Source: Euglena gracilis (lineage: Eukaryota). Taken from it: 64,000 nucleotides of DNA. Shown here in pieces: positions 1-64,000 of the stretch (position 1 is the stretch's first letter; every line of letters begins with the position of its first letter). The stretch covers positions 45,115,847 through 45,179,846 of the forward strand of contig CP154954.1 of assembly GCA_039621445.1 (NCBI GenBank), in the 5' to 3' direction. Position numbers and translations under genes: made by a program. The notes beneath the pieces were generated by a model. That model did no database searches, was not told the DNA's origin, and was given only the letters and a program-made list of their open reading frames with translations.

Positions 1-150
1 TTCGCTGGATGTCAATTTTTTTGCCCGGCCTTCGCGCCGGGCCGAAATTTGGTCACCCGGACCGCGCCACTGTTTAGGTGGGGACACCCCCCCCCTCCTC
101 CGCAGGGGGGGGGGTCCGGACCCCCCCACCTGTCCTTATATCAAACCCTG
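1..150. mobile_element. Right end of hAT-like MITE, same family as 41241-41622
   Basis: Ends in CCTGTCCTTATATCAAACCCTG, whose terminal part is the reverse complement of the TIR at 41241; shares GGTCACC..CTGTTTAGGTGGG with that copy. Confidence 0.75.
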
Positions 151-175
151 GAGCAGCCTGCGGTGCTGTGGCCCC

Positions 176-4685
<4,510 letters not shown>

Positions 4686-6071
4686 GAGCCGCCCGCCGCC
4701 CCCGCCCCCTCCGCTGGGCATCGATCCGCCCCCTCCCCCAGTGCGGCGACCTTCAAGAAGCGCCCATCCCCCCTCCCCCCACACCTGCGTCGCGGCCCCC
4801 TCCCTCCCCCTCCCCCTCCCCCCCCCCCGCCCCTGCCCCTGCCCAGCCCTGCTCGGCACGGTGCGCCTCGTCGACTCGCCTGCCTCCGCACGTATGTACC
4901 TCCGGGGCCAGGGGGCCGCCTACGTCCAACCCGGTCTTGTGAGAACCAGAACTTTGAGAAATATCAAATCAAAATGCATAGGACAGAAAAGATATCCCCC
5001 CTCCCCCAATTAAACCCCTCTCGACTTTCAGCAAAATCCAAAAACAAGACCCACCTCAATATTAAGAACCCCCTTGGTATTTTTTTTCTGGAGAAAATCC
5101 AAAAGACACCCTCTAATCTCCTGAAAAAAACCATGCCCCCGAAATGGGTAATTTTTTTGCCATTTTTCATTCTTTTGCCCGTTATAAAATTTTCATTTTT
5201 TAGACATTTTTTGCTCATTCCCAAAAGTCGCCAATTTTTTGGACCCTCCCGCAGAAAAGTATGGGTTGTATTTTTTTCAGAAAAATCCGAAAGATGGCAC
5301 CCCCCCAATAACATCCCCTTGGGATTTTCAGCAACGGACACAAAAAAAGCTCCAGGGTCTCCTTTCGCTGTAAATGAACCAGGGGGTGGTTGCATCAGTT
5401 CGAAGACCACATGCTGACCTGTTTCATACTGTCACTGTCACTGTCACTCTTTCAGTGGCGCTGGCCACTTTCTATCGACCACCGCCACTTTGTTGGGCCA
5501 GGGGTCCTTTTGCACGAGTGAAATGGAGGCATCCAGGAGATCAGTGTTTGAAACCTTGTCCCGGGAAGGCCACCAGAGGGAAGCCACCACGTGCCTCCCC
5601 GTTGACTCATCCCCCCCCCCACCCGAGAAACTGTCAGGGCCCCCGCCACCAGACAACCTGTCAGTAGTACCCGCCAACTGTCAGGGTCCAATGGCATTCA
5701 TTCTCCCTGGAAAGGCCCCACCCGGGAAACCAGCCGGTGTCCCTGCTGGCCAACGGAGTGATCATTCGGATGAGGATGGCCAGGGGTTGCCGACGAGGAG
5801 GTCGGCGCCAGCCAGGAAAGCAATCCGGTGTTCTGTGCCGAAATGGCCCAACAATTGGCACGGTGGTTTGACACCGGATAATTTTCTGGCGGTCTCCCGT
5901 TCCGGGCCCCTGGGCCCCCTCCCGCTGCCTGACCTCCCTCCGCCATCCCCTGCCGGCCCTCCGCCATCACCCGCCACTCAGCCAGGGGGAGGTTGCCACG
6001 CGCCTCCCCCCCCCTGCCTCCGCGGGGTTGCTCTCCTGCCCTTTACCTAGCCCCAGGCCGGGGTTCCTGGA

Positions 6072-7127
6072 CAAGGCGTCGCTTAACCCGGAGGGCACCC
6101 CATCCCCGGACCCGGGTCCAGCCAGCCAGCAGCCTTTGTCCAGCCCACCCTCCTCCCCCCCCCATCGATGAGTTTGATTTATTTTCCTTGGGGCGGCTGG
6201 GAAGTGTTTTTTTTTTGCTTTTGGACGAGCAGAACATAGGCCAAATAAAGGGTCAAAAGTGGGTCAGAAAAGTGTTGACCTGGAAAATTTGGGGTCACAA
6301 AAAATATTTTTTCCTGCACAATCGCCATATTTTTTCAGGTATGTGTGTGGTTTGAATGTTGATGCCTTATTGGACCTTCAGTCTAGTCCAGCCCTGGGGT
6401 TCAGAGCAAAGTTTTTTCAGGACCTGGGGGGGTCTGGCACCCACCTGCCAACACAGCACAAGGGTGGGGGGGTCCCTTCCTCAGTCTAACGCAAAATCTG
6501 GCAGGGGGCGGACCAACCCACCCAACCAGCCACCTACCCCCCCCCAAGTCACCAATCTGAAGAAAAAAAATGTCTCTGGTTCACTAACGTGGGGTTTGAA
6601 GGGGAAATACATCAATTCGTGCGAAGTTTTGAATCTCCCCGACTGCCAAAAGTTGACAATTGTGTTAAAGTTTTGTCCATTCTGTTTGCAAGATATTACC
6701 CGACAAGGGCCTGTGCCGGCAAATTTAGCGCCGGAACAGCAGGCAAATTAGGCAGAACTCCAGAAAGACCTGGATATCGGAGGGGGGAGGGAGTTTGTTG
6801 ACAACGGAGATGCTTTCGGAAGTTTAAACTTCCACAAACATTGGCAATGCTTGAACTCCACCGGAATGGCGTGATTTGACTAAAACCGATCCACCAATTG
6901 AAATAATGTGTGCCCAAGGCTGGGGCATGGGTTGTTAAATACCCCCCCCCCCACGAGTGTCAGGTGTGGCCCAGTGGAGGGCCTCTGCCCGGAGCCACAC
7001 GTGGCGGCGATCAGCGTGCCGCGGCCCAGTCGGGGGGGGGGGGGGAGGTCAGCCAGCAGCTTTTTTTCCAGCCAGCCCAAATTTTCCCGCCTCTGACAGG
7101 GGGACGGGGTCGCTAAGCAACGCCCTG
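6072..7127. mobile_element. hAT-like non-autonomous element
   Basis: TIR CAAGGCGTCGCTTA ... TAAGCAACGCCCTG; flanks TTCCTGGA / TTCCTGGT (7/8); same ends as 44589-45490. Confidence 0.7.
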
Positions 7128-7426
7128 TTCCTGGTCCGGTCGGCTTTTGTTGTATGACCCCCATGCCCCGCCCTGTGCCAATGGTTCGATGCGGTTCCCT
7201 GTTGTTGTTTTATTTTTGGGCCTTTCTCGGTTTCTCATTCAACCGTTTCAACCCTTCCCACTCCACGGTTCTCAGCAAACCCAAAGAGCCCAATTACGGT
7301 TGATGGACATGAGGGGGGGACCCTCGCTTGGCGCCTTCGGTGCCTTGTCAGGTCCCTCGTGGCCATTAACCCCAGTTGGGTGGCTCTTAGGGTTCGCCGG
7401 CCTCCTGTCAGGACCATTTTGTCACA

Positions 7427-7561
<135 letters not shown>

Positions 7562-7726
7562 ACACAACACACACACACACACACACAACACAACACAACA
7601 CAACACAACACAACACAACACTACACAACACAACACAACACAACACAACACAACACAACACAACACAACACACGCACACACACACAACACAACACAACAC
7701 AACACACACACACACAACACAACACA

Positions 7727-8189
7727 TAAACCCCCCCCCAAAAATAAGACCCCCCCCAAAAATAAGACCCCCCCAAAAATAAGACCCCCCCTGGGCCGAT
7801 CGAGCAAAAATCCAAAAATAAGACCCCCCCCATAAATAAGACCCCCCTGACGGCGCGAAGCGCCGGGGACAGTGAAAATTTTCCCTGAGAAGTTGCCAAA
7901 AACCCAAATTTCACACACAAAAATGATGAAATTTCAAAAAATTTCAGATTCTTGAAGTACAAAAAACATGCTAAATGTCAACTTACACAAATTTACACAT
8001 GGCGCGAAGCGCCGAAGGAAAATTTTTGGTGTTTTTGGGAACCTGAAAAATGATGTTTTTTTCTGGCCCGGGTCGGTCAAGAAAAAATCCAAAAATAAGA
8101 CCCCCCCCAAAATTAAGACCCCCCCTGGAGGTTTCCAGCAACAGACCCAAAAATAAGACCCGGGTCTTATTTTTTGGGGGGGGGGTTTA
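7727..8189. mobile_element. TA-flanked MITE (poly-C / poly-G termini)
   Basis: TAAACCCCCCCCCAAAAATAAGACC ... GGTCTTATTTTTTGGGGGGGGGGTTTA; decayed relatives at ~18677-19039 and ~33507-33924. Confidence 0.75.
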
Positions 8190-8193
8190 CAAC

Positions 8194-10532
8194 CAGACAT
8201 TCATTTAGTGTGGTACACCAAGGTTGTCATTTTGTGGTTCACTGTGGACACCACAAAAATTTTTGTGGTTCACCTGTGGACACCAAAAAATTTTTTGTGG
8301 TTCATTTGTGGACACCAAAAAAGTTTTTGTGGTTCACCTGTGGACACCAAAGTAATATTTGTGGTTCACATGTGGACACCAAAAAATTTCCCACCGCCTG
8401 CTGACATTTGCATCATTTTCTTTCTCATCAACAGCAATGAAGCAATCTTCTTTGAACATGTTTGACTCAGGCGGCGTAAGTCGGCCAACAATTCTGGTGC
8501 CCTAAAAACAGAAGAGGAAGCGGAAAACCACTTCCAAAAAAGGGTCATATTTTTCGATTTTTTTTTGAAGAGGTTCTGATTTTGGCCAATTCCGGTGGAC
8601 GTTTGGCTCACAGTCAGGCAAGGACAGCCACCGGATCCCACCGGATCCCACCGGATCCCACCGGATCCCACCGGATCCCACCGGTGTTTTTTTGACCATT
8701 TGACTAGTGGGTTCCCACCGGATCCCACCGGATCCCACCGGGTCCCACCGGATCCCACCGGATCCCACCGGAGATTTTTTTTCCATGCACAGATTTTTCT
8801 TCTGGATTAATGGTCCGCGTGAGAAGAATCATGTCCGAATGTGCAATTTTCACAAATTTCCACCAGTACCCCATCTGTAGTTGACTTGCATTCTTTTTTT
8901 TGTCTGGTTTCCTGCAAATTAGCAGCTTTTTGCCTTTTTGGCCATTTTTTTTTGGCCATTTTGGACCACTTTTGGCTACTTTTGACCACCGTGGGCTGCA
9001 TTTTGGCATTTTAGACCATTTTTGGCTGCTTCTGGCTATTTTTGCACATTTGTGTCCATTTTAGGCCACTTCTGACTGCTTTTTATCCACTTTTTGCCCC
9101 CTTTTGGCCATTCTTGGCCATTTTGTGCACAGATTCGGTGACCATTGGTACAGTTTTGATAAGATCTGCCGGCAAAACCAGGTGATTTGGGCCAAAAACA
9201 CCGAAAATGACCAAATTCACCCAAAATGCTGTTTTATTGCAATTTTATAATTGATGAATTCCCGATCCCCCCCCCCAAGGCAACCCACCGGAACCCCACC
9301 GGATCCCACCGGATCCCACCGGATCCCACTGGATCCCACCGGCATTCCGCTTCAAAAGCAGGAGATGTGCAACGAAAACTGAACGCAATGAATTATACAG
9401 AATGTAATGTAAAAAATATGCATAATGGTTGCACGCCAAAAAGGAAGCGTAAAACCGCTTTGAAAGAATCCATAAAAAAAATGGTATGAATTGAAATCAT
9501 CAACAATGATCACCAAACGATATTCCAATCCCAATAACAACGAAGAACGTTAACATTTATGAAATTTATGAAGATAACAGAAACTGGACAAACTGAACAG
9601 AAATTGAATGTCATTATCCAAAGTGCATAATGCAAATACGTCAAACCACGTGGAGACAATTGCACGAGTTACGAAAGGTATAACAGGCGAAACGATACAG
9701 ACCTTCTGTTCACTTCCCCGTGCTTCACTTGGAAGGACATTTCGACATGACATTGGCGTAAAACCTGCAAAAAAACAGAGCAAATATGAAGCGGTTATCC
9801 GCTTCCTCAGGCTGACATAATACCTTTTAATTATCTCATATTGCCAAACTGCAAAAACCAGAATGAGGCTGCCACTTACCCTTCTGAATGAAAAACAATA
9901 CTGAATGTGGTCTTTCATTGAATGGTCAAGTTGAAGATCTGGCACCACAGCAATGAAGTGGCTTTCCGGCTCCTACCTCAAAACAAAGCACATGGCATTG
10001 CCGATTTTTCAGGCACTTTTTCAGGCACTGAGGCACTCAACTGACATCCCACAATGCCCCAGAACGCTCCCAATGTCCACAGCCATGCCAAAGCCCCACG
10101 ATAATGTCGCGTGTTTCTGCTTCCATGAAGCGGAATTCCGCTTCATCGACGCCAGTATTTAACTTTTTGATGGTATCCTTGTTGGGTAAGTTGTCTATGG
10201 AGCATGTCTGCTTGAGAACTCGATAGCAATCTGTCCAATTCCAACTGCCACGCTTCGTGGATTGAGCCGGGGCCAAGGCTCAGAATGTGGCTGAGGTGTC
10301 TAAAGATCAATCCGCTTTTAGGTGTATTTTTTTCGATCCTCAATCAATTTCTGTGGACCACAAATTTTTTTTGTGGACACCACAAAAATTTTTGTGGTTC
10401 ACCTGTGGACACCAAAATTTTTTTTGTGGTTCACCTGTGGACACCAAAAAAAAATTTGTGGTTCACCTGTGGACACCAGAAAAAAATTTGTGGTTCACAC
10501 GTCTTTTGTGAACCACACTAAATGAATGTCTG
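8194..10532. mobile_element. hAT-like non-autonomous element with subterminal tandem repeats
   Basis: Perfect 21-bp TIR CAGACATTCATTTAGTGTGGT / ACCACACTAAATGAATGTCTG; perfect TSD TTTACAAC (8186-93, 10533-40); ~30-bp repeats TTTTGTGGTTCACCTGTGGACACCAAAA at both ends; internal (CCGGATCCCA)n arrays at ~8630-8770 and ~9288-9342. Confidence 0.9.
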
Positions 10533-11329
10533 TTTACAACACAACACACACTCACTCACTCACGCACATGCACATGTGCGCACGCATGGCAATCGCCAGT
10601 CTCCGACTCTGTTAGAGCTCTGCCTTTTTTTGTCAGTGATTCGTCTCTCACCGCATCTCCGGCACAGCGCAGTCCATCCAGCCCAACTGCCGGTGAAAAC
10701 GGCGTTGTGGCAGACAACCCAACCAAAGACCCCATACGGGCGGTTCGGAGCATGGATCCACTTTAACACCAGTGTAACCCCAGGGCGGGATCGCAAATAG
10801 GTGGGATAGTGGTGAACTCCCTCCCCGAATATCCTGGCGGGGTGCCAGGTTATTGGAACCATCTTTTTGCACTTCCCCCCTGCCAGGTCATTTCGGCGCG
10901 GTTTCTGGTTTTGTTAAAGCGGGTGCCAGGTCACTGGAACCAAAACTTTTTCGCCCTTTCTTGCCCCTCGCCAGGTTATTCGGCACTAGGGGCAAGGGGC
11001 CCAGAGGTTATTTGGGGGTTTTTACCCCCCGATTTTCTGGTGCGAGCACCCAAGAACTTTGGACCCCAAAATTGATCCTCCCCTGGAAGTTGGTCCCCTG
11101 AGCCCCCTCCCCCCAGTCTAAATGAATCAGAGGGTTTCTAAGGTTCTGGGGGGGGGGGGGTCGGTACCCACCCACCTCCTGGAGGCCCTTGGGACTGCAT
11201 TTTGCATTTTGCAAAGAGTTTACCCTTCGACCAACCTCGATCTTTTTCTGGTTCAACTTTGGCTCATTGTGTGTAGTCTTTTTGTTGCTCCTCCTGTTCT
11301 ATGAGTTGCTTGTTTCTTGTTTGTTGTTT

Positions 11330-11365
11330 GTTGCTTGTTGTTGTTGCTGCTGTTGTTGTTGTTGT

Positions 11366-11397
<32 letters not shown>

Positions 11398-11431
11398 CTG
11401 CTGCTGCTGCTGTTGTTGTTGTTGTTGTTGC

Positions 11432-11509
<78 letters not shown>

Positions 11510-11700
11510 AACTGGTGGCGGTGTTGTTGGTGGTGGTGTTGTTCAATGCAAACACAAGTCAAAGCAAGCAAGCAAGCAAGCAAGTAAACAAACAAACAAA
11601 CAAACAAACAAACAAACAAACAAGTTAAACAAACAACGCAGCAGACAACAGCGATGACGACGACGACAACTGCAGCAACAGCAGCAACAGCAGCAGCAGT
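11330..11700. repeat. Compound simple repeat (GTT/GCT)n-(GCAA)n-(CAAA)n-(CAG/CAA)n
   Basis: Direct reading. Confidence 0.95.
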
Positions 11701-12330
11701 ATTGGGGTGTGGCGTGGTGCAATGTCATACTCTGTGTCTCTGTGTCTCATCGGGGCACTAATCCAAGTGGATCTCTGTCCCGGAGCGACCACCGCCCCAG
11801 TGAGGAGGGAGGAAGAGGGGCCCCCGCCCCTGTCTCCCATCACGTACCCCCTCCTTTCCCCCGCCCCTCGAGGGCTGGAAGCCGGACAGGGGGAAGCGTG
11901 CCCGGGTGGTTTGGGGCTTTTCATCGGCCGTGTGGAACTGTGTGGACGAACCCATCGGAATGGGGGGGGACCGCTGAGGCATGGTTGGGGACGCTGATTG
12001 GGGGCAACTTTTTTTCTGGAAGGGCAGGTGTGGCACAACGTGACACAAACCATCTTTCCCACACCAATGGTCGGTAATCACATTTATCATTTCATCATTA
12101 TCTGTATTTTTTTGACTTAAGGGCATTGCCCATAAAAAAAACATCAACTTTTGATAAAAAAAATGAAAGTTTTGAACAGAACAGCAACAACAGCAACAGA
12201 ACAGCAGAAGAATTTGTCAGAATTTGTCAGAATTTGTCAGAATTTGTCCCGGGAAAACGGTGGCAAAAAAGCACCTGATTGTCAGAAAAGAATGGGTTCG
12301 TGTCCGAAATTGTGTGTGTGTGTGTGTGTG

Positions 12331-12496
<166 letters not shown>

Positions 12497-12783
12497 GCGT
12501 GTGCGTGTGTGTGTGCATCCGTGCGTGCAGGAACCGCAAATTGATGGTCTTTTTGGGGGGGGGGGGACAGCAGCCCAACCAGACTTCATTTCAAAGAACT
12601 GCACACTTCTGGCTGGTCATGTGGATCCCCTCCGGGTCTGCTCCCAGTAGTCAGGCAATGGCTCAAAAAAAAAACCGGCCATGCCCAACGGTCGGACAGC
12701 TGGAATCAAACCGACCACCCCGCAGCCCATGGCCCCCCAACCCACACACAGACCACGTCCCAACACTCATTGTGGCTCTCCAG

Positions 12784-15700
12784 GTCCACATGAGCGTTTT
12801 CACCGACAGAGCGGGCTTCCCCCGGGGGCCCGCCCCTCCCCTGGCGAGACGCGTTTCCTCGGGGAGGCCAGTGTGCAGTGAGGCTGGCCCAGGGAGCCGT
12901 GCCCCGCGATTTGCCCACGCCCGGCCTCGGGGTTGTCCCTCTCGTGTGAGGAATGGCGTGGAAGGCACACTCTGGGGGCGGAAGTTCGGGTTGGAGGGAG
13001 GGGGGGTTGCTGGCGGATTGTGTTGGGGGTGGGCCGCAACCCAACCAAGCAACGTTTTTGCAAGCACTTTTTTCCAGCCGGTTGGTGCTGCCAGCCGCGG
13101 CCATGTACCCTGCCGGGAAGTTTCCCCCACTCTTCCACTCTTCATTGTTAAAACAGAGCCTGCTGGCCACTTCCAAGTGTATTTTTGAATGTTACCAGTC
13201 GGCCATACAATTTGATGCGGCAACTTCCGGGGGATGGGGGGGGATTGTAGATTGGGGGCAGCAGGAGGACAAGCCTGTTTGCTTGCCTACCCAGCCAGGA
13301 AGGATGTTCATGGCAATCCTTTTTTGGCCCTGTGCCAACTGTCCCGAGAGGATTTGACCCCTCCCCCGTCCAGTCACAGTGTGGCCTTGCACAGAGCATG
13401 TTCCTTCGGACATTTTCTTTTTAGTAAAAGCGCTCCAGAAGCTTCGTGATAGTTTGGCACAGCAGTTTTTGAACTTCCTTTTTCTCTCTCACATTTGACC
13501 CATGTGGCCCAACAGGACCAATGTCCATGGGATGACAAAAGTGCCACCTGGCAAAGTTGGCACAGGATGGAGTGCTGCAGATTAACCCTCCCCCAGATAA
13601 TGACCCCCCCCAAATAATAATAATCCCAATAATCCCCCCAGATATTGCACTGAAAATGTGGATAAAAATCATAATTTCTGACAGTGAATTCTGAAGAAAA
13701 TCGATTTTTCAGGATCATCTCCAAAAATGCTTAATTTTGAGAAAGTACAGTAAATGACCCTAAGAGGGGTTTTTTGGTTCTATTTTGGGTCTTATGGGAC
13801 TTCAAAAAATTTCGAAAATTTCAGGTGTTATCACCCTCCATGTAATACCCCCCCCTCAGTCCAGGATTTCAGGCAAAAAAAATAATAATAAATACTAAAT
13901 ACCCCAGGGGGGATCCATTCGGGAGGGGAGTTTACCCCAGAGCACCCCAAAGCTGATCTATTGCACTTTGTGTTAAGGGGATGGAGGCCGTTTCGGTCAT
14001 GCTGGCGGGGAGCGAAGCCGGCGTGCCCGCGCCGCAAGACCACCCGGGAGGGCCGACCCACTCCGGTGGCCACGGGGCCACACCCCCGTCGGCCCGGCAC
14101 TGCTGCGCGACGGCGTCCGCCCCGGCCTGCGCCGCGCCGCGCACCAGAGCCAGACCCATGTCCATTTGTGGCCTCTTCGCCCTCCCCCCCCCACAACAGC
14201 CCCTGCATGGTCAAGGGCAGAGACCTGACCCGAGGGGCAGGAGGGGTGGGGCAGTTCTGTTTCCAAGTGGTCAAACATGTCCAAAGGTGGCCAAAAGTTG
14301 CGGAAAAAAATGTGCAAAAATAGATTAAAAAAATGATAAAAATGGATCAAAAGCAGCCAAAAGTGGCCCTTGGTTTGCCATTTGGTGGCATTTTTGCCTG
14401 GGGCGGTGTAACAAAGCGCAAAACAAGGCGGAGCAGAAGCGAACAATATCAACAGCGCCGCCTCCCTGGTCGGCCTGACGTCCCCGGGGGACATCCCTTG
14501 GTTTGCCGGAAGTCGGCCACCGCATTGCCGTGCCCCGCGGGTTGGCGGGGCCCCCTCCCCCGGCCAACCCCACTCCCCCCCCCCCAGACGACTGGCGCCG
14601 GGCGGCCCTGCACTGTTCCGCCTCCCCCCCCCCTCGCCACAGCGCCGGACCAACGCCTTGGCCCTCCCCCCCCAGTGAAACACCCCGCCTGCCCCTCCTG
14701 TGAGACAGCGGGGCCCTGAGAGAGGGATGGGGAGACGGAGGCCGGGCGGCGGCGGGGGCCCCGTGGCGCCCTGGCACCCGGGATGCCCGGCCCCCGCCCC
14801 CGCCCGTGCCGGGACGGCCAGGGCGCAAGAAGCTCCGGCAGGGGGTAAACGCAAACCAGGCTTTTGCTTAAGGGATTGCAGTACCCCCCGGGGGGGGGGG
14901 GGGGGCTGGACTGCAGCTAGTCCAAATTGGCTAGTGGGTTTTCTAGCAGACCCCCCCCGGGGGGGGGGTCTGCTAGCAGGGCTAGCTAGTGGAAAATTTT
15001 TCACGCCGAAAAAAATTTTGGGACCCCCAAAAATGGCCCAAAATGCCCGTTTTTGGCCATTTTTGGGAATTTTTGGAACAAAATCAGCCAAAACCCTGTT
15101 AAAAACCTCATTTTTCCTCCGGCGCTGTGCGCCGGAGGAAAAATTTTTTCCCCGTCCGGGGGACCCCCGGACCCCCCCCCCCCCCCCCGGGGGGAGGGGG
15201 TCTAGCTAGTCCACTTTTTCCAGTGTCTAGCCGATTGGCTAGCCAGTACCCCCCCCCCGGGGTCCTTAAGCAAAAGCCTGACGCAAACGCGTTTTTGGTG
15301 GTTTTTGCCTTTTTCCTTTTTTTTGTGCTTTTTTTGTTTTTTTTCAGTTTCTGATTTTGGCAAAAGTTGCTCGCCGTGTTTTCTCCCAGGCCTCGCGGGG
15401 ACAGTGTTGGGATTCCAGGCACGCATGGAGGCCGACGTAGGCGCCGAGAGGAGCTCCGCCCTGTGGCGGGTTTGCCAACGACTGCGGTCGGATCGCTGGC
15501 TTTTGCCGCCCCTCCCCCTGCCCTCACCCCCCTGTGTATATGAGCAGTCTGCGCAGACAGTGTGGGCTGCCGGGACAACGGCGACTCAGTGTGTGTCTAC
15601 TTGGTGCTGGCAGTGTAGCCCAGGCCACCAACCGTTGAAAAAAGAAAATATCTGAAATCACTGCAAATCAAATGCATTTCTTATAATTGTTTCTTGATTC

Positions 15701-18559
15701 AGATTCTTGAACACATTTTTTGTGATCGTCACGTACCAGGAGCCTGGGGGTGGGCGAGGCTTCGAGGTATCCCCAGAGGGGGATCCTCTATTTTCTCGTG
15801 CAAGAGCACCGAAAAGAAATTGGTCATATTGACACCCCCTGTTGGTCCCTCTGAACCCCCCCCCCTCAAGGCCCCCTGGTGGTGAGTGCCGACCCCCCGG
15901 GTTCTGAGACAAACCTTTGATTTATTGAAGACTATGTTGAAAGGATGTCCTTTTGGCCAACCAGCTTTGGCTCATTGGGTGTATGGCAACTTTCGTTGGT
16001 GTTGTTGGCGTTGTCGTGGTGGTTGTTTGCGGTTGCTTGAGTGTTTGTGTGTTTGTTGCGCTTGTGTTGTGTTGCATTGCGTTGTGTTTGAATCACACAT
16101 TCGTTTAGCCGCCGGCCGTCCCCGGGCCGGGGGGGAATGTGCAAATTGCATAGTTTGCGTTTTTTTTTTTGCTCGATCAAAAATCTTGAGAATTTGCACT
16201 TTTTTGGATGATTTGCATTTTTACATGATGAAAATAATGAAAATTTTTTATAATGAAAATTTGTGAAAAGTCGCATTTTTTTGTTGTTTTTTTTGCACGT
16301 TTTTCCGTTCTGATGTTTTTCCAACATTTGCACAGGAAAAACAGGCAATTTGCTCCACTACCAGCAAACGCTTATTTGGACCTAATTCACATTAGCAGGA
16401 GCACTGGTACAAGTGGATGTCAGGTGAACCACCACATGGCTTTGCAGTTTGCACCTACATTTTCTTTGGTGTTGTATTTTTGGAGCAGATGAAAAAAATT
16501 AACCTCTCCAGTGGAAAAGTGCTCAGCCCCAAAGGAATTAGTATGCAATTTACATATTTTTTTTCATTTTTCCCTTTTTTTTTGCATTCCATATTTTGAG
16601 GAGCTTTGTTGCATGTTTCCAACAATGTTTGGGGTGTGGGTGACTGGCTTTTTTAGAGTGATTGACTGGTTTTGATGATTGACTGGCCCAGGGGGTCGGG
16701 GCAGCAAAAAAAAGCACCAAAATGACCCGGTGCCGAAGGCGCCAGAAAAATGAAAAGGATTTGTCCTTTTTTTTCACGTTTCTGGTCATTTTTCCCTCGG
16801 ATTCCAGAGTGCCCAACCCCCGCAGGGGGGAGGGTTAGTGATTTACTGTTTTCCGGCGGAAACAAGTGAGTGACTGGTTTCTGGAAGAGTGGCGTGGCCC
16901 CTCCCTCCAGGGGTCGGTCAAAAAAAAAACTGTACGGTTTGCATTGGCAGTGCTGCGTGGTGGTGTGGCGTTTGTTGTCCGCATCGTGTCGGTCATTTAG
17001 CGCTGCTGACTCGTCACTCGTCCGGACCCCGGTCGGGCATCCTCCCCACTCTCCCCAGGGAGCCTTTCCCCCGCCAGACCGTCTCCATCAGATGCCCCCG
17101 GCTGAAGGGAAAGATGTTCATGGCAAAGGCATGGCAGGGGTCCCTGCGCCGCGTCCACACTGCGCCAGGGGGTGTTGGTGTGCATCCGTTTGTGTGACTT
17201 TGTTTGTTTTTCCTCTGTGTTTTTTTGTGTGTTGGCGTCACCACAGCGTTAGTAGCTCCCCGGCATTGCATTATCTGTTTGCACCCATGTGCTATTGCTG
17301 TGGGGCGTTTGAAGAACCGCTCACATATGCGCATGCAACGCACACACTGGCCCTCCCTCAATACACACACAATATGCAACGCAACGCAACGCAACACATA
17401 AATACACTATATGCACACACACACACACACACAACACACACACACACACAACACACAACACACACACAACACACAACACACACACACCCACCCACCCACC
17501 CACACACAACACACACGCACACACAGCACACAACACACACACAACACACAACACACACCCACCCACCCACCCACCCACCCACACACACACAGACACACAC
17601 TCAAACAACACACGGCGCACATAAGCAAACTGTTCACACGTGTTGTGTGTTAAGTGTTCGCCCTGGCACCAAATCACGCGTCACCGTCCGGGGGTAGAAG
17701 GGCTGTCCCGGCGCAGCGTGGCGGCAGTCCCCCGCGGCCTACCCAGAGGAGGAGGACGCGCCCTTCGTCTACGACGCCGCCGGCCCCACCCGCTGCCTGA
17801 TGGCCCTCGGCCTGCAGGCGCTGTTGGATGCGAAGCCGGAGGCGCTGCAGACCCCCGACGCTGACCCCGGGGCGGCCACCGCACACCCTCCACCGTGAGT
17901 GAGTTCCCCGAGGTTTTGGCCGTTTTTGGTCTTTCCCCAAAGTTGACCTCCAAAAGTGGGTCCCCCAGACTCCCCATCCCCACCCCTGGTTTTTTAAAGA
18001 AAAACCCTGCTGGAGGAGCAGGGGCCAGTTGTAGTCCGCCAACCTAGGTGCATGGTTCGGCGATTCCAAGTCTATGCTCATGGATTCGCACACGCACGCA
18101 CACTCACCCGTTAACTCCCTAACTCATTCACACACAGACACACACACACACACACTAACTCACTCACTCACTTACTCAACCACCGCGTATAGCATACACA
18201 CGTGCACACGCGACAGGAAGGATGGGCACCACCAGGGCGGACGGCACGCCTGCGGGACCCCCCCCCCCCCGATGGCGGACCCCGCTGGTCGGGCCGACCC
18301 GGGCGGCCAAGGGCAACTACCTGCTGCACACCGCGGCAGCGTCCAAGGCGGCGGATTGCGTGGCGCTGTTGGTCGACCGCCACGTTGCGGTGGACCGCCA
18401 TTTTGACCCCCGCCTCCTCCTCAACGCCCGCGGGGAGAGCCCAGCCAGGCGGATGCCCCCACCCCCTACCAAACATATTTCATGTGTGTGTGCATGTGCG
18501 TGTGCGTGTGTGCGTGCGTGCGTGCGTGCGTGCACGTGCGTGCGTGCGTGCGTGCGTGC

Positions 18560-18643
<84 letters not shown>

Positions 18644-19172
18644 ACGCGCACGCGCACGTGCGTGTCCACACACATTTAACCCCCCCAAAAAATGAGACCC
18701 CCTTGGCCGATCAAGCAAAAATCCAAAGAATAAAACGCCCCCAAAGACAGAATCCCCCCCTGACGGCACGAAATGCTGAAGAAGGTGAAATTTCAATTTT
18801 TGGGGATTTTTGGGTTCCAAAAAAAATAGTTGATAAATGTCAAATTGTACCAATTTACATATGGCGCGACGCAAATGCCGAAGGAAAAGTTCTTGGTTGG
18901 TGTTTTTGGGAACCTGAAAATGATGTTTTTTGGGCCCGGGTCAGTCAAGGATGAATCCTATACACAAGAACCTCCTGGAGGTTTCCAGCAGCAGGCCCAA
19001 AAATAAGACCCGGGACATATTTGGGGGAGGGGGGGTTTAATGCTGCACACACAATATTTAATCATATGTCAATGTATTCTGTATTACAGATCAATACATT
19101 ACAGACAAAATTTAATTATGAGATATGCATTGTTGATCATTGTCTCCTTGCATGTGAATAAAATTGTGTGCA

Positions 19173-19211
<39 letters not shown>

Positions 19212-19680
19212 ACGTGTGCGTGCGTGCGTGCGTGCATGCGCACAGCTGCCCACTGGTACAGTGGGCAGTGGAGTTGCAATTTCATGCGCTCCCCCCCTCC
19301 CGCCGCCGCCAACCGATGCACAACAATGGCCGAACGGCGGTGTGAGTGGTGGGATGCCTGCTACATGTACCGCGCATCATACGGGGATTTCTGTGTGTCA
19401 GGTGGGCGTTTGTGTGGGGGGGCTTGGCACTCACTCCTCCGTCCCTTTTGATGGCATGCGGAGAACACCGAGACCGTGGACGCTGGGCTGTGGGGGCATT
19501 GGGGGGGGGGGGGCGCCTGCCGGCACTCCACGTGGCGGAGGGCCACCCGCCGTGCCTGCAGGCGCTGGCGGTGTGGCGGCCCGCCGCCGCGCCGCCGCGG
19601 GTGCTGTGGCCCCAGCGGTCCAAGAGCGACGCCCTCCTCTTCGACCTCAGCCCCTCCCACCTCGTGGACAACCGCCCGGC
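12784..19680 (+). CDS. Probable 5' exons of paralog B (or a separate gene), including an ankyrin-like repeat
   Basis: GC3-rich islands at ~12784-12820, ~13981-14140, ~15390-15495, ~17700-17865, ~18293-18438 (KGNYLLHTAAASKAADCVALLVDRH..LNARGES, ankyrin-like) and ~19523-19680 (ALHVAEGHPPCLQAL). Junctions and start codon are not resolved. Pyrimidine-tract-AG acceptors at ~12783 and ~15389 suggest some conventional or intermediate introns. Confidence 0.45.
14857..15280. mobile_element. hAT-like MITE
   Basis: Perfect TIR CAGGCTTTTGCTTAAGG / CCTTAAGCAAAAGCCTG; perfect TSD ACGCAAAC (14849-56, 15281-88); related copies at 43629-44425 and ~36800-37022 (partial). Confidence 0.92.
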
Positions 19681-20428
19681 GCTTTGGGTTCTGCACTGCA
19701 CTGCACTGCACTGCACTGCAGTCCCTGGGGTAATTGCGGTTGTAATTATTCATCCCGAGACATATGCCTTGAAATTGGGCTTTAAACGCAATTCAAATGT
19801 GCATTTCAGGCCCCAAAACTTCTTTCTCGTTTTGCATTGCCCAGTGGGCAGTTGCGATTGTTGCCTCTCGGCCAGTTGTCCCCTCTGTGCTGCCCAAACT
19901 GTCCCCTCCTCTGGCGTGTGAGATAAACCCTCCTCAAAACAATTTTAACCCCCAGGTAATGAACCCCCCTTTGAGGACCAATTTCGGCTGTCCACATAAT
20001 AAGCCACTCCCCTTTCTGCACGCTCTCAGAGAACAAAGGAATCACAGGATACATCCAGAAATTACAGCAACTGACGAAATTGAATCCACAAACATATCAA
20101 ACCAAGGTATCGTGTGCGATGAAAACAGCTAGATTTTTTTTGCAAAAAAATGCTTGGAAATGCTTGGAACTATTGGTGTGCTTTTTCAGCCAGTTTTTGA
20201 GTTCGAAAAGGCAGCCTTGTACCCCTCCCCAGGTGCTTGGCCCCCGGGAGCCAACCTTATGGGGGCCAAATTTGCATGTGAAGAATTTTGGCGGCCATAT
20301 ATATGCAACAGGCCGAAGGCCGATTTTAGACGGCCAAGTTTGCAAGCATGTAAGGAAGAGGGGGACAAGCGCCTGGGGGTGGGGAGGTGTCATTACCCCC
20401 CACCTTTTCCCGAGGTCCAAGTGGCCAG

Positions 20429-20798
20429 TACCCCCCCCCTTAGTCGTACGACCACCCCTCATTTATGACCACCCCCCGGTCACAGGTTGCAGGTTGCGAA
20501 AAATTTAACCCCCCAAAATAAGTCCCCCCCCCTGGCCGGTCCGAGCAAAAATCCATGAAATGGACCCCCCCCCCAAAATAAGGTCCCCCCTGCCGGCGCG
20601 AAGCGCCGGATTTTTGAAAAATGGGACATTTTGGGGGGTAAATCTGCCATTTTGGGACAGTTTTCACACACTTCTACGACCGCCCCCTCATCTATGACCA
20701 CCCCCCGGTCACAGGTTGCAGGTTATGGGGGTGTTATGACCACCCCCCCCGGTCACAGGTTGCAGGAACCCGGTCATACGACTAGGGGGGGGGGGGTA
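20429..20798. mobile_element. TA-flanked MITE
   Basis: TACCCCCCCCCTTAGTCGTACGACC ... GGTCATACGACTAGGGGGGGGGGGGTA. Confidence 0.75.
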
Positions 20799-21464
20799 GT
20801 ATGTGGTTGCTTTCAAAAATCTTTCCCAAATAATAATTTCAGGGGGTGAATAATTGAGAGATGGACATGGAAACCACAAGTGTTTTGTTCCGGTTTTCTT
20901 TTCCCCATTTTTTTGTGCTTTTTTTTTGCCTTTTCTGGATGGTCTTTGGTGTGTTTATTCGCCTGACTAAACCACAGCGACCAAGTGGATCCAGCAATCA
21001 GAGGAGGAAATCTGGGGTGAGGAGGCACAAAAGGATTGTGATAAGTATGGTCTGGGTCTACAATGCATTTCTCTCAAACGCAGATCTTCGGTGCTTCCGT
21101 GGTGTTGAAGGAGACAAACAGAAACAAAAAGGCATGGTCACTGGCACGGTGGCATGGCAAAGGCCACACACCTCTCGACACCTCTCAGGGCATATCGCCC
21201 CGTCCCCCCCCCTGTCGAGTGGTCCGACACGGTTCAGTACGGACCACCTGGCAGGGGGTGGGAGGGTGCGGCGCAATATGCCCCGAGAAATGGTATTATT
21301 TTTTTCACTCACAAGTGGCCCCAGTAATGAAAGCAAATTTCAGCAATTCCGAAAACACACAAAACAGGACAGAAAACCTTTTTCGGGTGTCACCCCCCCT
21401 CCCCCTCTCCCCCCCCCAGCGAAACCTCCCTCCCCGGGCCCCGCCGCCAGCCCTTCCTGCGGTC

Positions 21465-25503
<4,039 letters not shown>

Positions 25504-26547
25504 GCCCAGGGGGCCCGCCGGCCCCAAGAGAGGGGCGGGGGTGAGACAGGCCGGCGTTCCCCGTGGCCCGGTCTGGGGACGGGGGGGGGGGGCAGCTGGT
25601 GGAAAGTGACGGATGATGTCCTGTAAAGCATTCCCCGGTCCGCCGAGGAATTGCGTTCAGGCAAATCAGCGAGTGCAGAGGTCGGAGACAGGCCCCCACG
25701 AGGACAGGTCAGCGGCTACGGAGGGAAGAGGACAATTTCCTGGCGGGAGGGGGAGGCTGTACTGCAGGGCAGCTGCCCAGCCCCCACAAGCGGGGAGGTT
25801 GGGATGGCCATTCAGGCATGAGTTCCATCATCAGTGCAAACAGAATTGTGCTAAGTATTTTTAAGGGGGAATTTAGTAAAACTTGGAGGGGCAAATAATT
25901 TAATTTTATTCAGATTTTGAAAAGAAAATTCCCTGCTTGAGCCTTGCAGAATAACTGCAGAGGTTGAGAATAATTAAGACAGTTAAGTTCCATTTTCTCA
26001 GAACAGGGGGGGGGGGGTTGAAAGGACCAACCAAAGATTAAGCGGTGTGGTGCACATGGGGGGGGAGCAGAAAAGCAAACAGTTGCCATTTGCCAGCATC
26101 TTTGAAGTCCCCTGGTGTGTTGTTTGTTTGTTTGTTTGTTTTGGGGGGGGCGGTCTGGGGTCTGCCAGGGTATTGAGTGAGCAGTGGTTTTGGGGGGGAG
26201 GGGGGTCAGACCATCCCCCAGGGAGAAGGGTTCAGACCACCTCACCCCTCCTCCCCCCCCTTCGGACCGGGGGGGGGGGTCTGGGACCCCCCCAGGAACC
26301 AACTGGACCCAAGGAACCCCTTTCACGCCAGGGAAGATGAAAAGTTTGGTTTATGTTTTGATCGATGTGTGTTGACTTTTTCCAAGGAAAATTGCGCGAA
26401 GACACGATTTTGACCTTTTTCCCCAGGCCAAAAAAAAAATCCTGCGCTTTGCGCCAGACATCTTTTTGCTAAGGGGGAGGGGGGTCCGACCACACCGGCC
26501 CTCCCGGCCCATTTAACACCCGGGGGGGTCTGCGGGGCTCTGGCCGG

Positions 26548-29500
26548 GACGTGTTCTGGGAAATGGCCCAGGAGATGATGAAGAGCGAGAAGCAGGCCGT
26601 CGCCCTGTCCCCGGTGCTGGAGGCGCGGGTCCGCTTCGCCCAGCCCCCTGTGCACTGCGCCGTGTGTGGCGGTGCCGGGTGGACGGGTCGTGTGGGACCA
26701 GAAATGGCGTCAGTCTTGGATTTGCTCTGCCTCTGGAGTCAGGGCTTGCCCCTGTGAGCACATAGGCAGAAACCCAACCAACTTGTATTGGGAAGGCAAT
26801 CTTTGTGCCATAAGGAAATTAAATGCATTAGAATTTCTCAAAGCCTGATGCAGTGCAGTGTACATTTTCAATCACAACTCAGCTATGTGGAGCACCGCAC
26901 AAAAATGGTGTACATTTTTACAACAAGATTTTGTCCAACAACTTCGTAACAGACTGCCCCATTTTGTTGTCGAAGCACCACAAATGGTTCTCGGTGCTCA
27001 GATAGGGGGAGAGACAGGGACAACCCTGCCTGGTTGGAAGTGGGGCAGAAGCTCTGGTGGATGGGCAGATGAAGCCCGGGTGGGGACAGCGGTCCTGCCC
27101 ATCATTCACGGTCCACTGGCCATCCCATTCTGTGTCTTACCAACCCTTGACATCCGGTGGATTGAGTCCACAGACTCTGCAGAGTCAGTAAACCCCCCCC
27201 CAAATAACCTGGCGGGGCCCTTGCTCCTGGCAATGGCCAAATAACTTGGCGGGGGAGAGGCAAAAAAGGATGGTTCCAGTAACTTGGCACCCCCTTTTTG
27301 GGCGAAATTCTTTTGCGCCGCTGAAAAAGGGGGCCCAAATAACCTGGCGGGGGCTGGGCCAAAAGTTGGTCCAATAACCTGGCACCCCGCTAGGTTTTGG
27401 GGGGGGGGGTTAGTGATCTATGGGCCTATCGACAACCTCGAACCCCCAGCCTGCGTTCCTCAGCTTTGAGTTGCTGACGGGTGGGTCCTAATTTGGGTGC
27501 TCCCCGCCCTCTGCTCGGGGGGCTGGCGGGCGACCTGGACATGTACGGGCCACGGCACCCGAAGGTGGTCACCGGGCTGCTGTGCGTGGCACGGGACCTG
27601 CAGCGCCGCGGGGAGCTGCGCGACGCCGCGCTGATGAGGGGTTTGCTCAAGCCGGAGGGGACCCCCCAAGGGGGAGGGTCCAGCCAGCCAGCATTTTTTT
27701 TTCCAGCCAGCACATCCCAGCCGGGCTTTGGACCCCCCCCCCCCAGGGATCCGCTGATATAAAGTTCAGGCTGGTGAAGCTGGGCTGGAGCAAAAGAATT
27801 CTTCAGCCAAAAAAAATGGCCAAAATGGCATGTTTGCGTGGTTTTTGGGGATTTCACCTCCTAGCCTGGTATTTGGCTGAAAAATGCCAACCCAGCTGGA
27901 TTTGGGCTTATTTTGGGGGGGTACCCGCCAGGCCCAGCCAGCACGTTTTTCCCAGCCGGTCTGCGGGACCCCCCCCCCCGGGGTCTTTCATAAAACCTCT
28001 GGCGCTGATGTTCCAGCGGGCTGTTGAGGCCCAGAGCGCGGTGATCGGTGCTCACCACGCAGACGTCGGGGTGACGTACGGGCAGCTGGCGGGGGTGTAC
28101 GAGGGGCTGGGCCCAGGCTGGCGGCTGCTGATGACCCCCCCCCCCAGCCCGAGGTTTGACATGAGGAGGGCGAGGTGTCCACCCCCCCACCCCCAACGAG
28201 ACCAATTACCAGCCAACCAGACCTGGACCCGACCCCCCAGGAGAGGTTAAAGGGGGGCTGCCCTGGCCGACCGCGGCAAATCATGACTCCGGAACATGCA
28301 CAAAGGCTGCACTGGTACCTCCCCCCCCCCTTATCCAACGACCGGGCTTGTCTAACGACCACCCCCCCCCCGGTCAGAGACGATCTTTTTGTATACGATG
28401 TTGGTTTGGCCAAAGTTGCTAAAAGTTGGCTAAGAACAGTCAAAAATAGCCCAAAATGGCCTAAAATGGCCAAAGGATGGCCAAAAGTGCCCCAAAAAGT
28501 TGCCAAAAAATAGCAAAAATAAGGCAAAAATGGCCAAAAGTGGCCAACCGTAGTCAAGAAATAGCATAAATGGCCAAAAACAGCCCAAAAATGGCCATAT
28601 ACCCCCATCTATGGTAAATTTTCCTCCGACTTGGGGTCCACCCCGCTTGTCTAACGACCACCCCCCCCCCCTGGTCGAAGACGAACATTAGTGGTCGTTG
28701 GACAAGGGGGGGGAGGTAATTCATAACACAAATGTATTGTCGTTTTGATGGCCTCACTTGCCAGCACCCCTGGGTTATGTTGCGTGCTATTGATTGGTCA
28801 ACAGCACCCAAGATAACCCAGGGAGTCTGATTGGTCAGAATAAAAACCATGGGGTGCAGAGGGGCCCCAAGTCAAGCTTGACCATTTCTACCATCAAAAT
28901 GGACAGAAACGTTTTTTTTTTGGGCCAAAATTTTCGCATCTTGGCAAAATTTTCTCAAAAAAATTTGCACATTGAAAAGTAATGAAACAACACCCGAACA
29001 AACGAACACACAAACCCAGCCCCGGGGATGGCCCGCCAGCCTGCGGCTGGGAGTGGGATCGCGCCCTGGCGATGTACGAGCGATCGCTGGAGCTGCAGCT
29101 GGCGGTTTGGGGCCCAATGGAGCTGGAGATGGGCCCAGGGGTTTTTTTTTTAGTCGTAGACCCCCCCCCCCGGGGGGAGGGTGGGTGGGTCCAGCCGAGG
29201 CCCCAGGGTCCCCCCCAGGGGGGAATTGCTCAGTTTTGGAAACTTGAGGGGTGACTGACTGGTTTTTTTTGAATGATTGGCTGGTTTTCAGCCACAAACC
29301 CCCTGGCTTAGGCGGCGCAAATTGCCCAATTTTTTTTCCAATTTCTGTGCGTTTGAAGTGCGCGGGTTTCCGCTTACGATACCCCACTGTTTTGTGCTCA
29401 AAATTTTGAGAGGATGACACCAGTACGAAAATTTGGGTCGTTTAGGGTCCATTTTGGGCATTTTGACAAAGTGGCGATTTTGAAAATTTATGGTTGTTTT

Positions 29501-32500
29501 GGGGGGGGTTTGGAAAACAACCCCCCTGGAACGCCTTAAAATTTTGAAAAACAGAAAAAGGTGGGGAAACACCTGGCCTCTGGAGCCCCGGTTGTCTGGC
29601 GATGTTGCTGGACCCCCCCTCTGGAGGGAGGGGGACACGGTGTTGCAGGTGAAGAAGAGGCCACCGCTTAAGCAACCCGCGCATTTTTGAACCTCTCAAG
29701 AGTCCCGAGGTCCAGTGACGGGGGAGGTGAACACACAACACTGCCCAAAAGATGCTATAATTTCTGGAAGAGATGTGTTAGGCGGTAAACCGCACAAAAC
29801 TTGTTTTTGTGATGAAGAGATGCTACCCTAACGGAGGGGACTGGAACGGGAATAAAGGTAAAAATGAGGTTAGGCAGTTTACCGCGTAAAGAAGTGATGA
29901 TTCCTCAGGCGGAAACCCGCGCAGAAGTTTTTGAGAAAGAGAACAGTTCGTGTTTGTGGATGGCGTATGGGAGCGGGAAGTGGGAACGCGCTGAAACCTC
30001 TGGAAGTTGGTCATTACGTGAAGTTGTTAATGAACAAGTTTGGGGGAGGGGGAGGGATTTTGAGACGTTATTAGTGGGCGGTTATCCGCCTACTCCGCTT
30101 TTGCTCTGCGCGGGTTTCCGCGCAGGTATGGATTGGGCCGAAACACGCGTGGAGCTTGTTGCTGTCGCAATGGGTTGTGTTTGTGATGTTTCGGTGTCCC
30201 GAAGCGTGTCGGTGGTCGGTGTCGATGGAACAATGTTTGAAAGTCAGGCGGGACAGGTTGAAAGGGAGCGGTGGCTGCTGCGCCGGGACAGCAAGCACCC
30301 GAGCAGGCGGAAACCCGCCTGGCATTTGAGCAGGAGGTGTACACCCTCCTCTGCAATGAGGAGGTGGACGTGTTCCCCCTGGCCAGGTGGTGAAGGGGTG
30401 GCTGCAGGGACAGCAGTGGAACGCGTGTGTCAGTTGCCAGGCCGGGTGAGCTGCGGTAGAGAAGATATTTTGTTACTGTCCCGAAAAACAGCGAAATACC
30501 TGAGGTTGATTTCTCAGGAGGAACAAAAGCACCCAAGCTCCCAGGGCCCTCCATTTGGAACCCAACGGTGTTTGTGGTCCAAAATCAGGGTTTGGGGAAG
30601 GCTGACGAAGAATTGATTCAAGATATGGACGGAGAAACGCCTGTTTCAGCAGCTGGTGGCAGCAATCGAAAATTTTCGGGGGGTTTTGGGCAGGAGTCCT
30701 CCAAGTTCTGAAAAATTCAAGGCCTTTTCAATTGTTTTTTGAAAGAGTTTTACAGCATTTTTCCTTTAAAAAGCTGCAATTTTTGCTTAAATTCAGACAA
30801 AATGCCCAAACCACCTCTTTTTTTCTGGCTCTTCTTCCTTCGGGGTCGGCAACATGCCTCCAGAGGAGGCAACGGTGGTCTCCACTGTAAGAAGCCGTGT
30901 GGGAGGGGGATAAACCAGAAGGTTGTCATTCTCAACCATCGCCGGGTCGATGTTTGACCCGATGCATTTGGCTTCCATCCATGTAATCAGTCTCAGCACA
31001 AGCGTGTCCGGTCTTTTTGGAGATCACCCCTGCTCTGAGTGCCCAAGTTTAAGGGCTGCCCGTCTCTCCTTGTTTGGTCAAACCCTGCTGGTGCAATCTC
31101 CTCTCCCTGGTTTCCATAAACCTCCATCCCTCAAACTCACCACAACACGCCAGACACCATTCAGTTGCAAACTGTCTGGCAACCTGGCAACAAAGTCTGT
31201 CGTCCGTGTCCTTTGCAAAGATTCACCCCTGCAACTGGTGTCACAAGTAGGGTTGCAAAACTTTGCAAACAAGCCAGCAGAGTTCATTTCCAAGGAGGTT
31301 TCCATCTTCCACCCCCCCCCATCGTCCACAAACCCTTTTGCTTTTTCTGCCCACCCTTAACGCGGCCAGGCGGTTTCCCGCCTGACTTCTCTGACCTCAC
31401 AGCTGGTATGCCCCCCCATGCCTCCTACCCGTCATCAACTGTTTGTGTTATTGTCCGCGGTATTCCGCGTACCATTCTTTGTTTTCACTTTTAGGCGGTA
31501 ATCCGCGTACAAGTTTATTCTACGCGGATAACCGCCTAAACGTTTAACTCCGTTGTCTGTCACCTCTTGTTACGTGGTTATCCGCGTACGCTTGCAAATA
31601 TTTATTTGTTTCTCAAAGAGTGTTACTAACATAAACCATGAAGACACAGCCCCACCTCACAACCATTCAAAGTCAGTGTTTTCCAGCCATTTCAAACATT
31701 TCTAATACACCCCCAACTCACACAATTCACACACAATCGTAAATCGTTTAAGCGGAATACCGCGCAAAACCACTTTCGGAAAATTTTCGCCCAAAGCTGC
31801 AACACACCCCTCTGAACCTAGAATTTTGTGCCCTTTTAGGGGGGTTTTAAAACAGCCAAAAACGTCAAAAAACGCAAAAATCGGTTGGGCAATTCGCGCC
31901 GCCTAAGCCTGGAGCTGGAATATTCTTTTAAAAAAAAAATCTATTCATTTTGGCCCGGGGGACCAGAATGACCGACTGAACCCGCGGGAGGGGGGTTTGG
32001 AAGGGACTGGTTTGCAAGATGTGAATGACTGGTTGGGGGAAAGACCTCTCCCACCGTGTGGGACAGATCCCAAACGCCACCGCCAAACCCCTCCGCCCGT
32101 CCTGTGGGGTTCGGCTCAGTGCGTTTCCGTTTCCTGCTGGGCTTCGTGAAACGATTTCACTGTGAAGCGGCTTGTGCTGTGAATTTCCTGCCTGGGCACT
32201 GAACTCCGGGAAACGTGTGCCCTGAGAGGGAATGGAATTGGTCATTTCTGGCCGCCCACCTTGGGTGGAGTTCGGAGCATGCCATTGCCTACTAGCCCCT
32301 GCATGGGGGACAGGACAAGCGACCGGTTATGTAATACACGGGGTAGACAGAAATTACATTACCCAACAATTGAGGGAAAAAAATTTGGTCATGCGAAAGA
32401 GATCGACAAATGGCAAAGAACAGTGCTAGCAAGCTGTCGAATGCTGAAATTTACCAAAAAAAATTCTCATCTCCTCATTGAGTGAACGGAAGAGATTCAG

Positions 32501-35500
32501 GTTGTTTTCCTGAAATGAGCCAACAATGCTGTTCGGCGCCAAAGGCGCCAAAAGGTGCTATTTTTAGCATTTTCGCGATTTTGGCCATTTTGGGGAAAGT
32601 AAGTGGGTACCGGGACCCCCCCCCGGGGGGGACCCCAGGGGGTGGGTGGGTGGAGGGGATCCCCCTCCCCCCCAGCCTTAAAAAAAACCCCTGGATGGGC
32701 CGCATGTGCCACCGTATGGCGACATTGTACCAGAAGCAGGGCAACCAGGTCCGCGCCCTGGAGCTGTATGCCAAGTCCCGGGCGGTGAAGGAGGCTGTAC
32801 TGGGACCGGGCCAGCCGCTGGCTTGCGCGCCACGGAGCCTGCAAAGGTGACACAACCCCCCCCCCCCAATAACAAACCCCCCGAACCCCGATTTCGAGTG
32901 TCCGAATAATAAACCGGGGGGGGGGTTATTTGGGGGGTTTATGCGGTGGTGTGCGTGCACACACATGCGGCATCGGGCACATGTGCACACAAGCACACGG
33001 GCATGTGCGCACATGCCAATTGCGAACGTCTCGTGTCGGGCATGAGGACAAAGGCGAAGAGCCTAAGCAAAGAAGGTGTATCATCATCATGATTATAGTT
33101 GTGAATGATACCCAGCGTTTATACCTGTTTGCTTTTCAACCCAGACGTGACAACCAAGAAACTCCCCCAGTCCTGTCCCCAATCTGTGGGCCACACCCTC
33201 CAGTTTACAGTCCCCCACCACCTCACTGTCCCGAGTAGTATCCGAGCTACTCCACCCCTCTCCTTCCCTCCCCACCGGCCTGAGTCCAGGGAGGGGGGCT
33301 CAAGCTCGAACCTCCTCGGACATTTTTAAGCTCCCCCCCCCTCGAAAGAACCCTCCTTGGACGACCTGGAACGATATTCTAAGAGGTTCAGCACCCTCCT
33401 CGAACGACCTCGAACGACATTATGTGACACCAGGGAGTTTGTTATTTTGGGTTACACCAAGCAGTTGCATACAAAGGGTGCAAAAGGGAGTTGCAGACAC
33501 AGGGCAATAAACCCCCCAAATTAAAACAAAATAAGAACCCCCTGGGCCGATCGAGCAGAAATCCATTAATAAGACACCCCCCTCCAACGGTGCAAAGCGC
33601 TGGAGACGGTGAAAATTTTCCCTAAAAAATTACCAAAAACCCCAATTTCAGACACAAAATGATGAAATTTAAAAGTTTTTGGGATTTTGGAGTTCAGAAA
33701 GAAAACATGGATAATTTCAAATTGACCAGTTTACACATCGTGCGAAGCGCCAAAGGAAAAATTTAGTGTCGCTTTGGTAACCAGAAAATTATGGTTTTTT
33801 CCCCTGGCCCGGGTCGGTCAAAGAGTAAGAGACCCCCAAAAATAAGACCCCCCCCTGGAGGTTTCCCGCAGCAGCGAACCCCAAAAAATAATAATTAGAC
33901 CCAGGTCTTATTTGGGGGGGTTACCTCGAACAACGTTGCAGGAGGGTCTCGAACCTCCTCGAACGACACTTGAGGCGGGTCCCGACCCTCCTCGCAGGTC
34001 GTTGGGGCTCGTCCGAGGAGGGGGGGGGGCCTCCGCCCCCGGCCCCTCCCCCCACCACACCCCGTCCCCCGGCCGGCGGCTGGGCCCAGGGACCCGGTGG
34101 TGGGGGCCATCTCGTTCGTGATGGCGCAGCTGTTCCAGGCGGAGGGGCAGTACCCGCAGGCCCTCGAGGCGTACAACCGCGTCCTGGCCATCCAGTCCGC
34201 CCCGCCGGGCCCCGTCTGCCCCTGGCGCGCCGTGGCATGGACCTCCCGAGGGTTGGGGGGGGGGAGGTTGGGGGTTGGGTTCAGGGGGGTGGCGTGAGGT
34301 GGGGGCAGGCCGTTGCGTCCGGTATTTTCGAGGAAGGTCGCACTCCCCCAGGGGTAGACCCACCCACGGGAACCACACACCAACCCCACAAGGTGAGTGT
34401 ATGTCCCCACAGCGCTGGAATTACAGCAGAGTTACTCACCCGGCCCGGGGGAGCAACACAAGAGTACTGGTGTAAGGGGTCCCTGGCCACTCGCCACACA
34501 GCAATTTGGGCCAGAAGCGAAGTTAGCGCCGGCCATAAACAGACAAGAAGCCTTAGTGCAACCAAGGGGGGTGCTAATGGGCGGGCACTTTCAACTCCGA
34601 GTTGGGGTGTTGGGGTGGGTAGTGCTATGGCACACCCCCTGGCGCCGATGGCCCAGAAGTGTCCACAATGGACCGGCGGAATTTTTACTGGACCCCAGGA
34701 GGAGGAGGAGGAGGAGGAGGAGGAGGGTCTGCTGGTAGCCCCAGCTTGTGGAAAAGGCTTTCCAGTGCCATACACAAAGCTGCAGGATCTTTTTTGACGC
34801 CCAAAACCTGCCAACTTCCCTTTTTTTTGGCATTTTGGGATTTTTTTGGGGAACAAAGCCGGCCAAAGTAAACCCTCGAACCGTTTCACGCCCCATCGCC
34901 CCAGGTTTTTCTCCAGTCTGGACCCCCCCCCCCCAAGGCGACGGGAAATCCTGGGGGGCTCAGCTCTCTCAGCTCTGCCCTGCCCAGTTCATTGGCCACG
35001 GTGCCAGGGCGACACCTCCGCATGGCCGAAGTGTACAGCGCCATGGGCAGCCACACCGGGCAGTGGCCCGCCCACACGCTGCGTCCGTGGCACTGTGGGG
35101 AAGGGGTGTGTGCTTGGGGGGGGTGCAGTTTGGTGTGTATTTCAATCTCGGGAAGGGTTATTTGTTTCTTCGGTTTATTGTTTTCTGAACGTGCGAACGT
35201 GCATTCTGAAAGTGAACGAACTTGCACGTTTTTTTTACCTTTTCAGAATTTCCCCCACCTCCCACCCAGGGGCCGAACGTACCTACATCAGCATCCTCCC
35301 CAAAAAAACTGGTGCTGGTGGCTCCCTCAGCCATTCTGGCACGCGAGGGGGGAGAGAGGCGCCACAGGAGGAGGCTGCGTAGGAGGAGCACCCCCACCCC
35401 CCACCCCCACCCCCAAGCGGCGGGCCGGTGGGGTCGACGCCATCGACATGTACCGCAAGGTGATCCGCATGCAGGTGGAGGAGTGGGGCGCCAACTCCCT

Positions 35501-37143
35501 CGTGGTCGGTGAGGCCAGGGCGTCGGCCGCGAGGCCCAGGCACGTCCCCCCCCCCCGCCCCTGGCCATGCCCCACCCCTGCCCACTCAAGGCCAGGGAAA
35601 GAAAGAAAAGACAAACAGCAGTACGTAGTTACGATGAATGAATGCATGCATTCATTCAAGCCATGTGCGGGGCTAGGCACGCATCTGGCCCTGACGGCCT
35701 GCTCCGGGTGATAAAGGGTCTCCGCAGGGGGGCACTGGCATTTTGTTGTGCTTTTTTTGTGTTTTGCATGTTGGCAAAGGTTGTGGTTTTGGGATTTTTT
35801 TTCGTTTGTGTGTGTGCATGTGTGTGTGTGTTTCCCCGCAATTTCCCAATTCTTTGGTGGAATTTTTTTCGACCTGGAAAAATCCACATTTTGGACCTTT
35901 CGAAGTCCTGTCCAACAGAAAAGTGTACATCCCGGGAGATCTCCTGTAGGAACGCAATTTGGGAACGCAACCCAAATTTTCCAGTTTTGTGTTGCGTTTT
36001 CGAAGGTCCATTTTGCATCCCCCCCCCATCTGATTTAGGTTTCTGTCCCCGCCCATTGCTTCCTTGTCATTTTCAGGACGTTGGAACTGACTCCCCAAAT
36101 GGTCAGAGATGGCTGAGGCCCGAAACGGATTTAAACGGGCCGTATCGGGGGCCAGAGTGGCACGACGGCCAAACCACGGGGACCCCCGGGAAATGGTCGG
36201 GCCGCGAACGCGAGCGCCCCCCCCCCCCCCGTCCCCGGCCACCCGCCCCCCGTCCCCCGGCCCCGGCCCCGCCCCCAACCCCCGGCCCCGCCGCCCTGGG
36301 GGCGACGTACGCCCGGATGGCGCAGGCGTACACGCTGAGCGAGGACACGGAGTCCGCCCTGGCGGCGTGCAGCACCGCGCTGGACATCCGCCTGCTGTCC
36401 CTCGGCGAGCGGCACGACGAGGTGGTGGGGACGTACGAGCAGATGGGGAAGCCCAGGGGGCCCCGGGGCCCGCCAGGGGTTGGTTGCGGTGCCCCGCCGC
36501 CTGTCTGGGGGTGGGGGTGCTGGGTTGTGTGGTAACCCATGGCACTCGCGGCGCGCGTGACGTGTGTGACTGAGGGCCGCCACGAAGGGGAGGAGGGTTC
36601 AATTGTGTGCCAGGCTGTGGCTGGCGGTGGTCCGTTCAGGAGATGGCTTGGGGGCAAAGGGCTGAGGGCGTAGTAGGAGCCGCCCTGCCTGCGTTGTGGA
36701 AGACCCACGGGGACCCCCAGATGGCCATGAAGGCGTTTGAGAAGGCGATCCAGATCATGACCCGTGCCCAGGCCTTCCCCTCCACTGCCCCCATCCCATT
36801 TTTGGCCATTTTGGGAATTTTTGGAACAACATCAGCCAAAACCTATTAAAAACCTCATTTCCAACTCGGCACGCAGCGCTGGAGAAAATATTTTTTTTTC
36901 TAGTTGAGGGGACCCTCGGATCCCCCCCCCGGGGGGGGGGGGGTCTGGCTGGTCCATTTTTTCCAGCGCCCAGCCGATTGGCTAGCCAGTACCCCCCCCG
37001 GGGGGTCCTTAAGCAAAGCCTGCTCCCTCCCTCGACCCCCCCCCACGCCCCACCACACGCATGCACACAGCATTGTCGGCACCGCATGTTATTTTGTTAA
37101 TTTTGCCATCTTCCCCACTCAAACAAAACGGCCCATTTTTGCC

Positions 37144-37177
<34 letters not shown>

Positions 37178-39560
37178 CGCGCCATGCTGTGCCTTCCAGC
37201 CCTCCTCCCCCCCAGTAGCGGGAACGGGGCGGCGGGCCTGACCCCATCCAGCCCGCGTTGCCCCGCCTCCAGCAGCAGATGGCGGTTGTGTGCTCCGTTC
37301 TCGGGGACTACCGCCTCGTGCACGACATGTACCAGAAGGCCCTGGAGGCGCTGAGGCGCGAGCTGGGAGCCCGCCACCCTGCGTGGGGTACTGGAGCAGG
37401 GCATACACACACACCCACTCATTCACTCACTCACTCACTCACTCACTCACTCACTTACTCGCTCGCTCACTCACTCACTCACTCACTCGCTCGTTCACTC
37501 ACTCACTCGCTCGCTCGCTCACTCACTCACTCACTCACTCACTCACTCACTCACTCACTCACTCACTCACTCACTCACTCACTCACTCACTCACACACAC
37601 ACTCACACATCGCGCACAGTGGGTGCACACACACGCCTGCAAGCAAATCAAACACAACGCAACGCGAAATACAGGCGCACAGATCCACATGCCCTAACAG
37701 ACGCACGCATGCATAGACGCAGGCGCGCACGTGCACGCACAGGCACAGGTAAACCCCCCCCCAAATAATAAACCCCCCGGTTTATTATTTGGACACCCGA
37801 AGTCGGGGTCCAGGGGGGGGTTTATTATTTGGGGGGGGTTTATTATTTGGGCAAAAATGTCGAAGTCAAAATTAGACCCGAAAACCCCTCCACAGGCTCC
37901 AATGGTCACTTTTTTTGGCATTTTGGGGCTTTTTTTGAAAACTGGGTGCTTTTTTGGCATTTTTTTCTGCACCAATTTGATCCATTTTTGTGATTTTTTG
38001 CAACATTTCTGCTAATTTTTGGCTCTTTTTTCTTTGCCCTCACACCTGCCGGAGGGGGGGGGGGGTTTATTATTTGGGCGGCCGAAGTCGGTCCTCAGGG
38101 GGGGGGGTTATTATTTGGGGGGGGTTTATTATTTGGGGGGGGGGGTTTATTATTTGGGGGGGGGGTTACAGCGAACGAAAACATTCTCTTTGTTGAAATA
38201 ATTCTGGACGAAATTTTGTCCAGGATTTTTTCCACCATTTTGAGGATGGTGTTTTCCAATTAAAAATTAAGAATTTTCAGAAATATCCTAGTTCCTCCAG
38301 TAGGTACCCAGAAATTTATTCGGCGCCAATTTTTAACATGTATTTCGCAAATCACCTTTTCAAAAGTTTTATTGATCATCCAAAATTGAAGAATGTGTTT
38401 TTTGTGTGTGTTGTGTGTGTGTGTGTTTTTCTTCAATTTTGGTGTTTTGGATTAAAAAATGATTTTTTGAATTTGGGATATTTGATGTGAGTTTTGGATA
38501 TCCTTGAAGAATGAGTTCCTGAGAATTCTCCGTCTTAACCTGCAGAATTTTTCCGGCATTCTTAAGATTTGTCCAATAGTTTCCTGACAGACTTTTTCCC
38601 GTCGGCAACTCCTGGTGGCACAGTGAAGGTGGCAAACCACTTTCACTGTCTTGTTGTGTTGGATATTCCCAAACTGCATTTCTTGAGTTCCATTTTGCAT
38701 CGGAAATGTGGGGCAGAAATAGTTGAATGGATACTTTGACATTGATTTTTGGATTGTGGATGACGTCAGAGATTTTACTCCGCCATCATTCGAGCATCAC
38801 TGCGTTCAAGGTAAGCCCTCCATTCCAAGCATGTCAAAAACTGTTGTCGAAGCACCATGCTCGAACACATTCGGAGGTAACGGAAGGAAAGGTCTGTATC
38901 TTTCATAAGAGGATTATTTTGCAGTAGCATTTGCATTTGTTGAGACCTGCACATTTTCCCTTGTTTTCCCCAAAACCACCTTTTTGTCAAACAAGCTTAC
39001 AAACTGATGGGTTTATGTGTGCACGTGCGGTTGTCTTCCTGCCCCCGTGCACGTAGGTGTGTGGGAAGTGTGTCGCTTGAATGCGGAGTGCGGCGTGCAG
39101 CCACTTTTTTTTATCGACAATGCGACGTCCCCCAAGGGTTTGATGGATAGAAGGATGGTGCCATGGCTTGAGGTGGGCCCCCCAGGACTGTACGGGAATC
39201 CCTGAAACCCTGGTGGGAGAGGTCGACAACCACCCCAACAGGCTTTCCCGCACAGCCCAGGCCCCTCCCTGTCCGGAGGGGGGGATCACACACACACAGA
39301 ACACACACACAACACACACACACACACACACACACACAACCCACACAACCCACACAACCCACACAACCCACAACAGACACACACACACACAACACACACA
39401 CAACACACACAACACACACAACACAACACCCCCCCCCATATATCAACCCCGGTGCCCCGAGGCCGACGTGCAGAAGGTGCAGGCGGCGGTGCTCCAATCC
39501 CAGAAGGAGATGCTGACGGTCCTGGAGGGCGAGCCGCCCCAGCGCTGCGTGATCCAGTGA
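26548..39560 (+). CDS. TPR-repeat region of paralog B, C-terminal CaaX box CVIQ
   Basis: Exons 26548-26637, 27532-27632, 28007-28110, 29049-29132, 32699-32808, 34088-~34217, ~35013-35057, 35436-35512, 36304-36450, 36693-36765, 37246-37380, 39465-39560 join in frame. Examples: LDMYGPRHPKVV..RDAALMFQRAVEAQSAVIGAHHADVGVTYGQLAGVYEGLGEWDRALAMYERSLELQLAVWGPMELEMGRMCHRMATLYQKQG.. and ..EGEPPQRCVIQ*. The last exons are clearly homologous to paralog A. The 34217/35013 junction is approximate. Confidence 0.85.
27633..28006 (+). other. Intron that coincides with a 366-bp MITE (27636-28001) with perfect 8-bp TSD GCGCTGAT
   Basis: GCGCTGAT(27628-35) GAGGGGTTTG ... AAAACCTCTG GCGCTGAT(28002-09). The interior shares GGTCCAGCCAGC / CCAGCACGTTTTT motifs with repeats near 6.1, 44.6 and 45.8-45.9 kb. 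Removal restores RDAAL|MFQRA. Confidence 0.75.
28316..28718. mobile_element. TA-flanked MITE
   Basis: TACCTCCCCCCCCCCTTATCCAACGACC ... GGTCGTTGGACAAGGGGGGGGAGGTA; termini related to 43641-44012. Confidence 0.78.
29133..32698 (+). other. Non-conventional intron that coincides with a hAT-like TIR element (29136-32693) with perfect 8-bp TSD GATGGGCC
   Basis: GATGGGCC(29128-35) CAGGGGTTTTTTTTTTAG ... CTTAAAAAAAAACCCCTG GATGGGCC(32694-701). Removing GCC-CAG...CTG-GATGG gives GAG ATG G|GC CGC ATG (EMGRM), in frame within a TPR. Confidence 0.85.
29303..31911. mobile_element. 2.6-kb TIR element nested in the 29133-32698 intron
   Basis: 27-bp TIR CTGGCTTAGGCGGCGCAAATTGCCCAA / TTGGGCAATTCGCGCCGCCTAAGCCTG (2 mismatches); about a dozen GCGG-N4-CCGC palindromes inside; no clear TSD or intact transposase. 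Confidence 0.7.
37750..38168. mobile_element. TA-flanked MITE
   Basis: TAAACCCCCCCCCAAATAATAAACC ... GGTTTATTATTTGGGGGGGGGGTTA, with internal repeats of the same motif; short relative at ~32855-32941. Confidence 0.75.
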
Positions 39561-40199
39561 CGGGGCGCCCGGGGCCCCAGCCCCCCATCCACCGTTATGG
39601 CGTGGGGCGGAGGGGGGGGGGGGAGTCCCTGCCTCCACCCCCCCCACCCCCATGGGCCGCCCCCGCCTCCTCATCGAGCATCGGGGGGCCAGGCCCAGGC
39701 TGAATTTAAAGGCGGTGCCGACCCCCCCCCCCCCGGGTGGGGGAGGGCACATGGCCAAAAGGGCCTGGGCACTCGGCCAAGGCATTTCCGGCGCCACAGG
39801 CTCCGAAAGCCCAGAAAAGCCATTTCTGGGCACGTTTTGGCCCGCGACCAGGCGGCGTGCCCTGCCTGCCCAGGCACTCCAGGGCACTCCAAGACCCCCC
39901 TCCCTCCCTCCCCCCGGGGTTGGTCAATTTCAGCCTGGCAGACCCCCCTCCCCCGTGGCAGTGTGGTGTTGGGGGGGGGGGGACAGCAGGGTATGGGACA
40001 GACCCGTTAGGACAGGTGGAGAAGGGCGGGGGCTGGGGTACCGCCGTGGAGGGCTCCTGGGCTGCCAGTTCCCTGTCTGCTGTACTATACGCCTCCCCGT
40101 CCCCGGGGTCTATTGGCTCTACCCCCCCCAACGCACCAAACCGAGTCAACTCAAGCTTTACCACAAACACACCCACACACCCACCCGCACAGACATACA

Positions 40200-40255
<56 letters not shown>

Positions 40256-41240
40256 CACACACACACACACGCACACACACACACACTGCCCCATTGTCTT
40301 GGGCTGCTACTGCGCCCAATTGCAGTTCGGCCATGTCTCAGCCTAGTGGCCAACCCCCTCCCTTGCACCCCATCAATGGGGATGCTTCCGCACCATGTGC
40401 ACCGGGTGAGAAGCATCACTTGAACAGATTTTCCATCCAAAATTTCAATTGATAGCTATTTTCAAGTCAAGCTTTGCAGTATTATGATGCGGAAGACACG
40501 GTGCACGGGTGCACGGTGCACGGACACAGCAGTTGTAGCAGTTTTTGGGATATTGGGACCCTCTGTCCACGCTCCGTTGTTTATGGGATATTGCCCCCCT
40601 TGCAATAATTGTGATGATATTGGTTTTAAGCCCCCGCAAAAAAATTGGTTGATCTGGAACCTTGATGAGGTGATGTGATTGTCTATGTATTTTGGGAAAT
40701 CTGGCATCAACAGAAAAAGGGGGTTTTTTGTGAATCTGGCAGCAAAGACAAAAGAAAGGGTGACGATTCATAGCTTATTTCACATCATGATGGGAGGTCC
40801 TCGTCAAACGTGCCGAACCTGAATAATTTCACAATGAAACGGGTGTTTGTCTGCAACAGATTGGTTGGTACTCATCTGGAATAGGATATGTCTTATTGGT
40901 TGAAATTTCCTGATGGGTCGTTAATGGTGGGGAGTCGTTTTCACAGGGGAGTCGTTCTAAATGGAGTTACCATTCTTTTTGGGACCCAGGGACAGTCACG
41001 TTACAAGCACACTTCTGGAGGAGGAAAAATCCACAGCAGTTTTCTGATTATTTTAAGGCATCTTTTTCCCCTTCTGTGGTGCATTTTAGGGGGGACTGGA
41101 GGGAATTTTTTGGTTTGGCTTCGACAAATTTTTTCCCAGAACTTGTGGGGGGGGGTTGGTTAAAGTGGCTTTTGGATGACCAAATTCAATCAGCGGTTGG
41201 CCACTTTATTTCTCTGGTTAATTGTTGAAGGGCTTTTGCC

Positions 41241-41622
41241 CAGGGTTTGATATAAGGAGGGCGTACATGGTTTAGGTGGGGGCACACCCCCCCCTCCTGG
41301 CCCGCAAGGGGGGGGTCCGGACCCCTGCCAGGGGGGTCCGGACCGACCCTCGGGGGGTACCCGGGACCCCCCCCAAAAAGGGTCAATTTTTTCCTCCGGC
41401 GCTTCGCGCCGAATTTTTTTTGCATTTTGGGCACATTTTTGCCCAAAAAGTGCCCAAAATGGCACTTTGGGTCGTTTGGGGGGTCAAAAATTTTCGGTCA
41501 CCCAGACCGCACGCGCAGCTGTTTAGGTGGGGGGGGGGTGTCCCCCCCACCCCCCTCCTGGCCCGCGGGGGGGGGGGGGGGGGGCCGGACCACCCCCCCA
41601 CCTGTCCTTACATCGAACCCTG
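41241..41622. mobile_element. hAT-like MITE
   Basis: TIR CAGGGTTTGATATAAGGA / TCCTTACATCGAACCCTG; perfect TSD CTTTTGCC (41233-40, 41623-30). Confidence 0.92.
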
Positions 41623-43628
41623 CTTTTGCCTTGGTTAATTATCTACCCTACCCCAAAATGTTTAAAATGCCTCAGTAAAACCAAATGCAGCCCAAAAATC
41701 AAAAAAATTGACCAATCCCAAAATTGGAAAATGACGTTTGGCGAGTGAAACAGTGCCGACCACAAACCAACCCCTAACCCGCATCACACGTCACCAACGG
41801 TTGCCACGCCACATTTATGGCCTGGCCACCCTGTAAATCGGCGTTTATGTGACCCCTCCCAAGACATTGGGCGATGCTTTGCTTGCTGTTTACCATGTGT
41901 TCATGGGCATTTTGGTGTATGTGTGTGTGCGCGCATGTGCGTGCGTGCGGACACACGCACTGAATGTCTGTGTGTGGAGGCAGATAAGTCATCCCCCCCT
42001 AAAGAACACTCCCCAGGCAGGAGGGGACCGCAAGAGGTTGCGCCGGTTTTGATGTGTGTTCTCGGAACCAAACATAACTGTCCTCTCTGCTCTCTGGTTT
42101 ACAAACGCAGTTAACTGGAGCTGCAACCAATCATTGAGGTATCAAAGGCATGCGATTAGGGTCAGGATTGCACACATAATTTTTGAACCTGAATCTCGAC
42201 GTCATGGAATTGACCTCTAAACGGTGCCATGTGCATTGGCCCTGGATGGTCGTTCCCAGCTTTGAGATCCGTTTGCAGAAGGAAAGGATGAAACCGACTC
42301 GTGGAGTTACACGGATTTGGTTTGGTTTTCATTGATTAGTTTGGAATTGGTTGTTGCATTCAAGGTTTTATCTTTTCTTTTCAGCGGGAATTTTTTTTTC
42401 GGAGGCGACAAAACCACCATTGTTCCGAACACTCTGCATAGCCCCCCAGGAAATTGTCCTCCCCGGGAAAATTTCATTGAGCCCTGTGTTCGCTGATCTG
42501 TCACCATAGGGATCTCTCTCCTATCTCTGTACCCGTCACCTGGAGAATTGAGTGGATTTTTTTATTTTCAAATTTTTGACCCAAAAATGAAAAAATCGTT
42601 CATGCATTTTTGGGGGGTTTCTGGGCCAGTGGGGTCGAAAGCTTCATGTTTTCCCTCTGGACCGGACCCCCTCCCAGGAAATTGTCACCTACCTCCATAG
42701 TCCCTGACCTGTCACCTACCTCTGTATTTGATGACCTGGCAGGTGACAGTTTCCTGCGGGTGGGGGGAGGCTGGTGTCTGAATGGATGATTTCACAGATG
42801 TTTTGTAAAGTAGTTCTTGCTTGCCCAGATTGCGAATGGAAACTACAGACCCCGCAAAATCTTATATTATTTTTTTGCAAAAATTTTGCTCTCCTTCCAA
42901 TCTCATGTCTCATGTGTGTTGTGTGTGTCGTGTGTGTGTGTATGTGTGTGTGTGTGTGTGTCTGTTCTGTGTGTGTGCTGTTGAGCATCGCAGTCTTGTC
43001 ATCCACCATTGTGTCCGCCACATTTGTTGGCCGGGGCCGTGCCACCACCGCCCCGCCCCCAACCGCTACCCCCCCCCCCACCGCCGCCTGCGGCCGCCGC
43101 GGCCCAGCCCTGCCAGATCCTCGGCACGGCCCCCGCCGTGGTGGCCGTCGCGTATCGCGCCGCGCCGCTCGACACGCATCGGGGGCCCCCGCCCCTCCCC
43201 CTCCCCCTTCCCTCCCCCCCCCCCCCCCCCGGCGCCACTTCCCACGGAGCACCTGACAGGCTTGGTGCTTCGCAGCTGGGCCACACTGACTCCCCCCCAT
43301 GCCAATGAACCCCATTGCCCAATGAACGAGGGGCGTCCGAACTGTCGTGCTTGTCACCTTTGAAGCAATACAAACACAAAATGCACCCCACACCCGATGA
43401 ACGTCCCCCCAGATCCAGACGGTACGGGCCGTCCTTTTGATGTCCATGCCAACCCATGAGGCACAGTCCTCAGTGGCAACTTCCCAGGACATGGCAAATT
43501 GGCCTCCACATAAAATTGTCCTAAAAAATCACTGGGAAATCAAAAAATCGCCCTCGAAAAATGTGCATGTGTGCACATGCTGGGGATTCCCCTCGCCTGC
43601 GTTCAAAGGGGGTCAAATCCATCGCAAC

Positions 43629-44425
43629 CAGGCATTTGCTTACCCCCCCCCTATGTTCAACGACCCCCCTATGTCCAATGACCCCCCCCCCCCCCCGGTC
43701 AGAGGACACCTTTTCGGAGGTTTGACCAAATTTTTGGTCCCGGCGTGAAGCGCCGGGACGAAAAAATTTGCCCAAAAATTGGCCAAAAAATTTGTTCAAA
43801 ATGCCATTTTTTGACACTTTTTGGACAAAAAAAAATTGTCAAAATTGCCCAAAATTTTCGGCGCGTAGCGCCGGAAGGGAAAATTTGGGCATTTTTGGGT
43901 GGGTAGGGACCCGGGTACCCACCAACTTCCTTTTGACCCCATGTCCAACGACCACCCCCCCCCCCCGGTCAGAGGACAGAGGTTACCGGTCATTGGACAT
44001 AGGGGGGGGGTAAGGGTTTGCAGTACCCCCTGGGGCAGCTAGTCCAAATTTGGCTAGTGGGATTTCTAGCAGACCCCCCCGGGGGGGGGGCGGGGTCTGC
44101 TAGCAGGGCTAGCTAGTGGGAAAAAATTTTCCAGTGACCGGCGCGAAGCGCCGAAAATTTTTTTGGGACCCCCAAAAATGGCCAAAAATGCCCGTTTTTG
44201 GCCATTTTTGGGAATTTTTGGAACAAAATCAGCCAAAAACCTATTAAAAACCTCATTTTTCCTCCGGCGCACAGCGCCGGGGGAAAAAAAAATTTCCAGT
44301 CCAGGGGACCCCCGAACCCCCCCCCCCCCCGGGGGGGAGGGGGGTTCTAGCTAGCCCATTTTTTCCAGTGTCTAGCCGATTGGCTGGCCAGTACCCCCCC
44401 CCCGGGGTCCTTAAGCAAATGCCTG
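43629..44425. mobile_element. hAT-like MITE (14857 family) interrupted in its left TIR by a TA-duplicating MITE (43641-44012)
   Basis: CAGGCATTTGCT-TA[insert]TA-AGGGTTTGCAG ... CCTTAAGCAAATGCCTG; flanks ATCGCAAC / ATCACAAC (7/8). The insert has TIR TACCCCCCCCCTATGTTCAACGACC / GGTCATTGGACATAGGGGGGGGGTA. Confidence 0.88.
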
Positions 44426-44588
44426 ATCACAACACCTCAGTGAATCCACCCCATCGAAAAAAAATGGGGTTTTCATCTTCACACCACCAAGAACGTGAGT
44501 GTTTTTTTTTCCTCTGAGGAGAAATTGCGTGGAAAGCAGGTCTTCTAAGTTTGGCAACCCCAAAAAAGATCCAAAAAGGTCCTTCAAT

Positions 44589-45490
44589 CAGGACGTCGCT
44601 TGAGCACCCCATCCCCAGGAAGGGGGGGGTCCAGCCAGCAGCCTTTTTCTAGCCCCGGACTCCCCTCCATCGACCATCGACGAGTTTTTTTTTTTATTTT
44701 GCCCCCTGCCCAAAGGGTGGCTGGAGGCTTCCCCCCCCCCTTGCCCACCACCCCTCAACAACGACCACCCCCTGGTTGGGGGGTGCACATAAGGGGGTGC
44801 ATACAACCACTGGTCTGCAAGGGTGTGCGTACAACATCTGGTCGAGGGGGTCGTGCGACTGGGGGTTGGGCCCCCAGTCGTACGACCCCCCCCCCCCGGG
44901 GTTGCAGGTTGGGGGCATGTACGACCCCCCCCCCCAGCTGGAGATTGTAGGAACCCAGCCGGTGGGCAAAGGGGGGGGGGGGTACCAGATTTTTTGTTTT
45001 CGGTTTCCAAATTTTGGTCCAAAATTGGGCAAAAAAATGGGTCGGATTCGGGCTGCCAGGGCAGTTCAGGGTCAAGAATTTGAATTTTTGGGGGTCATGA
45101 TACCTACCCCCCCCCGGAAACTGTCACCTGACAGGTTGGCTAGTACAGGGGACCCTAACAACTTCGTATCATGACAGGTTGGCCGGTACTGGGGACCCGG
45201 ACAGTTTCCCGGGCGGGACCCTGACAGGTTCTCGGGCATGACAGTTTCCCGGGGGGGGGGGGGGGTAGGTAATGGCAAAATTGGCAGTTTTGGGGGCATT
45301 TTTGCAGTTTCGATTTGTTTGGCGCGTGCCTGGTTCGCCCCCGGGTCCAGCCCAGTTTCAACCGGGGCTACAGGGGGGATCAGCCAGCAGCCTCGCAGTC
45401 AGCCAGCCAGCCCGCCCGCCCAAATTCCCAGCCAGCCCAAATTTTCCAGCCTCTGAGCTGGACCCCCTGGGGTCACTGAGCGACGCCCTG
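44589..45490. mobile_element. hAT-like element with nested TA-flanked MITE (45101-45271)
   Basis: TIR CAGGACGTCGCT / AGCGACGCCCTG; flanks CCTTCAAT / CCTCCAGT (6/8). Confidence 0.65.
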
Positions 45491-48199
45491 CCTCCAGTTT
45501 GACGTCCAAAGAAACACTGTCATTCTTACACCCCATCCTTGAAATTATCCCACCAGGTAGGTATTGCCTTGGCTCGGACCTGATGATTCTTCATGATGTC
45601 TCCTGGGGTTGTGCTCGCAGGCGGCAACTCCCCCCGCTGGACATGGGCGATGGGGTGGGGGAGTCCTGCCTGGGGTAAGTAACGTTCTCTATCCAGCATT
45701 GTTGAGAGGTTTTTGGATTTCCACCTCCAAATTTCATTTCATTTCAGCAGCAAGATTTCAACCCAGCTGGATGTGGATTTTTTTACCCGCTTTCGGGTAC
45801 CAGCAGGCTGCTGGACCTGCCTCCCTCCCCCTGGACCCCACCCCTGGGGGGGGGGGGGGTCCAGCCAACGCCTTTTTTCCCAACCAGCACGTTTTTCCAG
45901 CAGTCCCACAGGACCCCCCAGGGGTTTTTAAGAAAACCACTGACATGGATGGGAATGGGAGTTTGGGCTGTTAGGGACACTTCTATGTTATGCTTTGGTT
46001 TGCCATTCTCAGGACTTGAATTAATTCGAGTGGGGATCCCGCCGTAAACCCGCCCTGAACAGAAGCCCTCGGGGCTTCTATTCAGACCGTTTGGTCGAAA
46101 ACCGAGGAGGGGGCTTCTATTCGGACCAATGGTCAAAATCCGAGGTGGGGATTCTATTCGGGGGGGGGGGGTTACCGCCCAAAGCGCCACCGCCTCAGAC
46201 GCTCATTGGGAAGCAGCAGCAGAAAAGGTTTGCGGCGTCCCCACGAGGAGAGTTCCATTTCCCTCGTGGCACATATGGGGTGTTCCCAACTCCTCCTGGC
46301 TGACCCCTGTGTACCTCTCTTTTGAGGGTCCACATCACCTATTCACCTGCTCTGGATTCTGTTGGCATCCTGCCTTATATGTTGAACACGGTTTGTTCTT
46401 TTGCGAACCCAAAAAAAAATACCATTGGCACGCATTGAGCTTCGCAATGCGCAATACGTCGCAAGAATTTTTGCACCCTCATCCCAGTGGGTAATTACAG
46501 GCAAGCACCTCGGCAAGCACCTGAGCGATGCTGGGCGATGTTGGGCGATGCTGGATTTTTGGAGACCAGAGGTGGGGTCCCATACTGGGCGATGGGCGAT
46601 GCTGGCATTTTTTGCATATTTTGAAGAATTGAAAAGGTTAGAACAAATAAGCAATCATTAACCACAATTCTCTTCTATCAAACCCATTGTTGCCATTTTG
46701 GAGTAAATGGCAACAATTTCTTTGTTGCCATTTCTTTTCTAATTTGTGGACCACCCCGCGATGATTTGGGCAAACATTGGGTATGGCATTTTTGGCCGTT
46801 TCATGCTTTGGTGGTTTTGGGTCGTCGGTCATTTTGGCCACGTTTCGGGGCTTTTTGTGGTCGTTTTGGGGCTTCTGTGGTCATTTTGGCCTGGATACTG
46901 GAAAGATGGAGCGGTGTCCCTTCGTGGTGCCTTGTTTCGCCGGGTTCAGCTGACTGGTAATTGCCCCTTCGACACCCAGAAGAAAGGACAGAAAATGCGT
47001 CAGAAGAGGTTTCAAGCAAATAATTAAATACGAAATCGATATACAGGAGGACGCGTGCCAGAAGAACATAAATGGACAATTCAATCATAAAAATTCCAAT
47101 TTTTTATTTCAATGAAACATGAAGATTCAAAGAAATTGGATTCATGCCGCCGGCGCGGAGGGGCAGCAATGGCCGCAGAAACTGTAAAAATTGACCGTGC
47201 GGACAAACCCTGACGAACCATTGCCGCCCCCCAAAATTCCCACAGAAAACTCCACCCAGTAACGGCTGGGCCCTTTGGCCTTGCGGCTCGAAAGCCAAGG
47301 CATTCAAAGTCAAAAAGGGACCATCGGACTCCCACGGCGAAGGAAGGGGAAGGAAGAGACGAGGAGGGCGAGGCACAAGAAGATGGCGGGGTCCTTCTTT
47401 CTTTTACAACTATTGTGTTCTGGTTTGTGGTGTGTGCGCGGGGGGGGGGGGGGGGGGCTCCTTACTGCGCCGTTGTTGCCGGGATCGGCGATGATAAGGC
47501 CTCCGCCGATACCTTGGAGAAGCTGAATCCCCCCACGGGGTCGCTTGGTGGGAAGCTCCCGTTCTGGCGGGGATTTCTGTCTCTTTCTGGTGATTTTCTG
47601 GGTGGGGCTTTTGTGTTGCTTGGCAGGGCTTCCCCTTTCTGGCTGGGACGTCTTTATGTGTCTGGTGTTTCTCTGGGTGGGGTGGAGGGGTTGGCTCACC
47701 ATCTTCTTGCGCTTCGCCCTTCTGGTCCCTTCCTCCCATTTCCTGGGAGTTCGAGGCGAGTCGCGAAGTCCGAGACCATTCAACCCCCCCACCTATAACC
47801 CCCCCCCCCACCTATAAACCCCCCCTCGGGCCGACCAACCAAACCGGGACCTGTAAACCCCCCCTGGGAAGAAAAATGACAGCCGCCGGGGACGATTTTT
47901 TTGGCCGCAGACCACCCAAAAACTGATTTTTTGGCAATATTTTGAGACCGACTATCTTCAAAACTGCCTTTTTTGTCCAAATTTGCCGAAAACTGCCAAT
48001 TTCGGGGGTTTTGGGGGTCATTTTGGGGGGTCGGTTTTTCACCAACAATTCCGCAACCTATAAACCTCCCTCGCACTTTTAACCCCCCCCCTTCGGCCGG
48101 CCAACCAAACCGGATCCTGTAAACCCCGGGGGGTTTATAAGTGGGGGGGGGGGGGTTACTGTGCATCCCTCCTCTCTGGGCCATAATCATTTTTTACTT

Positions 48200-51040
48200 T
48201 TTGACACGACCTCCAGCTTCAAATAATGAGCTTGGAAGGCCCAAAAAAAATTCCACTACTTCTTCACCTGCAAACCAGCATATTTCCACCATGAACACGA
48301 TCCCCTCTGGTGCTGTGGGGATTCCAATGGGAGGTGTCCACACACCCCCCTCCGTCAAACTTATTTGTTCACTCTGCCTGACATTCATTCACAAAGTCCT
48401 TTTCCCATCCAAAGAACATAAATTATTTTTGTGTCCAACCATGTGGGCTTTCCTCCCCACACATTCTTGCAACAAATGCCAGGTGCTTATGAGTGGGTTC
48501 TGTGGGAGATTCACAACCTCCTGCCACCGGTGGTACTGCCATCCTTTTCTTTGAAACAAAATGAAAAAAAATTTCACCCAGAGAACTGATTTTTTGCTTG
48601 GTTCTGGCTAGATCAACCCTGCTGTGAAGGGCTAGCAACCTCCAACAAATAATCAATCTCTTTCTGAGGCCTTTCAAATACCATTTTAGAGAGGGGCTCA
48701 AAATGTTTGTTCAACTGCATCCGAAACATTGATGGATCCCATTCACACATTGCACGCTATTTGAAGAACATTTAATGGCACCAACATGATCTCCAAGCTC
48801 AGTGGATCACTATTAATAGACAAGTTATCTCTGGATCTAGCATTAATATCTGGAACTGCTCTGTAAGCATCCTCCGGGGGGGTTTGCATAAACTGGTGGG
48901 AGACCCCTTAAATCTGCCCTCAGTGCATCTCCTAGAAAACCCCCTTGGTGGGGCAATCTACAAATTAACTTTTGAAATATCTTGTTGCCGAGAGTACAAG
49001 TACATGTCCACATCTGGGGTGATGTATTTTTGAAGTATTTCAGGATCTTGTGAAAGATGTTTAGGTTTCCTTGGTCACGGAGTCTGCCACTGCTCCTGGG
49101 TGGTAACCCAAACCACTTGCAAGTTGAATTGTTTTCTTGGCAATGGTACAGAAGTGGTTTCAAAATGTAATTTAGATATGGATTTTTGCCTCCTCATTTC
49201 GTGAGCTACCTTACAGATACCTGGCTGTCAACGTGGAGAACAATGGTTTCTTTGGGTTTTGCCACTTCCTGGAACCCCCCCCCCCTGAGGAAGGTTCTTT
49301 TGTGAGAAGTTTCGGCGGGCTCACTTGGTGTTTGTGATTCGCCTTCAGTGTCCCTTCCTCCCCTCTAGGTCTGCCTCGGGGGAGTGCGAGACACCTTGGG
49401 CTTTGCACTTCCCCCAACTGAGGTTGACTGTGCACCACTCGGGGAGGGGGGCGGCTCCACGTAAGAAATTTTAATCTTAAAGCGTGCTCCAAGTTTTCTT
49501 GGGCACCCAACTCTGATAGTGGGAACAAAAGGCTTCCACAACTTCCCATTGAAAAATCTCACAAACCAATTCTGAGCTCAAACACATTTTTTCCATCAAG
49601 TTCACTCCTGCCCCCTGGCAGAGGGATGGCCACAAATACGGGAATCAATCCCAAAACTTCTAAGACTTTTTATAGTTAAAGATGCAATGGTGTCCGTCTT
49701 AATACCCCTGAAGGAGGTTTGGGGGGTCAAAAACACATGCCCCCTGTTGGGCAATGGTCTTTTTTGCAAGGGCCACATATTCTTTAAAAAATGAAAGGGA
49801 GAGATTTAGGTAATTTTTGTTAAATAAACCATTGTTTACAATCTTGCTATTTTTTTTACCGTTCCTCCGAATTTTTGCATAAGGAGTTGAGCCTAGTAAA
49901 CTTGCACAACGTCTCATTTCTGATAAATGAGAATATCTGAGCAACATCAATAATGGACAATCCAGAATCAAGTGCAAACGTAACTGTGACAGGTTGTTCT
50001 GAAGGGTGGTAAACGGAACTGAGGCCAGACGATCTGCAAAAAGCTCAGTTCTATTGTGGGGCAGGTCAGAAGCTACTTCGTTTACACGCCATTTCTCAAA
50101 ATTTTAAGAGATCAATTTTGCAAAATGGTGGATTTGCACACCAGGTGGGGTTGGGACCACATCCGCCATTTCCCATGGGGTCTAGGATCAAATTGTGTAA
50201 TTAAATTAATTTCACAGCCAGGTGTAGGAAGGGCATTTCAAAACAATGCCTCTCAAGGACTGTTCTCAGAAGGAGCACCTGGCAGTGGTGGAAGGTCTGG
50301 ATAAAACTTGAGGTCGAAATGTGAATGATTTTTGAAGGGACGGACCTGCGTGCCCTTCATATAAACGAAAAGGAGTTCATGTCTGCCGTGGAAACAGTAA
50401 ACGCTTTGGTCTCCCCCCCCCGGAATCGTTTGCACCGGAGCACAGAGCCAGCCAGCTCCGGTAAAATCGCAGCACGAATGGTACAAAGTCTAACCTTCCC
50501 AAAAACATTCACCTTCAAAAAGACGGCAAGGGAGGCGTTGCGTCACTTGGTGTTTGTGCTTCGCCCTTGGTGTCCCTTCCACCCCTCTCGGTCTGCCTCG
50601 GGGAGTGTGATTACAAGTCAACCACTGCCTCGTGCGGCGGCACGGACGTTGGACAAATTTGGCCAGACGGAAAAGGCAAAGGAAAATGTCACCACAGGTC
50701 GATCAGACTCCCTCCACTCTCTCCATTCCCCTCTTCCAGGGAACAGATGTTTCCAGCATGGGCTATGGCAGCCCTTCAAATCAACAGCTATGGCAACCAG
50801 CAAGCGTCATGGCAAGGCGGCACGAGGCACATGTATCAAAATCATGATTTGCAAATGGAGGGGAAATACAAATTTTATTTGTATTTCCAGGTCGAACAGA
50901 CCTCCCGTCCCCCCTTTTGTTCACCCCTCAGGGTCAGTGGGAGCCGGACAGGGCATCAGCCCTTCATTCGAAGGCTTTAGGGCCATCAATTCAAAGACCA
51001 AAATGGAAGACACCTGGGACAACACATCAAACAGACCTTC
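48200..51040 (-). pseudogene. Heavily decayed non-LTR retrotransposon RT remnant
   Basis: Minus-strand fragments in RT order: KAF (~50400), RGIVLKCP (~50240, cf. RGVRQGCP), LFADRLA (~50035, cf. YADDL), FALDSGLSI (~49965), and a WHLLQEC Zn-knuckle-like piece (~48475). Many stops and frameshifts. Confidence 0.45.
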
Positions 51041-51041
51041 T

Positions 51042-51179
51042 CCCTAAACCGTAACCCTAACCCTAACCCTAACCATAACCCTAACCCTAACCCTAACCCT
51101 AACCCTAACCCTAACCATACCCCTAACCCTAACCCTAACCCTAACCCTAACCCTAACCCTAACCCTAACCCTAACCCTA
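51042..51179 (-). repeat. Interstitial telomeric repeat (TTAGGG)n, ~22 units
   Basis: (CCCTAA)n on the + strand with a few variant units. Confidence 0.95.
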
Positions 51180-51180
51180 C

Positions 51181-51428
51181 GTGCTGTGTGGTTTCTAATG
51201 GGAGCTGCCCACACCCCCCTCTTGCAGAATCTCTTTGGTGAGGGAATTCACTCTGTCTGAGGTCAAAGGCCTTTTCCCATACAAAAACCATAACAAAATA
51301 TTTTTGTGTCCAACCATGTGGGCTGTCCTCCCCACATATTCTTGCAATAAATGCCATGGGCTTATGAGTGGGCTGTGTGGCATATTCATTACCTCCTCCT
51401 CTGGGGTACTGCCACCCTTTCCTTTCCT
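51181..51428 (-). repeat. Diverged second copy of 48310-48552 (3' region of the decayed retroelement)
   Basis: Shared blocks GTGCTGTG, TTTTTGTGTCCAACCATGTGGGCT, TTCTTGCAA.AAATGCCA, CTTATGAGTGGG and GGTACTGCCA. Confidence 0.85.
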
Positions 51429-52194
51429 TTGGCCTGGACGACCTTTTGGGTGGGGGTCCCCCCCCCGACACCTTGGTGCGGACCAGGTTCTGAGTAGTGC
51501 TGAGCTCTTGATAAGCGCGCACCCAACCCCTTCGTTGACCCCCCATATACACCGGCCCACAGTGTACGTCCAAAGCTTTCCCTTTTTCCCTTTTTGGGAC
51601 TTTCTGTAAAAGCCTTTCGCTTTCGCCTTGGTGCGCAGCCTACTTATGGTAGGGAAAAGTCTTTGGAGTAACGAAAAGTGGTTTTCCCCTTTTCTTCCCA
51701 ATTCCCCAAGAAGCAAAGCACAAAGCAAAGACTCAGAAGTTCCTTCTGAGATCAAGTTCGATTGTTCCGAGGGTTTTTCCCTCTGACAAAACCAATGGTC
51801 AAACTTGGAATTGATGACAGTGAAGAATACCACCTGTGGGGGAAGGAGAGAAAAGTGCTGACGTGTCCAGGGGCAGAGCCCAGAAGGGTCTGCCACGATC
51901 CTACCAGCTGTGGTTTTCCACAGTGGTGCGACCGTCACAGAACCCACTCTGCAGATATCCTACAGAGCTGGGACGTGCCTGGTACACATCCCCCTCCCAG
52001 GGCTACGCCCGATTTCCTTCATGGACCAGGGTTTCCCAGTCCAGTCAGGATATCTGACGCTGCCCTAGGTGGGGTTCACCTCTCCATTCGGTGTCTCTCC
52101 TTTCCGCACAGTGGCATCCACCCAAAGCCCAAAAACGCGCAAAAGGTTAGCCGCGTTTCGCGGTTACCTATTAGCCGTTTCGGCTTAGGTGGGG

Positions 52195-52630
52195 TGTGAA
52201 GAAGCCCACTGTGTAAAACGGGGCTTGGCAGGTTTCCTGACAAAGTGTCCCATCCACCCACTTTGGGTGTGCCAAAGGCACGCGGGGTTGGTCAAGCGAT
52301 TTGCTGAAAACCCGAGGGGAGAGGTGTGGAAGGGGGGGGCAGGCTCCTATCCTGGTCATACCCGGATAGGGCTCCTAGGCGGTCATATCCGCACTAGGAA
52401 ACAAAAGCCTACTTACAAAACCGACTGCCGGCGACAGCTTTGCGGGGGTGGGGGGAAAGTAGGGAGGACAGGGGGGCTGGCTTAGGCCAGAACAGAATTT
52501 TTGCTGTCTGGCAGCCTTAAGGGCCTTAGGGCCGAAAAGTGACAAGTTGGCCTATTATTACGGCGTGCGCGCTGTGTGCTGTGCGTCACTTAGCGGCTTG
52601 CCAGGTTTCCCGGCTGCCAAAGTCTTCACA
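52195..52630 (-). repeat. Candidate 3' LTR
   Basis: Bounded by the 8-bp inverted repeat TGTGAAGA ... TCTTCACA, 265 bp past the accessory ORF stop. No convincing polypurine tract, and the partner LTR is not in the window. Confidence 0.35.
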
Positions 52631-52895
52631 GCAGTAGCTCCTTCACAACGCAATAAGAGGCGATTACCTCTTGCAGACGGTTTCCGTCCGCATGGCCATT
52701 GGCAGAGGGGCTGGTGGCGGGGGGGGGGGGGGCTCTTGGATGCTTCCATCCAGAGCGTAGAGTGACACAGACCCAGGTTCATCCCAGGGCTGTTTAGCGA
52801 TTTCCGCTACCATTGTATATATATGTATAGGATATGGATGTCCAGGCTCCATGAAGGCACTTACCTTACATGAGCCTGGTAATGCCGTTTCGGCA

Positions 52896-55800
52896 TTACA
52901 TCCGTTCCAGCCGCCAATAATCATGGCGGGAGTCCAAGGGATCTTCCACAAGGACCATATGGAATTGTGGTGGTGGTGGCCTATCTACGAGCCAGGTTTC
53001 TGGCGATTCGTATTCGAAATCAGGTGCCACCCAGTCCCGAACCCATCCTTCGGGGACTGGATGCTTGGTTGCACTCGCTCTTTCCGCGAGGAACCATTGC
53101 AGTTTCTCCCAGAATTTCCTGGGCAGAGTTGCTGACCAGATGAAGTAGTTCATCCTTGGGTGATTGGCCGGCACCTGCGGGGCATTCCCCGGGTGGAAGT
53201 CAATCGGCATGTGATAGGCGCATTCCGCCCGGACTGTATGGGGTCGTAATACGGCCCCAAGCCAGTCTTTCCAGGTCATCCCGTGGTTTTCGGGTGGCCA
53301 TTGTGGCAGGCACCAGCGACCGTTTCGGTGCTGGTTTTGGAACAGGCGGAAAAGTATCTTTTCCCTGTCTGCTGTCTCCCAGAGGTAAGGTAATCTTACC
53401 CCTGCCTCCTCAGCAGCGAGGCGTATCGCCCCACTGTCGATCTGCCACCCACGGGCCATTCCCGTGTGGCGGTAGTCGTCCAGCTTGAGGTTGGCATACT
53501 TGAAAAAGTCCTTGAACTTTTTGTTCAAGGTGGAGTATTCCTCCAGTGGCTTCTCGGCACTTGGCACGATTGTGCGTACTGCGCCTTCCGCAGTGTGCCA
53601 GAAGGTACCTCGAAGGCAGTTGACGCAGAGAACTGGTACATTCGTACCGTCTCGGTCCGTGTAGCTGAAATTGTGCTTGTGGGTCCAACTGTCCACGCAC
53701 TTGGCGCATACCAAGGCGGCACAGTTAGGGATGTATACATCCTTGTGGAACGATTTCCGATCCACAGGGTTGCACACATGGACGAGGGGTAATCCCAGGT
53801 CAAGTGCACTGTTGTACATCTTGTGGCATACAGTGCAAAGCCACACAAAACGGTTTTCCGTTGTTTTGTCGATGAGGAATTCCTCACCGAAGAATTCGGC
53901 CAAAACACGGGGAGATCTGGAATTGTAATAATTCCAGGTCACATTCTGATCAAAGGACCATTTCCGTCCCTGACAGAACAGTGGCTCAATCCACCGGTTA
54001 AGGCATTGCTGTGTCCTCAATTTATGTGCGATCATCATGTACCTGTTTTTCAGGTCATGAATGTCAGGGTCATCCTGATTGATCGCGTTCCAGTCGATGA
54101 CAACTTCGTCTTCTGAAGGTGTCTCGGCTGTCGAGGCGCGGGATTTTCCCTGCCCCTTTGTCGGAGGTTTCGGCTGTGAGGTTTTCCCATAGCCGGATGA
54201 CGTGACGTGCGTGAATCCTTGTCCCGAGGTTAATCCCCGAGAAGAGGATGCAGCACTCTGGCCGCCAGCACCACCACCGCCTTTCGGTGGGGGCTGATCA
54301 CCAGATTTCGGTGTGGGTTTGCAAGGTGCGGCGCCCGGCTTACTTTTCGCCGGGGCCTTCGGGCTTCCGGCTTCCGGAGTCTCCGAGGGCCGCCGCTCGG
54401 CGTCTCGCTTGCTTGCCCACGTGCGTGGTGACGCTTGGGACGGGGGTCTTTTCCCCGACGCCGAACGTCGTTGACCTTCAGCAGGGGTTTCCCGAGCTGA
54501 TGGTCGTCCTACACGCTCCTTCGCGGCTCCCGAAGGTTTCCCAGGGGTAGCCGTGGGGGATGGTGTTGGTGTAGGCCTAGCCTGTGCACTTCGCGCTGGC
54601 TGAGCCTGTGGTGGAGGCATGGACGCCCGCTCGGCCTGTTTTTCAGGCGCCGGTGTCCGTGTGCCTTGACGCTTCTCTGCCGTGACTGTGGCTGTACCAT
54701 GAGATACGGGTTCATCCCGTGCCTCCGGTGGTACCGCCGGTGTCGATACAGGTTCATCCTGTACTGACACGGCTGGTGTTGTCTCCACAGTCATTGCTGT
54801 CCGTTCGCCTTCCGTCCGTGTCGCTTCCGACACTGGCGGTGGCGCTGCCGTTGGGGGAGGTTCATCCTCCACCATGGCTGCAATGTCAGATGTGTCTTCC
54901 GTCAGCTGGGCAGTTTCCGCCGCAGCTGTGGAAGAACTGGCCGCAGTGCCACGTGGAGTGACTACTGCGATCAGTGACCGTAAACCACCGAGTACGCGTC
55001 CGCCCAGTGAGGTGCGTCTCTCCTCACCTGAAGTGGGCTCCTCGGCTGGCTCCTCTGTTAACGGGGTTTCCCCGGAAACAGGGAGCTTGAGGCGTAATAC
55101 CTCAGGCGTGTGGGGTACCGTTTCCGGCGGGTTTTCCCGCGGAGGGGTTGGTACACCCGCTGTACCCAGTGAGGCTGGTGATAGAGGGACAGGTGTCATT
55201 TCACCTGCTTGTGATCCTGGGTGTTGGGCGGTTTCTGCCACAGTATCCAGCATCACTACCGATGGGCTACGGGTTTCCCGTGCCGGAGGTTCCGTTGGCT
55301 GAGGTTCATCCTCAGCCATTGGGACCTCCTCCTCCTCATCCGCTTCCGGAGAGGATTCGGCTGCGTGTAGCTGTGCTGCAGAACGCGGGTCTTTCCCGCT
55401 CCTGTAGCACCCTTGTGCGTTTGACAGGCGGAAAAAGCTAATACTTTCACTCCTGTCAGAGTTGGGGTATGGGGGCGGCCACGTCGCTCTCACCCAGCTT
55501 TCGGGTGGAGGCTGTGGTTGATCATCGTCGATCAAGCAAAGGTCTTCCCACTGCCGTCGACAATGGTCAGTCACGCCAAACTCTCCTGTTTCTTCCAGGA
55601 ATGCTGGCAGTGGCAACGCGTAACGAGGGACTTCCCCTTCGTGCGCCGCGAAAAACATCTGAAAATCCTCCCATATCAGGATATTCCCGAATTGGGTATC
55701 CAGGTGTTCCTGGAGACCGATTTCGGCCTCTTCCCAGTCTGGTCGCAGGTTCATCCTGCGCTGGTCTGGGTCATTGGGTCTGGCGTTCACCTCCATATAT

Positions 55801-58336
55801 CCCCGAGGCAACCACTTTCTGTGGATTTCCACATCGGCGGTCATATATTCCAGGAAATATATGTAGACCTCCAGGACGTAGGTAATCCACGCCCTGTGCC
55901 AGTACTGCTGCAGCAGAAATATTTTCTGCCGGTGCTGTTTCAGCACCTTTCGGTCTTGCGTTCCAATCTGGGGATTCCGGCACTGATGCAGGAGGAATCT
56001 CCTGGTCGGCTGGCTGCCGGCATTCTCGGCAGACGGAGGCGGTTTTCCGCGTTCTCCGAAACCCCAGAAGTCAACGATGTGGACTTCCTTGCAAAACTGG
56101 CATTCCAGTTTGTACCGCTGGGGGTACGCGAGGTCCACGTCCAGTACCTTGAACAGCATGCCATACATGCTGTCCAAGAAGACTTGGAGGTTGTTCGTGA
56201 ACATTACCGCAGCCTGCGCCTGGAGTTTCTCCGGCAGGGGGTAATACTTCCACTGGATTCCCAGTGCGCTGACCGAAAACATGTGGTTGAAGATTTCCTT
56301 CAACTGTGCGACGAACGTTTCGCCGTCTTCACAGGTATTCAGGCAATCGATATACGTCAGACCGTTTCGGTCGGTAAAAATGCCGAAATTCTGGCAGGGG
56401 TATCCCAACCAGAACCACAGTTCCCAGAAACCAGGCATCTGGTCCAGGACAACTTCATTCGAATGAGGGTATCCCTCGAACGCATGAAGTTCGGCACTGT
56501 AGAAAAAACGTTTGCAGTGATCGTTCATACGATTCTGCACCACTTCGAGCACCGCATCCGGTGGTCGGTGGATCACGTTGCCTGCCCTTGTGAACTTTTG
56601 GAGATCTTCGTCGATTTTCGGCCAGATCTCCTCCAGCTACTTGAACACTGAGGCAACGTCATAATCCTTCGTTTTCGAAGGCTCGGCGGCTTTCCCGCCC
56701 TTACCTGCTGGGGGTCCGGCAGATTTACCGCCTTTGCCTGGAGCTAGCCAGGCGGCTTTTCCGCCTTTGCCAGGTGGGGCTTTCCCACCTTTCTCCTGGC
56801 CTTTTCCTTTCCCCTTACCTTTGCCCTTTCCTTTACCCTTGCCCTTTGTGTTTGACAGCCATTCGAATGTCGCCCGGTATGGGTCAAAGTATTCCCAGTA
56901 TTCTGGGTCTTCTGGCGTAAACACTGGGTAAGTCACGGATTCCGTGCTTGGCGTTCGAGCAAATTCCTGCTCAGCATCACCACGATTCGAGTAAACCGGT
57001 GCGACTGGGGATGGTCGGGTTTCCCGACGTGCCCGTTCTGCCGTCACGTCGGGCGCTGGCGGAGCTTCCTCCTCAGCGTCGACGTGCATCGCCGCGGGCG
57101 GATTTTCCGACCTCGGCGAGCGGCGCTGTGGCTGCGGCGTCAGATTTTCCGGGCCGCGGTCACGCTTGCCGGCGGCAGAGCTTGTGGGTCGTGCTGGTGG
57201 CGCTTCCGCCACAGCCACGTCCCGCTGTCGCGCTGGTTGACTTGACCGTGATGGAGCTGGCTCCTGTGAGAGCCGACACAGCAGCATCATACTGCTGGCG
57301 CTCTTCCCGTGTCATTTCCGCCCGGGCAGGGTATCCCTGGCCAGCGGAAACAGGGGGGCGACGTGCGATTTGTCGTTGGATCGTCACAGCATATTCATAC
57401 TGTTGACGCTCCTCCTCAGTCTCGAACGGCCGACCAGTCCACGGGTTAACGGGTTCATCCCGTGCCGGGGGAACTGGTGCCGCACGAGGCGCTGCCGCGG
57501 CTTCCCGCGGACGAGCGCTTCGGGCAGAGTCAGACGTCGGGGGAGGATTTCCCTCCGCAGGACGTCGTGGGATAGGGTCAGGTATGGTTGGGTGGGGTTG
57601 AGGTGGATATACGTACTGATCCCGTGGCATTGGCGCCTCCTGGGGATAATCCCCAGAGACGGTGTACTGAGACACAGGCTCCTGCGCAGGATAATCCCGC
57701 CGGGGCATGCGCTCAGGGGATCGAAAAATACTTTCTTTCACACGTGGGTGTTCACTCCGGACAGGTGCTTCCACTGTCTCTTCCTCGGGTAATCCGGGGG
57801 AGTGAGCACGAAAATGTGCAGTGTAAGTGCCAACTGGTGGTACCTGCCGTGCGACCTGTGGCGGGACTTCCACGCCCAGGTCACGCATGGTAATGTCTGC
57901 CGCGAATCCCGACGCGTCCGGGTCGGTGTAAATACACCAGACCGGTCATCGTCGCCTGGGCGCACATACACCACAGGGCTGGAGGGGTATTCGCGATGGT
58001 CAAAACTTTACGGCAGTGGTCATCCCACAATGCCTGTGTGAGTTGGTCTGGTGCCGGGTTTGCGCTCATACGCATAACCCGGTTCATCGTCTCCGCCGTG
58101 CGGTGGATCATCACACCCGCATACGGTGGGAGGCGACGAGAGCCTGATGGCTGAGATGGCCGCGCTTCCGCGGGCATCTGGGTCATCCTGCTACTGCTGC
58201 TGGCTTCAGGGTTTCCCTGAGCCGCAGTCCGTGCAGGTGGCTGCGTACCGTATCGGTACGCATACTGGTCAGGTTGAGGGTGAGTGGTGGGGTGGTAAGG
58301 CGGTCCTCCGCCTGGCTCCCTTCCGCCGGGCAGCAT
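52896..58336 (-). CDS. Accessory ORF of the retrotransposon (~1,800 codons when joined); unknown function, Cys-rich RING/Zn-finger-like C-terminal domain
   Basis: Track ORFs 57881-58336, 57738-57974, 57160-57888, 56637-57290 and 52896-56576 chain together. The breaks are short-repeat frameshifts (~58003, ~57943, ~57270) and one in-frame TAG (56637-39). Cys cluster CTVC..C..H..C..CAKC..CVNC at ~53615-53840. Confidence 0.7.
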
Positions 58337-58427
58337 AATACAGCCCGGGGTCGGTACGGTAGGATGTTTGGGTTGTTGGTTGTAAGGTGTGTGAGGGTAA
58401 CCGCTTGAGTATTATTTGGTAAAAAGT

Positions 58428-58478
58428 CTGCGGAAAGAAAGAATGATAAGAATCAATGATAAAAAGAAGAGAAAACAA
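58428..58478 (-). promoter_or_regulatory. Candidate 3' splice / spliced-leader acceptor upstream of the accessory ORF
   Basis: Minus strand TTGTTTTCTCTTCTTTTTATCATTGATTCTTATCATTCTTTCTTTCCGCAG, between the pol stop (58499) and the ATG at 58336. Confidence 0.6.
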
Positions 58479-58498
58479 CATGGGTTTCCCATGCGTTC

Positions 58499-61400
58499 TC
58501 AAAAACTTGTCATGGAAACATCAATGTTATGTTTCTTGTTCCACAGCTTCCAATCTTGCTGGACATACCCAACAAAACTGGTTGCTGGCTCCCAAGTGTC
58601 CTCCTCGGGCCCATACCCTTTCCAGCGGACCTTCCAAAGGTGCATACCTTTGTCGATTTTGTGATCGATAATTTTATCGACTACAAAGTCGTCCGTCTCA
58701 GGTAATCTGGAACGGGGTTTGAAGTGCAAACACGGGATGGGTTTCCCATCCGGTGGCGACAGGTATGGTTTGAAGTCGTCCATATGAACGTCCTCAACAC
58801 CATTCGGTAATGCAACCTTGTAACGCCCGCTGGTACCTAGTCTTTCTAGGATTTCACAGGGGCCGAGCCAGAGGGGGTCCAGCTTGGAAGACTGCATGCG
58901 AGTACGGCTATTCCGTACCCACACGCGGTCACCGGGACTATACACAGGTGACTTGAAATTCTGCAAAAACGATTTCCGTTTTGCTGCATGAATATCAGTC
59001 ACGCGCTTCTGGACTGCAGAACGTAGATTTTCTACTTCCGCAAACCAGGTCTCGCAACTGACACTCGTTCGGGCGGGTCTCTCCGAAGGGACATCCCCTA
59101 TGGCCGGAGGGTCCCGTCCGAAAACTAATTTATAGGGGGAGTGAGGTAAAACCAACCCTGGTAGGGTATTGATATAAAACAAAGACCATGGTAGAACTGA
59201 TATCCAGTTGCTGCGCGAGTCAGCCAGTGAAAGGCGAAGCATATTCACGACGGATTTCACGGCTGCCTCGGCTCTACCATTGCCTTTGGGTCGGTATATA
59301 ATGGAAAAATGTTGCTCGATTCCGAGTAAACCGCACAAAGTGGTGAAAAACCTTGAAGAAATCAAATGGTCTTGATCACTCACGATTTCATTCGGTAAAC
59401 CCATTAAGCAAATGCATTTCTCCAAAAATATAGTTGCCAAACTTTGGGCAGTCAACCCTGACTTCTGGCATGGAATGGCTACAATGTACCCACTCAGCCT
59501 GCAGACGACAACAAAAACGTAATCGTAAATTTTGTCGTCCGTTCCTTTGCACGGTTCTAATTCCAGAAAATCCATGCAGAGGGATGTAAAAATGTCAGGG
59601 GGTACGGGGAAAAAGTCCATCGTACCAGGGGGGGTACCTCTGCGGGGTTTTACCGCTTGACAAATTTGACACCGTTGCGCTATTCGCAAACAGCGTGAGT
59701 AAAGCTCTTTCTCGCTCAGGGTTGTGCAGTACCTGCGGCCCACCAACGAAAGAAGTTTGGGGGCCCCAGGGTGACCATGGTTGTGATAACACAAAATCAC
59801 ATCATCAACCAGGTCCTGGGGATACAATATTTGTAACCCGATTCATTGCGAAAAACCAACCGTAAAGGTGAAAGAGTGTAATTGTCCAGCACTTCGCCAT
59901 TACGAAGTCTGGTGACAATGGTGTCATACACCGGATCACGACTATAATCCCATTCGCGAAAGAACAGTGGGGAAGGGGACTCCGTGCGCGTAATACGCCG
60001 GGGCCCGGACGTGCTTCCACGTCGGCGCCTTCCTCGCACTGGTGCGACCAGGAATAGTTGTGAAACGGGAAAAGAATCCAAAAGATTATCCGCAGCGTCG
60101 TTTCGACGTGCGTAGTCGTCAGCTTCCTGACTTCCATGAAAAGTCGCGTCTCCCTCATCCGGGTTCCCAGGGTAATACCAAGGGGCCCGACTGAGCGGAT
60201 CCGCTACTTTTTGTGTGTGACCAGGGGTATAGATAACCACAAGGTTGAATTGACTCAAGAACTCATGCCATCTGCATCGCCTTCCGACCGATGACATGGC
60301 CTTGTTCAAATCCTCGGTGTACCAGTGTTGGAGACTCTCATGGTCGGTCTTGACGAGGATCTGGACGAGGCTGCTGGCTACCCAGCTTCGGAATTTCTGG
60401 AGTATAAGCACGATTGCGTAGGTTTCCTTCTCGCGTATACTCCAGTTGACTTGACCTTTTCCATCGTCGCCCTGTAACTTTCTGCTGAAGAAAGCCACAG
60501 GTCGGAGCTCATTCGCCGCATTATGCTGGCTAAGAACTCCGCCAACAGCGTAATCGCTGCTGTCGACTTCCAACACGTATGGTTTGTACGGGTCCGCGAT
60601 TTCGAGGACAACATTTTCCAAAAGCAAAACCTTGATTTTCTCAAGGGCCTCGCGCATTTGGTCATCCCAAATGACTTTGGTGTTGTCAACAGCCCGGTTT
60701 TTGAGCTGTTTGGTGAGGGGCACCGCGATTTTCGCGAAGTCCTTCATATAAATCGCGTAGTATTGGGCTAATCCCAAAAACCCTTTGAGGTGTGTTGTCG
60801 TTTTGATTACCTCAGGGGTCCATTTCTTAATAGCTTCGAGTTTACTCGGAGCGGCTTTCCGCTGTCCATTGCTGAGGATGTGCCCGCAAAATTTTACAAG
60901 TATCCGAAACAAATGCATTTTCGCGCCTTTCGCGAAAAGCACATGTTTTTGAAAAGCGGCTAATACCGCGCAAACATGGTGGAAGTGTGTGACGAGGATA
61001 TCCTCGCTCGATTTTGCGGATGGTGGTGGTGTTCCCACCAGCACATCATCAATGTACACAATGGCAAACGGTAAATCGCGTAGAACCCATTGTATCATGC
61101 GCTGAAACATGGCTGGGCCATTCTTAACACCCATGGGGAGTACCGTCCATTGGTACACACCGTTGGATGTCACGAATTCCGTGTTAGGTTGGGAGTCAGG
61201 GTGTAAGTGCATTTGGTGAAAACCGTCCTCCAGATCGAAAATTGACCACAACCGGTTTTCCGATTGTTTGGTGATCAAATCCTCGATCAGGGAGAGCGGG
61301 AAGGGATCATCCCTTGTTTGGGAGTTCAGGTACCGGTAATCCAGCACCAGCCTCCATTTCTTCTGACCTGAGGGGTCTGGGGGTTTAGGAACGACAAATG

Positions 61401-63632
61401 CTTGGGATGTCCACTCGCTTTTCGAGGGTACGATCCACTTGCGCTGTATAAGCTTCTCAATCATTTCATTGAGAGCTTGTTCGCGTTCTCCCGAACAACG
61501 AAAAAATTTCCGGTGCATTGGCTTGGCTCCATCCTTAAGCTCGACCTTACAAACACCGAACGGACCGCGTATCGCGGGGTCGATGTCGCACGCGTATACT
61601 GGATTTTCCAGCACACCGTGGATTTTGCGGGTAATCCGCGAACAGAATTCGGCTGACTTAGGATGCTGACCTGCACTCTCGATGACTGCGGAAACCGCCA
61701 GGGTATCCCTGGGGCTACCGAGCTTCCTCGGCACCGCGAATTCGGACATTCCGAATGCATCGAAGAAACATACGCGAAAAATGATTTCTTGCAAGGGTGG
61801 TAATATTTTACCACAAAAATCCTCAAAAATCGGTACATTAGTGGGTAAATCCCACCAATGAAAACATACATACGATAGTTGGGTGAACCATTCCGCTTCC
61901 GGAATGATGGGTATGAGAATAACTCCACGGGCTTCATCCCGCAGAATTTTCTCAACCGCACATTCGATAAGTTTTGGGGAGGGTGCATCCATAACACCGT
62001 ATCATTCCAAAATTTATCAAATGCGTTGGAGTGTTGTGACCAATGACATGGCAAACGGGCATGTGCATTGGATGAAAAGGCATCGATTTCCAATGCCAAA
62101 TCAAAAGAATCAGCCAATGTCGCGATTTTGGAAAACCATCGTTCCAAAATGCGATATTGACCAAAATTAAAAGCATTCCGTACGCGTTTCGCGTATTCAT
62201 GCACCCGATTTTCGGGTTGAAGGGTAGAAACACAATGAATGGATCCACAAACATGCGAGTTGTCTTCCACTACCTCAAGGGGTAATCCCAAGGGAGTTTG
62301 GACAGGTTGGGGGTTTCCCCATTCCGCATCAAATCCGTACCAGGTGTGATCGCGATTGTAGTTAGGAATGACGCTTTTCGCATTTCCAAACAACGAGGTT
62401 AATCCGCGTTGTTGGAGTACTCGGTGTATCTCCGCGCATTGCGGGCTACAACCAAGTGTATCATGGCGTGTGGATTCCGTATTCGGAATTGTGATTAGTG
62501 TCGGAGTTTCAACTAAACATCCACAATCGAAATCCGATTGGGTGGAAATTCTCCTGCAGTGCACACATTGGAAGGAAGTGTGTTGGTGTGACAGGTGTGC
62601 GTGTAAGTGGGTGTCGATGGCATTAGCCGGTGAGTCTTGTACAGGTGTGCCTGGATTCGGCACAACTGGTGGGAAACGGAGTGGTGGTGTAGCTGGGCGA
62701 CTACTCGACACCGTAATTACTTCAGGCCTTTGGGCTTTCGTCTTGTAACCCAGTGAAACGGCGGGGGTACCGCTACTCGCTTGCCCTGCCTCATGTGGAA
62801 CGCATGTTGGTGTGTCATTGGGCAGGGGGGAGGCTTTCTCCGTACCCCGGGTGTGGAAAACGGTTGGTGGTGTGGTGGATAACGGTGTTGCCATTGTGGG
62901 TAACGGTGTTGGAAAAGTGGTGGTCATCATTGCGGATGCCAACGGTGATGGTGGTTTGGGTGTCAATGAAGTGGTGGGTGCTGTGCGCAAACCGTGGGAG
63001 TGGCAATCCACAACCAATCGGTACTGGTGTAAAAATGGGTATCCCAAAATTACGTCAGACCCGTGAATTCCGGACTCGTAACCCCAAATATTGGTGAAAT
63101 GTTGTAATTGTGGGGGTTGTGAGTGATGCTTCGGAATGATGGGCAAGAGTATCTCGAGCACACATCCCAAATCACCACCACACATGGGGGTGTTATCCGC
63201 GGTTGTAATTTTGATCGGTTTCTTGGCGCTTACCAAGAGCGGGGTCGGTATCAACCCCAACCGAAAGAGCAGTGCAATGCGACAACCAGTGTCAATGAGA
63301 ATTTTAACTTTGGTGGAGAAATTTTGAATGCGGATTTCCGCTTGGACAAGTAATTCCATTGGTGGTACGCAAAGTGAAGGGTCTGGCGGAAATACGTTTG
63401 CATGCCAGCTCTCCCATGAACCCTTTCCTACTTTGCTCAGCATTCCGAGCGGAAATGTGGAGTGGGGGGTAGGGGACCCGAAATGATTCCGGGTACTGAC
63501 CGTGAAGGCGGATGGGCAGGGGGGGTAAGGTTGATCAGGTCTTACCTCCATCTGTTCATCAGCCCAGAGGGCCTGTGCCCTCGGACCTCGGGCTCCCCTA
63601 CTCCAAGTCCGAACCGGCCGCATAGCCGGCAA
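58499..63632 (-). CDS. pol: Pol polyprotein PR-MTase-like-RT-RNaseH-IN-CHD, with two 1-nt frameshifts
   Basis: Protease LIDTGC (~63285-63299) and ILGYPFL. RT WRLVLDYRYLN, FDLEDGFHQ, PMGVKNGP, YIDD (61045-56). RNase H EVDSSDYAVGGVL, REKETYAI, TDH. Integrase HNHGH..CQIC, MDF/SDQD/GRAE, GPCEI. Chromodomain VDKIIDHK..WKVRWKGYGPEEDTWEP. The ORF pieces join if one base is added at homopolymers near 61975 and 59820. Confidence 0.93.
61750..62165 (-). CDS. Dam/DIRS-type DNA N6-adenine methyltransferase-like domain within Pol
   Basis: QYRILERWFSKI..LEIDAFSSNAHARLPCHWSQHSNAFDKFWNDTVLWMHPP/xKLIECAVEKILRDEARGVILIPIIPEAEWFTQL matches the phage-Dam/DIRS pattern: W.L...F, [IL]D.FA...NA, [DN]AF...W, W.NPP..I..V..K, .L+VP......W. 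Recognised by eye. Confidence 0.75.
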
Positions 63633-63999
63633 TGGACTTTTTGGTGGAATAGATGGAATTCAATGAGCGCACCGCCATTCGGGCCTCATTAAATTCCCCG
63701 TCCGAGGTCTCATCTCCCTCCCTGCCCGAAGCCGGGGTGTCCTCCTCCAAACAAGACATCTTGAAACTGACCTTTTGCCGGTTGGAGGAGTAACCACGGT
63801 CATCGCGGCGCTTACCGCGATTTCCGTAGCCGGGCCGGGGGGAACGAGATCTGGGACATTTGGATGCGTGGTGATCTTTGGAACCGCAAAGTGAGCAACG
63901 GGCTTTGTGGCGGGATTCCGCATAACGGGGGGAACGGTATTCCGTTCGACCGTCAAACCGTCGTGGTGAACGGGTTTCCCGTCGACCATGACCGGTGTA
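63598..63999 (-). CDS. gag: Gag C-terminus with CCHC zinc knuckle
   Basis: Open frame not in the ORF track: YTGHGRRETRSPRR...ARCSLCGSKDHHASKCPRSRSPR...AAGSDLE*. CX2CX4HX4C at 63856-63897; TAG at 63598-63600. Confidence 0.85.
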   Translation of the reverse strand, partial: YTGHGRRETRSPRRFDGRTEYRSPRYAESRHKARCSLCGSKDHHASKCPRSRSPRPGYGNRGKRRDDRGYSSNRQKVSFKMSCLEEDTPASGREGDETSDGEFNEARMAVRSLNSIYSTKKSIAGYAAGSDLE

Positions 64000-64000
64000 C

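Follow-up and report, generated by a model that had tools for sequence, protein, structure and literature searches.

A hAT-like element with an intact 8-bp duplication in a coding exon of Euglena gracilis and its probable removal as a nonconventional intron

The origin of the nonconventional introns of euglenids and the way in which they are removed have been debated since the 1990s. The class is excised as circular RNA, and later than the conventional introns. A MITE-like origin, put forward in 2014, was still called unclear in 2025 in the discussion of PMC12501133. Can a transposon that lands in a coding exon behave as an intron, and so be a source of the odd introns of Euglena? We examined this question for intron 17 of a TPR/ankyrin gene within the window, which is the whole stretch of 64,000 nt that was analysed. 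This locus is a concrete and datable example, as an intact duplication lies inside a coding exon and its removal is free of a scar in transcript-level data. Our preferred explanation, in which we have high confidence, is that a 3558-bp non-autonomous DNA transposon of hAT-like type sits in the coding exon and is removed without a scar as a nonconventional intron.

The host gene and the inserted element

Coordinates of all features are collected in Table 1. Sequencing data came from a DNA run (X1) and from RNA runs X15, X19 and X21, of which X21 consists of raw reads and X19 of contigs that are probably, by our guess, RNA. Protein P0003 (eukprot EG_transcript_1598) could be placed on the window for 800 of 803 residues, with a few residue differences from the window translation, and this mapping puts the acceptor of exon 17 at 29049 and its donor within 29127-29135. 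A preliminary description of this DNA had reported that the TPR frame breaks off at ...ELEMG and restarts downstream, and both events are present in the reading frames of the window, with the restart reading RMCHRMATLY. Joining the eight exons from 29049 to 37381 at RNA-defined junctions produces an open TPR frame of 266 residues. The TPR unit spanning the junction of intron 17 has 42 residues, as in three other units, and the junction aligns without an indel between P0003 and its paralog P0004. The left GATGGGCC copy is host coding sequence, being part of E-M-G-R, and the Gly encoded within it aligns with the Gly of the other 42-residue TPR units of P0003.

Table 1. Positions of the host gene, intron 17, the inserted element and similar elements in the window
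Feature	Position	Strand	Details
Second CAG...CTG element, 2339 bp	8194-10532	.	21-nt perfect inverted repeat; 8/8 duplication TTTACAAC; between the two mapped genes
Third CAG...CTG element, 424 bp (MITE size)	14857-15280	.	17-nt perfect inverted repeat; 8/8 duplication ACGCAAAC
TPR/ankyrin gene	17092-39557	+	25 exons, 24 introns; matches transcript-derived protein P0003 (803 aa)
Intron 6 of host gene, 123 nt	22150-22272	+	Fits nonconventional code; 12-nt perfect inverted repeat; 6/8 flanking repeat
Exon 17	29049-29135	+	87 nt; last 8 nt are the left duplication copy; X19 record 15 on 29049-29135
Left target-site duplication copy, GATGGGCC	29128-29135	+	Followed directly by CAGGGGTTTTTTTTTTAG
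Intron 17 as predicted by the published rule, 3566 nt	29133-32698	+	Starts 3 nt upstream of CAG, ends 5 nt downstream of CTG
Inserted element, 3558 bp, CAG...CTG ends	29136-32693	.	Between the two GATGGGCC copies
Left terminal inverted repeat, CAGGGGTTTTTTTT	29136-29149	+	14 nt, perfect
Single-copy segment of element by contig depth	32129-32422	.	X1 depth 92.5; X15, X19 and X21 depth 0
Right terminal inverted repeat, AAAAAAAACCCCTG	32680-32693	+	14 nt, complement of left end
Right target-site duplication copy, GATGGGCC	32694-32701	+	Preceded by ...CTTAAAAAAAACCCCTG
Exon 18	32702-32808	+	107 nt; TPR_10 match, E 9.6e-06
Fourth CAG...CTG element, 382 bp	41241-41622	.	8/8 duplication CTTTTGCC
Fifth CAG...CTG element, 797 bp	43629-44425	.	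7/8 duplication ATCGCAAC / ATCACAAC

The claim of an intact 8-bp target-site duplication in coding sequence was upheld, with the two copies identical at 8/8 positions; the right-hand run of A, previously given as nine, is eight letters long. Complementarity of the arms (29135-29149 and 32680-32694) is 100% over 15 nt, comprising 14 nt of the element and one C/G pair from the duplication. With up to one mismatch allowed, the 14-mer end occurs exactly twice in the window, at the two ends of the element (expected 0.23; two or more in 0/100 shuffles), and the paired ends of intron 17 have a duplex energy of -23.9 kcal/mol vs -11.1 +/- 3.1 in 200 shuffles. Three ORFs searched inside the element had no Pfam match and no transposase was found there; a Pfam search of seven other long ORFs of the window found nothing recognisable as a transposase. 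No second copy of the element was found in the window or in a scan of metagenome contigs. Its interior (29189-32128) has a contig depth of 1.2e5-3.6e5 in X1, roughly a thousandfold the depth of single-copy regions, a value that reflects repetition and not copy number. As MITEs are non-coding elements of under ~1 kb that have inverted ends and a duplication, the 3558-bp element is not a MITE in the strict sense; three of the similar elements (382, 424 and 797 bp) are within this size.

Transcripts and haplotypes at the junction

Two sources of transcript-level data bear on the junction of intron 17. X19 record 18 lies on 32694-32780, and the 11 loose letters before 32694, ATGGAGCTGGA, are those of window positions 29117-29127. 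P0003, an independent transcript-derived protein, is continuous over the junction (...ELEMGRMCHRMATLY...). Both sources lack the element and exactly one 8-nt copy, and retain one GATGGGCC. Scar-free removal, as proposed in the preliminary description, is therefore present in these data, from a source allele that probably carried the element. In X19 the junction consists of the 11-letter loose end of one contig and is absent among the 15 of 119 joints listed. The depth of the raw RNA run X21 on exon 17 is only ~0.3 and hence no X21 read crosses the junction; the joint 32808>34088, downstream of exon 18, is supported by X19 as well as by 15 raw X21 RNA reads.

A confounder of this evidence is allelic variation, with at least three haplotypes at 32715-32725. 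The haplotype of the X19 junction contig is neither that of the window nor that of X1, and the DNA data gave no sign of the element on it, such that an empty-site allele or paralog could yield an identical RNA and an identical P0003. The element-carrying allele might then be dead, with the scar-free RNA and P0003 coming from an insertion-free allele or a near-identical copy. We consider this improbable because the two haplotypes on which the element is known (those of the window and of X1) are found in the exon 18 RNA reads of X21, at ~2 of 9-10 reads each, because the single-copy part of the element, which has DNA coverage in X1, is uncovered in all RNA runs, and because the element has all of the sequence features that published work demands of a nonconventionally spliced intron. 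Furthermore, an X1 contig extends from ~32681 over the element end into the exon, and the sole X1 contig over 32715-32725 enters the element end unbranched and at about single-copy depth, a pattern that would argue against an empty allele in this run. The spliced RNA is thus likely to derive from an element-bearing allele.

Splicing code, similar elements and transposon class

According to the main text of PMC12501133, euglenid nonconventional introns require CAG and CTG with spacers of 3 nt and 5 nt, a change of +/-1 nt on the donor side is not tolerated, and splicing also occurs for synthetic introns whose ends are complementary over 12 bp. Intron 17 has nine protein-compatible placements (29133-32698 and eight others), all yielding an identical mRNA and none (0/9) with GT/GC-AG borders. 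When placed at 29133-32698, the intron has CAG at +4..+6 and CTG at -8..-6, and the acceptor-side exon starts with a purine (G at 32699). Of the junction predicted in the preliminary description, the mRNA product was recovered while the exact cut is indistinguishable from eight other placements that give this mRNA; the cut positions in Table 1 are those that the published rule would select. None of the 24 introns of the host gene is possible as GT/GC-AG and 12/24 fit the CAG+4/CTG-8 code, and in all 12 of these the acceptor exon opens with a purine. Among the RNA-defined downstream joints, 4/6 fit the code exactly.

The proposal that the 3 nt before CAG and the 5 nt after CTG together equal one copy of the duplication agrees with the published spacers, which sum to the length of GATGGGCC. 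This leads to a probable mechanism. A 3558-bp non-autonomous transposon would have inserted into a coding exon of the TPR/ankyrin gene, duplicating the 8 bp GATGGGCC. The 14-nt ends would pair with each other in the pre-mRNA, presenting CAG and CTG at the positions of a nonconventional intron, and the euglenid machinery would cut 3 nt before CAG and 5 nt after CTG. As 3 + 5 nt adds up to the length of the duplication, splicing would take out the element together with precisely one duplication copy and restore the coding sequence; given a perfect duplication, removal would be scar-free in either orientation of the element. Published knock-ins (PMC12501133) suggest that the paired inverted ends serve as the splice signal for intron 17.

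We scanned the window for CAG..CTG inverted pairs (10 nt, at most one mismatch) and compared their flanking 8-mers, with four control offsets. Flanking 8-mers with at least 7/8 identity were detected for 5/368 pairs and for none at the four control offsets. Pairs with exact 6- to 8-nt ends gave 3-4 cases of 8/8 identity vs 0.0-0.1 per control offset, and when all 64 terminal trinucleotides were compared (exact 10-nt ends), only CAG had several matches (4/39 pairs; others at most one). The other four elements are all outside mapped coding exons, and those at 14857 and 43629 form one family (86.5% identical over 393 bp) with differing duplications. Recurrence of CAG...CTG ends with an 8-bp duplication outside mapped coding exons is as predicted by a transposon origin.

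These results also bear on whether intron 17 is an old nonconventional intron and not a recent insertion, with the 8-mer identity and the long paired ends being coincidental or kept by splicing selection. Direct repeats at borders are common in Euglena, with 84.4% of E. agilis introns 'slidable' (PMC12501133), and this might lend some weight to an old intron. However, mutagenesis in the same source indicates that bases adjoining CAG and CTG can be changed while splicing is kept, so selection should not keep eight spacer letters identical. An old intron is also at odds with the lack of 8/8 identity at any control offset in the scan, with the four further occurrences of the same structure outside mapped coding exons, with the highly repeated interior in X1, and with the 11 further canonical nonconventional introns in this gene, for which the maximum is 6/8. 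We therefore regard an old intron as very improbable. The mean flanking identity of those 11 introns is 3.27/8, compared with 2.08-3.08 in controls, and hence they do not demonstrate a general transposon origin. Intron 6 resembles the structure of intron 17 in a partly decayed state.

The class of transposon is a separate issue. Elements of the hAT superfamily have short inverted ends of ~10-25 nt and a transposase with a DDE core and a hAT dimerisation domain. P, Merlin and some Mutator-like elements also generate 8-bp duplications. The 3558-bp element combines an 8/8 duplication with a CAGGG start and 14-nt ends, and these features point to hAT. A place in this superfamily would be in keeping with the hallmarks of 8-bp duplications and a YARNG terminal motif (PMC3014272; PMC3260210). 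Alternatively, the same mechanism may have involved another 8-bp-duplicating superfamily, or one specific to euglenozoans, as a hAT transposase or dimerisation domain was found neither in the element nor in the other long ORFs tested, a YARNG start (CAGGG) is found in only 2/5 elements, including the 3558-bp one (the remaining three have CAGGC or CAGAC there), and a subterminal TAAGG, shared by 7/10 termini at ~12-18 nt from the end, could not be linked by us to a known hAT family. We judge this alternative unlikely, though the most serious of those considered, because short inverted ends beginning with CAG, together with an 8-bp duplication, are the textbook signature of hAT elements (PMC3014272, PMC3260210) and lizard hAT families begin CAGGGG, like the 3558-bp element (PMC3014272).

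If intron 17 did arise from a hAT-like insertion, the vague 'MITE-like' idea would be replaced by specific predictions, namely a transposon class and a transposase to seek. The similar elements of the window set the duplication length at 8 bp, the sum of two experimentally defined spacers, and a reason for the strictness of these spacers is predicted, in that a +/-1-nt change would destroy the reading frame. Insertion of such an element into an exon would be immediately harmless in either orientation, which would explain the intron richness of these genomes. More tentatively, and with slightly less than even confidence, we propose that the fixed 3-nt and 5-nt offsets reflect a match of the splicing pathway to one CAG...CTG transposon class with an 8-bp duplication, that most nonconventional introns, which are ~70% of all introns in E. 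agilis (PMC12501133), are decayed insertions of this class, and that the machinery acts as an RNA-level 'precise excision' system for it, maybe derived from the transposon's own enzymes.

Comparison with known systems

Introners, attributed to Huff et al. 2016, are reportedly DNA transposons from which spliceosomal introns arise in Micromonas and Aureococcus, with GT-AG sites said to be built partly from the duplication. An introner family consists of many near-identical copies serving as introns in unrelated genes, and the preliminary description's view of the 3558-bp element as an introner is a putative one. As with these introners, insertion into an exon would produce an instant intron at our locus, with the splice geometry supplied by the element ends and the duplication; the differences are that a CAG/CTG hairpin code is used here and that removal restores the target exactly. 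The non-canonical introner elements of Amoebophrya (PMC7789003), as described in a review, share inverted ends, target-site duplications and non-canonical borders with intron 17, whereas their duplications are given as 3-5 nt and both the lineage and the end motifs differ.

Similarities to the hAT elements Ac/Ds (PMC3260210) and to lizard hAT families (PMC3014272) comprise the 8-bp duplication, short inverted repeats, a CAGGG (YARNG) start and size-varied non-autonomous derivatives. Unlike these elements, no transposase was found in the ORFs tested, some of the similar elements start CAGGC or CAGAC, and the element appears to be removed from RNA by the host, through a dedicated non-GT-AG pathway.

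Euglenid nonconventional introns (PMC12501133; PMC3935182; PMC11282704) share with intron 17 borders other than GT-AG, CAG at +4..+6 together with CTG at -8..-6, ends that pair, an acceptor-exon purine and absence from the mRNA. A MITE-origin hypothesis and 'TSD-like' border repeats are already in print in these sources; the duplication length, a superfamily name and the 3 + 5 = 8 link are in none of their text passages and sections consulted here. In contrast to the introns described there, intron 17 has an intact duplication of exactly 8 bp, 14-nt ends that pair perfectly, a length of 3.6 kb, internal sequence that recurs in genomic DNA, and sister 8-bp-duplication elements outside mapped coding exons of the same window.

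Host gene and apparent removal of the insertion from its transcript

Searching a large protein collection with the 41-residue translation of a downstream exon retrieved a single protein, P0003 (803 aa; source label eukprot EG_transcript_1598, a pattern that we take to denote the Euglena gracilis transcriptome), which carries precomputed TPR and ankyrin Pfam domains. In the window, 25 colinear blocks on the + strand (17092-39557) together encode 800 of the 803 residues. When all 24 junctions were refined against P0003, GT/GC-AG placement was possible in none of the introns; CAG at +4..+6 together with CTG at -8..-6 could be placed in 12, one of the two motifs in six and neither in six. The acceptor exon began with a purine in 12 of the 12 canonical nonconventional introns. 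Pfam TPR matches of single exons were sub-threshold but consistent (e.g. exon 18, TPR_10, E 9.6e-06), and a metagenome scan for relatives of P0003 gave no match. The protein of the tandem paralog, P0004, is 61% identical in the region searched; its four introns in the window are all non-GT-AG, two of them canonical nonconventional introns, so that across both genes a GT/GC-AG placement is possible in 0/28 protein-defined introns. In the main gene, introns 20-23 occupy positions common to P0004 and are old. Intron 19 (34218-35013) has its motifs reversed, CTG lying towards the 5' end and CAG towards the 3' end, and pairs over about 14 bases. Seven raw RNA reads cover its junction, and the intron departs from the published nonconventional code. 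Intron 24 contains a (CACT) array of about 50 copies (37408-37606) directly 3' of exon 24.

Intron 17, between exon 17 (29049-29135) and exon 18 (32702-32808), consists of a CAG...CTG insertion and eight nucleotides of the 8-mers that flank it. Both copies of GATGGGCC and the adjoining element ends were found where the preliminary description had placed them (see table), the A run at the right end being 8 A. A repeat finder reported inverted arms of 15 nt with 100% complementarity (29135-29149 and 32680-32694), made up of 14 nt of the element and one C/G pair contributed by both 8-mer copies. With up to one mismatch, the 64 kb contain just two instances of the terminal 14-mer, one at each element end, against 0.23 expected occurrences and two occurrences in 0/100 shuffles. 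Inward of these 14 nt the ends have only a loose likeness, and C-run/G-run palindromes are present in both. An inner inverted pair of 53 nt (29302/31912) is without a flanking repeat, and no nested elements with duplications of their own were found inside the insertion. Mini-hairpins of 18 nt (CAGGCGG-loop-CCGCCTG), which start with CAG and end with CTG, lie at 29906, 30304 and 31367, and the interior contains a related palindromic motif of 20 nt in at least seven copies. Self-BLAST against the window returned only the self-match, and a metagenome scan with the element end gave no match. Summed contig depth in run X1 reached 1.2e5-3.6e5 over 29189-32128 versus about 90 on single-copy stretches; this ratio is not a copy number, yet the depth indicates that the element interior is highly repeated sequence in X1 DNA.

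Splicing was examined by aligning four sequencing runs to 28601-37400: contigs of X15 and X19 (presumed RNA), raw reads of X21 (recorded as RNA) and contigs of X1 (presumed DNA). Among the joints listed, six downstream of the insertion were seen in the RNA-type runs and were absent from X1; all have non-GT-AG ends and are backed by 5 to 17 X21 raw reads each, and X15 and X19 thus behave as RNA. The 15 of 119 joints listed did not include the focal one. X19 record 18 (98 nt), however, aligned to 32694-32780 with 11 loose letters before 32694, ATGGAGCTGGA, that are identical to window positions 29117-29127, the exon sequence directly upstream of the left 8-mer. X19 record 15 (118 nt) aligned to 29049-29135 with 11 unaligned letters past 29135. 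Independently of X19, P0003 reads ...ELEMGRMCHRMATLY... uninterrupted across the site, so that the element and exactly eight further nucleotides were absent from the source transcript. The proposal that the insertion is removed without a scar is supported by the loose end of the X19 contig and by the read-through of P0003, each with a single 8-mer copy. No X21 raw read crosses the junction because X21 depth on exon 17 is only about 0.3, and transcript evidence for the focal intron is thinner than for the six downstream joints.

The reading frame is consistent with this removal. Joining the eight exons between 29049 and 37381 at the RNA-defined positions leaves one frame open for 266 residues. 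The TPR unit that contains the focal junction has 42 residues, as have three other units; the Gly encoded within the 8-mer aligns with the Gly of those units, and alignment with P0004 has no indel at the junction. These observations indicate that the 8-mer is duplicated host coding sequence.

Coordinates of the insertion, its sister elements, the downstream joints, the haplotypes and the paralog
Feature	Position	Length	8-mers or adjoining sequence	Remark
Left duplication copy	29128-29135		GATGGGCC	directly adjoins CAGGGGTTTTTTTTTTAG
Right duplication copy	32694-32701		GATGGGCC	directly after ...CTTAAAAAAAACCCCTG
CAG...CTG element	8194-10532	2339 bp	TTTACAAC	8/8
CAG...CTG element	14857-15280	424 bp	ACGCAAAC	8/8
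Focal element	29136-32693	3558 bp	GATGGGCC	8/8
CAG...CTG element	41241-41622	382 bp	CTTTTGCC	8/8
CAG...CTG element	43629-44425	797 bp	ATCGCAAC / ATCACAAC	7/8
Joint	32808>34088			RNA-type runs
Joint	34217>35014			RNA-type runs
Joint	35056>35435			RNA-type runs
Joint	35512>36304			RNA-type runs
Joint	36450>36693			RNA-type runs
Joint	36765>37246			RNA-type runs
Haplotype 1	32715-32725			the window's own
Haplotype 2	32715-32725			X1 DNA; all four positions changed
Haplotype 3	32715-32725			X19 junction contig; only 32724 and 32725 changed
Tandem paralog 3' end	646-3916			+ strand; P0004 (EG_transcript_3304), last five exons, residues 636-811

Haplotypes and age of the insertion

Across the runs, four positions within 11 nt of exon 18 (32715, 32722, 32724 and 32725) distinguish three or more haplotypes. 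At all four, the variant letter occurs among the X21 raw RNA reads: the change is carried by 8/10 reads at 32724 and 32725 and by 2 of 9-10 at 32715 and 32722, proportions which suggest that all three haplotypes are likely to be present in X21. The main gene is multi-allelic or multi-copy, and an allele with an empty site could have been the source of the same spliced RNA. At the DNA level the element is attested for the window haplotype and the X1 haplotype, the latter through a contig that begins at about 32681, within the element end, and continues into the exon at a depth of 68.6, near the 73-106 of neighbouring single-copy contigs; the haplotype of the junction contig has no such DNA evidence. 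Against the empty-site explanation, the RNA runs have zero depth at 32129-32422, where the element is single-copy, even though element-bearing haplotypes occur among the X21 exon-18 reads, X1 contains no branch at 32694, and the element has every published sequence requirement of nonconventional splicing, with CAG/CTG, 3- and 5-nt spacers, complementary ends and an acceptor-exon purine all present. A search for an empty site among paralogous exons in the window, where P0004 is represented from residue 636 on, yielded no counterparts of exons 17 and 18, the position in P0004 that corresponds to the insertion falling beyond the window.

The insertion had also been described as young enough to retain its duplication. 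Flanking identity of 8/8 was found in the main gene for intron 17 only, which indicates that the insertion is young relative to the other introns of this gene. Intron 6 has 6/8 identity and a 12-nt perfect inverted repeat, and in the ten remaining canonical introns 1-5 of 8 positions match and perfect end pairing spans 3-11 nt; mean flanking identity without intron 17 was 3.27 versus 2.08-3.08 at six control offsets. The insertion is nevertheless not brand new, because two haplotypes distinguished by four exon positions both carry it.

Related elements in the window

We scanned the window for inverted pairs starting with CAG and ending with CTG (10 nt, at most one mismatch) and, for each pair, compared the 8-mer preceding CAG with that following CTG. 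Among 368 pairs, four had 8/8 flanking identity and one had 7/8 (see table); 0/368 pairs reached 7 or more when the right 8-mer was shifted by 3, 5, 9 or 13 nt. Exact ends of 6, 7 and 8 nt gave 8/8 counts of 4, 4 and 3 versus 0.1, 0.0 and 0.0 per control offset. When all 64 terminal trinucleotides were compared with 10-nt exact ends, CAG gave four matches among 39 pairs, AAA and GGG one each in low-complexity sequence and the remainder none. An unbiased scan for exact 8-mer repeats with inverted ends was dominated by microsatellite and C/G-run matches, and removal of these by eye left nothing besides the four CAG elements except a single palindromic AAAATTTT case.

Relative to the main gene, the four sister elements are situated either upstream of its first exon or downstream of its stop codon, and none is therefore an intron of its coding sequence. 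Two of them, at 14857 and 43629, share 86.5% identity over 393 bp, are flanked by different 8-mers and are members of a single dispersed family. Across the five elements, CAG starts 10/10 termini and TAAGG lies about 12-18 nt from the end in 7/10. The duplicated 8-mers end with CAAC or AAAC in 3/5 cases and with GCC in 2/5, which may hint at a target preference, five elements being too few to judge.

Elsewhere in the window, a 1246-residue ORF (52896-56636, - strand) was considered as a transposase and rejected, there being no Pfam match and no usable protein Atlas match, with a low recognition score; this stop-free frame may not be a real gene. Two adjoining ORFs (58499-62001, - strand) encode a Ty3/gypsy-type polyprotein with reverse transcriptase, RNase H, integrase and chromodomain, which looks like a chromovirus-like LTR retrotransposon, and a 732-residue ORF upstream of them (61461-63659) had no Pfam match.

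Intron geometry and comparison with known systems

According to the text of PMC12501133, nonconventional introns of E. agilis and E. gracilis have CAG 3 nt inside the 5' border and CTG 5 nt inside the 3' border, single changes in either motif abolish splicing and the donor-side spacer tolerates no ±1-nt change; synthetic introns of 50 bp undergo splicing given CAG/CTG, the 3- and 5-nt spacers, 12 complementary bp and an acceptor-exon purine. Insertion of a transposon with CAG...CTG ends and an 8-bp target duplication would create exactly this geometry: the left copy would supply one spacer with its last 3 nt and the right copy the other with its first 5 nt, and removal of both spacers together with the element would leave one intact 8-mer copy. 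Given symmetrical ends and identical copies, the outcome should not depend on the orientation of insertion. This link of 3 + 5 = 8 combines arithmetic on the published rule (PMC12501133, text) with a duplication length measured on five elements.

For nonconventional introns, PMC3935182 put forward a MITE-like origin in 2014, a 2024 review (PMC11282704) mentions 'TSD-like' repeats at the intron borders, and texts from 2025 still term the origin unclear (PMC12501133; PMC12621601). In full-text searches of the literature on euglenid introns we found only the MITE hypothesis and the 'TSD-like repeats', and no duplication length, superfamily assignment or link between spacers and duplication; the sliding-distance distribution in PMC12501133 (Fig. 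1B, SI Fig. S3) may already contain the 8-bp duplication. For E. agilis that text reports 28% conventional introns, and the two genes here, with none, are more extreme.

hAT elements are defined by 8-bp duplications and a YARNG terminal motif (PMC3014272; Ac/Ds, PMC3260210). The focal element has both, in line with the hAT assignment made for it; a Pfam search of its ORFs, however, gave no match and no transposase, so that it is non-autonomous and its label can go no further than 'hAT-like'. Its value lies in providing evidence together with specific predictions that are testable genome-wide. Set beside the known systems, the focal element is an unusually clear euglenid nonconventional intron of proposed transposon origin.

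Follow-up and report, generated by a model that had tools for sequence, protein, structure and literature searches.

A 64,000-nt stretch of the Euglena gracilis genome (the window in what follows) contains a TPR-repeat gene in which one exon is interrupted by a 366-bp element: the protein is read as ...RDAALM up to position 27636 and resumes as ALMFQRA... from 28002, which raises the question of what kind of sequence lies in between and how the gene tolerates it. Quite probably, it is a hAT-like non-autonomous transposon that sits in the TPR exon and leaves the pre-mRNA as an intron of the nonconventional (Euglena) type, a reading that draws on direct observation of the anatomy of the element, its relatives in the window, RNA break points and the restored reading frame. 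The case belongs to a known class, the nonconventional introns of euglenids, and does not represent a new mechanism; as with those of E. gracilis and E. agilis, the intron lacks GT-AG ends, has slidable junction repeats and is one of many in its gene, and the proposed MITE-like origin is a published hypothesis (PMC12501133, PMC11282704, PMC3935182).

Anatomy of the element

The element is a MITE of 366 bp (27636–28001) without an open reading frame of any known family. Its left terminal inverted repeat, GAGGGGTTT (27636–27644), is matched by AAACCTCTG at the right end (27993–28001; reverse complement CAGAGGTTT), and both ends directly adjoin a copy of the octamer GCGCTGAT (27628–27635 and 28002–28009), taken as the target-site duplication. 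The repeat search returned the two copies as a 9-nt direct repeat, GCGCTGATG (27628–27636 and 28002–28010; family D14), with a spacing of 374; the repeat grows from 8 to 9 bp because the odd first base of the element, a G, is the same as the base following the right copy (G at 28010). A previous, sequence-only reading had described a 366-bp element with a perfect duplication between RDAALM and ALMFQRA, which is what the DNA contains, the repeat being 8 bp long and extending to 9. That reading had also remarked on a G in place of C at the first base and on a broken terminal pair, and this is correct: eight of the nine positions of the terminal nonamers pair, one as G·U, and the outermost pair is G/G, whereas the relatives in the window start with C. 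For the DNA reads no variant at 27636 is listed, in a table that gives no depth for this base. At −14.1 kcal/mol, the terminal duplex is equalled by 136 of 500 random partners; the minimum free energy fold of the whole intron (z −2.0) pairs other segments and not the terminal nonamers, and is uninformative here.

The interior consists of high-copy repeat words, with 23,033 contigs of the DNA run X1 falling on a 7.4-kb stretch. It had been likened to repeats lying free at 44.6 kb and at 45.8 kb; such similarity exists, but as short partial matches (70–90%), and BLAST found no full-length copy of the element in the 64-kb window. The matches lie at 45879–45942 (75%, 69 nt), 45696–45784 (70%, 91 nt), 44620–44648 (90%, 31 nt), 6081–6145 (76%, 66 nt) and 7035–7079 (80%, 45 nt). 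Searches of public metagenome contigs with the exact 27-nt left-end string and with a degenerate pattern of the family ends gave no match each, and Rfam gave none on the window. The gain may be recent, as the intact duplication, the one feature from which its age would be read, suggests.

Related elements in the window

Two elements in the window have ends that align with those of the 366-bp element, and each carries a perfect 8-bp duplication of its own, which supports the transposon origin claimed earlier. One is a MITE of 424 bp (14857–15280) with a perfect 15-bp inverted repeat, CAGGCTTTTGCTTAA, and the duplication ACGCAAAC, in flanks that look non-coding; the other, of 382 bp (41241–41622), begins with CAGGGTTTGATATAAGG, has the duplication CTTTTGCC and lies in AT-rich flanks. 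A non-autonomous CAG...CTG element of another family (8194–10532; 2,339 bp) has a perfect 15-bp inverted repeat, CAGACATTCATTTAG, and the 8-bp duplication TTTACAAC. A further element, of 3,558 bp (29136–32693), lies in the same TPR gene. Its ends, CAGGGGTTT and AAACCCCTG, do resemble GAGGGGTTT and AAACCTCTG, as had been noticed, and it is flanked by the perfect 8-bp duplication GATGGGCC (29128–29135 and 32694–32701). The two insertions differ in their duplications, in their position within the 42-aa unit of the protein and in size, which supports the earlier view that they are independent.

Repeats of 8–9 nt are otherwise common in this DNA: four other families (D13 and D15–D17; three of 8 nt, one of 9 nt) occur within the same 651 nt, so that a repeat of this length by itself is unremarkable. 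What is not random is that the repeat exactly adjoins inverted CAG/CTG ends. Among the 5,795 CAG...CTG pairs of the window in which at least seven of nine end bases are complementary, exact flanking repeats of 6, 7, 8, 9 and 10 bp were found one, zero, four, zero and zero times, respectively, and three of the four elements with an exact 8-bp duplication sit in flanks that look non-coding. A scan under looser rules, in which the ends and the duplication could each contain one mismatch, was noisy (19 matches versus 8–14 in controls with displaced register); it included 43629–44425 and 6072–7127, both with strong inverted repeats and a duplication matching at seven of eight positions. No transposase domain was found in the 28 window ORFs examined, mostly the longer and more complex ones, which gave weak TPR matches, one sub-threshold DUF4153 and retrotransposon domains. 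The transposon status of the 366-bp element is supported by its aligned ends, by the 8-bp duplications of the relatives and by the high-copy words of its interior.

Transcripts of the TPR gene

Transcript data came from the presumed RNA runs X15 and X18, and from X21, a raw RNA run with 133 reads on the stretch. All three have zero depth in the bins 28729–28975, 31940–32186, 32187–32433 and 32928–33174; they behave as RNA, since these four bins are the ones that the DNA run X1 covers only at the low depth of unique sequence (92–548). At the 366-bp element, RNA-type contigs of two runs leave the genome exactly at 27636 and return exactly at 28002: X15 record 9 and X18 record 17 match over 27531–27636 and continue with three unlike letters, while X15 records 10 and 11, like X18 record 18, match over 28002–28106 and carry 18 unlike letters on their upstream side. 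The pattern is the same in both runs, which stem from different studies. The 3 and 18 unlike letters together with the nine shared ones make an overlap of 30 nt between the flanking contigs; we take the contigs to be unitigs built with k=31, for which a 30-nt overlap is the expectation for neighbours within one spliced transcript. The break points thus fit precise removal of 374 nt, the joint being deduced from them and from the unitig arithmetic; among the X21 joints listed, none spans the element. Removal of 27633–28006, previously predicted to restore the frame, does so: joined to the neighbouring exons, the sequence is open over 528 nt with no stop codon and encodes four TPR units, each exactly 42 aa long. 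Intron status of 27633–28006 is supported by the contig breaks at both repeat copies and by this 42-aa periodicity of the spliced frame.

The remainder of the gene, on the forward strand, is put together in the same manner, with five further RNA-supported introns that all have the N3/N5–6 geometry, four with CAG/CTG and one with CCT/AGG. The upstream intron (26638–27531) reads GCC-CAG ... CTG-GCGGGC followed by exon G, with a 3′ spacer of 6 nt and a slide of 2 nt; it was deduced from the consensus of loose ends before 27531 (X15, X18 and five X21 reads), which was located at 26614–26630. The exon behind it (27532–27632) ends in ...RDAAL(M), contigs aligning through 27636 owing to the repeat, and the exon following the 366-bp element, (M)FQRAVEAQ...VYEGLG (28007–28110), is covered by contigs and matches Pfam TPR_12 (E 9.3e-4). 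The next intron (28111–29048) has an 11-bp inverted repeat, GCC-CAGGCTGGCGG ... CCGCCAGCCTG-CGGCT followed by G, and no duplication in register; its terminal duplex of −33.8 kcal/mol was reached by none of 500 controls, and X18 record 20 aligns from 29049, the start of a contig-covered exon (29049–29132; Pfam TPR_7, E 0.046). There follows the 3,558-bp element, the intron being placed by rule at 29133–32698. Its junction was read directly in the contig ends of X18, where the loose end behind 29135, GCATGTGCCAC, equals 32702–32712 and the one before 32694, ATGGAGCTGGA, equals 29117–29127; its terminal duplex amounts to −23.9 kcal/mol (one of 500 controls as good). The exon at 32699–32808 (X18 record 23; Pfam TPR_10, E 8.7e-6) is joined to that at 34088–34217 (X15 record 16, X18 record 24; Pfam TPR_1, E 4.8e-5) across a non-slidable intron, GGC-CAG ... 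CTG-GGCCC followed by A (32809–34087; terminal duplex −33.3 kcal/mol, none of 500 controls as good), and the joint 32808>34088 is contained in one X18 contig and in 15 raw RNA reads of X21 with 12 start places. The last of these five introns (34218–35013) has complementary CCT ... AGG at the N3/N5 positions, followed by exon A; here, the loose end behind 34217 (X15, X18 and eight X21 reads) was located at 35018–35038.

Splice registers and the intron code

The 9-nt repeat at the 366-bp element allows ten sliding registers, none of which has GT/GC...AG ends; a 3′ AG is never present. For euglenid nonconventional introns the code 5′-N3 CDG ... CH′G N5–6 | R has been given, usually with CAG and CTG (PMC12501133). 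Placed by the N3/N5 rule, the intron (27633–28006, forward strand; 374 nt) reads GAT-GAG ... CTG-GCGCT followed by exon G. Its 3′ side fits the code (C-H′-G, N5, purine), but its 5′ side does not: G replaces C, so that the trinucleotide is GAG and not CDG, no CAG occurs anywhere in the slidable range, and the terminal pairing is weak as well. Each single-base change tested in CAG or CTG abolished splicing of a test intron, but 38.8% of the annotated nonconventional introns of E. agilis lie outside the CDG/CH′G pattern (PMC12501133). Paired ends that draw the splice sites together are a further trait of nonconventional introns, which according to a review are excised as full-length circular RNA (PMC11282704).

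In the scenario favoured here, a non-autonomous DNA transposon bounded by terminal inverted repeats would have entered a coding exon of the TPR gene, duplicating 8 bp of its target (GCGCTGAT); its ends and the length of the duplication would make it hAT-like. The host would excise the element from the pre-mRNA as a nonconventional intron, probably by the machinery described for Euglena, with cuts 3 nt before the element's first trinucleotide and 5 nt after its last one (CTG). The excised RNA would then consist of the element flanked by 3 nt from the left copy of the duplication and 5 nt from the right one; since these 374 nt equal the element and exactly one copy of the duplication, the reading frame that existed before the insertion is restored.

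Alternative explanations

The G at 27636, which breaks the experimentally tested CAG requirement (PMC12501133), together with a terminal duplex no better than that of 136 in 500 random controls, leads to the first alternative, namely that the window's own copy escapes splicing. It would be a dead, disrupted allele or paralog, and the spliced RNA would derive from a near-identical copy with an empty site in its DNA. Exon differences do show that several alleles or copies, at least two, are expressed (X15 contains two variants of exon 28007–28110, with two and five differences, and exon 27532–27632 differs at one place in X18), and contigs are unable to tie an exon junction to one particular DNA copy. 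We nevertheless consider this unlikely. The X18 contig of exon 28007–28110 agrees with the window at all of 105 nt, and the empty-site joint 27636>28002 is absent among the X1 DNA joints listed; departure from the code is shared by the 38.8% of E. agilis introns mentioned above, and the CCT/AGG intron of this very gene is spliced, according to eight raw reads.

It is also conceivable, with a probability that we regard as small, that the sequence is a nonconventional intron whose flanking repeat was not made by a transposase but by repair-mediated insertion with microhomology, or arose by chance. In E. agilis, counting both kinds of intron, 84.4% have junction repeats, so not all of these repeats can be 8-bp duplications, a link to DNA repair has been raised (PMC6221363), and the same 651 nt contain the other 8- and 9-nt repeat families described above. 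Against this stands the exact abutment of the 8-bp repeat to the inverted ends, found likewise in four other CAG...CTG elements and never at 7, 9 or 10 bp, and the fact that these ends, together with an 8-bp duplication, also mark elements outside exons.

A spliceosomal introner, such as those of Micromonas, Aureococcus and dinoflagellates, would carry one splice site and obtain the other from the duplication, and it shares the logic by which a DNA transposon and its duplication yield a precisely removable intron (PMC11282704). None of the ten registers combines a GT or GC 5′ end with a 3′ AG, and in the TPR gene the raw RNA reads contain a joint with GG..CC ends, which makes this reading very improbable; an introner of the dinoflagellate or green-algal type was rejected for want of a GT/GC-AG register. 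An assembly artefact, by which a repeat was misplaced inside the exon, might be suspected from the high-copy interior and from the many mosaic joints among repeat modules in X1 contigs, but hardly deserves credence, as RNA contigs of two runs break exactly at both repeat copies and X1 record 1 crosses the right junction (27954–28106) with no differences, albeit in what may be the source sample.

Comparison with known elements and introns

Among the known systems close to the preferred reading, that of a transposon removed as a nonconventional intron, are hAT MITEs, which like the 366-bp element have an 8-bp target-site duplication and short terminal inverted repeats. They also share with the elements described here a non-coding interior with subterminal repeats. 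CAG(R)G begins the inverted repeat at the right end of the 366-bp element and in all relatives. The ends of hAT elements are summarized as YARNG; the right end, CAGAG, fits this consensus, as do CAGGC, CAGGG and CAGAC of the relatives, whereas the left end, GAGGG, fails at its first base. There is also a weak hAT target consensus, with T at position 2 and A at position 7, which only one of the five duplications fully matches. Giroux et al. (1994) reportedly found that Ds of maize, a hAT element, is spliced as a de novo intron. The two cases would be alike in that an exon is freed of a hAT-type insertion in the RNA; removal of Ds from RNA is spliceosomal and imprecise.

Merlin elements are known from E. 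gracilis and also generate 8-bp duplications, but their inverted repeats have a conserved terminal 5′-GG (PMC8101967), unlike the ends found here, which place (C/G)AG...CTG directly against the duplication. The conversion of a transposon insertion into an excised intron that restores the message is shared with the MITE-derived non-canonical introns of the tunicate Fritillaria borealis and with the spliceosomal introners of Micromonas, Aureococcus, Polarella and Amoebophrya; a review attributes those to a spliceosome, or a modified one (PMC11282704), whereas the ruler here is 3 + 5 nt around CAG/CTG. In the literature searched, neither the match between 3 + 5 and the 8-bp duplication nor the hAT-like assignment was found, although the supplements of PMC12501133 may already show a peak at 8 nt or introns of the GAG type.

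Implications for the origin of nonconventional introns

Nonconventional introns are the majority of introns in Euglena. When their origin from MITEs was proposed, transposons had not been identified in euglenids (PMC3935182; 2014), and their origin has since been called unclear (PMC12501133; 2025). The 64 kb analysed here show the predictions of the MITE hypothesis side by side: CAG...CTG elements with 8-bp duplications lie inside and outside exons, and RNA loses the exonic ones at positions where precisely the element and a single duplication copy are deleted. The 366-bp element, with G for C, represents natural variation at a position found essential in knock-in experiments (PMC12501133). 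The equality of 3 + 5 with 8 provides a simple genome-wide test of the MITE hypothesis and names a candidate superfamily in which to look for the transposase. More tentatively, and perhaps against the odds, the splicing ruler of 3 nt before CAG and 5 nt after CTG might mirror the 8-bp duplication of one hAT-like superfamily. The GAG-ended, weakly paired and apparently still spliced 366-bp element would in that case show that recognition can do without the outermost pair; most nonconventional introns of Euglena would then be insertions of that superfamily, and the machinery that removes them may have evolved for, or been recruited from the recognition of transposon ends to, the scarless erasure of such insertions from RNA.

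A MITE-like insert in a TPR gene

The interrupted gene, on the + strand, is built from TPR repeats of 42 residues. Its translated exons match TPR families in Pfam (TPR_10, 8.7e-6; TPR_1, 4.8e-5; TPR_12, 9.3e-4), weakly because each exon is short. The interruption noticed in the sequence-only reading was borne out: the frame runs ...RDAALM to 27636 and resumes with ALMFQRA... from 28002, the 366 bp in between being without coding sense. The 8-bp duplication claimed there was recovered by repeat search as part of a full direct repeat, GCGCTGATG, at 27628–27636 and 28002–28010 (spacing 374 bp); the one base beyond the 8-bp repeat is the anomalous first base of the insert, which is indeed G, the aligned position being C in two relatives in the window, 14857–15280 and 41241–41622. 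At the termini, GAGGGGTTT / AAACCTCTG, 8 of 9 positions pair, one of them as G·U, and the outermost pair is broken.

Removal of 27633–28006 restores the frame, as had been proposed; the joined exons are open and their 42-residue units kept. When the five exons of 27532–34216 are joined at rule-based junctions, 528 nt without a stop codon result, with four units of exactly 42 residues, and this intact periodicity is an internal check on each junction between them. Weak TPR_12 / TPR_NPHP3 matches mark further coding pieces of TPR type at 3078–3356 and 35642–36532; the window may contain one long TPR gene or several.

Probable removal of the insert from the transcript

Four public runs were aligned to 27000–34400: X1 (DNA contigs), X15 and X18 (putative RNA contigs), and X21 (raw RNA-seq). 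X15, X18 and X21 all lack coverage of bins 28729–28975, 31940–32186, 32187–32433 and 32928–33174, the four in which X1 has only low, unique-sequence depth (92–548); therefore, the three behave as RNA. Two contigs, X15 record 9 (576 nt long) and X18 record 17 (621 nt), match 27531–27636 and then run on for 3 letters that differ from the genome. On the other side, 28002–28106 is matched by X15 records 10 and 11 and by X18 record 18, all three of 123 nt, each with 18 non-matching letters upstream. The unitig overlap across the insert is thus 3 + 18 + 9 = 30 letters, the 9 being those of the repeat, which both unitigs align. The X15 and X18 contigs presumably stem from k=31 graphs, for which 30 letters is k−1. 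Exact break points and overlap together are strong indirect evidence for a transcript in both runs that would lack exactly 374 nt between the repeat copies. For the transcript junction predicted from sequence, the contigs of X15 and X18 thus give exact break points; among the raw-read joints listed, none is at the insert. On the DNA side, X1 record 1 covers the right junction (27954–28106) with no differences, and X1 may be the source sample of the window.

The second insertion in the gene, 29136–32693, has also been cut out precisely together with a single copy of the repeat that flanks it, GATGGGCC, since the end letters of X18 contigs match the far exon ('GCATGTGCCAC' behind 29135 equals 32702–32712, and 'ATGGAGCTGGA' before 32694 equals 29117–29127). 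Another joint, 32808>34088, with ends GG..CC, is carried by a single X18 contig and by 15 X21 reads that begin at 12 places. Exon variants cluster in the RNA runs at 28049–28076 and 32715–32799; in X15, exon 2 is represented by two unitigs, one with 2 and the other with 5 differences, and several exon-4 changes are common to X18 and X21, so more than one allele or a close paralog is expressed.

Splice geometry and the anomalous first base

The repeat of the insert allows ten equivalent registers, none of which gives GT/GC...AG, and adjacent introns of the gene are non-canonical too. The code of the nonconventional (NC) introns of Euglena has been described as 5′-N3 C-D-G ... C-H′-G N5-6 followed by a purine, and 71.8% of Euglena agilis introns are classed as NC; junction repeats make 84.4% of all introns of that species "slidable" (PMC12501133). 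CAG at +4 to +6 and CTG at −8 to −6 are described as inverted repeats, TSD-like repeats are often present, and excision yields full-length circles (PMC11282704). The code was applied to six RNA-supported introns of the TPR gene, all on the + strand (the slash precedes the next exon): 26638–27531 reads GCC-CAG...CTG-GCGGGC/G, with a 3′ spacer of 6 nt; the insert-derived intron, 27633–28006, GAT-GAG...CTG-GCGCT/G, with G replacing C; 28111–29048, GCC-CAG...CTG-CGGCT/G; 29133–32698, GCC-CAG...CTG-GATGG/G, with an 8-bp duplication of its own; 32809–34087, GGC-CAG...CTG-GGCCC/A; and 34218–35013, GCC-CCT...AGG-GCGAC/A. The CCT/AGG pair of the last is outside the published CDG/CH′G pattern, yet the 3-nt and 5-nt spacers and the next-exon purine are kept. 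Intron 28111–29048 contains a degenerate 10-bp tandem array (28441–28597, ~15 copies of CAAAAATGGC), a motif found again inside several of the window's MITEs.

The first base of the insert breaks the CAG motif found essential in knock-in experiments, where every single-base change tried in CAG or CTG abolished splicing of the test intron (PMC12501133). Its terminal duplex has −14.1 kcal/mol, with 136 of 500 random partners as good, compared with −23.9 to −33.8 kcal/mol and 0–1 of 500 for three neighbouring introns; in the whole-intron fold the terminal nonamers do not pair with each other. The natural code may be looser than published, which is favoured by the 38.8% of annotated NC introns not fitting the pattern (PMC12501133) and by splicing of the adjacent CCT/AGG intron. 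The G may also be an assembly or strain difference. Finally, the spliced RNA may derive from an empty-site copy lacking the element.

Related elements in the window

Scanning for CAG and CTG ends separated by 40–6000 bp, with 7 or more of the 9 terminal bases complementary, gave 5,795 pairs, abutted by exact direct repeats of 6, 7, 8, 9 and 10 bp in 1, 0, 4, 0 and 0 cases. When all 64 trinucleotide/complement pairs were scanned, only CAG gave several complex 8-mers; larger GTG and GGG counts were rejected as microsatellite or homopolymer artefacts, and other trinucleotides had at most 1–2 repeat-flanked pairs each. The four duplications of 8 bp flank 8194–10532 (TTTACAAC), 14857–15280 (ACGCAAAC) and 41241–41622 (CTTTTGCC), whose flanks look non-coding, and 29136–32693 (GATGGGCC). 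The ends of the insert are alignable with those of the elements at 14857 and 41241 (consensus CAGGSTTTKNYTNAAGG, then C-run/G-run). The 2.3-kb non-autonomous element 8194–10532 has 15-bp perfect inverted ends and, near both, arrays of a short subterminal repeat visible as repeated peptide strings among ORFs. A relaxed scan, which is noisy (19 hits versus 8–14 in displaced controls), adds 43629–44425 (ATCGCAAC/ATCACAAC, 12/12 inverted ends) and 6072–7127 (TTCCTGGA/TTCCTGGT, 10/12) as candidate family members; in both, the duplication copies agree at 7 of 8 positions, and both coincide with partial BLAST matches to the insert.

The interior of the insert is high-copy rather than single-copy, in keeping with the repeat family seen in the sequence-only reading: 23,033 X1 contigs fall on the aligned 7.4 kb (27000–34400), where repeat modules are connected by many mosaic joints. 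Domain searches of 28 ORFs spread over the window turned up no transposase domain. On the − strand, 58502–63659 is a Ty3/gypsy-type (chromovirus) pol region, with RVT_1 and RNase H domains in ORF 59800–62001 and integrase zinc, rve, SH3 and chromodomain in ORF 58502–59842; the 732-aa ORF 61464–63659 (− strand) has no Pfam match. An uninterrupted 1,246-aa ORF of normal amino-acid complexity (52899–56636, − strand) matches no Pfam family at E≤0.001 and may be part of a mobile element, given its unusual length in a window with ~100-nt host exons. Long (TG/CA)n microsatellites at 23400–23720, 24300–24400 and 24780–24880 appear as CVCV/THTH strings among ORFs.

Origin of the intron

A CAG...CTG-ended element duplicating 8 bp upon insertion would yield TSD-CAG...CTG-TSD, and machinery cutting 3 nt upstream of CAG and 5 nt downstream of CTG would remove the element plus 8 nt; as 3 + 5 nt is exactly one duplication copy, any such insertion would be scarlessly erased from the message. 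Both the 366-bp insert and 29136–32693 follow this element-plus-one-duplication removal. Introns 28111–29048, 32809–34087 and 26638–27531 have no matching repeat in register. They would stem from earlier insertions, the 3 + 5 nt left inside the intron being free to drift. An 8-bp duplication combined with CAG(R)G ends suggests the hAT superfamily. The term "hAT" was not found in four NC-intron papers searched for it (PMC12501133, PMC11282704, PMC6221363 and PMC12621601, where the string occurs once, inside an author's surname among the references), and literature searches gave no paper connecting the 3 + 5 geometry with an 8-bp duplication; the supplements of PMC12501133 may bear on both. Merlin elements, reported in E. 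gracilis, share the 8-bp duplication, but by description have terminal GG (PMC8101967) instead of CAG...CTG.

The insert is thus supported as a transposon-born intron, and the proposed independence of its gain from the 29136 insertion is supported as well, the duplications being different (GCGCTGATG vs GATGGGCC). The gain may also be recent, as suggested in the sequence-only reading. Judged by the intron code, the host would be a euglenid. It belongs to a known class, the NC introns, for which a MITE origin was proposed when no transposon had been identified in euglenids (PMC3935182) and has been repeated since (PMC6221363, PMC11170887, PMC12621601); the origin is still called unclear in PMC12501133, where MITE-like elements are suggested. 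Its value lies in unusually clean evidence for this hypothesis, and the locus is a pointer to an 8-bp, hAT-like link.

Follow-up and report, generated by a model that had tools for sequence, protein, structure and literature searches.

A probable additional gene downstream of the chromodomain in a very high-copy Ty3-type chromovirus of Euglena gracilis

The stretch of Euglena gracilis DNA analyzed here (64,000 nt; the window) contains, on its minus strand, a chromovirus of the Ty3 type (RT, RNase H, integrase, chromodomain), followed by approximately 5.4 kb of extra coding sequence from 58336 to 52896. This sequence is probably a genuine extra gene belonging to a chromovirus of very high copy number and of the DAM-LTR kind: a family-level gene of approximately 1,800 codons, located past the chromodomain and before the repeat ends on its 3′ side, and slightly decayed in the present copy. 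Its product is probably an intracellular accessory adaptor, which would bind nucleic acid or chromatin; RING E3 activity was not supported.

Position of the extra ORF within the element

All features described lie on the minus strand of the window. The Pfam families RVT_1, RT_RNaseH, rve, and Chromo were found in Ty3 order, with the chromodomain as the C-terminus of the integrase, which identifies the element as a chromovirus. The end of Pol (58502–59842) matched rve (1.5e-10), Chromo (2.1e-10), SH3_Tf2-1 (4e-07), and Integrase_H2C2 (2.5e-06), and the integrase stop codon is a TGA at 58501–58499. The extra ORF starts 163 nt past this stop, and 1.3 kb separate its end from that of the repeat at approximately 51561; this is the placement of an aORF of LTR retrotransposons, with the LTR start itself a candidate. 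The preliminary description had placed a non-Env coding region in the env position, after the integrase and on the sense strand of an LTR element; this placement held, with the integrase ORF (58499–59842) upstream and the element sense strand being the minus strand of the window.

The end of the repeat is marked by a loose end at 51561 in run X17 and by a 2,447-nt contig of run X15 that fits solely 51561–52005. The noncoding part that follows the ORF (51561–52895) had a summed contig depth of 579k–970k in the DNA run X1, compared with 3.9k–87k at 49000–51003. It contains a candidate 3′ LTR (51986–51563), with the purine run GGGAGGGGGATG followed by TGTAC...GTACA; breaks in the X15 and X17 contigs lie at 51976/52005, near the start of this candidate. 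The 5′ LTR lies beyond the window.

Pol had been described as methyltransferase-bearing. A Dam-type signal was indeed present upstream, but it was weak and under the cut-off (PF05869, E 0.071, 13.2 bits vs. 28.1), and the stretch is cut by a frame change in the present copy. DNA_methylase was absent (Pfam; no match at E ≤ 10 in the pieces of the extra ORF or at E ≤ 0.01 in Pol), and the element thus does not combine DAM, DNMT, and chromodomain as an EpiLTR does. In the available part of a recent preprint, Euglena DAM-LTR chromoviruses have a Dam-like methyltransferase in Pol, to which the EpiLTR subset adds a DNMT (bioRxiv 10.64898/2026.05.21.726589). The present element resembles them in the Ty3-like domain order, in the chromodomain at the integrase end, in the weakly scoring, putative Dam-like stretch between protease and RT, and in that the nearest named relatives of its extra ORF are E. 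gracilis transcripts. It differs from the EpiLTR subset in lacking a DNMT, and from DAM-LTR elements as presented there in its extra gene: the available part of the preprint mentions no gene after the chromodomain.

Reading frames and candidate expression signals

The coordinates and listed features of the 5.4-kb coding region reported earlier are real, but its frame is interrupted at three places in the present copy. Two frame changes and an in-frame TAG leave no more than the final 1246 codons open. Frame A (57884–58336) encodes a Pro/Gln/Tyr/Arg-rich N-terminus from the ATG at 58336, with no Pfam family at E ≤ 10. Frame B is open at 57945–57163, and its part of the ORF (57261–57930) is Pro/Ala/Arg-rich with two EE(E)RQQY-x-AV motifs. 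Frame C is open at 57311–56640 and is closed by the in-frame TAG (56639–56637); its part of the ORF (56640–57260; P 14%, A 14%, G 11%, K 10%) ends in the (KG)n/PGKGGK basic repeat at approximately 56700–56850. The uninterrupted frame (56636–52899; stop TAA, 52898–52896) is far longer than expected by chance. Its globular blocks had a coding signature, with a GC content of 0.62–0.74 at codon position 3 and of 0.30–0.43 at position 2.

Aligned contigs from many other copies showed a 1-letter length difference at 57930 and a 2-letter difference at 57260, precisely where the frame changes lie; by phase arithmetic, these differences join frames A, B, and C into one. The former accounted for 155,734 of a depth of 266,299 in X1 and for all depth in X15, X16, and X17; the latter accounted for 70,906 of 179,109 in X1, for all depth in X15 and X16, and for none in X17. 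No difference was found at the TAG among the 40 listed of 1,033 differences. Eleven of the listed differences fell inside the 1246-codon frame, eight amino-acid-changing and three silent, giving no sign of purifying selection in this small, selected sample (40 of 1,033).

A spacer (58337–58498) separates the integrase stop from the first ATG of the extra ORF; it contains a hairpin, CATGGG-aaa-CCCATG (58493–58479), and a polypyrimidine tract (58483–58434) followed by CAG. Among 50-nt windows of the 12.6-kb sense strand, the tract ranks first for pyrimidine content (82% Y, 62% T); it lies approximately 100 nt upstream of the ATG and may serve as a splice or spliced-leader acceptor. X17 alone is recorded as an RNA library, which may contain DNA, and X15 and X16 are presumed RNA; the listings for these RNA-type runs included no splice joint.

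It is unlikely that the extra region is a C-terminal extension of Pol made by stop-codon readthrough rather than a separate gene. Frame A is in phase with the integrase, and its peptide upstream of the ATG is rich in Pro, Tyr, His, and Gln, like the peptide downstream. The perfect spacer hairpin begins 5 nt past the integrase TGA, and the internal TAG is laid out alike (56600–56639), with a 5-nt spacer, a perfect 8-bp stem (56631–56624/56607–56600), and a small AAA-loop hairpin as a cap. From this layout, the TAG and its stem-loop (centroid −13.8 kcal/mol; z of the 76-nt stretch only −1.24) are a putative readthrough signal. However, two stops part the frames in the present copy, the TGA and a second in-frame stop, TAA (58414–58412), located past the candidate acceptor and before the ATG. 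The spacer translation is Phe/Leu/Ile-rich, coming from a T-rich tract, and given the density of hairpins throughout the element, one adjacent to a stop is only mildly unexpected.

The encoded protein and its zinc-module candidates

The domain layout of the preliminary description was recovered throughout. The N-terminus, called Pro/Arg-rich, is a long low-complexity stretch with much Pro, Ala, and Arg (P 13–17%, R 10–11%), and the (KG)n/PGKGGK repeat has an 18-nt period at 56788–56847 (TRF). The globular block with CQFC..H corresponds to residues 1–400 of P0001 (55437–56636; CQFC..H..HQC), and the long disordered linker to residues 401–850 (54087–55436), which are acidic and Pro/Ala/Ser/Thr/Glu-rich in composition. 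The CTVC..CVNC cluster (CTVCH..HVC..NC..C..C..CVNC) and the Trp-rich C-terminus follow. The globular block had no Pfam or Atlas match; its homologues were P0013 (JGI metagenome), with 6 differences over 280 globular residues, and P0014, with 65% identity over 72 residues. The linker start was far more variable among copies than the globular block: the adjoining 36 linker residues of P0013 had approximately 14 changes and a 3-residue in-frame indel.

The Cys/His-rich module (residues 851–1035, 53532–54086; alignments A1, A2, and A4) contains ten conserved candidate ligands over approximately 75 residues (C934, C937, H938, H953, C955, C972, C977, C980, C1004, and C1007; encoded at 53616–53837), spaced C-x2-C-H..H-x-C..C-x4-C-x2-C..C-x-N-C. 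This signature was kept in all six members covering the region. In the Trp-rich module (residues 1036–1246, 52899–53531; alignments A1 and A3; homologues P0005–P0008 and P0011), a block PG-PPQ--ANHPR-N--IW--LPR-FW--LQ was conserved, and the region was poorly modelled. Relatives of the C-terminal module were rare: 11 cluster representatives reached E ≤ 0.001 in 1.84 billion proteins, seven of them ≤ 1e-10 at 28–63% identity, and two of the ten representatives looked up were E. gracilis transcripts. The Cys and Trp positions were kept in alignments down to 23–47% identity. No part of the extra ORF matched any Pfam or PDB family.

The RING consensus is C-x2-C-x(9-39)-C-x(1-3)-H-x(2-3)-[CH]-x2-C-x(4-48)-C-x2-C. 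An E3-like RING had been among the identities proposed for the protein, and this part of the earlier reading was not supported: RING, PHD, and ZZ spacings were matched by none of seven family members, and no RING model of Pfam scored (zf_RING-like came closest, with E 1.8 in one of 11 members). At its center the cluster reads C-x4-C-x2-C and not C-x-H-x2-C-x2-C. Fold searches, likewise proposed, were run for the C-terminal module on models of low confidence (mean pLDDT 52.1 and 59.7, the latter for the AF2 model of the Cys/His domain), and neither model had a match at Z 4 or Foldseek E 0.001. The best matches of the Cys/His domain were weak (Z ≤ 3.8, Foldseek E ≥ 0.94) and were ZZ/RING/PHD-type modules; on the pLDDT-59.7 model the top VIA rows were ZZ modules (Z 3.2–3.8), and RING chains had Z 3.0 or less. 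The probability is accordingly low that the protein is a genuine RING-type E3 ubiquitin ligase, or hijacks ubiquitin in a Vif-like manner, to destroy a host factor of restriction or silencing. The ten conserved Cys/His residues suffice for two zinc sites, RING modules are among the weak best matches (Slx1, Z 3.0; CTLH ligase, Z 3.0; RNF4, Z 2.7), and RING clusters occur among the low-scoring Atlas rows (scores 0.80). However, ZZ modules, readers rather than ligases, scored equally well or better (Nbr1, Z 3.8; CBP ZZ, Z 3.3), and all RING and ZZ values were within the range common for the tool. In the models, the domain would resemble cross-brace zinc modules (ZZ, RING, PHD, FYVE) in being small and beta-rich with paired CxxC-type ligands, the weak best matches being the ZZ modules of Nbr1, CBP, and p62, the RING of Slx1 and RNF4, the PHD of TAF3, and a FYVE domain; it differs from them in a ligand spacing that fits no such consensus and no Pfam model.

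Hairpins and RNA structure

Approximately 180 perfect hairpins with A-rich loops are distributed over the element. AAA/ATA-triloop hairpins occurred at 2.02 per kb in the extra ORF and 2.00 per kb in gag-pol, compared with 0.10 per kb in the 51.5-kb flank (Poisson P 1.4e-11), and this signature was element-wide and strand-specific. The mean folding z-score was −3.33 in the extra ORF, the strongest of any part of the element, −2.35 in gag-pol, and −0.63 in the flank. The 1246-codon frame contained 65 perfect hairpins, compared with 21.9 ± 4.2 in synonymous-codon shuffles. Recurrent DEP peptides in the linker coincide with ATGAA-loop hairpins, of which they are the translation.

These folding scores, the excess over shuffles, and the DEP peptides would also be expected if the 5.4 kb acted chiefly in cis, as a structured RNA that serves packaging, export, or protection and to which the protein, or at least its disordered two thirds, is secondary. 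We consider this improbable. The length of the open frame, the in-frame indels, and the Cys and Trp positions kept at such low identity indicate that the protein is also selected, and hairpin density in the extra ORF was no higher than in RT or integrase.

Copy number and junctions

The extra ORF belongs to a very high-copy repeat, as indicated by a depth far above that of the flank, by bridging contigs, and by the common hairpin signature. In total, 94,167 contig pieces were aligned, 28,140 of them at least 99% alike. Summed depth in X1 was 235k–680k over 52507–58518 and 755k–1,331k over pol, so that the extra ORF had approximately half the depth of pol and tens of times that of the flank; many copies may therefore lack the extra ORF or be more diverged there. 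The integrase was bridged into the spacer or the ORF by contigs of three other runs (X17, 58038–58938; X15, 58338–59279; X16, 58434–59245). Among the listed contigs, none crossed the ORF stop into the downstream part by at least 31 nt.

It is very improbable that the extra ORF was captured from the host or is an unrelated element nested here, as opposed to a working part of the retrotransposon. The halved depth would fit such an origin, as would the occurrence of the C-terminal module in short stand-alone ORFs (e.g., P0010, 431 aa on a 1,772-nt contig) and the nested insertions and chimeric elements reported for Euglena in the available part of the preprint (bioRxiv 10.64898/2026.05.21.726589). 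Nevertheless, the junction is bridged in three runs, depth greatly exceeds that of the flank, the strand-specific hairpin density equals that of gag-pol, the frame is kept in other copies, and no other transposon domain was found within the extra ORF (Pfam).

An Env-like protein or fusogen, including a retroviral or errantiviral Env, has nothing in its favor except the position between pol and the 3′ end and was contradicted by the sequence, which has, as described earlier, neither an N-terminal signal peptide (the N-terminus is Pro/Gly-rich) nor a membrane-like segment or anchor (best 19-residue Kyte-Doolittle mean 1.16). For the same reason, a protein with no secretion signal or membrane features is expected to act inside the cell.

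Proposed expression and role

For the accessory adaptor gene that we favor, the protein would be made apart from Gag-Pol, most likely from a subgenomic RNA formed through the polypyrimidine-CAG acceptor, with spliced-leader trans-splicing as a possible route. Short and long forms may be produced in a ratio governed by the internal UAG. The basic Lys/Gly tracts would hold the nucleic acid of the element, and the zinc module and Trp-rich domain would dock on a partner. The role we put forward tentatively is to handle the genomic RNA of the element itself, which is highly structured, through export or packaging in the manner of Cer1 CERV or Rev. A chromatin reader or targeting function is somewhat less probable, a role outside those named here about equally so, and a hijack of the ubiquitin system is doubtful.

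The available part of the report on Cer1 of Caenorhabditis elegans describes CERV, the product of an env-position ORF without known homology, which is translated from a spliced mRNA, has an acceptor of the TTTCAG type ahead of its ATG, and is needed for nuclear export of the genomic RNA (PMC10309623). Compared by description only, the present gene is likewise a large env-position ORF without Env homology; it differs in size (approximately 1,800 codons vs. 517 residues) and host lineage. Its candidate acceptor and basic repeats would be in keeping with a CERV-like export factor. Relative to the aORFs of plant LTR retrotransposons, as covered in the available parts of PMC7264820 and, for Retand, PMC11963269, it belongs to another protein family and host, is very large, and has conserved zinc modules.

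A further and rather improbable extension is that the A-rich-loop hairpins over all coding sequence are read by the extra-gene protein, with the UAG and stem-loop determining how much of a short disordered form is made relative to a long zinc-module form. If true, the retrotransposon would possess a genome-wide system of the Rev/RRE or coat-protein/packaging-signal kind; we found no report in the literature of comparable dispersed hairpins in retrotransposons. RNA viruses have genome-scale ordered RNA structure (GORS). The ordered structure and dispersed packaging signals of these viruses, as presented in the available part of PMC6281560, are similar in consisting of many short stem-loops with a common loop type in coding sequence of the genomic strand, and differ in that the element here is an LTR retrotransposon with no known binding protein. 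The TAA stop of the extra ORF is itself included in a perfect hairpin with a 9-bp stem and an AAA loop (52879–52899).

The element and its Pol

Stop-to-stop ORFs placed a retroelement on the minus strand from the window end (64000) to approximately 51561. Pfam matches on this strand comprised RVT_1 and RNase H (59797-62001) and rve, Integrase_H2C2, SH3_Tf2-1, and Chromo (58499-59842), and because of these domains the element is classified by sequence as a Ty3-type chromovirus. After the protease region and before RT, the signal for a Dam-type methyltransferase (PF05869; 61464-62600, minus strand) was weak, with an E-value of 0.071, below the curated cut-off, and the stretch was interrupted by a frame change in the window copy. 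The same stretch includes the sequence DAFSSN...WMHPP, which we take to be typical of the DIRS-type methyltransferase domain. The gag-pol region of the window copy was read in four frames, with changes at 59817, 61975, and 63574 (minus strand). Since other copies showed one-letter length differences at each of these changes, gag-pol appears to be a single frame at the family level. The architecture resembles that of the Euglena gracilis DAM-LTR chromovirus-like elements, a class only recently described in a 2026 preprint; the available portion of that preprint does not mention a gene beyond the chromodomain, whereas the window element carries one (bioRxiv 10.64898/2026.05.21.726589).

Layout of the extra ORF

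The integrase stop (TGA, 58501-58499) was followed by a 162-nt spacer and by an ATG at 58336, from which the coding span of the extra ORF ran to a stop at 52898-52896 (all minus strand). In length, this span exceeds the sum of the integrase and RT-RNase H frames. The 5.4-kb coding region proposed in the preliminary description was real and followed integrase, but it was not one frame in the window copy: its N-terminal part was divided on the minus strand into frame A (58336 to approximately 57884), frame B (open at 57945-57163), and frame C (open at 57311-56640 and closed by a TAG), and only the last 1246 codons (P0001) were uninterrupted. In many other copies, length differed by one letter at 57930 and by two at 57260; according to phase arithmetic, these are the exact places and amounts that unite frames A, B, and C. 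Because these differences restore one frame, the gene is best read as comprising approximately 1,800 codons at the family level, with the window copy a slightly decayed member. At the TAG site, no difference between copies was present among the differences listed (40 of 1,033).

Membership in the repeat

Evidence on whether the extra ORF belongs to the repeat came from public contigs aligned to 49000-64000, to which 94,167 contig pieces fitted (28,140 at ≥99%). The summed depth in DNA run X1 was 755k-1,331k in pol, 235k-680k in the extra ORF (approximately half of pol), 579k-970k in the 1.4 kb after the ORF, and 3.9k-87k in the flank (49000-51003). Given this depth and the number of fitting pieces, the extra ORF is part of a very high-copy repeat. 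The junction from integrase to the spacer and ORF was spanned by contigs from three other runs (X17, 58038-58938; X15, 58338-59279; X16, 58434-59245), and none of the contigs listed spanned the ORF stop by at least 31 nt. No second copy of the ORF was found within the window (tblastn). Searches for the DNA of other copies returned none in metagenome contigs or viral contigs when queried with P0001 or with A3, an alignment of C-terminal-module relatives, and none in genome contigs when queried with P0001 or integrase.

The repeat ended at approximately 51561, where an X17 contig had a loose end and a 2,447-nt X15 contig matched only 51561-52005. A candidate 3′ LTR of 424 nt (51986-51563, minus strand) showed the purine run GGGAGGGGGATG, then TGTAC...GTACA; contigs broke at 51976 and 52005, and its start is therefore provisional. 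An LTR pair was not demonstrable because the 1.5 kb after the ORF had no second copy within the window; the 5′ LTR lies outside it. An interstitial telomere-like array of the TTAGGG type, (CCCTAA) x 22.8, was located approximately 380 nt past the 3′ end of the element (51042-51179, plus strand), and depth was also raised between this array and the element (51200-51560). Taken with the architecture and the named relatives of the extra ORF, this TTAGGG-type array points to a euglenid as the probable host. Rfam gave no matches on the whole window.

Protein class and conservation

Extra genes in the env position are common in LTR retrotransposons; to our knowledge, almost none has a known function. 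All the motifs previously noted in this ORF were found, namely, a P/A/R-rich N-terminus, (KG)n/PGKGGK, CQFC..H, a long linker, CTVC..CAKC..CVNC, and a Trp-rich end. There was no signal peptide and no membrane-like segment, as had been stated in the argument against Env, and the reading of the product as a non-Env accessory protein with zinc modules is retained. The CQFC and CTVC blocks did not show significant internal duplication (score of 24 vs. 22.5 ± 4.2 for shuffles), and GYPCQNFG in the N-block (residues 1-400) was rejected as a DNMT motif, with Pfam giving no support.

Searched against 1.84 billion proteins, the C-terminal 417 residues reached E ≤ 0.001 with 11 cluster representatives, of which seven scored ≤1e-10; no representative exceeded 431 residues. 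Two of the 10 relatives checked were E. gracilis transcripts, and the others were short ENA/JGI contigs. In the alignments, the signature C-x2-C-H..H-x-C..C-x4-C-x2-C..C-x-N-C was kept in all six members covering the region, and the Trp-rich part contained a conserved block (PG-PPQ--ANHPR-N--IW--LPR-FW--LQ). A profile search with A2, another of these alignments, recovered only two sequences, both already in A2, and low-complexity words filled the candidate list. The N-block had a near-identical relative (P0013, JGI) and one that was 65% identical (P0014); no homologue of near length was found with it. Compared with P0013, the globular part of the N-block showed six changes in 280 residues, and the first 36 residues of the linker (401-850) showed approximately 14 changes and an in-frame 3-residue indel. 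Because changes were few in the globular part and many in the linker, constraint is judged to differ between blocks. Counting against such constraint, eight of 11 differences in the long frame altered the amino acid, a small selected sample drawn from the differences listed (40 of 1,033).

Pfam had no family for any part of the extra ORF at E ≤ 0.01 or at E ≤ 10. No family was found among PDB sequences with the profile of A1, a third alignment of C-terminal-module relatives (best E, 0.76), or in the Atlas (C-terminal part, score ≤0.83; N-block, no usable match). Structure prediction and Foldseek had been suggested as checks for both globular regions. For the C-terminal one, the AlphaFold models were weak (417 residues, mean pLDDT of 52.1; 148-residue Cys/His domain, 59.7), and Foldseek gave nothing in the PDB at E ≤ 0.001 with either. 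The best Foldseek rows for the Cys/His domain model were FYVE, PHD, and RING modules and ribosomal zinc proteins (E, 0.9-4). With VIA, this model never exceeded Z = 3.8 against 48,161 chains, the top rows being ZZ (Nbr1, CBP, BIG, p62) and RING (Slx1, CTLH, RNF4, APC11) domains; the 417-residue model gave Z ≤ 2.8, mostly in its low-confidence helical part. Membership in the RING E3 class, which had been suggested by analogy, was not supported because the consensus RING, PHD, and ZZ spacings fit none of seven members. From the models, we read the module as a putative binuclear cross-brace zinc module that stands apart from these classes. An E3 mode of action and an anti-silencing role are both guesses.

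The extra gene represents a protein family that lacks annotation and has a new Cys/His signature. Near-identical copies are very numerous in the element family that contains it, and elements of this class are already equipped to act on chromatin, with a chromodomain and a Dam-like methyltransferase domain. The new protein family offers a concrete handle on the relation between the element and a host with heavily methylated DNA and trans-spliced mRNAs.

Expression of the extra ORF

The strongest pyrimidine tract of the sense strand lay in the spacer (82% Y, 58483-58434) and was followed by CAG, approximately 100 nt before the ATG. A pyrimidine tract with CAG has the look of a 3′ splice site or spliced-leader acceptor, and we infer that the spacer tract is a candidate for either. 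Extensive trans-splicing is described for E. gracilis in the preprint (bioRxiv 10.64898/2026.05.21.726589). Among published systems, Cer1 CERV is the nearest functional analogue: its env-position ORF has no known homology, is expressed from spliced RNA, and handles genomic RNA in the nucleus (PMC10309623). Extension of Pol into the extra ORF by stop readthrough is a live alternative because a perfect stem lies 5 nt downstream of each of two stops, the TGA that ends integrase and the TAG inside the extra ORF, and frame A is in phase with the integrase frame; however, two stops separate Pol from the extra ORF in the window copy. RNA-type runs cover the extra ORF, coverage alone being no proof of transcription.

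Hairpins throughout the element

The sense strand of the element (51561-64000, minus strand; 12.4 kb) contained 178 perfect hairpins (stem ≥5 bp, loop 3-7). Nineteen of them had AAA loops, compared with a mean of 0.26 and a maximum of two in 300 Markov shuffles. The other most common loops were GAAG (9), ATA (8), and ATGAA (6), and loops were 48% A vs. 25% A element-wide. The density of AAA and ATA hairpins was 2.00 per kb in gag-pol, 2.02 per kb in the extra ORF, and 2.99 per kb after the ORF; the 51.5-kb flank had 0.10 per kb on the same strand. Mean folding z-scores, computed on 150-nt windows, were −2.80 over the element's sense strand, where 63% of 82 windows fell below −2; the extra ORF averaged −3.33 and the flank −0.63.

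Approximately one-third of the hairpins were retained in synonymous-codon shuffles: 65 were observed vs. 21.9 ± 4.2 in the long frame of the extra ORF, 36 vs. 10.9 in RT-RH, and 21 vs. 6.2 in integrase. Hairpins occupied all three codon phases, and the DEP repeats of the linker were translated ATGAA-loop hairpins. When letters of other copies were substituted at 29 sites of listed differences, a small sample, hairpin pairs were added at three, removed at none, and unchanged at 26. Hairpin density, folding z-scores, and shuffle results show that the extra ORF has followed the same evolutionary rules as the remainder of the element, with nucleic-acid structure selected, or generated, atop coding element-wide. 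Across the whole element, synonymous sites seem to bear the imprint of nucleic-acid structure, and this hairpin architecture may outweigh the extra gene in importance. We found no comparable hairpin report for retrotransposons in the literature searched. Candidate causes are packaging or export signals, RNA protection, and use of the loop adenines as targets by the adenine methyltransferase of the element itself. The three real stops of the 3′ part adjoin perfect stems (58479-58501, 56600-56639, and 52879-52899, minus strand), the final TAA lying within a 9-bp stem (52879-52899).

Observations in the flank

No Pfam family was found in 15 long ORFs of the flank. C homopolymer runs (>100 nt) and long (GT)n arrays were present at 2380-2590, 3407-3700, 12257-12620, and elsewhere, as were several dispersed repeat families (e.g., 15004-15281 vs. 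44149-44426, 90%). Two 91-nt segments on the plus strand (643-733 and 35430-35520) were 78% alike, both reading GADAIEMYRKV..QVEEWG.., and could represent exons of host genes that have been duplicated.

Follow-up and report, generated by a model that had tools for sequence, protein, structure and literature searches.

Dam-like methyltransferase domains were earlier known only from DIRS retroelements, according to the two sources that treat them (PMC5890265; bioRxiv 10.64898/2026.05.21.726589), and this literature agrees with the preliminary description of the present locus, which had called the domain typical of DIRS. DAM-LTRs, including chromodomain-bearing Gypsy/chromovirus elements, were then defined by Fernandez-Moreno et al. 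in May 2026 (bioRxiv 10.64898/2026.05.21.726589). In that preprint, the DAM of LTR elements is described as captured from DIRS elements, five DAM-LTR lineages are distinguished, and the presence of DAM-LTRs is associated, not strictly, with host AMT1. In Euglena and two ichthyosporeans, DAM-LTR insertions were reported there to bear more 6mA than other LTRs do, and expression of other DAM-TE domains in E. coli resulted in no 6mA increase. Furthermore, eukaryotic DAMs were found to align with prokaryotic DAM only from TR-2 to CD-2 (bioRxiv 10.64898/2026.05.21.726589). C5 cytosine methyltransferase retrotransposons (de Mendoza et al. 2018, PMC5890265) likewise possess a captured DNA-methyltransferase module in Pol/ORF, but belong to an unrelated enzyme family (DNMT), other host lineages and other element classes.

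Within the window (the whole stretch of DNA analysed here, 64,000 nucleotides of Euglena gracilis contig CP154954.1), the minus strand was found to carry the Pol of a chromovirus-like Ty3/Gypsy element with the order protease (PR), linker with Cys box, DAM, reverse transcriptase (RT), RNase H, integrase (IN) and chromodomain (Table 1). The PR-RT-RNase H-IN order with an rve integrase, together with a chromodomain C-terminal of the integrase, identifies the element as Ty3/Gypsy, and the rve and PF00385 matches bear out its earlier designation as a DDE-integrase Gypsy element with a chromodomain. No match to Phage_integrase (tyrosine recombinase) was obtained in the pol ORFs at E <= 1, and the element does not classify as DIRS. 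The DIRS1-group tyrosine-recombinase retrotransposons possess a methyltransferase domain of the same family as the window DAM. In DIRS elements this domain comes after RNase H and the recombinase is a tyrosine recombinase, whereas the window element possesses a DDE integrase with an H2C2 finger, a chromodomain, and its DAM before RT.

Comparison by tblastn showed that the window pol is collinear with relatives P0001, P0002 and P0004, the identity across RT-IN being 65-69% and the matching segments lying in three frames. The protease region gave no Pfam protease match and was assigned by motif and position; its D-T-G-C-R is invariant in an alignment of eight relatives (A2). The Cys box was identified as a conserved island (0.47 identity) within a linker of 0.07-0.13 among P0001-P0007.

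The DAM-LTRs of the preprint, including the Euglena DAM-LTR/EpiLTR group, share with the window element a Ty3/Gypsy-like Pol, DDE integrase, chromodomain and DIRS-type DAM in one polyprotein (bioRxiv 10.64898/2026.05.21.726589). One relative showing this likeness, P0030, is EukProt transcript EG_transcript_113, and three others (P0035, P0037 and P0038) also carry a C5-DNMT, like the EpiLTRs described in the preprint. The window element, having a DAM within a non-DIRS LTR retrotransposon as in the definition of these elements, is a further DAM-LTR. Its architecture, which the preliminary description recognised independently from the raw sequence without being able to say if it was undescribed, was first reported in the May 2026 preprint. 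The PR-DAM-RT order is not given in the available text of the preprint and was seen here.

Within 44000-64000, direct repeats that would pair with the element as LTRs were not found, the window ending inside gag with the 5' end beyond it. A second copy of the element or of the DAM domain was not found within the 64-kb window. The downstream ORF of 1246 aa (P0116) gave no Pfam match, and no usable ESM Atlas match, and none of 8000 scored candidates (685-2181 aa) proved homologous to it. Both P0116 and the long ORFs at 52896-58411 are at most candidate parts of the element. In the window, Rfam returned 0 matches, tRNAs were not detected, and 10 large ORFs were without Pfam matches. Another 103 ORFs, each 150 aa or longer, yielded a single Pfam match, to TPR repeats only, and a pattern search for relatives of this ORF found none.

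Table 1. Features of the element on the minus strand of the window, in 5' to 3' order.
Feature	Position	Strand	Basis or remark
gag 3' part	63598..63999	-	cut by window end; stop codon 63600-63598; from ORF list
CCHC zinc knuckle in gag	63897-63856	-	pattern read from translation; no Pfam match
gag/pol boundary difference	63574..63574	-	one letter more here than in most family contigs
retropepsin-like aspartic protease	63030..63400	-	LIDTGC 63299-63282, ILGYPFL 63050-63030; 5' limit approximate
Pro/Thr/Ser-rich linker	62571..63029	-	poorly conserved; matching region in relatives 0.20 mean pairwise identity
small Cys box, C-x2-C ... C-x-C, between protease and DAM	62517..62570	-	motif coordinates
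DAM N-terminal half, upstream frame	61965..62198	-	helical lead-in, IDAF (motif I-like strand), NAF..W, LWMHPP (motif IV loop)
frame break inside DAM	61974..61977	-	homopolymer run right after PP codons; one letter fewer than other family copies
DAM C-terminal half, downstream frame	61738..61983	-	helix VEKIL, strand GVILIPI, EWF helix, FHWWDLP, FRVCFFDAF
reverse transcriptase RVT_1	60877..61389	-	Pfam PF00078 E 9.8e-23, aa 205-375 of ORF 59797..62001
RNase H-like domain	60247..60669	-	PF17919 E 1.5e-24 (aa 445-546); PF17917 E 1.2e-23 (aa 470-585)
second pol frame break, between RNase H and integrase	59815..59854	-	tblastn segments switch frame
integrase: H2C2 zinc finger, DDE core (rve), SH3-like	58778..59821	-	PF17921 E 2.5e-6, PF00665 E 1.5e-10, PF24626 E 4e-7; ORF 58499..59842
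C-terminal chromodomain and pol stop	58499..58687	-	PF00385 E 2.1e-10, aa 386-421 (58687-58580); stop 58501-58499

The DAM block consists of approximately 150 aa on the minus strand between protease and RT. All motifs named in the preliminary description were recovered on this strand: ORF 61461..63659 supplies the frame of IDAF (start 62087), NAF...W (62027) and WMHPP (61991), and ORF 59797..62001 that of ILIP (61920). Its placement between the protease DTG and the RT motif YIDD (61059-61042) was likewise correct; of the extent first given (61750-62165), the location held and the limits did not, the profile span being slightly wider (61738-62198).

A profile (A1) built from 27 intact relatives was searched against the six frames of the 64-kb window. 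The upstream half (62198-61965) matched profile positions 9-84 (E 6.4e-20, 68 bits) and the downstream half (61983-61738) positions 79-160 (E 1.6e-21, 73 bits). As the next best match in the window reached only E 1.6, the DAM block lies far beyond chance. Reading of the alignment showed that the window copy keeps 4 of 4 invariant and 6 of 6 near-invariant columns. The window's own match to PF05869 is confined to the N-terminal half (E 0.17, 12 bits; curated cutoff 28.1 bits), and its closest relatives also score below this cutoff (P0002, 13.2 bits; P0001, 14.3; P0004, 20.6), with P0008 reaching 33.5. Of the family segments, 26/27 matched PF05869 at E <= 0.01 (best 2.6e-13), and a precomputed match exists for 21/115 relatives. 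This family match covers approximately positions 30-105 of the 169 of the profile, including the NPP loop; the phage and bacterial Dam profile is thus matched in part, and the window DAM differs from these enzymes in being fused into a retroelement polyprotein. These results give strong grounds for regarding the block, in identity and architecture, as the Dam-type (PF05869) methyltransferase-like DAM module of a DAM-LTR, as the preliminary description had proposed for the domain.

The window copy itself is defective, with two one-letter breaks in pol, one of them in DAM, and a one-letter difference at the gag/pol boundary. A frameshift directly after the PP had been described before and was confirmed: the upstream and downstream frames overlap at 61983-61965 in C/A homopolymer runs, with the break at about 61975 and the downstream frame at -1 (or +2). 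At 59817 the window copy is also one letter shorter than other family copies. Contigs from two DNA runs (X1 and X14, short-read-derived) and two RNA-type libraries (X15 and X17) were compared at these places, with contig depths taken only as shares at single places, since their sums give impossible copy numbers and do not count copies. The longer form at 61975 was found at a depth of 129406/506170 in X1 (25 contigs) and 53333/207656 in X14 (8 contigs), and in the single covering contig of X15 and likewise of X17. At 59817 the longer form was present at 188042/699460 (X1) and 85349/313644 (X14), and in 1/1 contig each in X15 and X17. The letter at 63574 was absent at a depth of 60250/77621 in X1 and 27172/29521 in X14, in 1/1 contig of X15 and, at full depth, in 2 contigs of X17; in family contigs lacking it, gag and pol share one frame, with pol continuing beyond the stop codon of gag. 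At both 61975 and 59817, about three quarters of the contig depth is without the longer form. The broken form itself may be widespread or other subfamilies may have been aligned differently, two cases between which contig depth cannot decide.

The breaks could be homopolymer errors of the assembly in a locus that is in reality intact. Loss of one letter from a short C/G run is typical of long-read errors and describes two of the three differences, and the longer form occurs in contigs with 99% identity to the window (X15 records 19 and 22). However, the short-read-derived contigs of both DNA runs show the window form at most depth, the third difference (63574) lies outside any homopolymer, and with thousands of copies the reads are not assignable to the window locus, so that an intact locus is considered unlikely. 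Programmed -1 ribosomal frameshifting at 61975 and 59817 would also account for a shift of -1 at both sites, for their positions in homopolymer runs and for the predominance of depth without the longer form. Against this, no X_XXY_YYZ slippery heptamer occurs in the upstream frame at 61991-61965, all 8 of 8 fetched relatives are single-frame, the in-frame form is that of the near-identical RNA-type contigs (X15 and X17), and a split in the middle of a domain is without functional sense; programmed frameshifting is therefore extremely improbable.

Regarding the wider family, it is highly repeated, and other copies read through. The three pol segments of the window copy possess no in-frame stops, and the 56-64 kb part of the window has a CpG o/e of 0.98, compared to 0.56-0.73 in the rest, from which the element family was concluded to be young; it is also very abundant. 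In 8/8 fetched relatives a single frame is open throughout, and in intact copies the DAM is translated as part of Pol.

Among 115 relatives, 37 were found to possess a DAM domain, situated before RT in 36 of the 37. Comparison of DAM and RT trees showed 22/33 splits in common, while in 1000 label shuffles the number in common averaged 0.3 and never exceeded 4. The shared order and the agreeing trees indicate an architecture that is old and inherited, rather than the one-off chimera proposed earlier, and the DAM module was gained long ago and has descended with RT through a large clade. The preliminary description had also raised the question of whether the block is absent or unconstrained in sister copies; the nearest relatives were found to keep it. 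Mean pairwise identity among P0001-P0007, a gauge of constraint at the protein level and not a dN/dS value, is 0.52 for DAM, 0.49 for PR and 0.47 for IN, compared to 0.07-0.20 for the flanking linkers. A scan of metagenome contigs with the window ORF gave 13 pattern matches with 0 confirmed, and one with alignment A2 gave 181 with 2 confirmed loci (L001, 62% identical; L002, 29%), a divergence too great for dN/dS in either case.

Structure prediction, also suggested in the preliminary description, was performed on the DAM segment of P0002, the closest intact relative, in place of the broken window sequence. The AlphaFold2 model (pLDDT 89.8) contains a five-stranded sheet, with the H-P-P loop directly after strand 76-79, and on this model the DAM domain is predicted to adopt a class I Rossmann-like methyltransferase fold. 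The DAM of the preprint is likewise described as a five-stranded sheet with flanking helices (bioRxiv 10.64898/2026.05.21.726589). The top structural match was PCIF1/CAPAM (Z 10.5, rmsd 2.7 A, 128 residues), followed by rRNA adenine methyltransferases (KsgA, Erm and METTL5, Z about 8), T4 Dam (Z 7.7) and EcoDam (Z 7.1); the best Z is moderately above the background of 7-8 quoted for the tool, and many class I methyltransferases score 7-9. PCIF1/CAPAM also fills the top three rows in Foldseek (6irw_B, E 1.8e-4). A search of profile A1 against PDB sequences gave 0 matches at E <= 10.

PCIF1/CAPAM (PDB 6irx, 6irw), a cap-specific adenosine N6-methyltransferase with an NPPF-type catalytic loop, is thus nearest in structure to the P0002 model. 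It differs in its low sequence identity (12-15%), much larger size, RNA substrate and absence of a retroelement context. This ranking, the Z of about 8 for KsgA, Erm and METTL5, and the match of 1/27 family segments to Pfam PCIF1_WW (E 0.0088) would fit a DAM whose substrate is not double-stranded DNA but RNA, on which it would write m6A or cap-adjacent m6Am, or else the RNA strand in a hybrid. The lack of DNA 6mA in E. coli described in the preprint is also consistent with a non-DNA substrate (bioRxiv 10.64898/2026.05.21.726589). However, by sequence the family is PF05869 Dam, Z gaps of 1-3 within the class I methyltransferases give no separation by substrate, and a degenerate motif IV speaks against any adenine-N6 catalysis in the window sub-lineage, all of which makes an RNA substrate very unlikely.

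The motif IV of N6-adenine methyltransferases is (D/N/S)PP(Y/F/W). The window sequence reads HPP followed by the frame break and does not conform to this pattern, and its seven nearest relatives (P0001-P0007) read, in order, NPSL, HPPA, HPPA, NPPI, HPPS, NPPL and NPPI. The aromatic residue is thus missing from the window and 7/7 of these relatives, and the Asn from the window and 3/7. More distant relatives possess NPPF, NPPY or NPPW, the P0008 lineage being of the NPPF type, and a survey of 186 domains identified NPP in 144 and F/Y/W as the fourth residue in 155. HPP with a non-aromatic residue is therefore a minority variant, and motif IV had correctly been called atypical before. The DAMs of the preprint are described with a near-universal Asn-Pro-Pro plus aromatic residue, whereas the window sub-lineage possesses H/N-P-P/S plus a non-aromatic residue (bioRxiv 10.64898/2026.05.21.726589). 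From these motifs, the sub-lineage is read as having a degenerate catalytic loop in a domain that is still conserved.

Because the loop has lost Asn and/or the aromatic residue and the domain is nevertheless conserved, the DAM of the window sub-lineage may be catalytically weakened or inactive and be retained because it serves Pol in binding or as a scaffold, a reading given about an even chance. It takes the motif IV generally recognised in other N6-methyltransferases as its reference, and a His could still hydrogen-bond. More tentatively, selection may keep the DAM in a role other than that of a DNA N6-methyltransferase, namely as a SAM- or nucleic-acid-binding pseudo-enzyme, a recruiter of host 6mA machinery or a PCIF1-like RNA writer.

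Intact copies of the window sub-lineage could instead encode a fully active DNA N6-adenine methyltransferase that writes 6mA on its own cDNA, with the chromodomain reading chromatin for targeting. This corresponds to the combination of writer and reader suggested in the preliminary description, where marking or protection of the element's own cDNA was proposed, and to the model of the preprint. Conservation of DAM at the level of PR and IN is in keeping with such activity, as are the methyltransferase fold of the model, the intact PP of motif IV, the retention of every family-invariant residue, and the higher 6mA that the preprint describes for DAM-LTR insertions of Euglena and two ichthyosporeans. 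The aromatic residue missing from the window and all seven nearest relatives, and the Asn missing from the window and three of the seven, argue against it, as do the negative heterologous assays of the preprint (bioRxiv 10.64898/2026.05.21.726589), and an active writer in this sub-lineage is thus considered rather unlikely.

In relatives with NPP and F/Y/W, the DAM is probably a SAM-dependent N6-adenine methyltransferase, and its substrate would be the replication intermediates, either cDNA or RNA:DNA hybrid. New insertions would then bear 6mA, or draw it to themselves, and come to lie in permissive chromatin, as in the model put forward in the preprint (bioRxiv 10.64898/2026.05.21.726589).

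Retroelements with their own epigenetic writers show mobile DNA adapting to host chromatin, and to these the family of the window adds the PR-DAM-RT order (36/37), the co-descent of DAM and RT, and a sub-lineage with a degenerate loop. As the family is very abundant and present in RNA-type library contigs, material for experiments should exist. The degenerate-loop sub-lineage could help to decide if DAM domains work by catalysis, which the negative assay of the preprint left open. If selection does keep the DAM for such another role despite the residues lost from its loop, it would represent a natural separation-of-function variant for the roles of DAM in retroelements.

On the minus strand, the final 5.5 kb of the window (64000 to 58499) were found to hold a Ty3/Gypsy-type retroelement spread over four frames. 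Between its protease (PR) and reverse transcriptase (RT) lies the adenine methyltransferase-like block (DAM) reported in the preliminary description; the block is real, and the four motifs listed for it were all found where they had been placed. The frameshift described just past the PP motif was identified as a one-letter frame change in a homopolymer run, directly 3' of the PP codons. The stretch from protease to DAM includes a Cys box (C-x2-C ... C-x-C) that was kept among the seven nearest Pol relatives (P0001-P0007), with 0.47 identity inside a linker of 0.07-0.13, and is possibly a zinc-binding module.

Features of the retroelement and its frame-variant sites; fractions are contig depths carrying the other form in public runs X1 and X14, which are not copy numbers
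Feature	Position	Strand	Details
gag fragment	63999-63598	minus	CCHC knuckle; truncated by window end
ORF	63659..61461	minus	Protease DTG motif, Pro/Thr-rich linker, Cys box, first half of DAM
DTG protease motif	63299-63282	minus	
Cys box	62570-62517	minus	Small
IDAF motif	62087	minus	
NAF..W motif	62027	minus	
WMHPP motif	61991	minus	
ILIP motif	61920	minus	
ORF	62001..59797	minus	Second half of DAM, RT (RVT_1, E 9.8e-23), RNase H (E about 1e-24)
ORF	59842..58499	minus	Integrase zinc finger, DDE core (rve, E 1.5e-10), SH3-like domain, chromodomain (E 2.1e-10)
Other form one letter longer, in frame	61975		X1 129,406/506,170; X14 53,333/207,656; X15, X17 single covering contig each
Other form one letter longer	59817		X1 188,042/699,460; X14 85,349/313,644; X15, X17 1/1 contig each
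Other form one letter shorter	63574		X1 60,250/77,621; X14 27,172/29,521; covering contigs in both X15 and X17

With Pfam, the first half of the block in the window gave by itself a weak match to Dam (PF05869, E 0.17). A search for longer proteins using the RT-bearing ORF returned 115 Pol relatives at E <= 1e-10 among 4626 candidates, 21 of which have a precomputed PF05869 match together with RVT, rve and often Chromo. In P0001-P0007, 65-70% identical over RT to integrase, the block is read in one uninterrupted frame. A profile (A1) built from 27 single-frame domain segments of relatives matched both halves of the window block: its positions 9-84 align with 62198-61965 in the upstream frame (E 6.4e-20), and its positions 79-160 with 61983-61738 in the downstream frame (E 1.6e-21). 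A six-frame search of the whole window gave no other match better than E 1.6. PF05869 was in turn matched at E <= 0.01 by 26 of the 27 segments (best 2.6e-13); relative to the Pfam cutoff of 28.1 bits, the more distant P0008 lies above at 33.5 and the nearest relatives below at 13-21. All invariant and near-invariant A1 columns are retained in the window copy. Comparison of A1 with PDB sequences gave no match.

The AlphaFold2 model of the DAM segment of P0002, the nearest intact relative, is a confident one (pLDDT 89.8, pTM 0.84). Helices flank a sheet of five strands, and the H-P-P loop comes after strand 76-79. By structure comparison the model has a class I methyltransferase fold, and its top matches are adenine-N6 enzymes. 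PCIF1/CAPAM was the best of these (Z 10.5, rmsd 2.7 A, 128 residues), followed by KsgA, Erm and METTL5 (Z about 8), T4 Dam (Z 7.7) and E. coli Dam (Z 7.1); scores of Z 7-8 are commonplace in such comparisons, and only PCIF1/CAPAM stands out, modestly. The best Foldseek match was 6irw_B (E 1.8e-4). An RNA-directed, PCIF1-like activity, towards which the top match of this model would point, is considered improbable.

Of 1.84 billion cluster representatives, 15,905 matched A1 at E <= 1e-3, 3,879 at <= 1e-10 and 157 at <= 1e-30. The domain is present in 37 of the 115 Pol relatives and, as in the window, precedes RT in 36 of them, the sole exception being P0055, where it follows RT. For 36 proteins, the DAM-segment tree and the RT-RNase H tree had 22 of 33 splits in common, against a mean of 0.3 and a maximum of 4 in 1000 label shuffles. 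Because of this conserved order and tree agreement, DAM is an old, vertically inherited component of a Gypsy clade, and the chimeric architecture first proposed, if understood as a recent chimera, is contradicted. The clade includes P0030, a transcript labelled EG_transcript_113 in EukProt, the prefix of which we take to denote Euglena gracilis. Three clade proteins (P0035, P0037, P0038) have a C5-DNMT in addition to DAM. Within the set made up of these three and P0018, P0042 and P0049, some relatives combine Dam, a C5 DNA methylase (PF00145) and a chromodomain, and others carry a dUTPase (PF00692); the former resemble the "EpiLTRs" (DAM, DNMT and chromodomain) of a recent preprint (10.64898/2026.05.21.726589). 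On L001, a metagenome contig relative 62% identical in RT, the YIDD box of RT is followed at once, in frame, by a DAM-like block with an NPPF loop (1069-1506, frame 1, aa 357-502; E 4e-24 to A1). Either the insertion site differs, or the contig is chimeric or nested.

Among P0001-P0007, mean pairwise identity was 0.52 for the DAM block, 0.49 for protease and 0.47 for integrase, versus 0.07-0.12 for the 30-residue stretches flanking the block on either side and 0.20 for the PR-DAM linker and DAM-RT spacer. These values are evidence of probable purifying selection on the block at the protein level.

Motif IV was surveyed in 186 domains out of 263 proteins (Pol relatives and fetched A1 matches), being NPP in 144 and HPP in 11, with F, Y or W following the triplet in 155. 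The window carries HPP, and P0001-P0007 carry NPSL, HPPA, HPPA, NPPI, HPPS, NPPL and NPPI, respectively, with an aromatic residue in none of the seven; from P0008 outward the motif is mostly NPPF, NPPY or NPPW. In N6-adenine methyltransferases the Asn/Asp makes contact with the amino group to be methylated, and the flipped adenine is stacked against the aromatic residue. Given these roles, the suspicion of altered catalysis in the preliminary description is reasonable, and it extends to the whole sub-lineage. Full DNA methyltransferase activity in the sub-lineage is rather unlikely. A weakened or non-catalytic role there is favoured, with about even chances of being correct, since the domain is conserved despite its degenerate loop.

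Using tblastn with P0002, P0001 and P0004, pol was found to be collinear over three frames. The breaks between its segments lie near 61975 and at 59817-59850, and none of the segments contains an in-frame stop. Logan contigs of four public runs were aligned to window 58000-64000; in two DNA runs the family is repeated to a very high degree (60,084 and 17,974 contigs aligned). Of the RNA-type libraries, X17 comes from a leaf-litter metatranscriptome, and X15 is assigned to RNA by guess only; contigs are evidence of presence and not of absence, and an RNA library is not proof of transcription. Since contigs carry the longer, in-frame form, the window copy is a defective member of a family in which other members are in frame. 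That the breaks are assembly errors in the two homopolymer runs is unlikely, and programmed frameshifting is very unlikely, as the upstream frame has no canonical slippery heptamer. At 63574 most family contigs lack one letter that the window has, and over 63574-63600 pol in these contigs continues in the gag frame past a single stop codon, that of gag. This suggests that Pol is expressed by stop-codon read-through or separate initiation rather than by frameshifting. The CpG observed/expected ratio is 0.98 in 56001-64000 versus 0.56-0.73 in every other 8-kb bin of the window, which is consistent with a young insertion into a genome that depletes CpG and suggests a CpG-methylating host.

Immediately 3' of the pol stop, about 5.5 kb (52896-58411, minus) look like coding sequence, and contig depth is still high down to 58000. 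Here an ORF with a GK repeat (56637-57311) is extended, past one stop codon, by a 1246-aa ORF downstream of it (P0116; 52896-56636, minus); P0116 had no Pfam match, no usable ESM Atlas match and no homologue among proteins of 685-2181 aa. About 1.7 kb past the end of the long minus-strand ORF, at 51042-51179, (CCCTAA) is repeated 22.8 times with 93% matches, an interstitial array of telomere-like sequence which hints at a TTAGGG-type telomere in the host. Window 1-57000 is nearly devoid of recognisable genes: none of ten large ORFs matches Pfam, one of 103 further ORFs >= 150 aa does (TPR repeats only), and tRNA and Rfam searches gave no matches.

De Mendoza et al. [quoted passage not shown] The available text of the bioRxiv preprint of May 2026 (10.64898/2026.05.21.726589) describes 10,030 eukaryotic DAM proteins, mostly in retrotransposons, and claims to be the first to find DNA adenine methyltransferase domains in LTR elements other than DIRS ("DAM-LTRs"), with chromodomain-bearing LTR elements making up 30.9% of DAM-TEs. 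According to it, the domain was captured independently from DIRS-like elements at least four to five times (Chlorophyta, Chloro-Ochrophyta, Ichthyosporea, Pyropia, Euglena). It reports a conserved Asn-Pro-Pro pocket, 6mA not raised upon expression in dam-deficient E. coli, and DAM-LTR insertions richer in 6mA in AMT1-encoding hosts. A literature search under its coined terms found no further retroelement paper. The architecture, held in the preliminary description to be unusual and possibly undescribed, is therefore unusual and already described; that description's identity and architecture hold, and its functional reading is a proposal only. In relatives of the NPPF type, DAM would carry out SAM-dependent methylation of adenine-N6 in replication intermediates and so favour permissive chromatin, following the model in that preprint's text, and in the window sub-lineage DAM may serve a weakened or non-catalytic binding role. 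Added here are the PR-DAM-RT order, not stated in the available preprint text, the joint descent of DAM with RT, and a sub-lineage bearing a degenerate catalytic loop.
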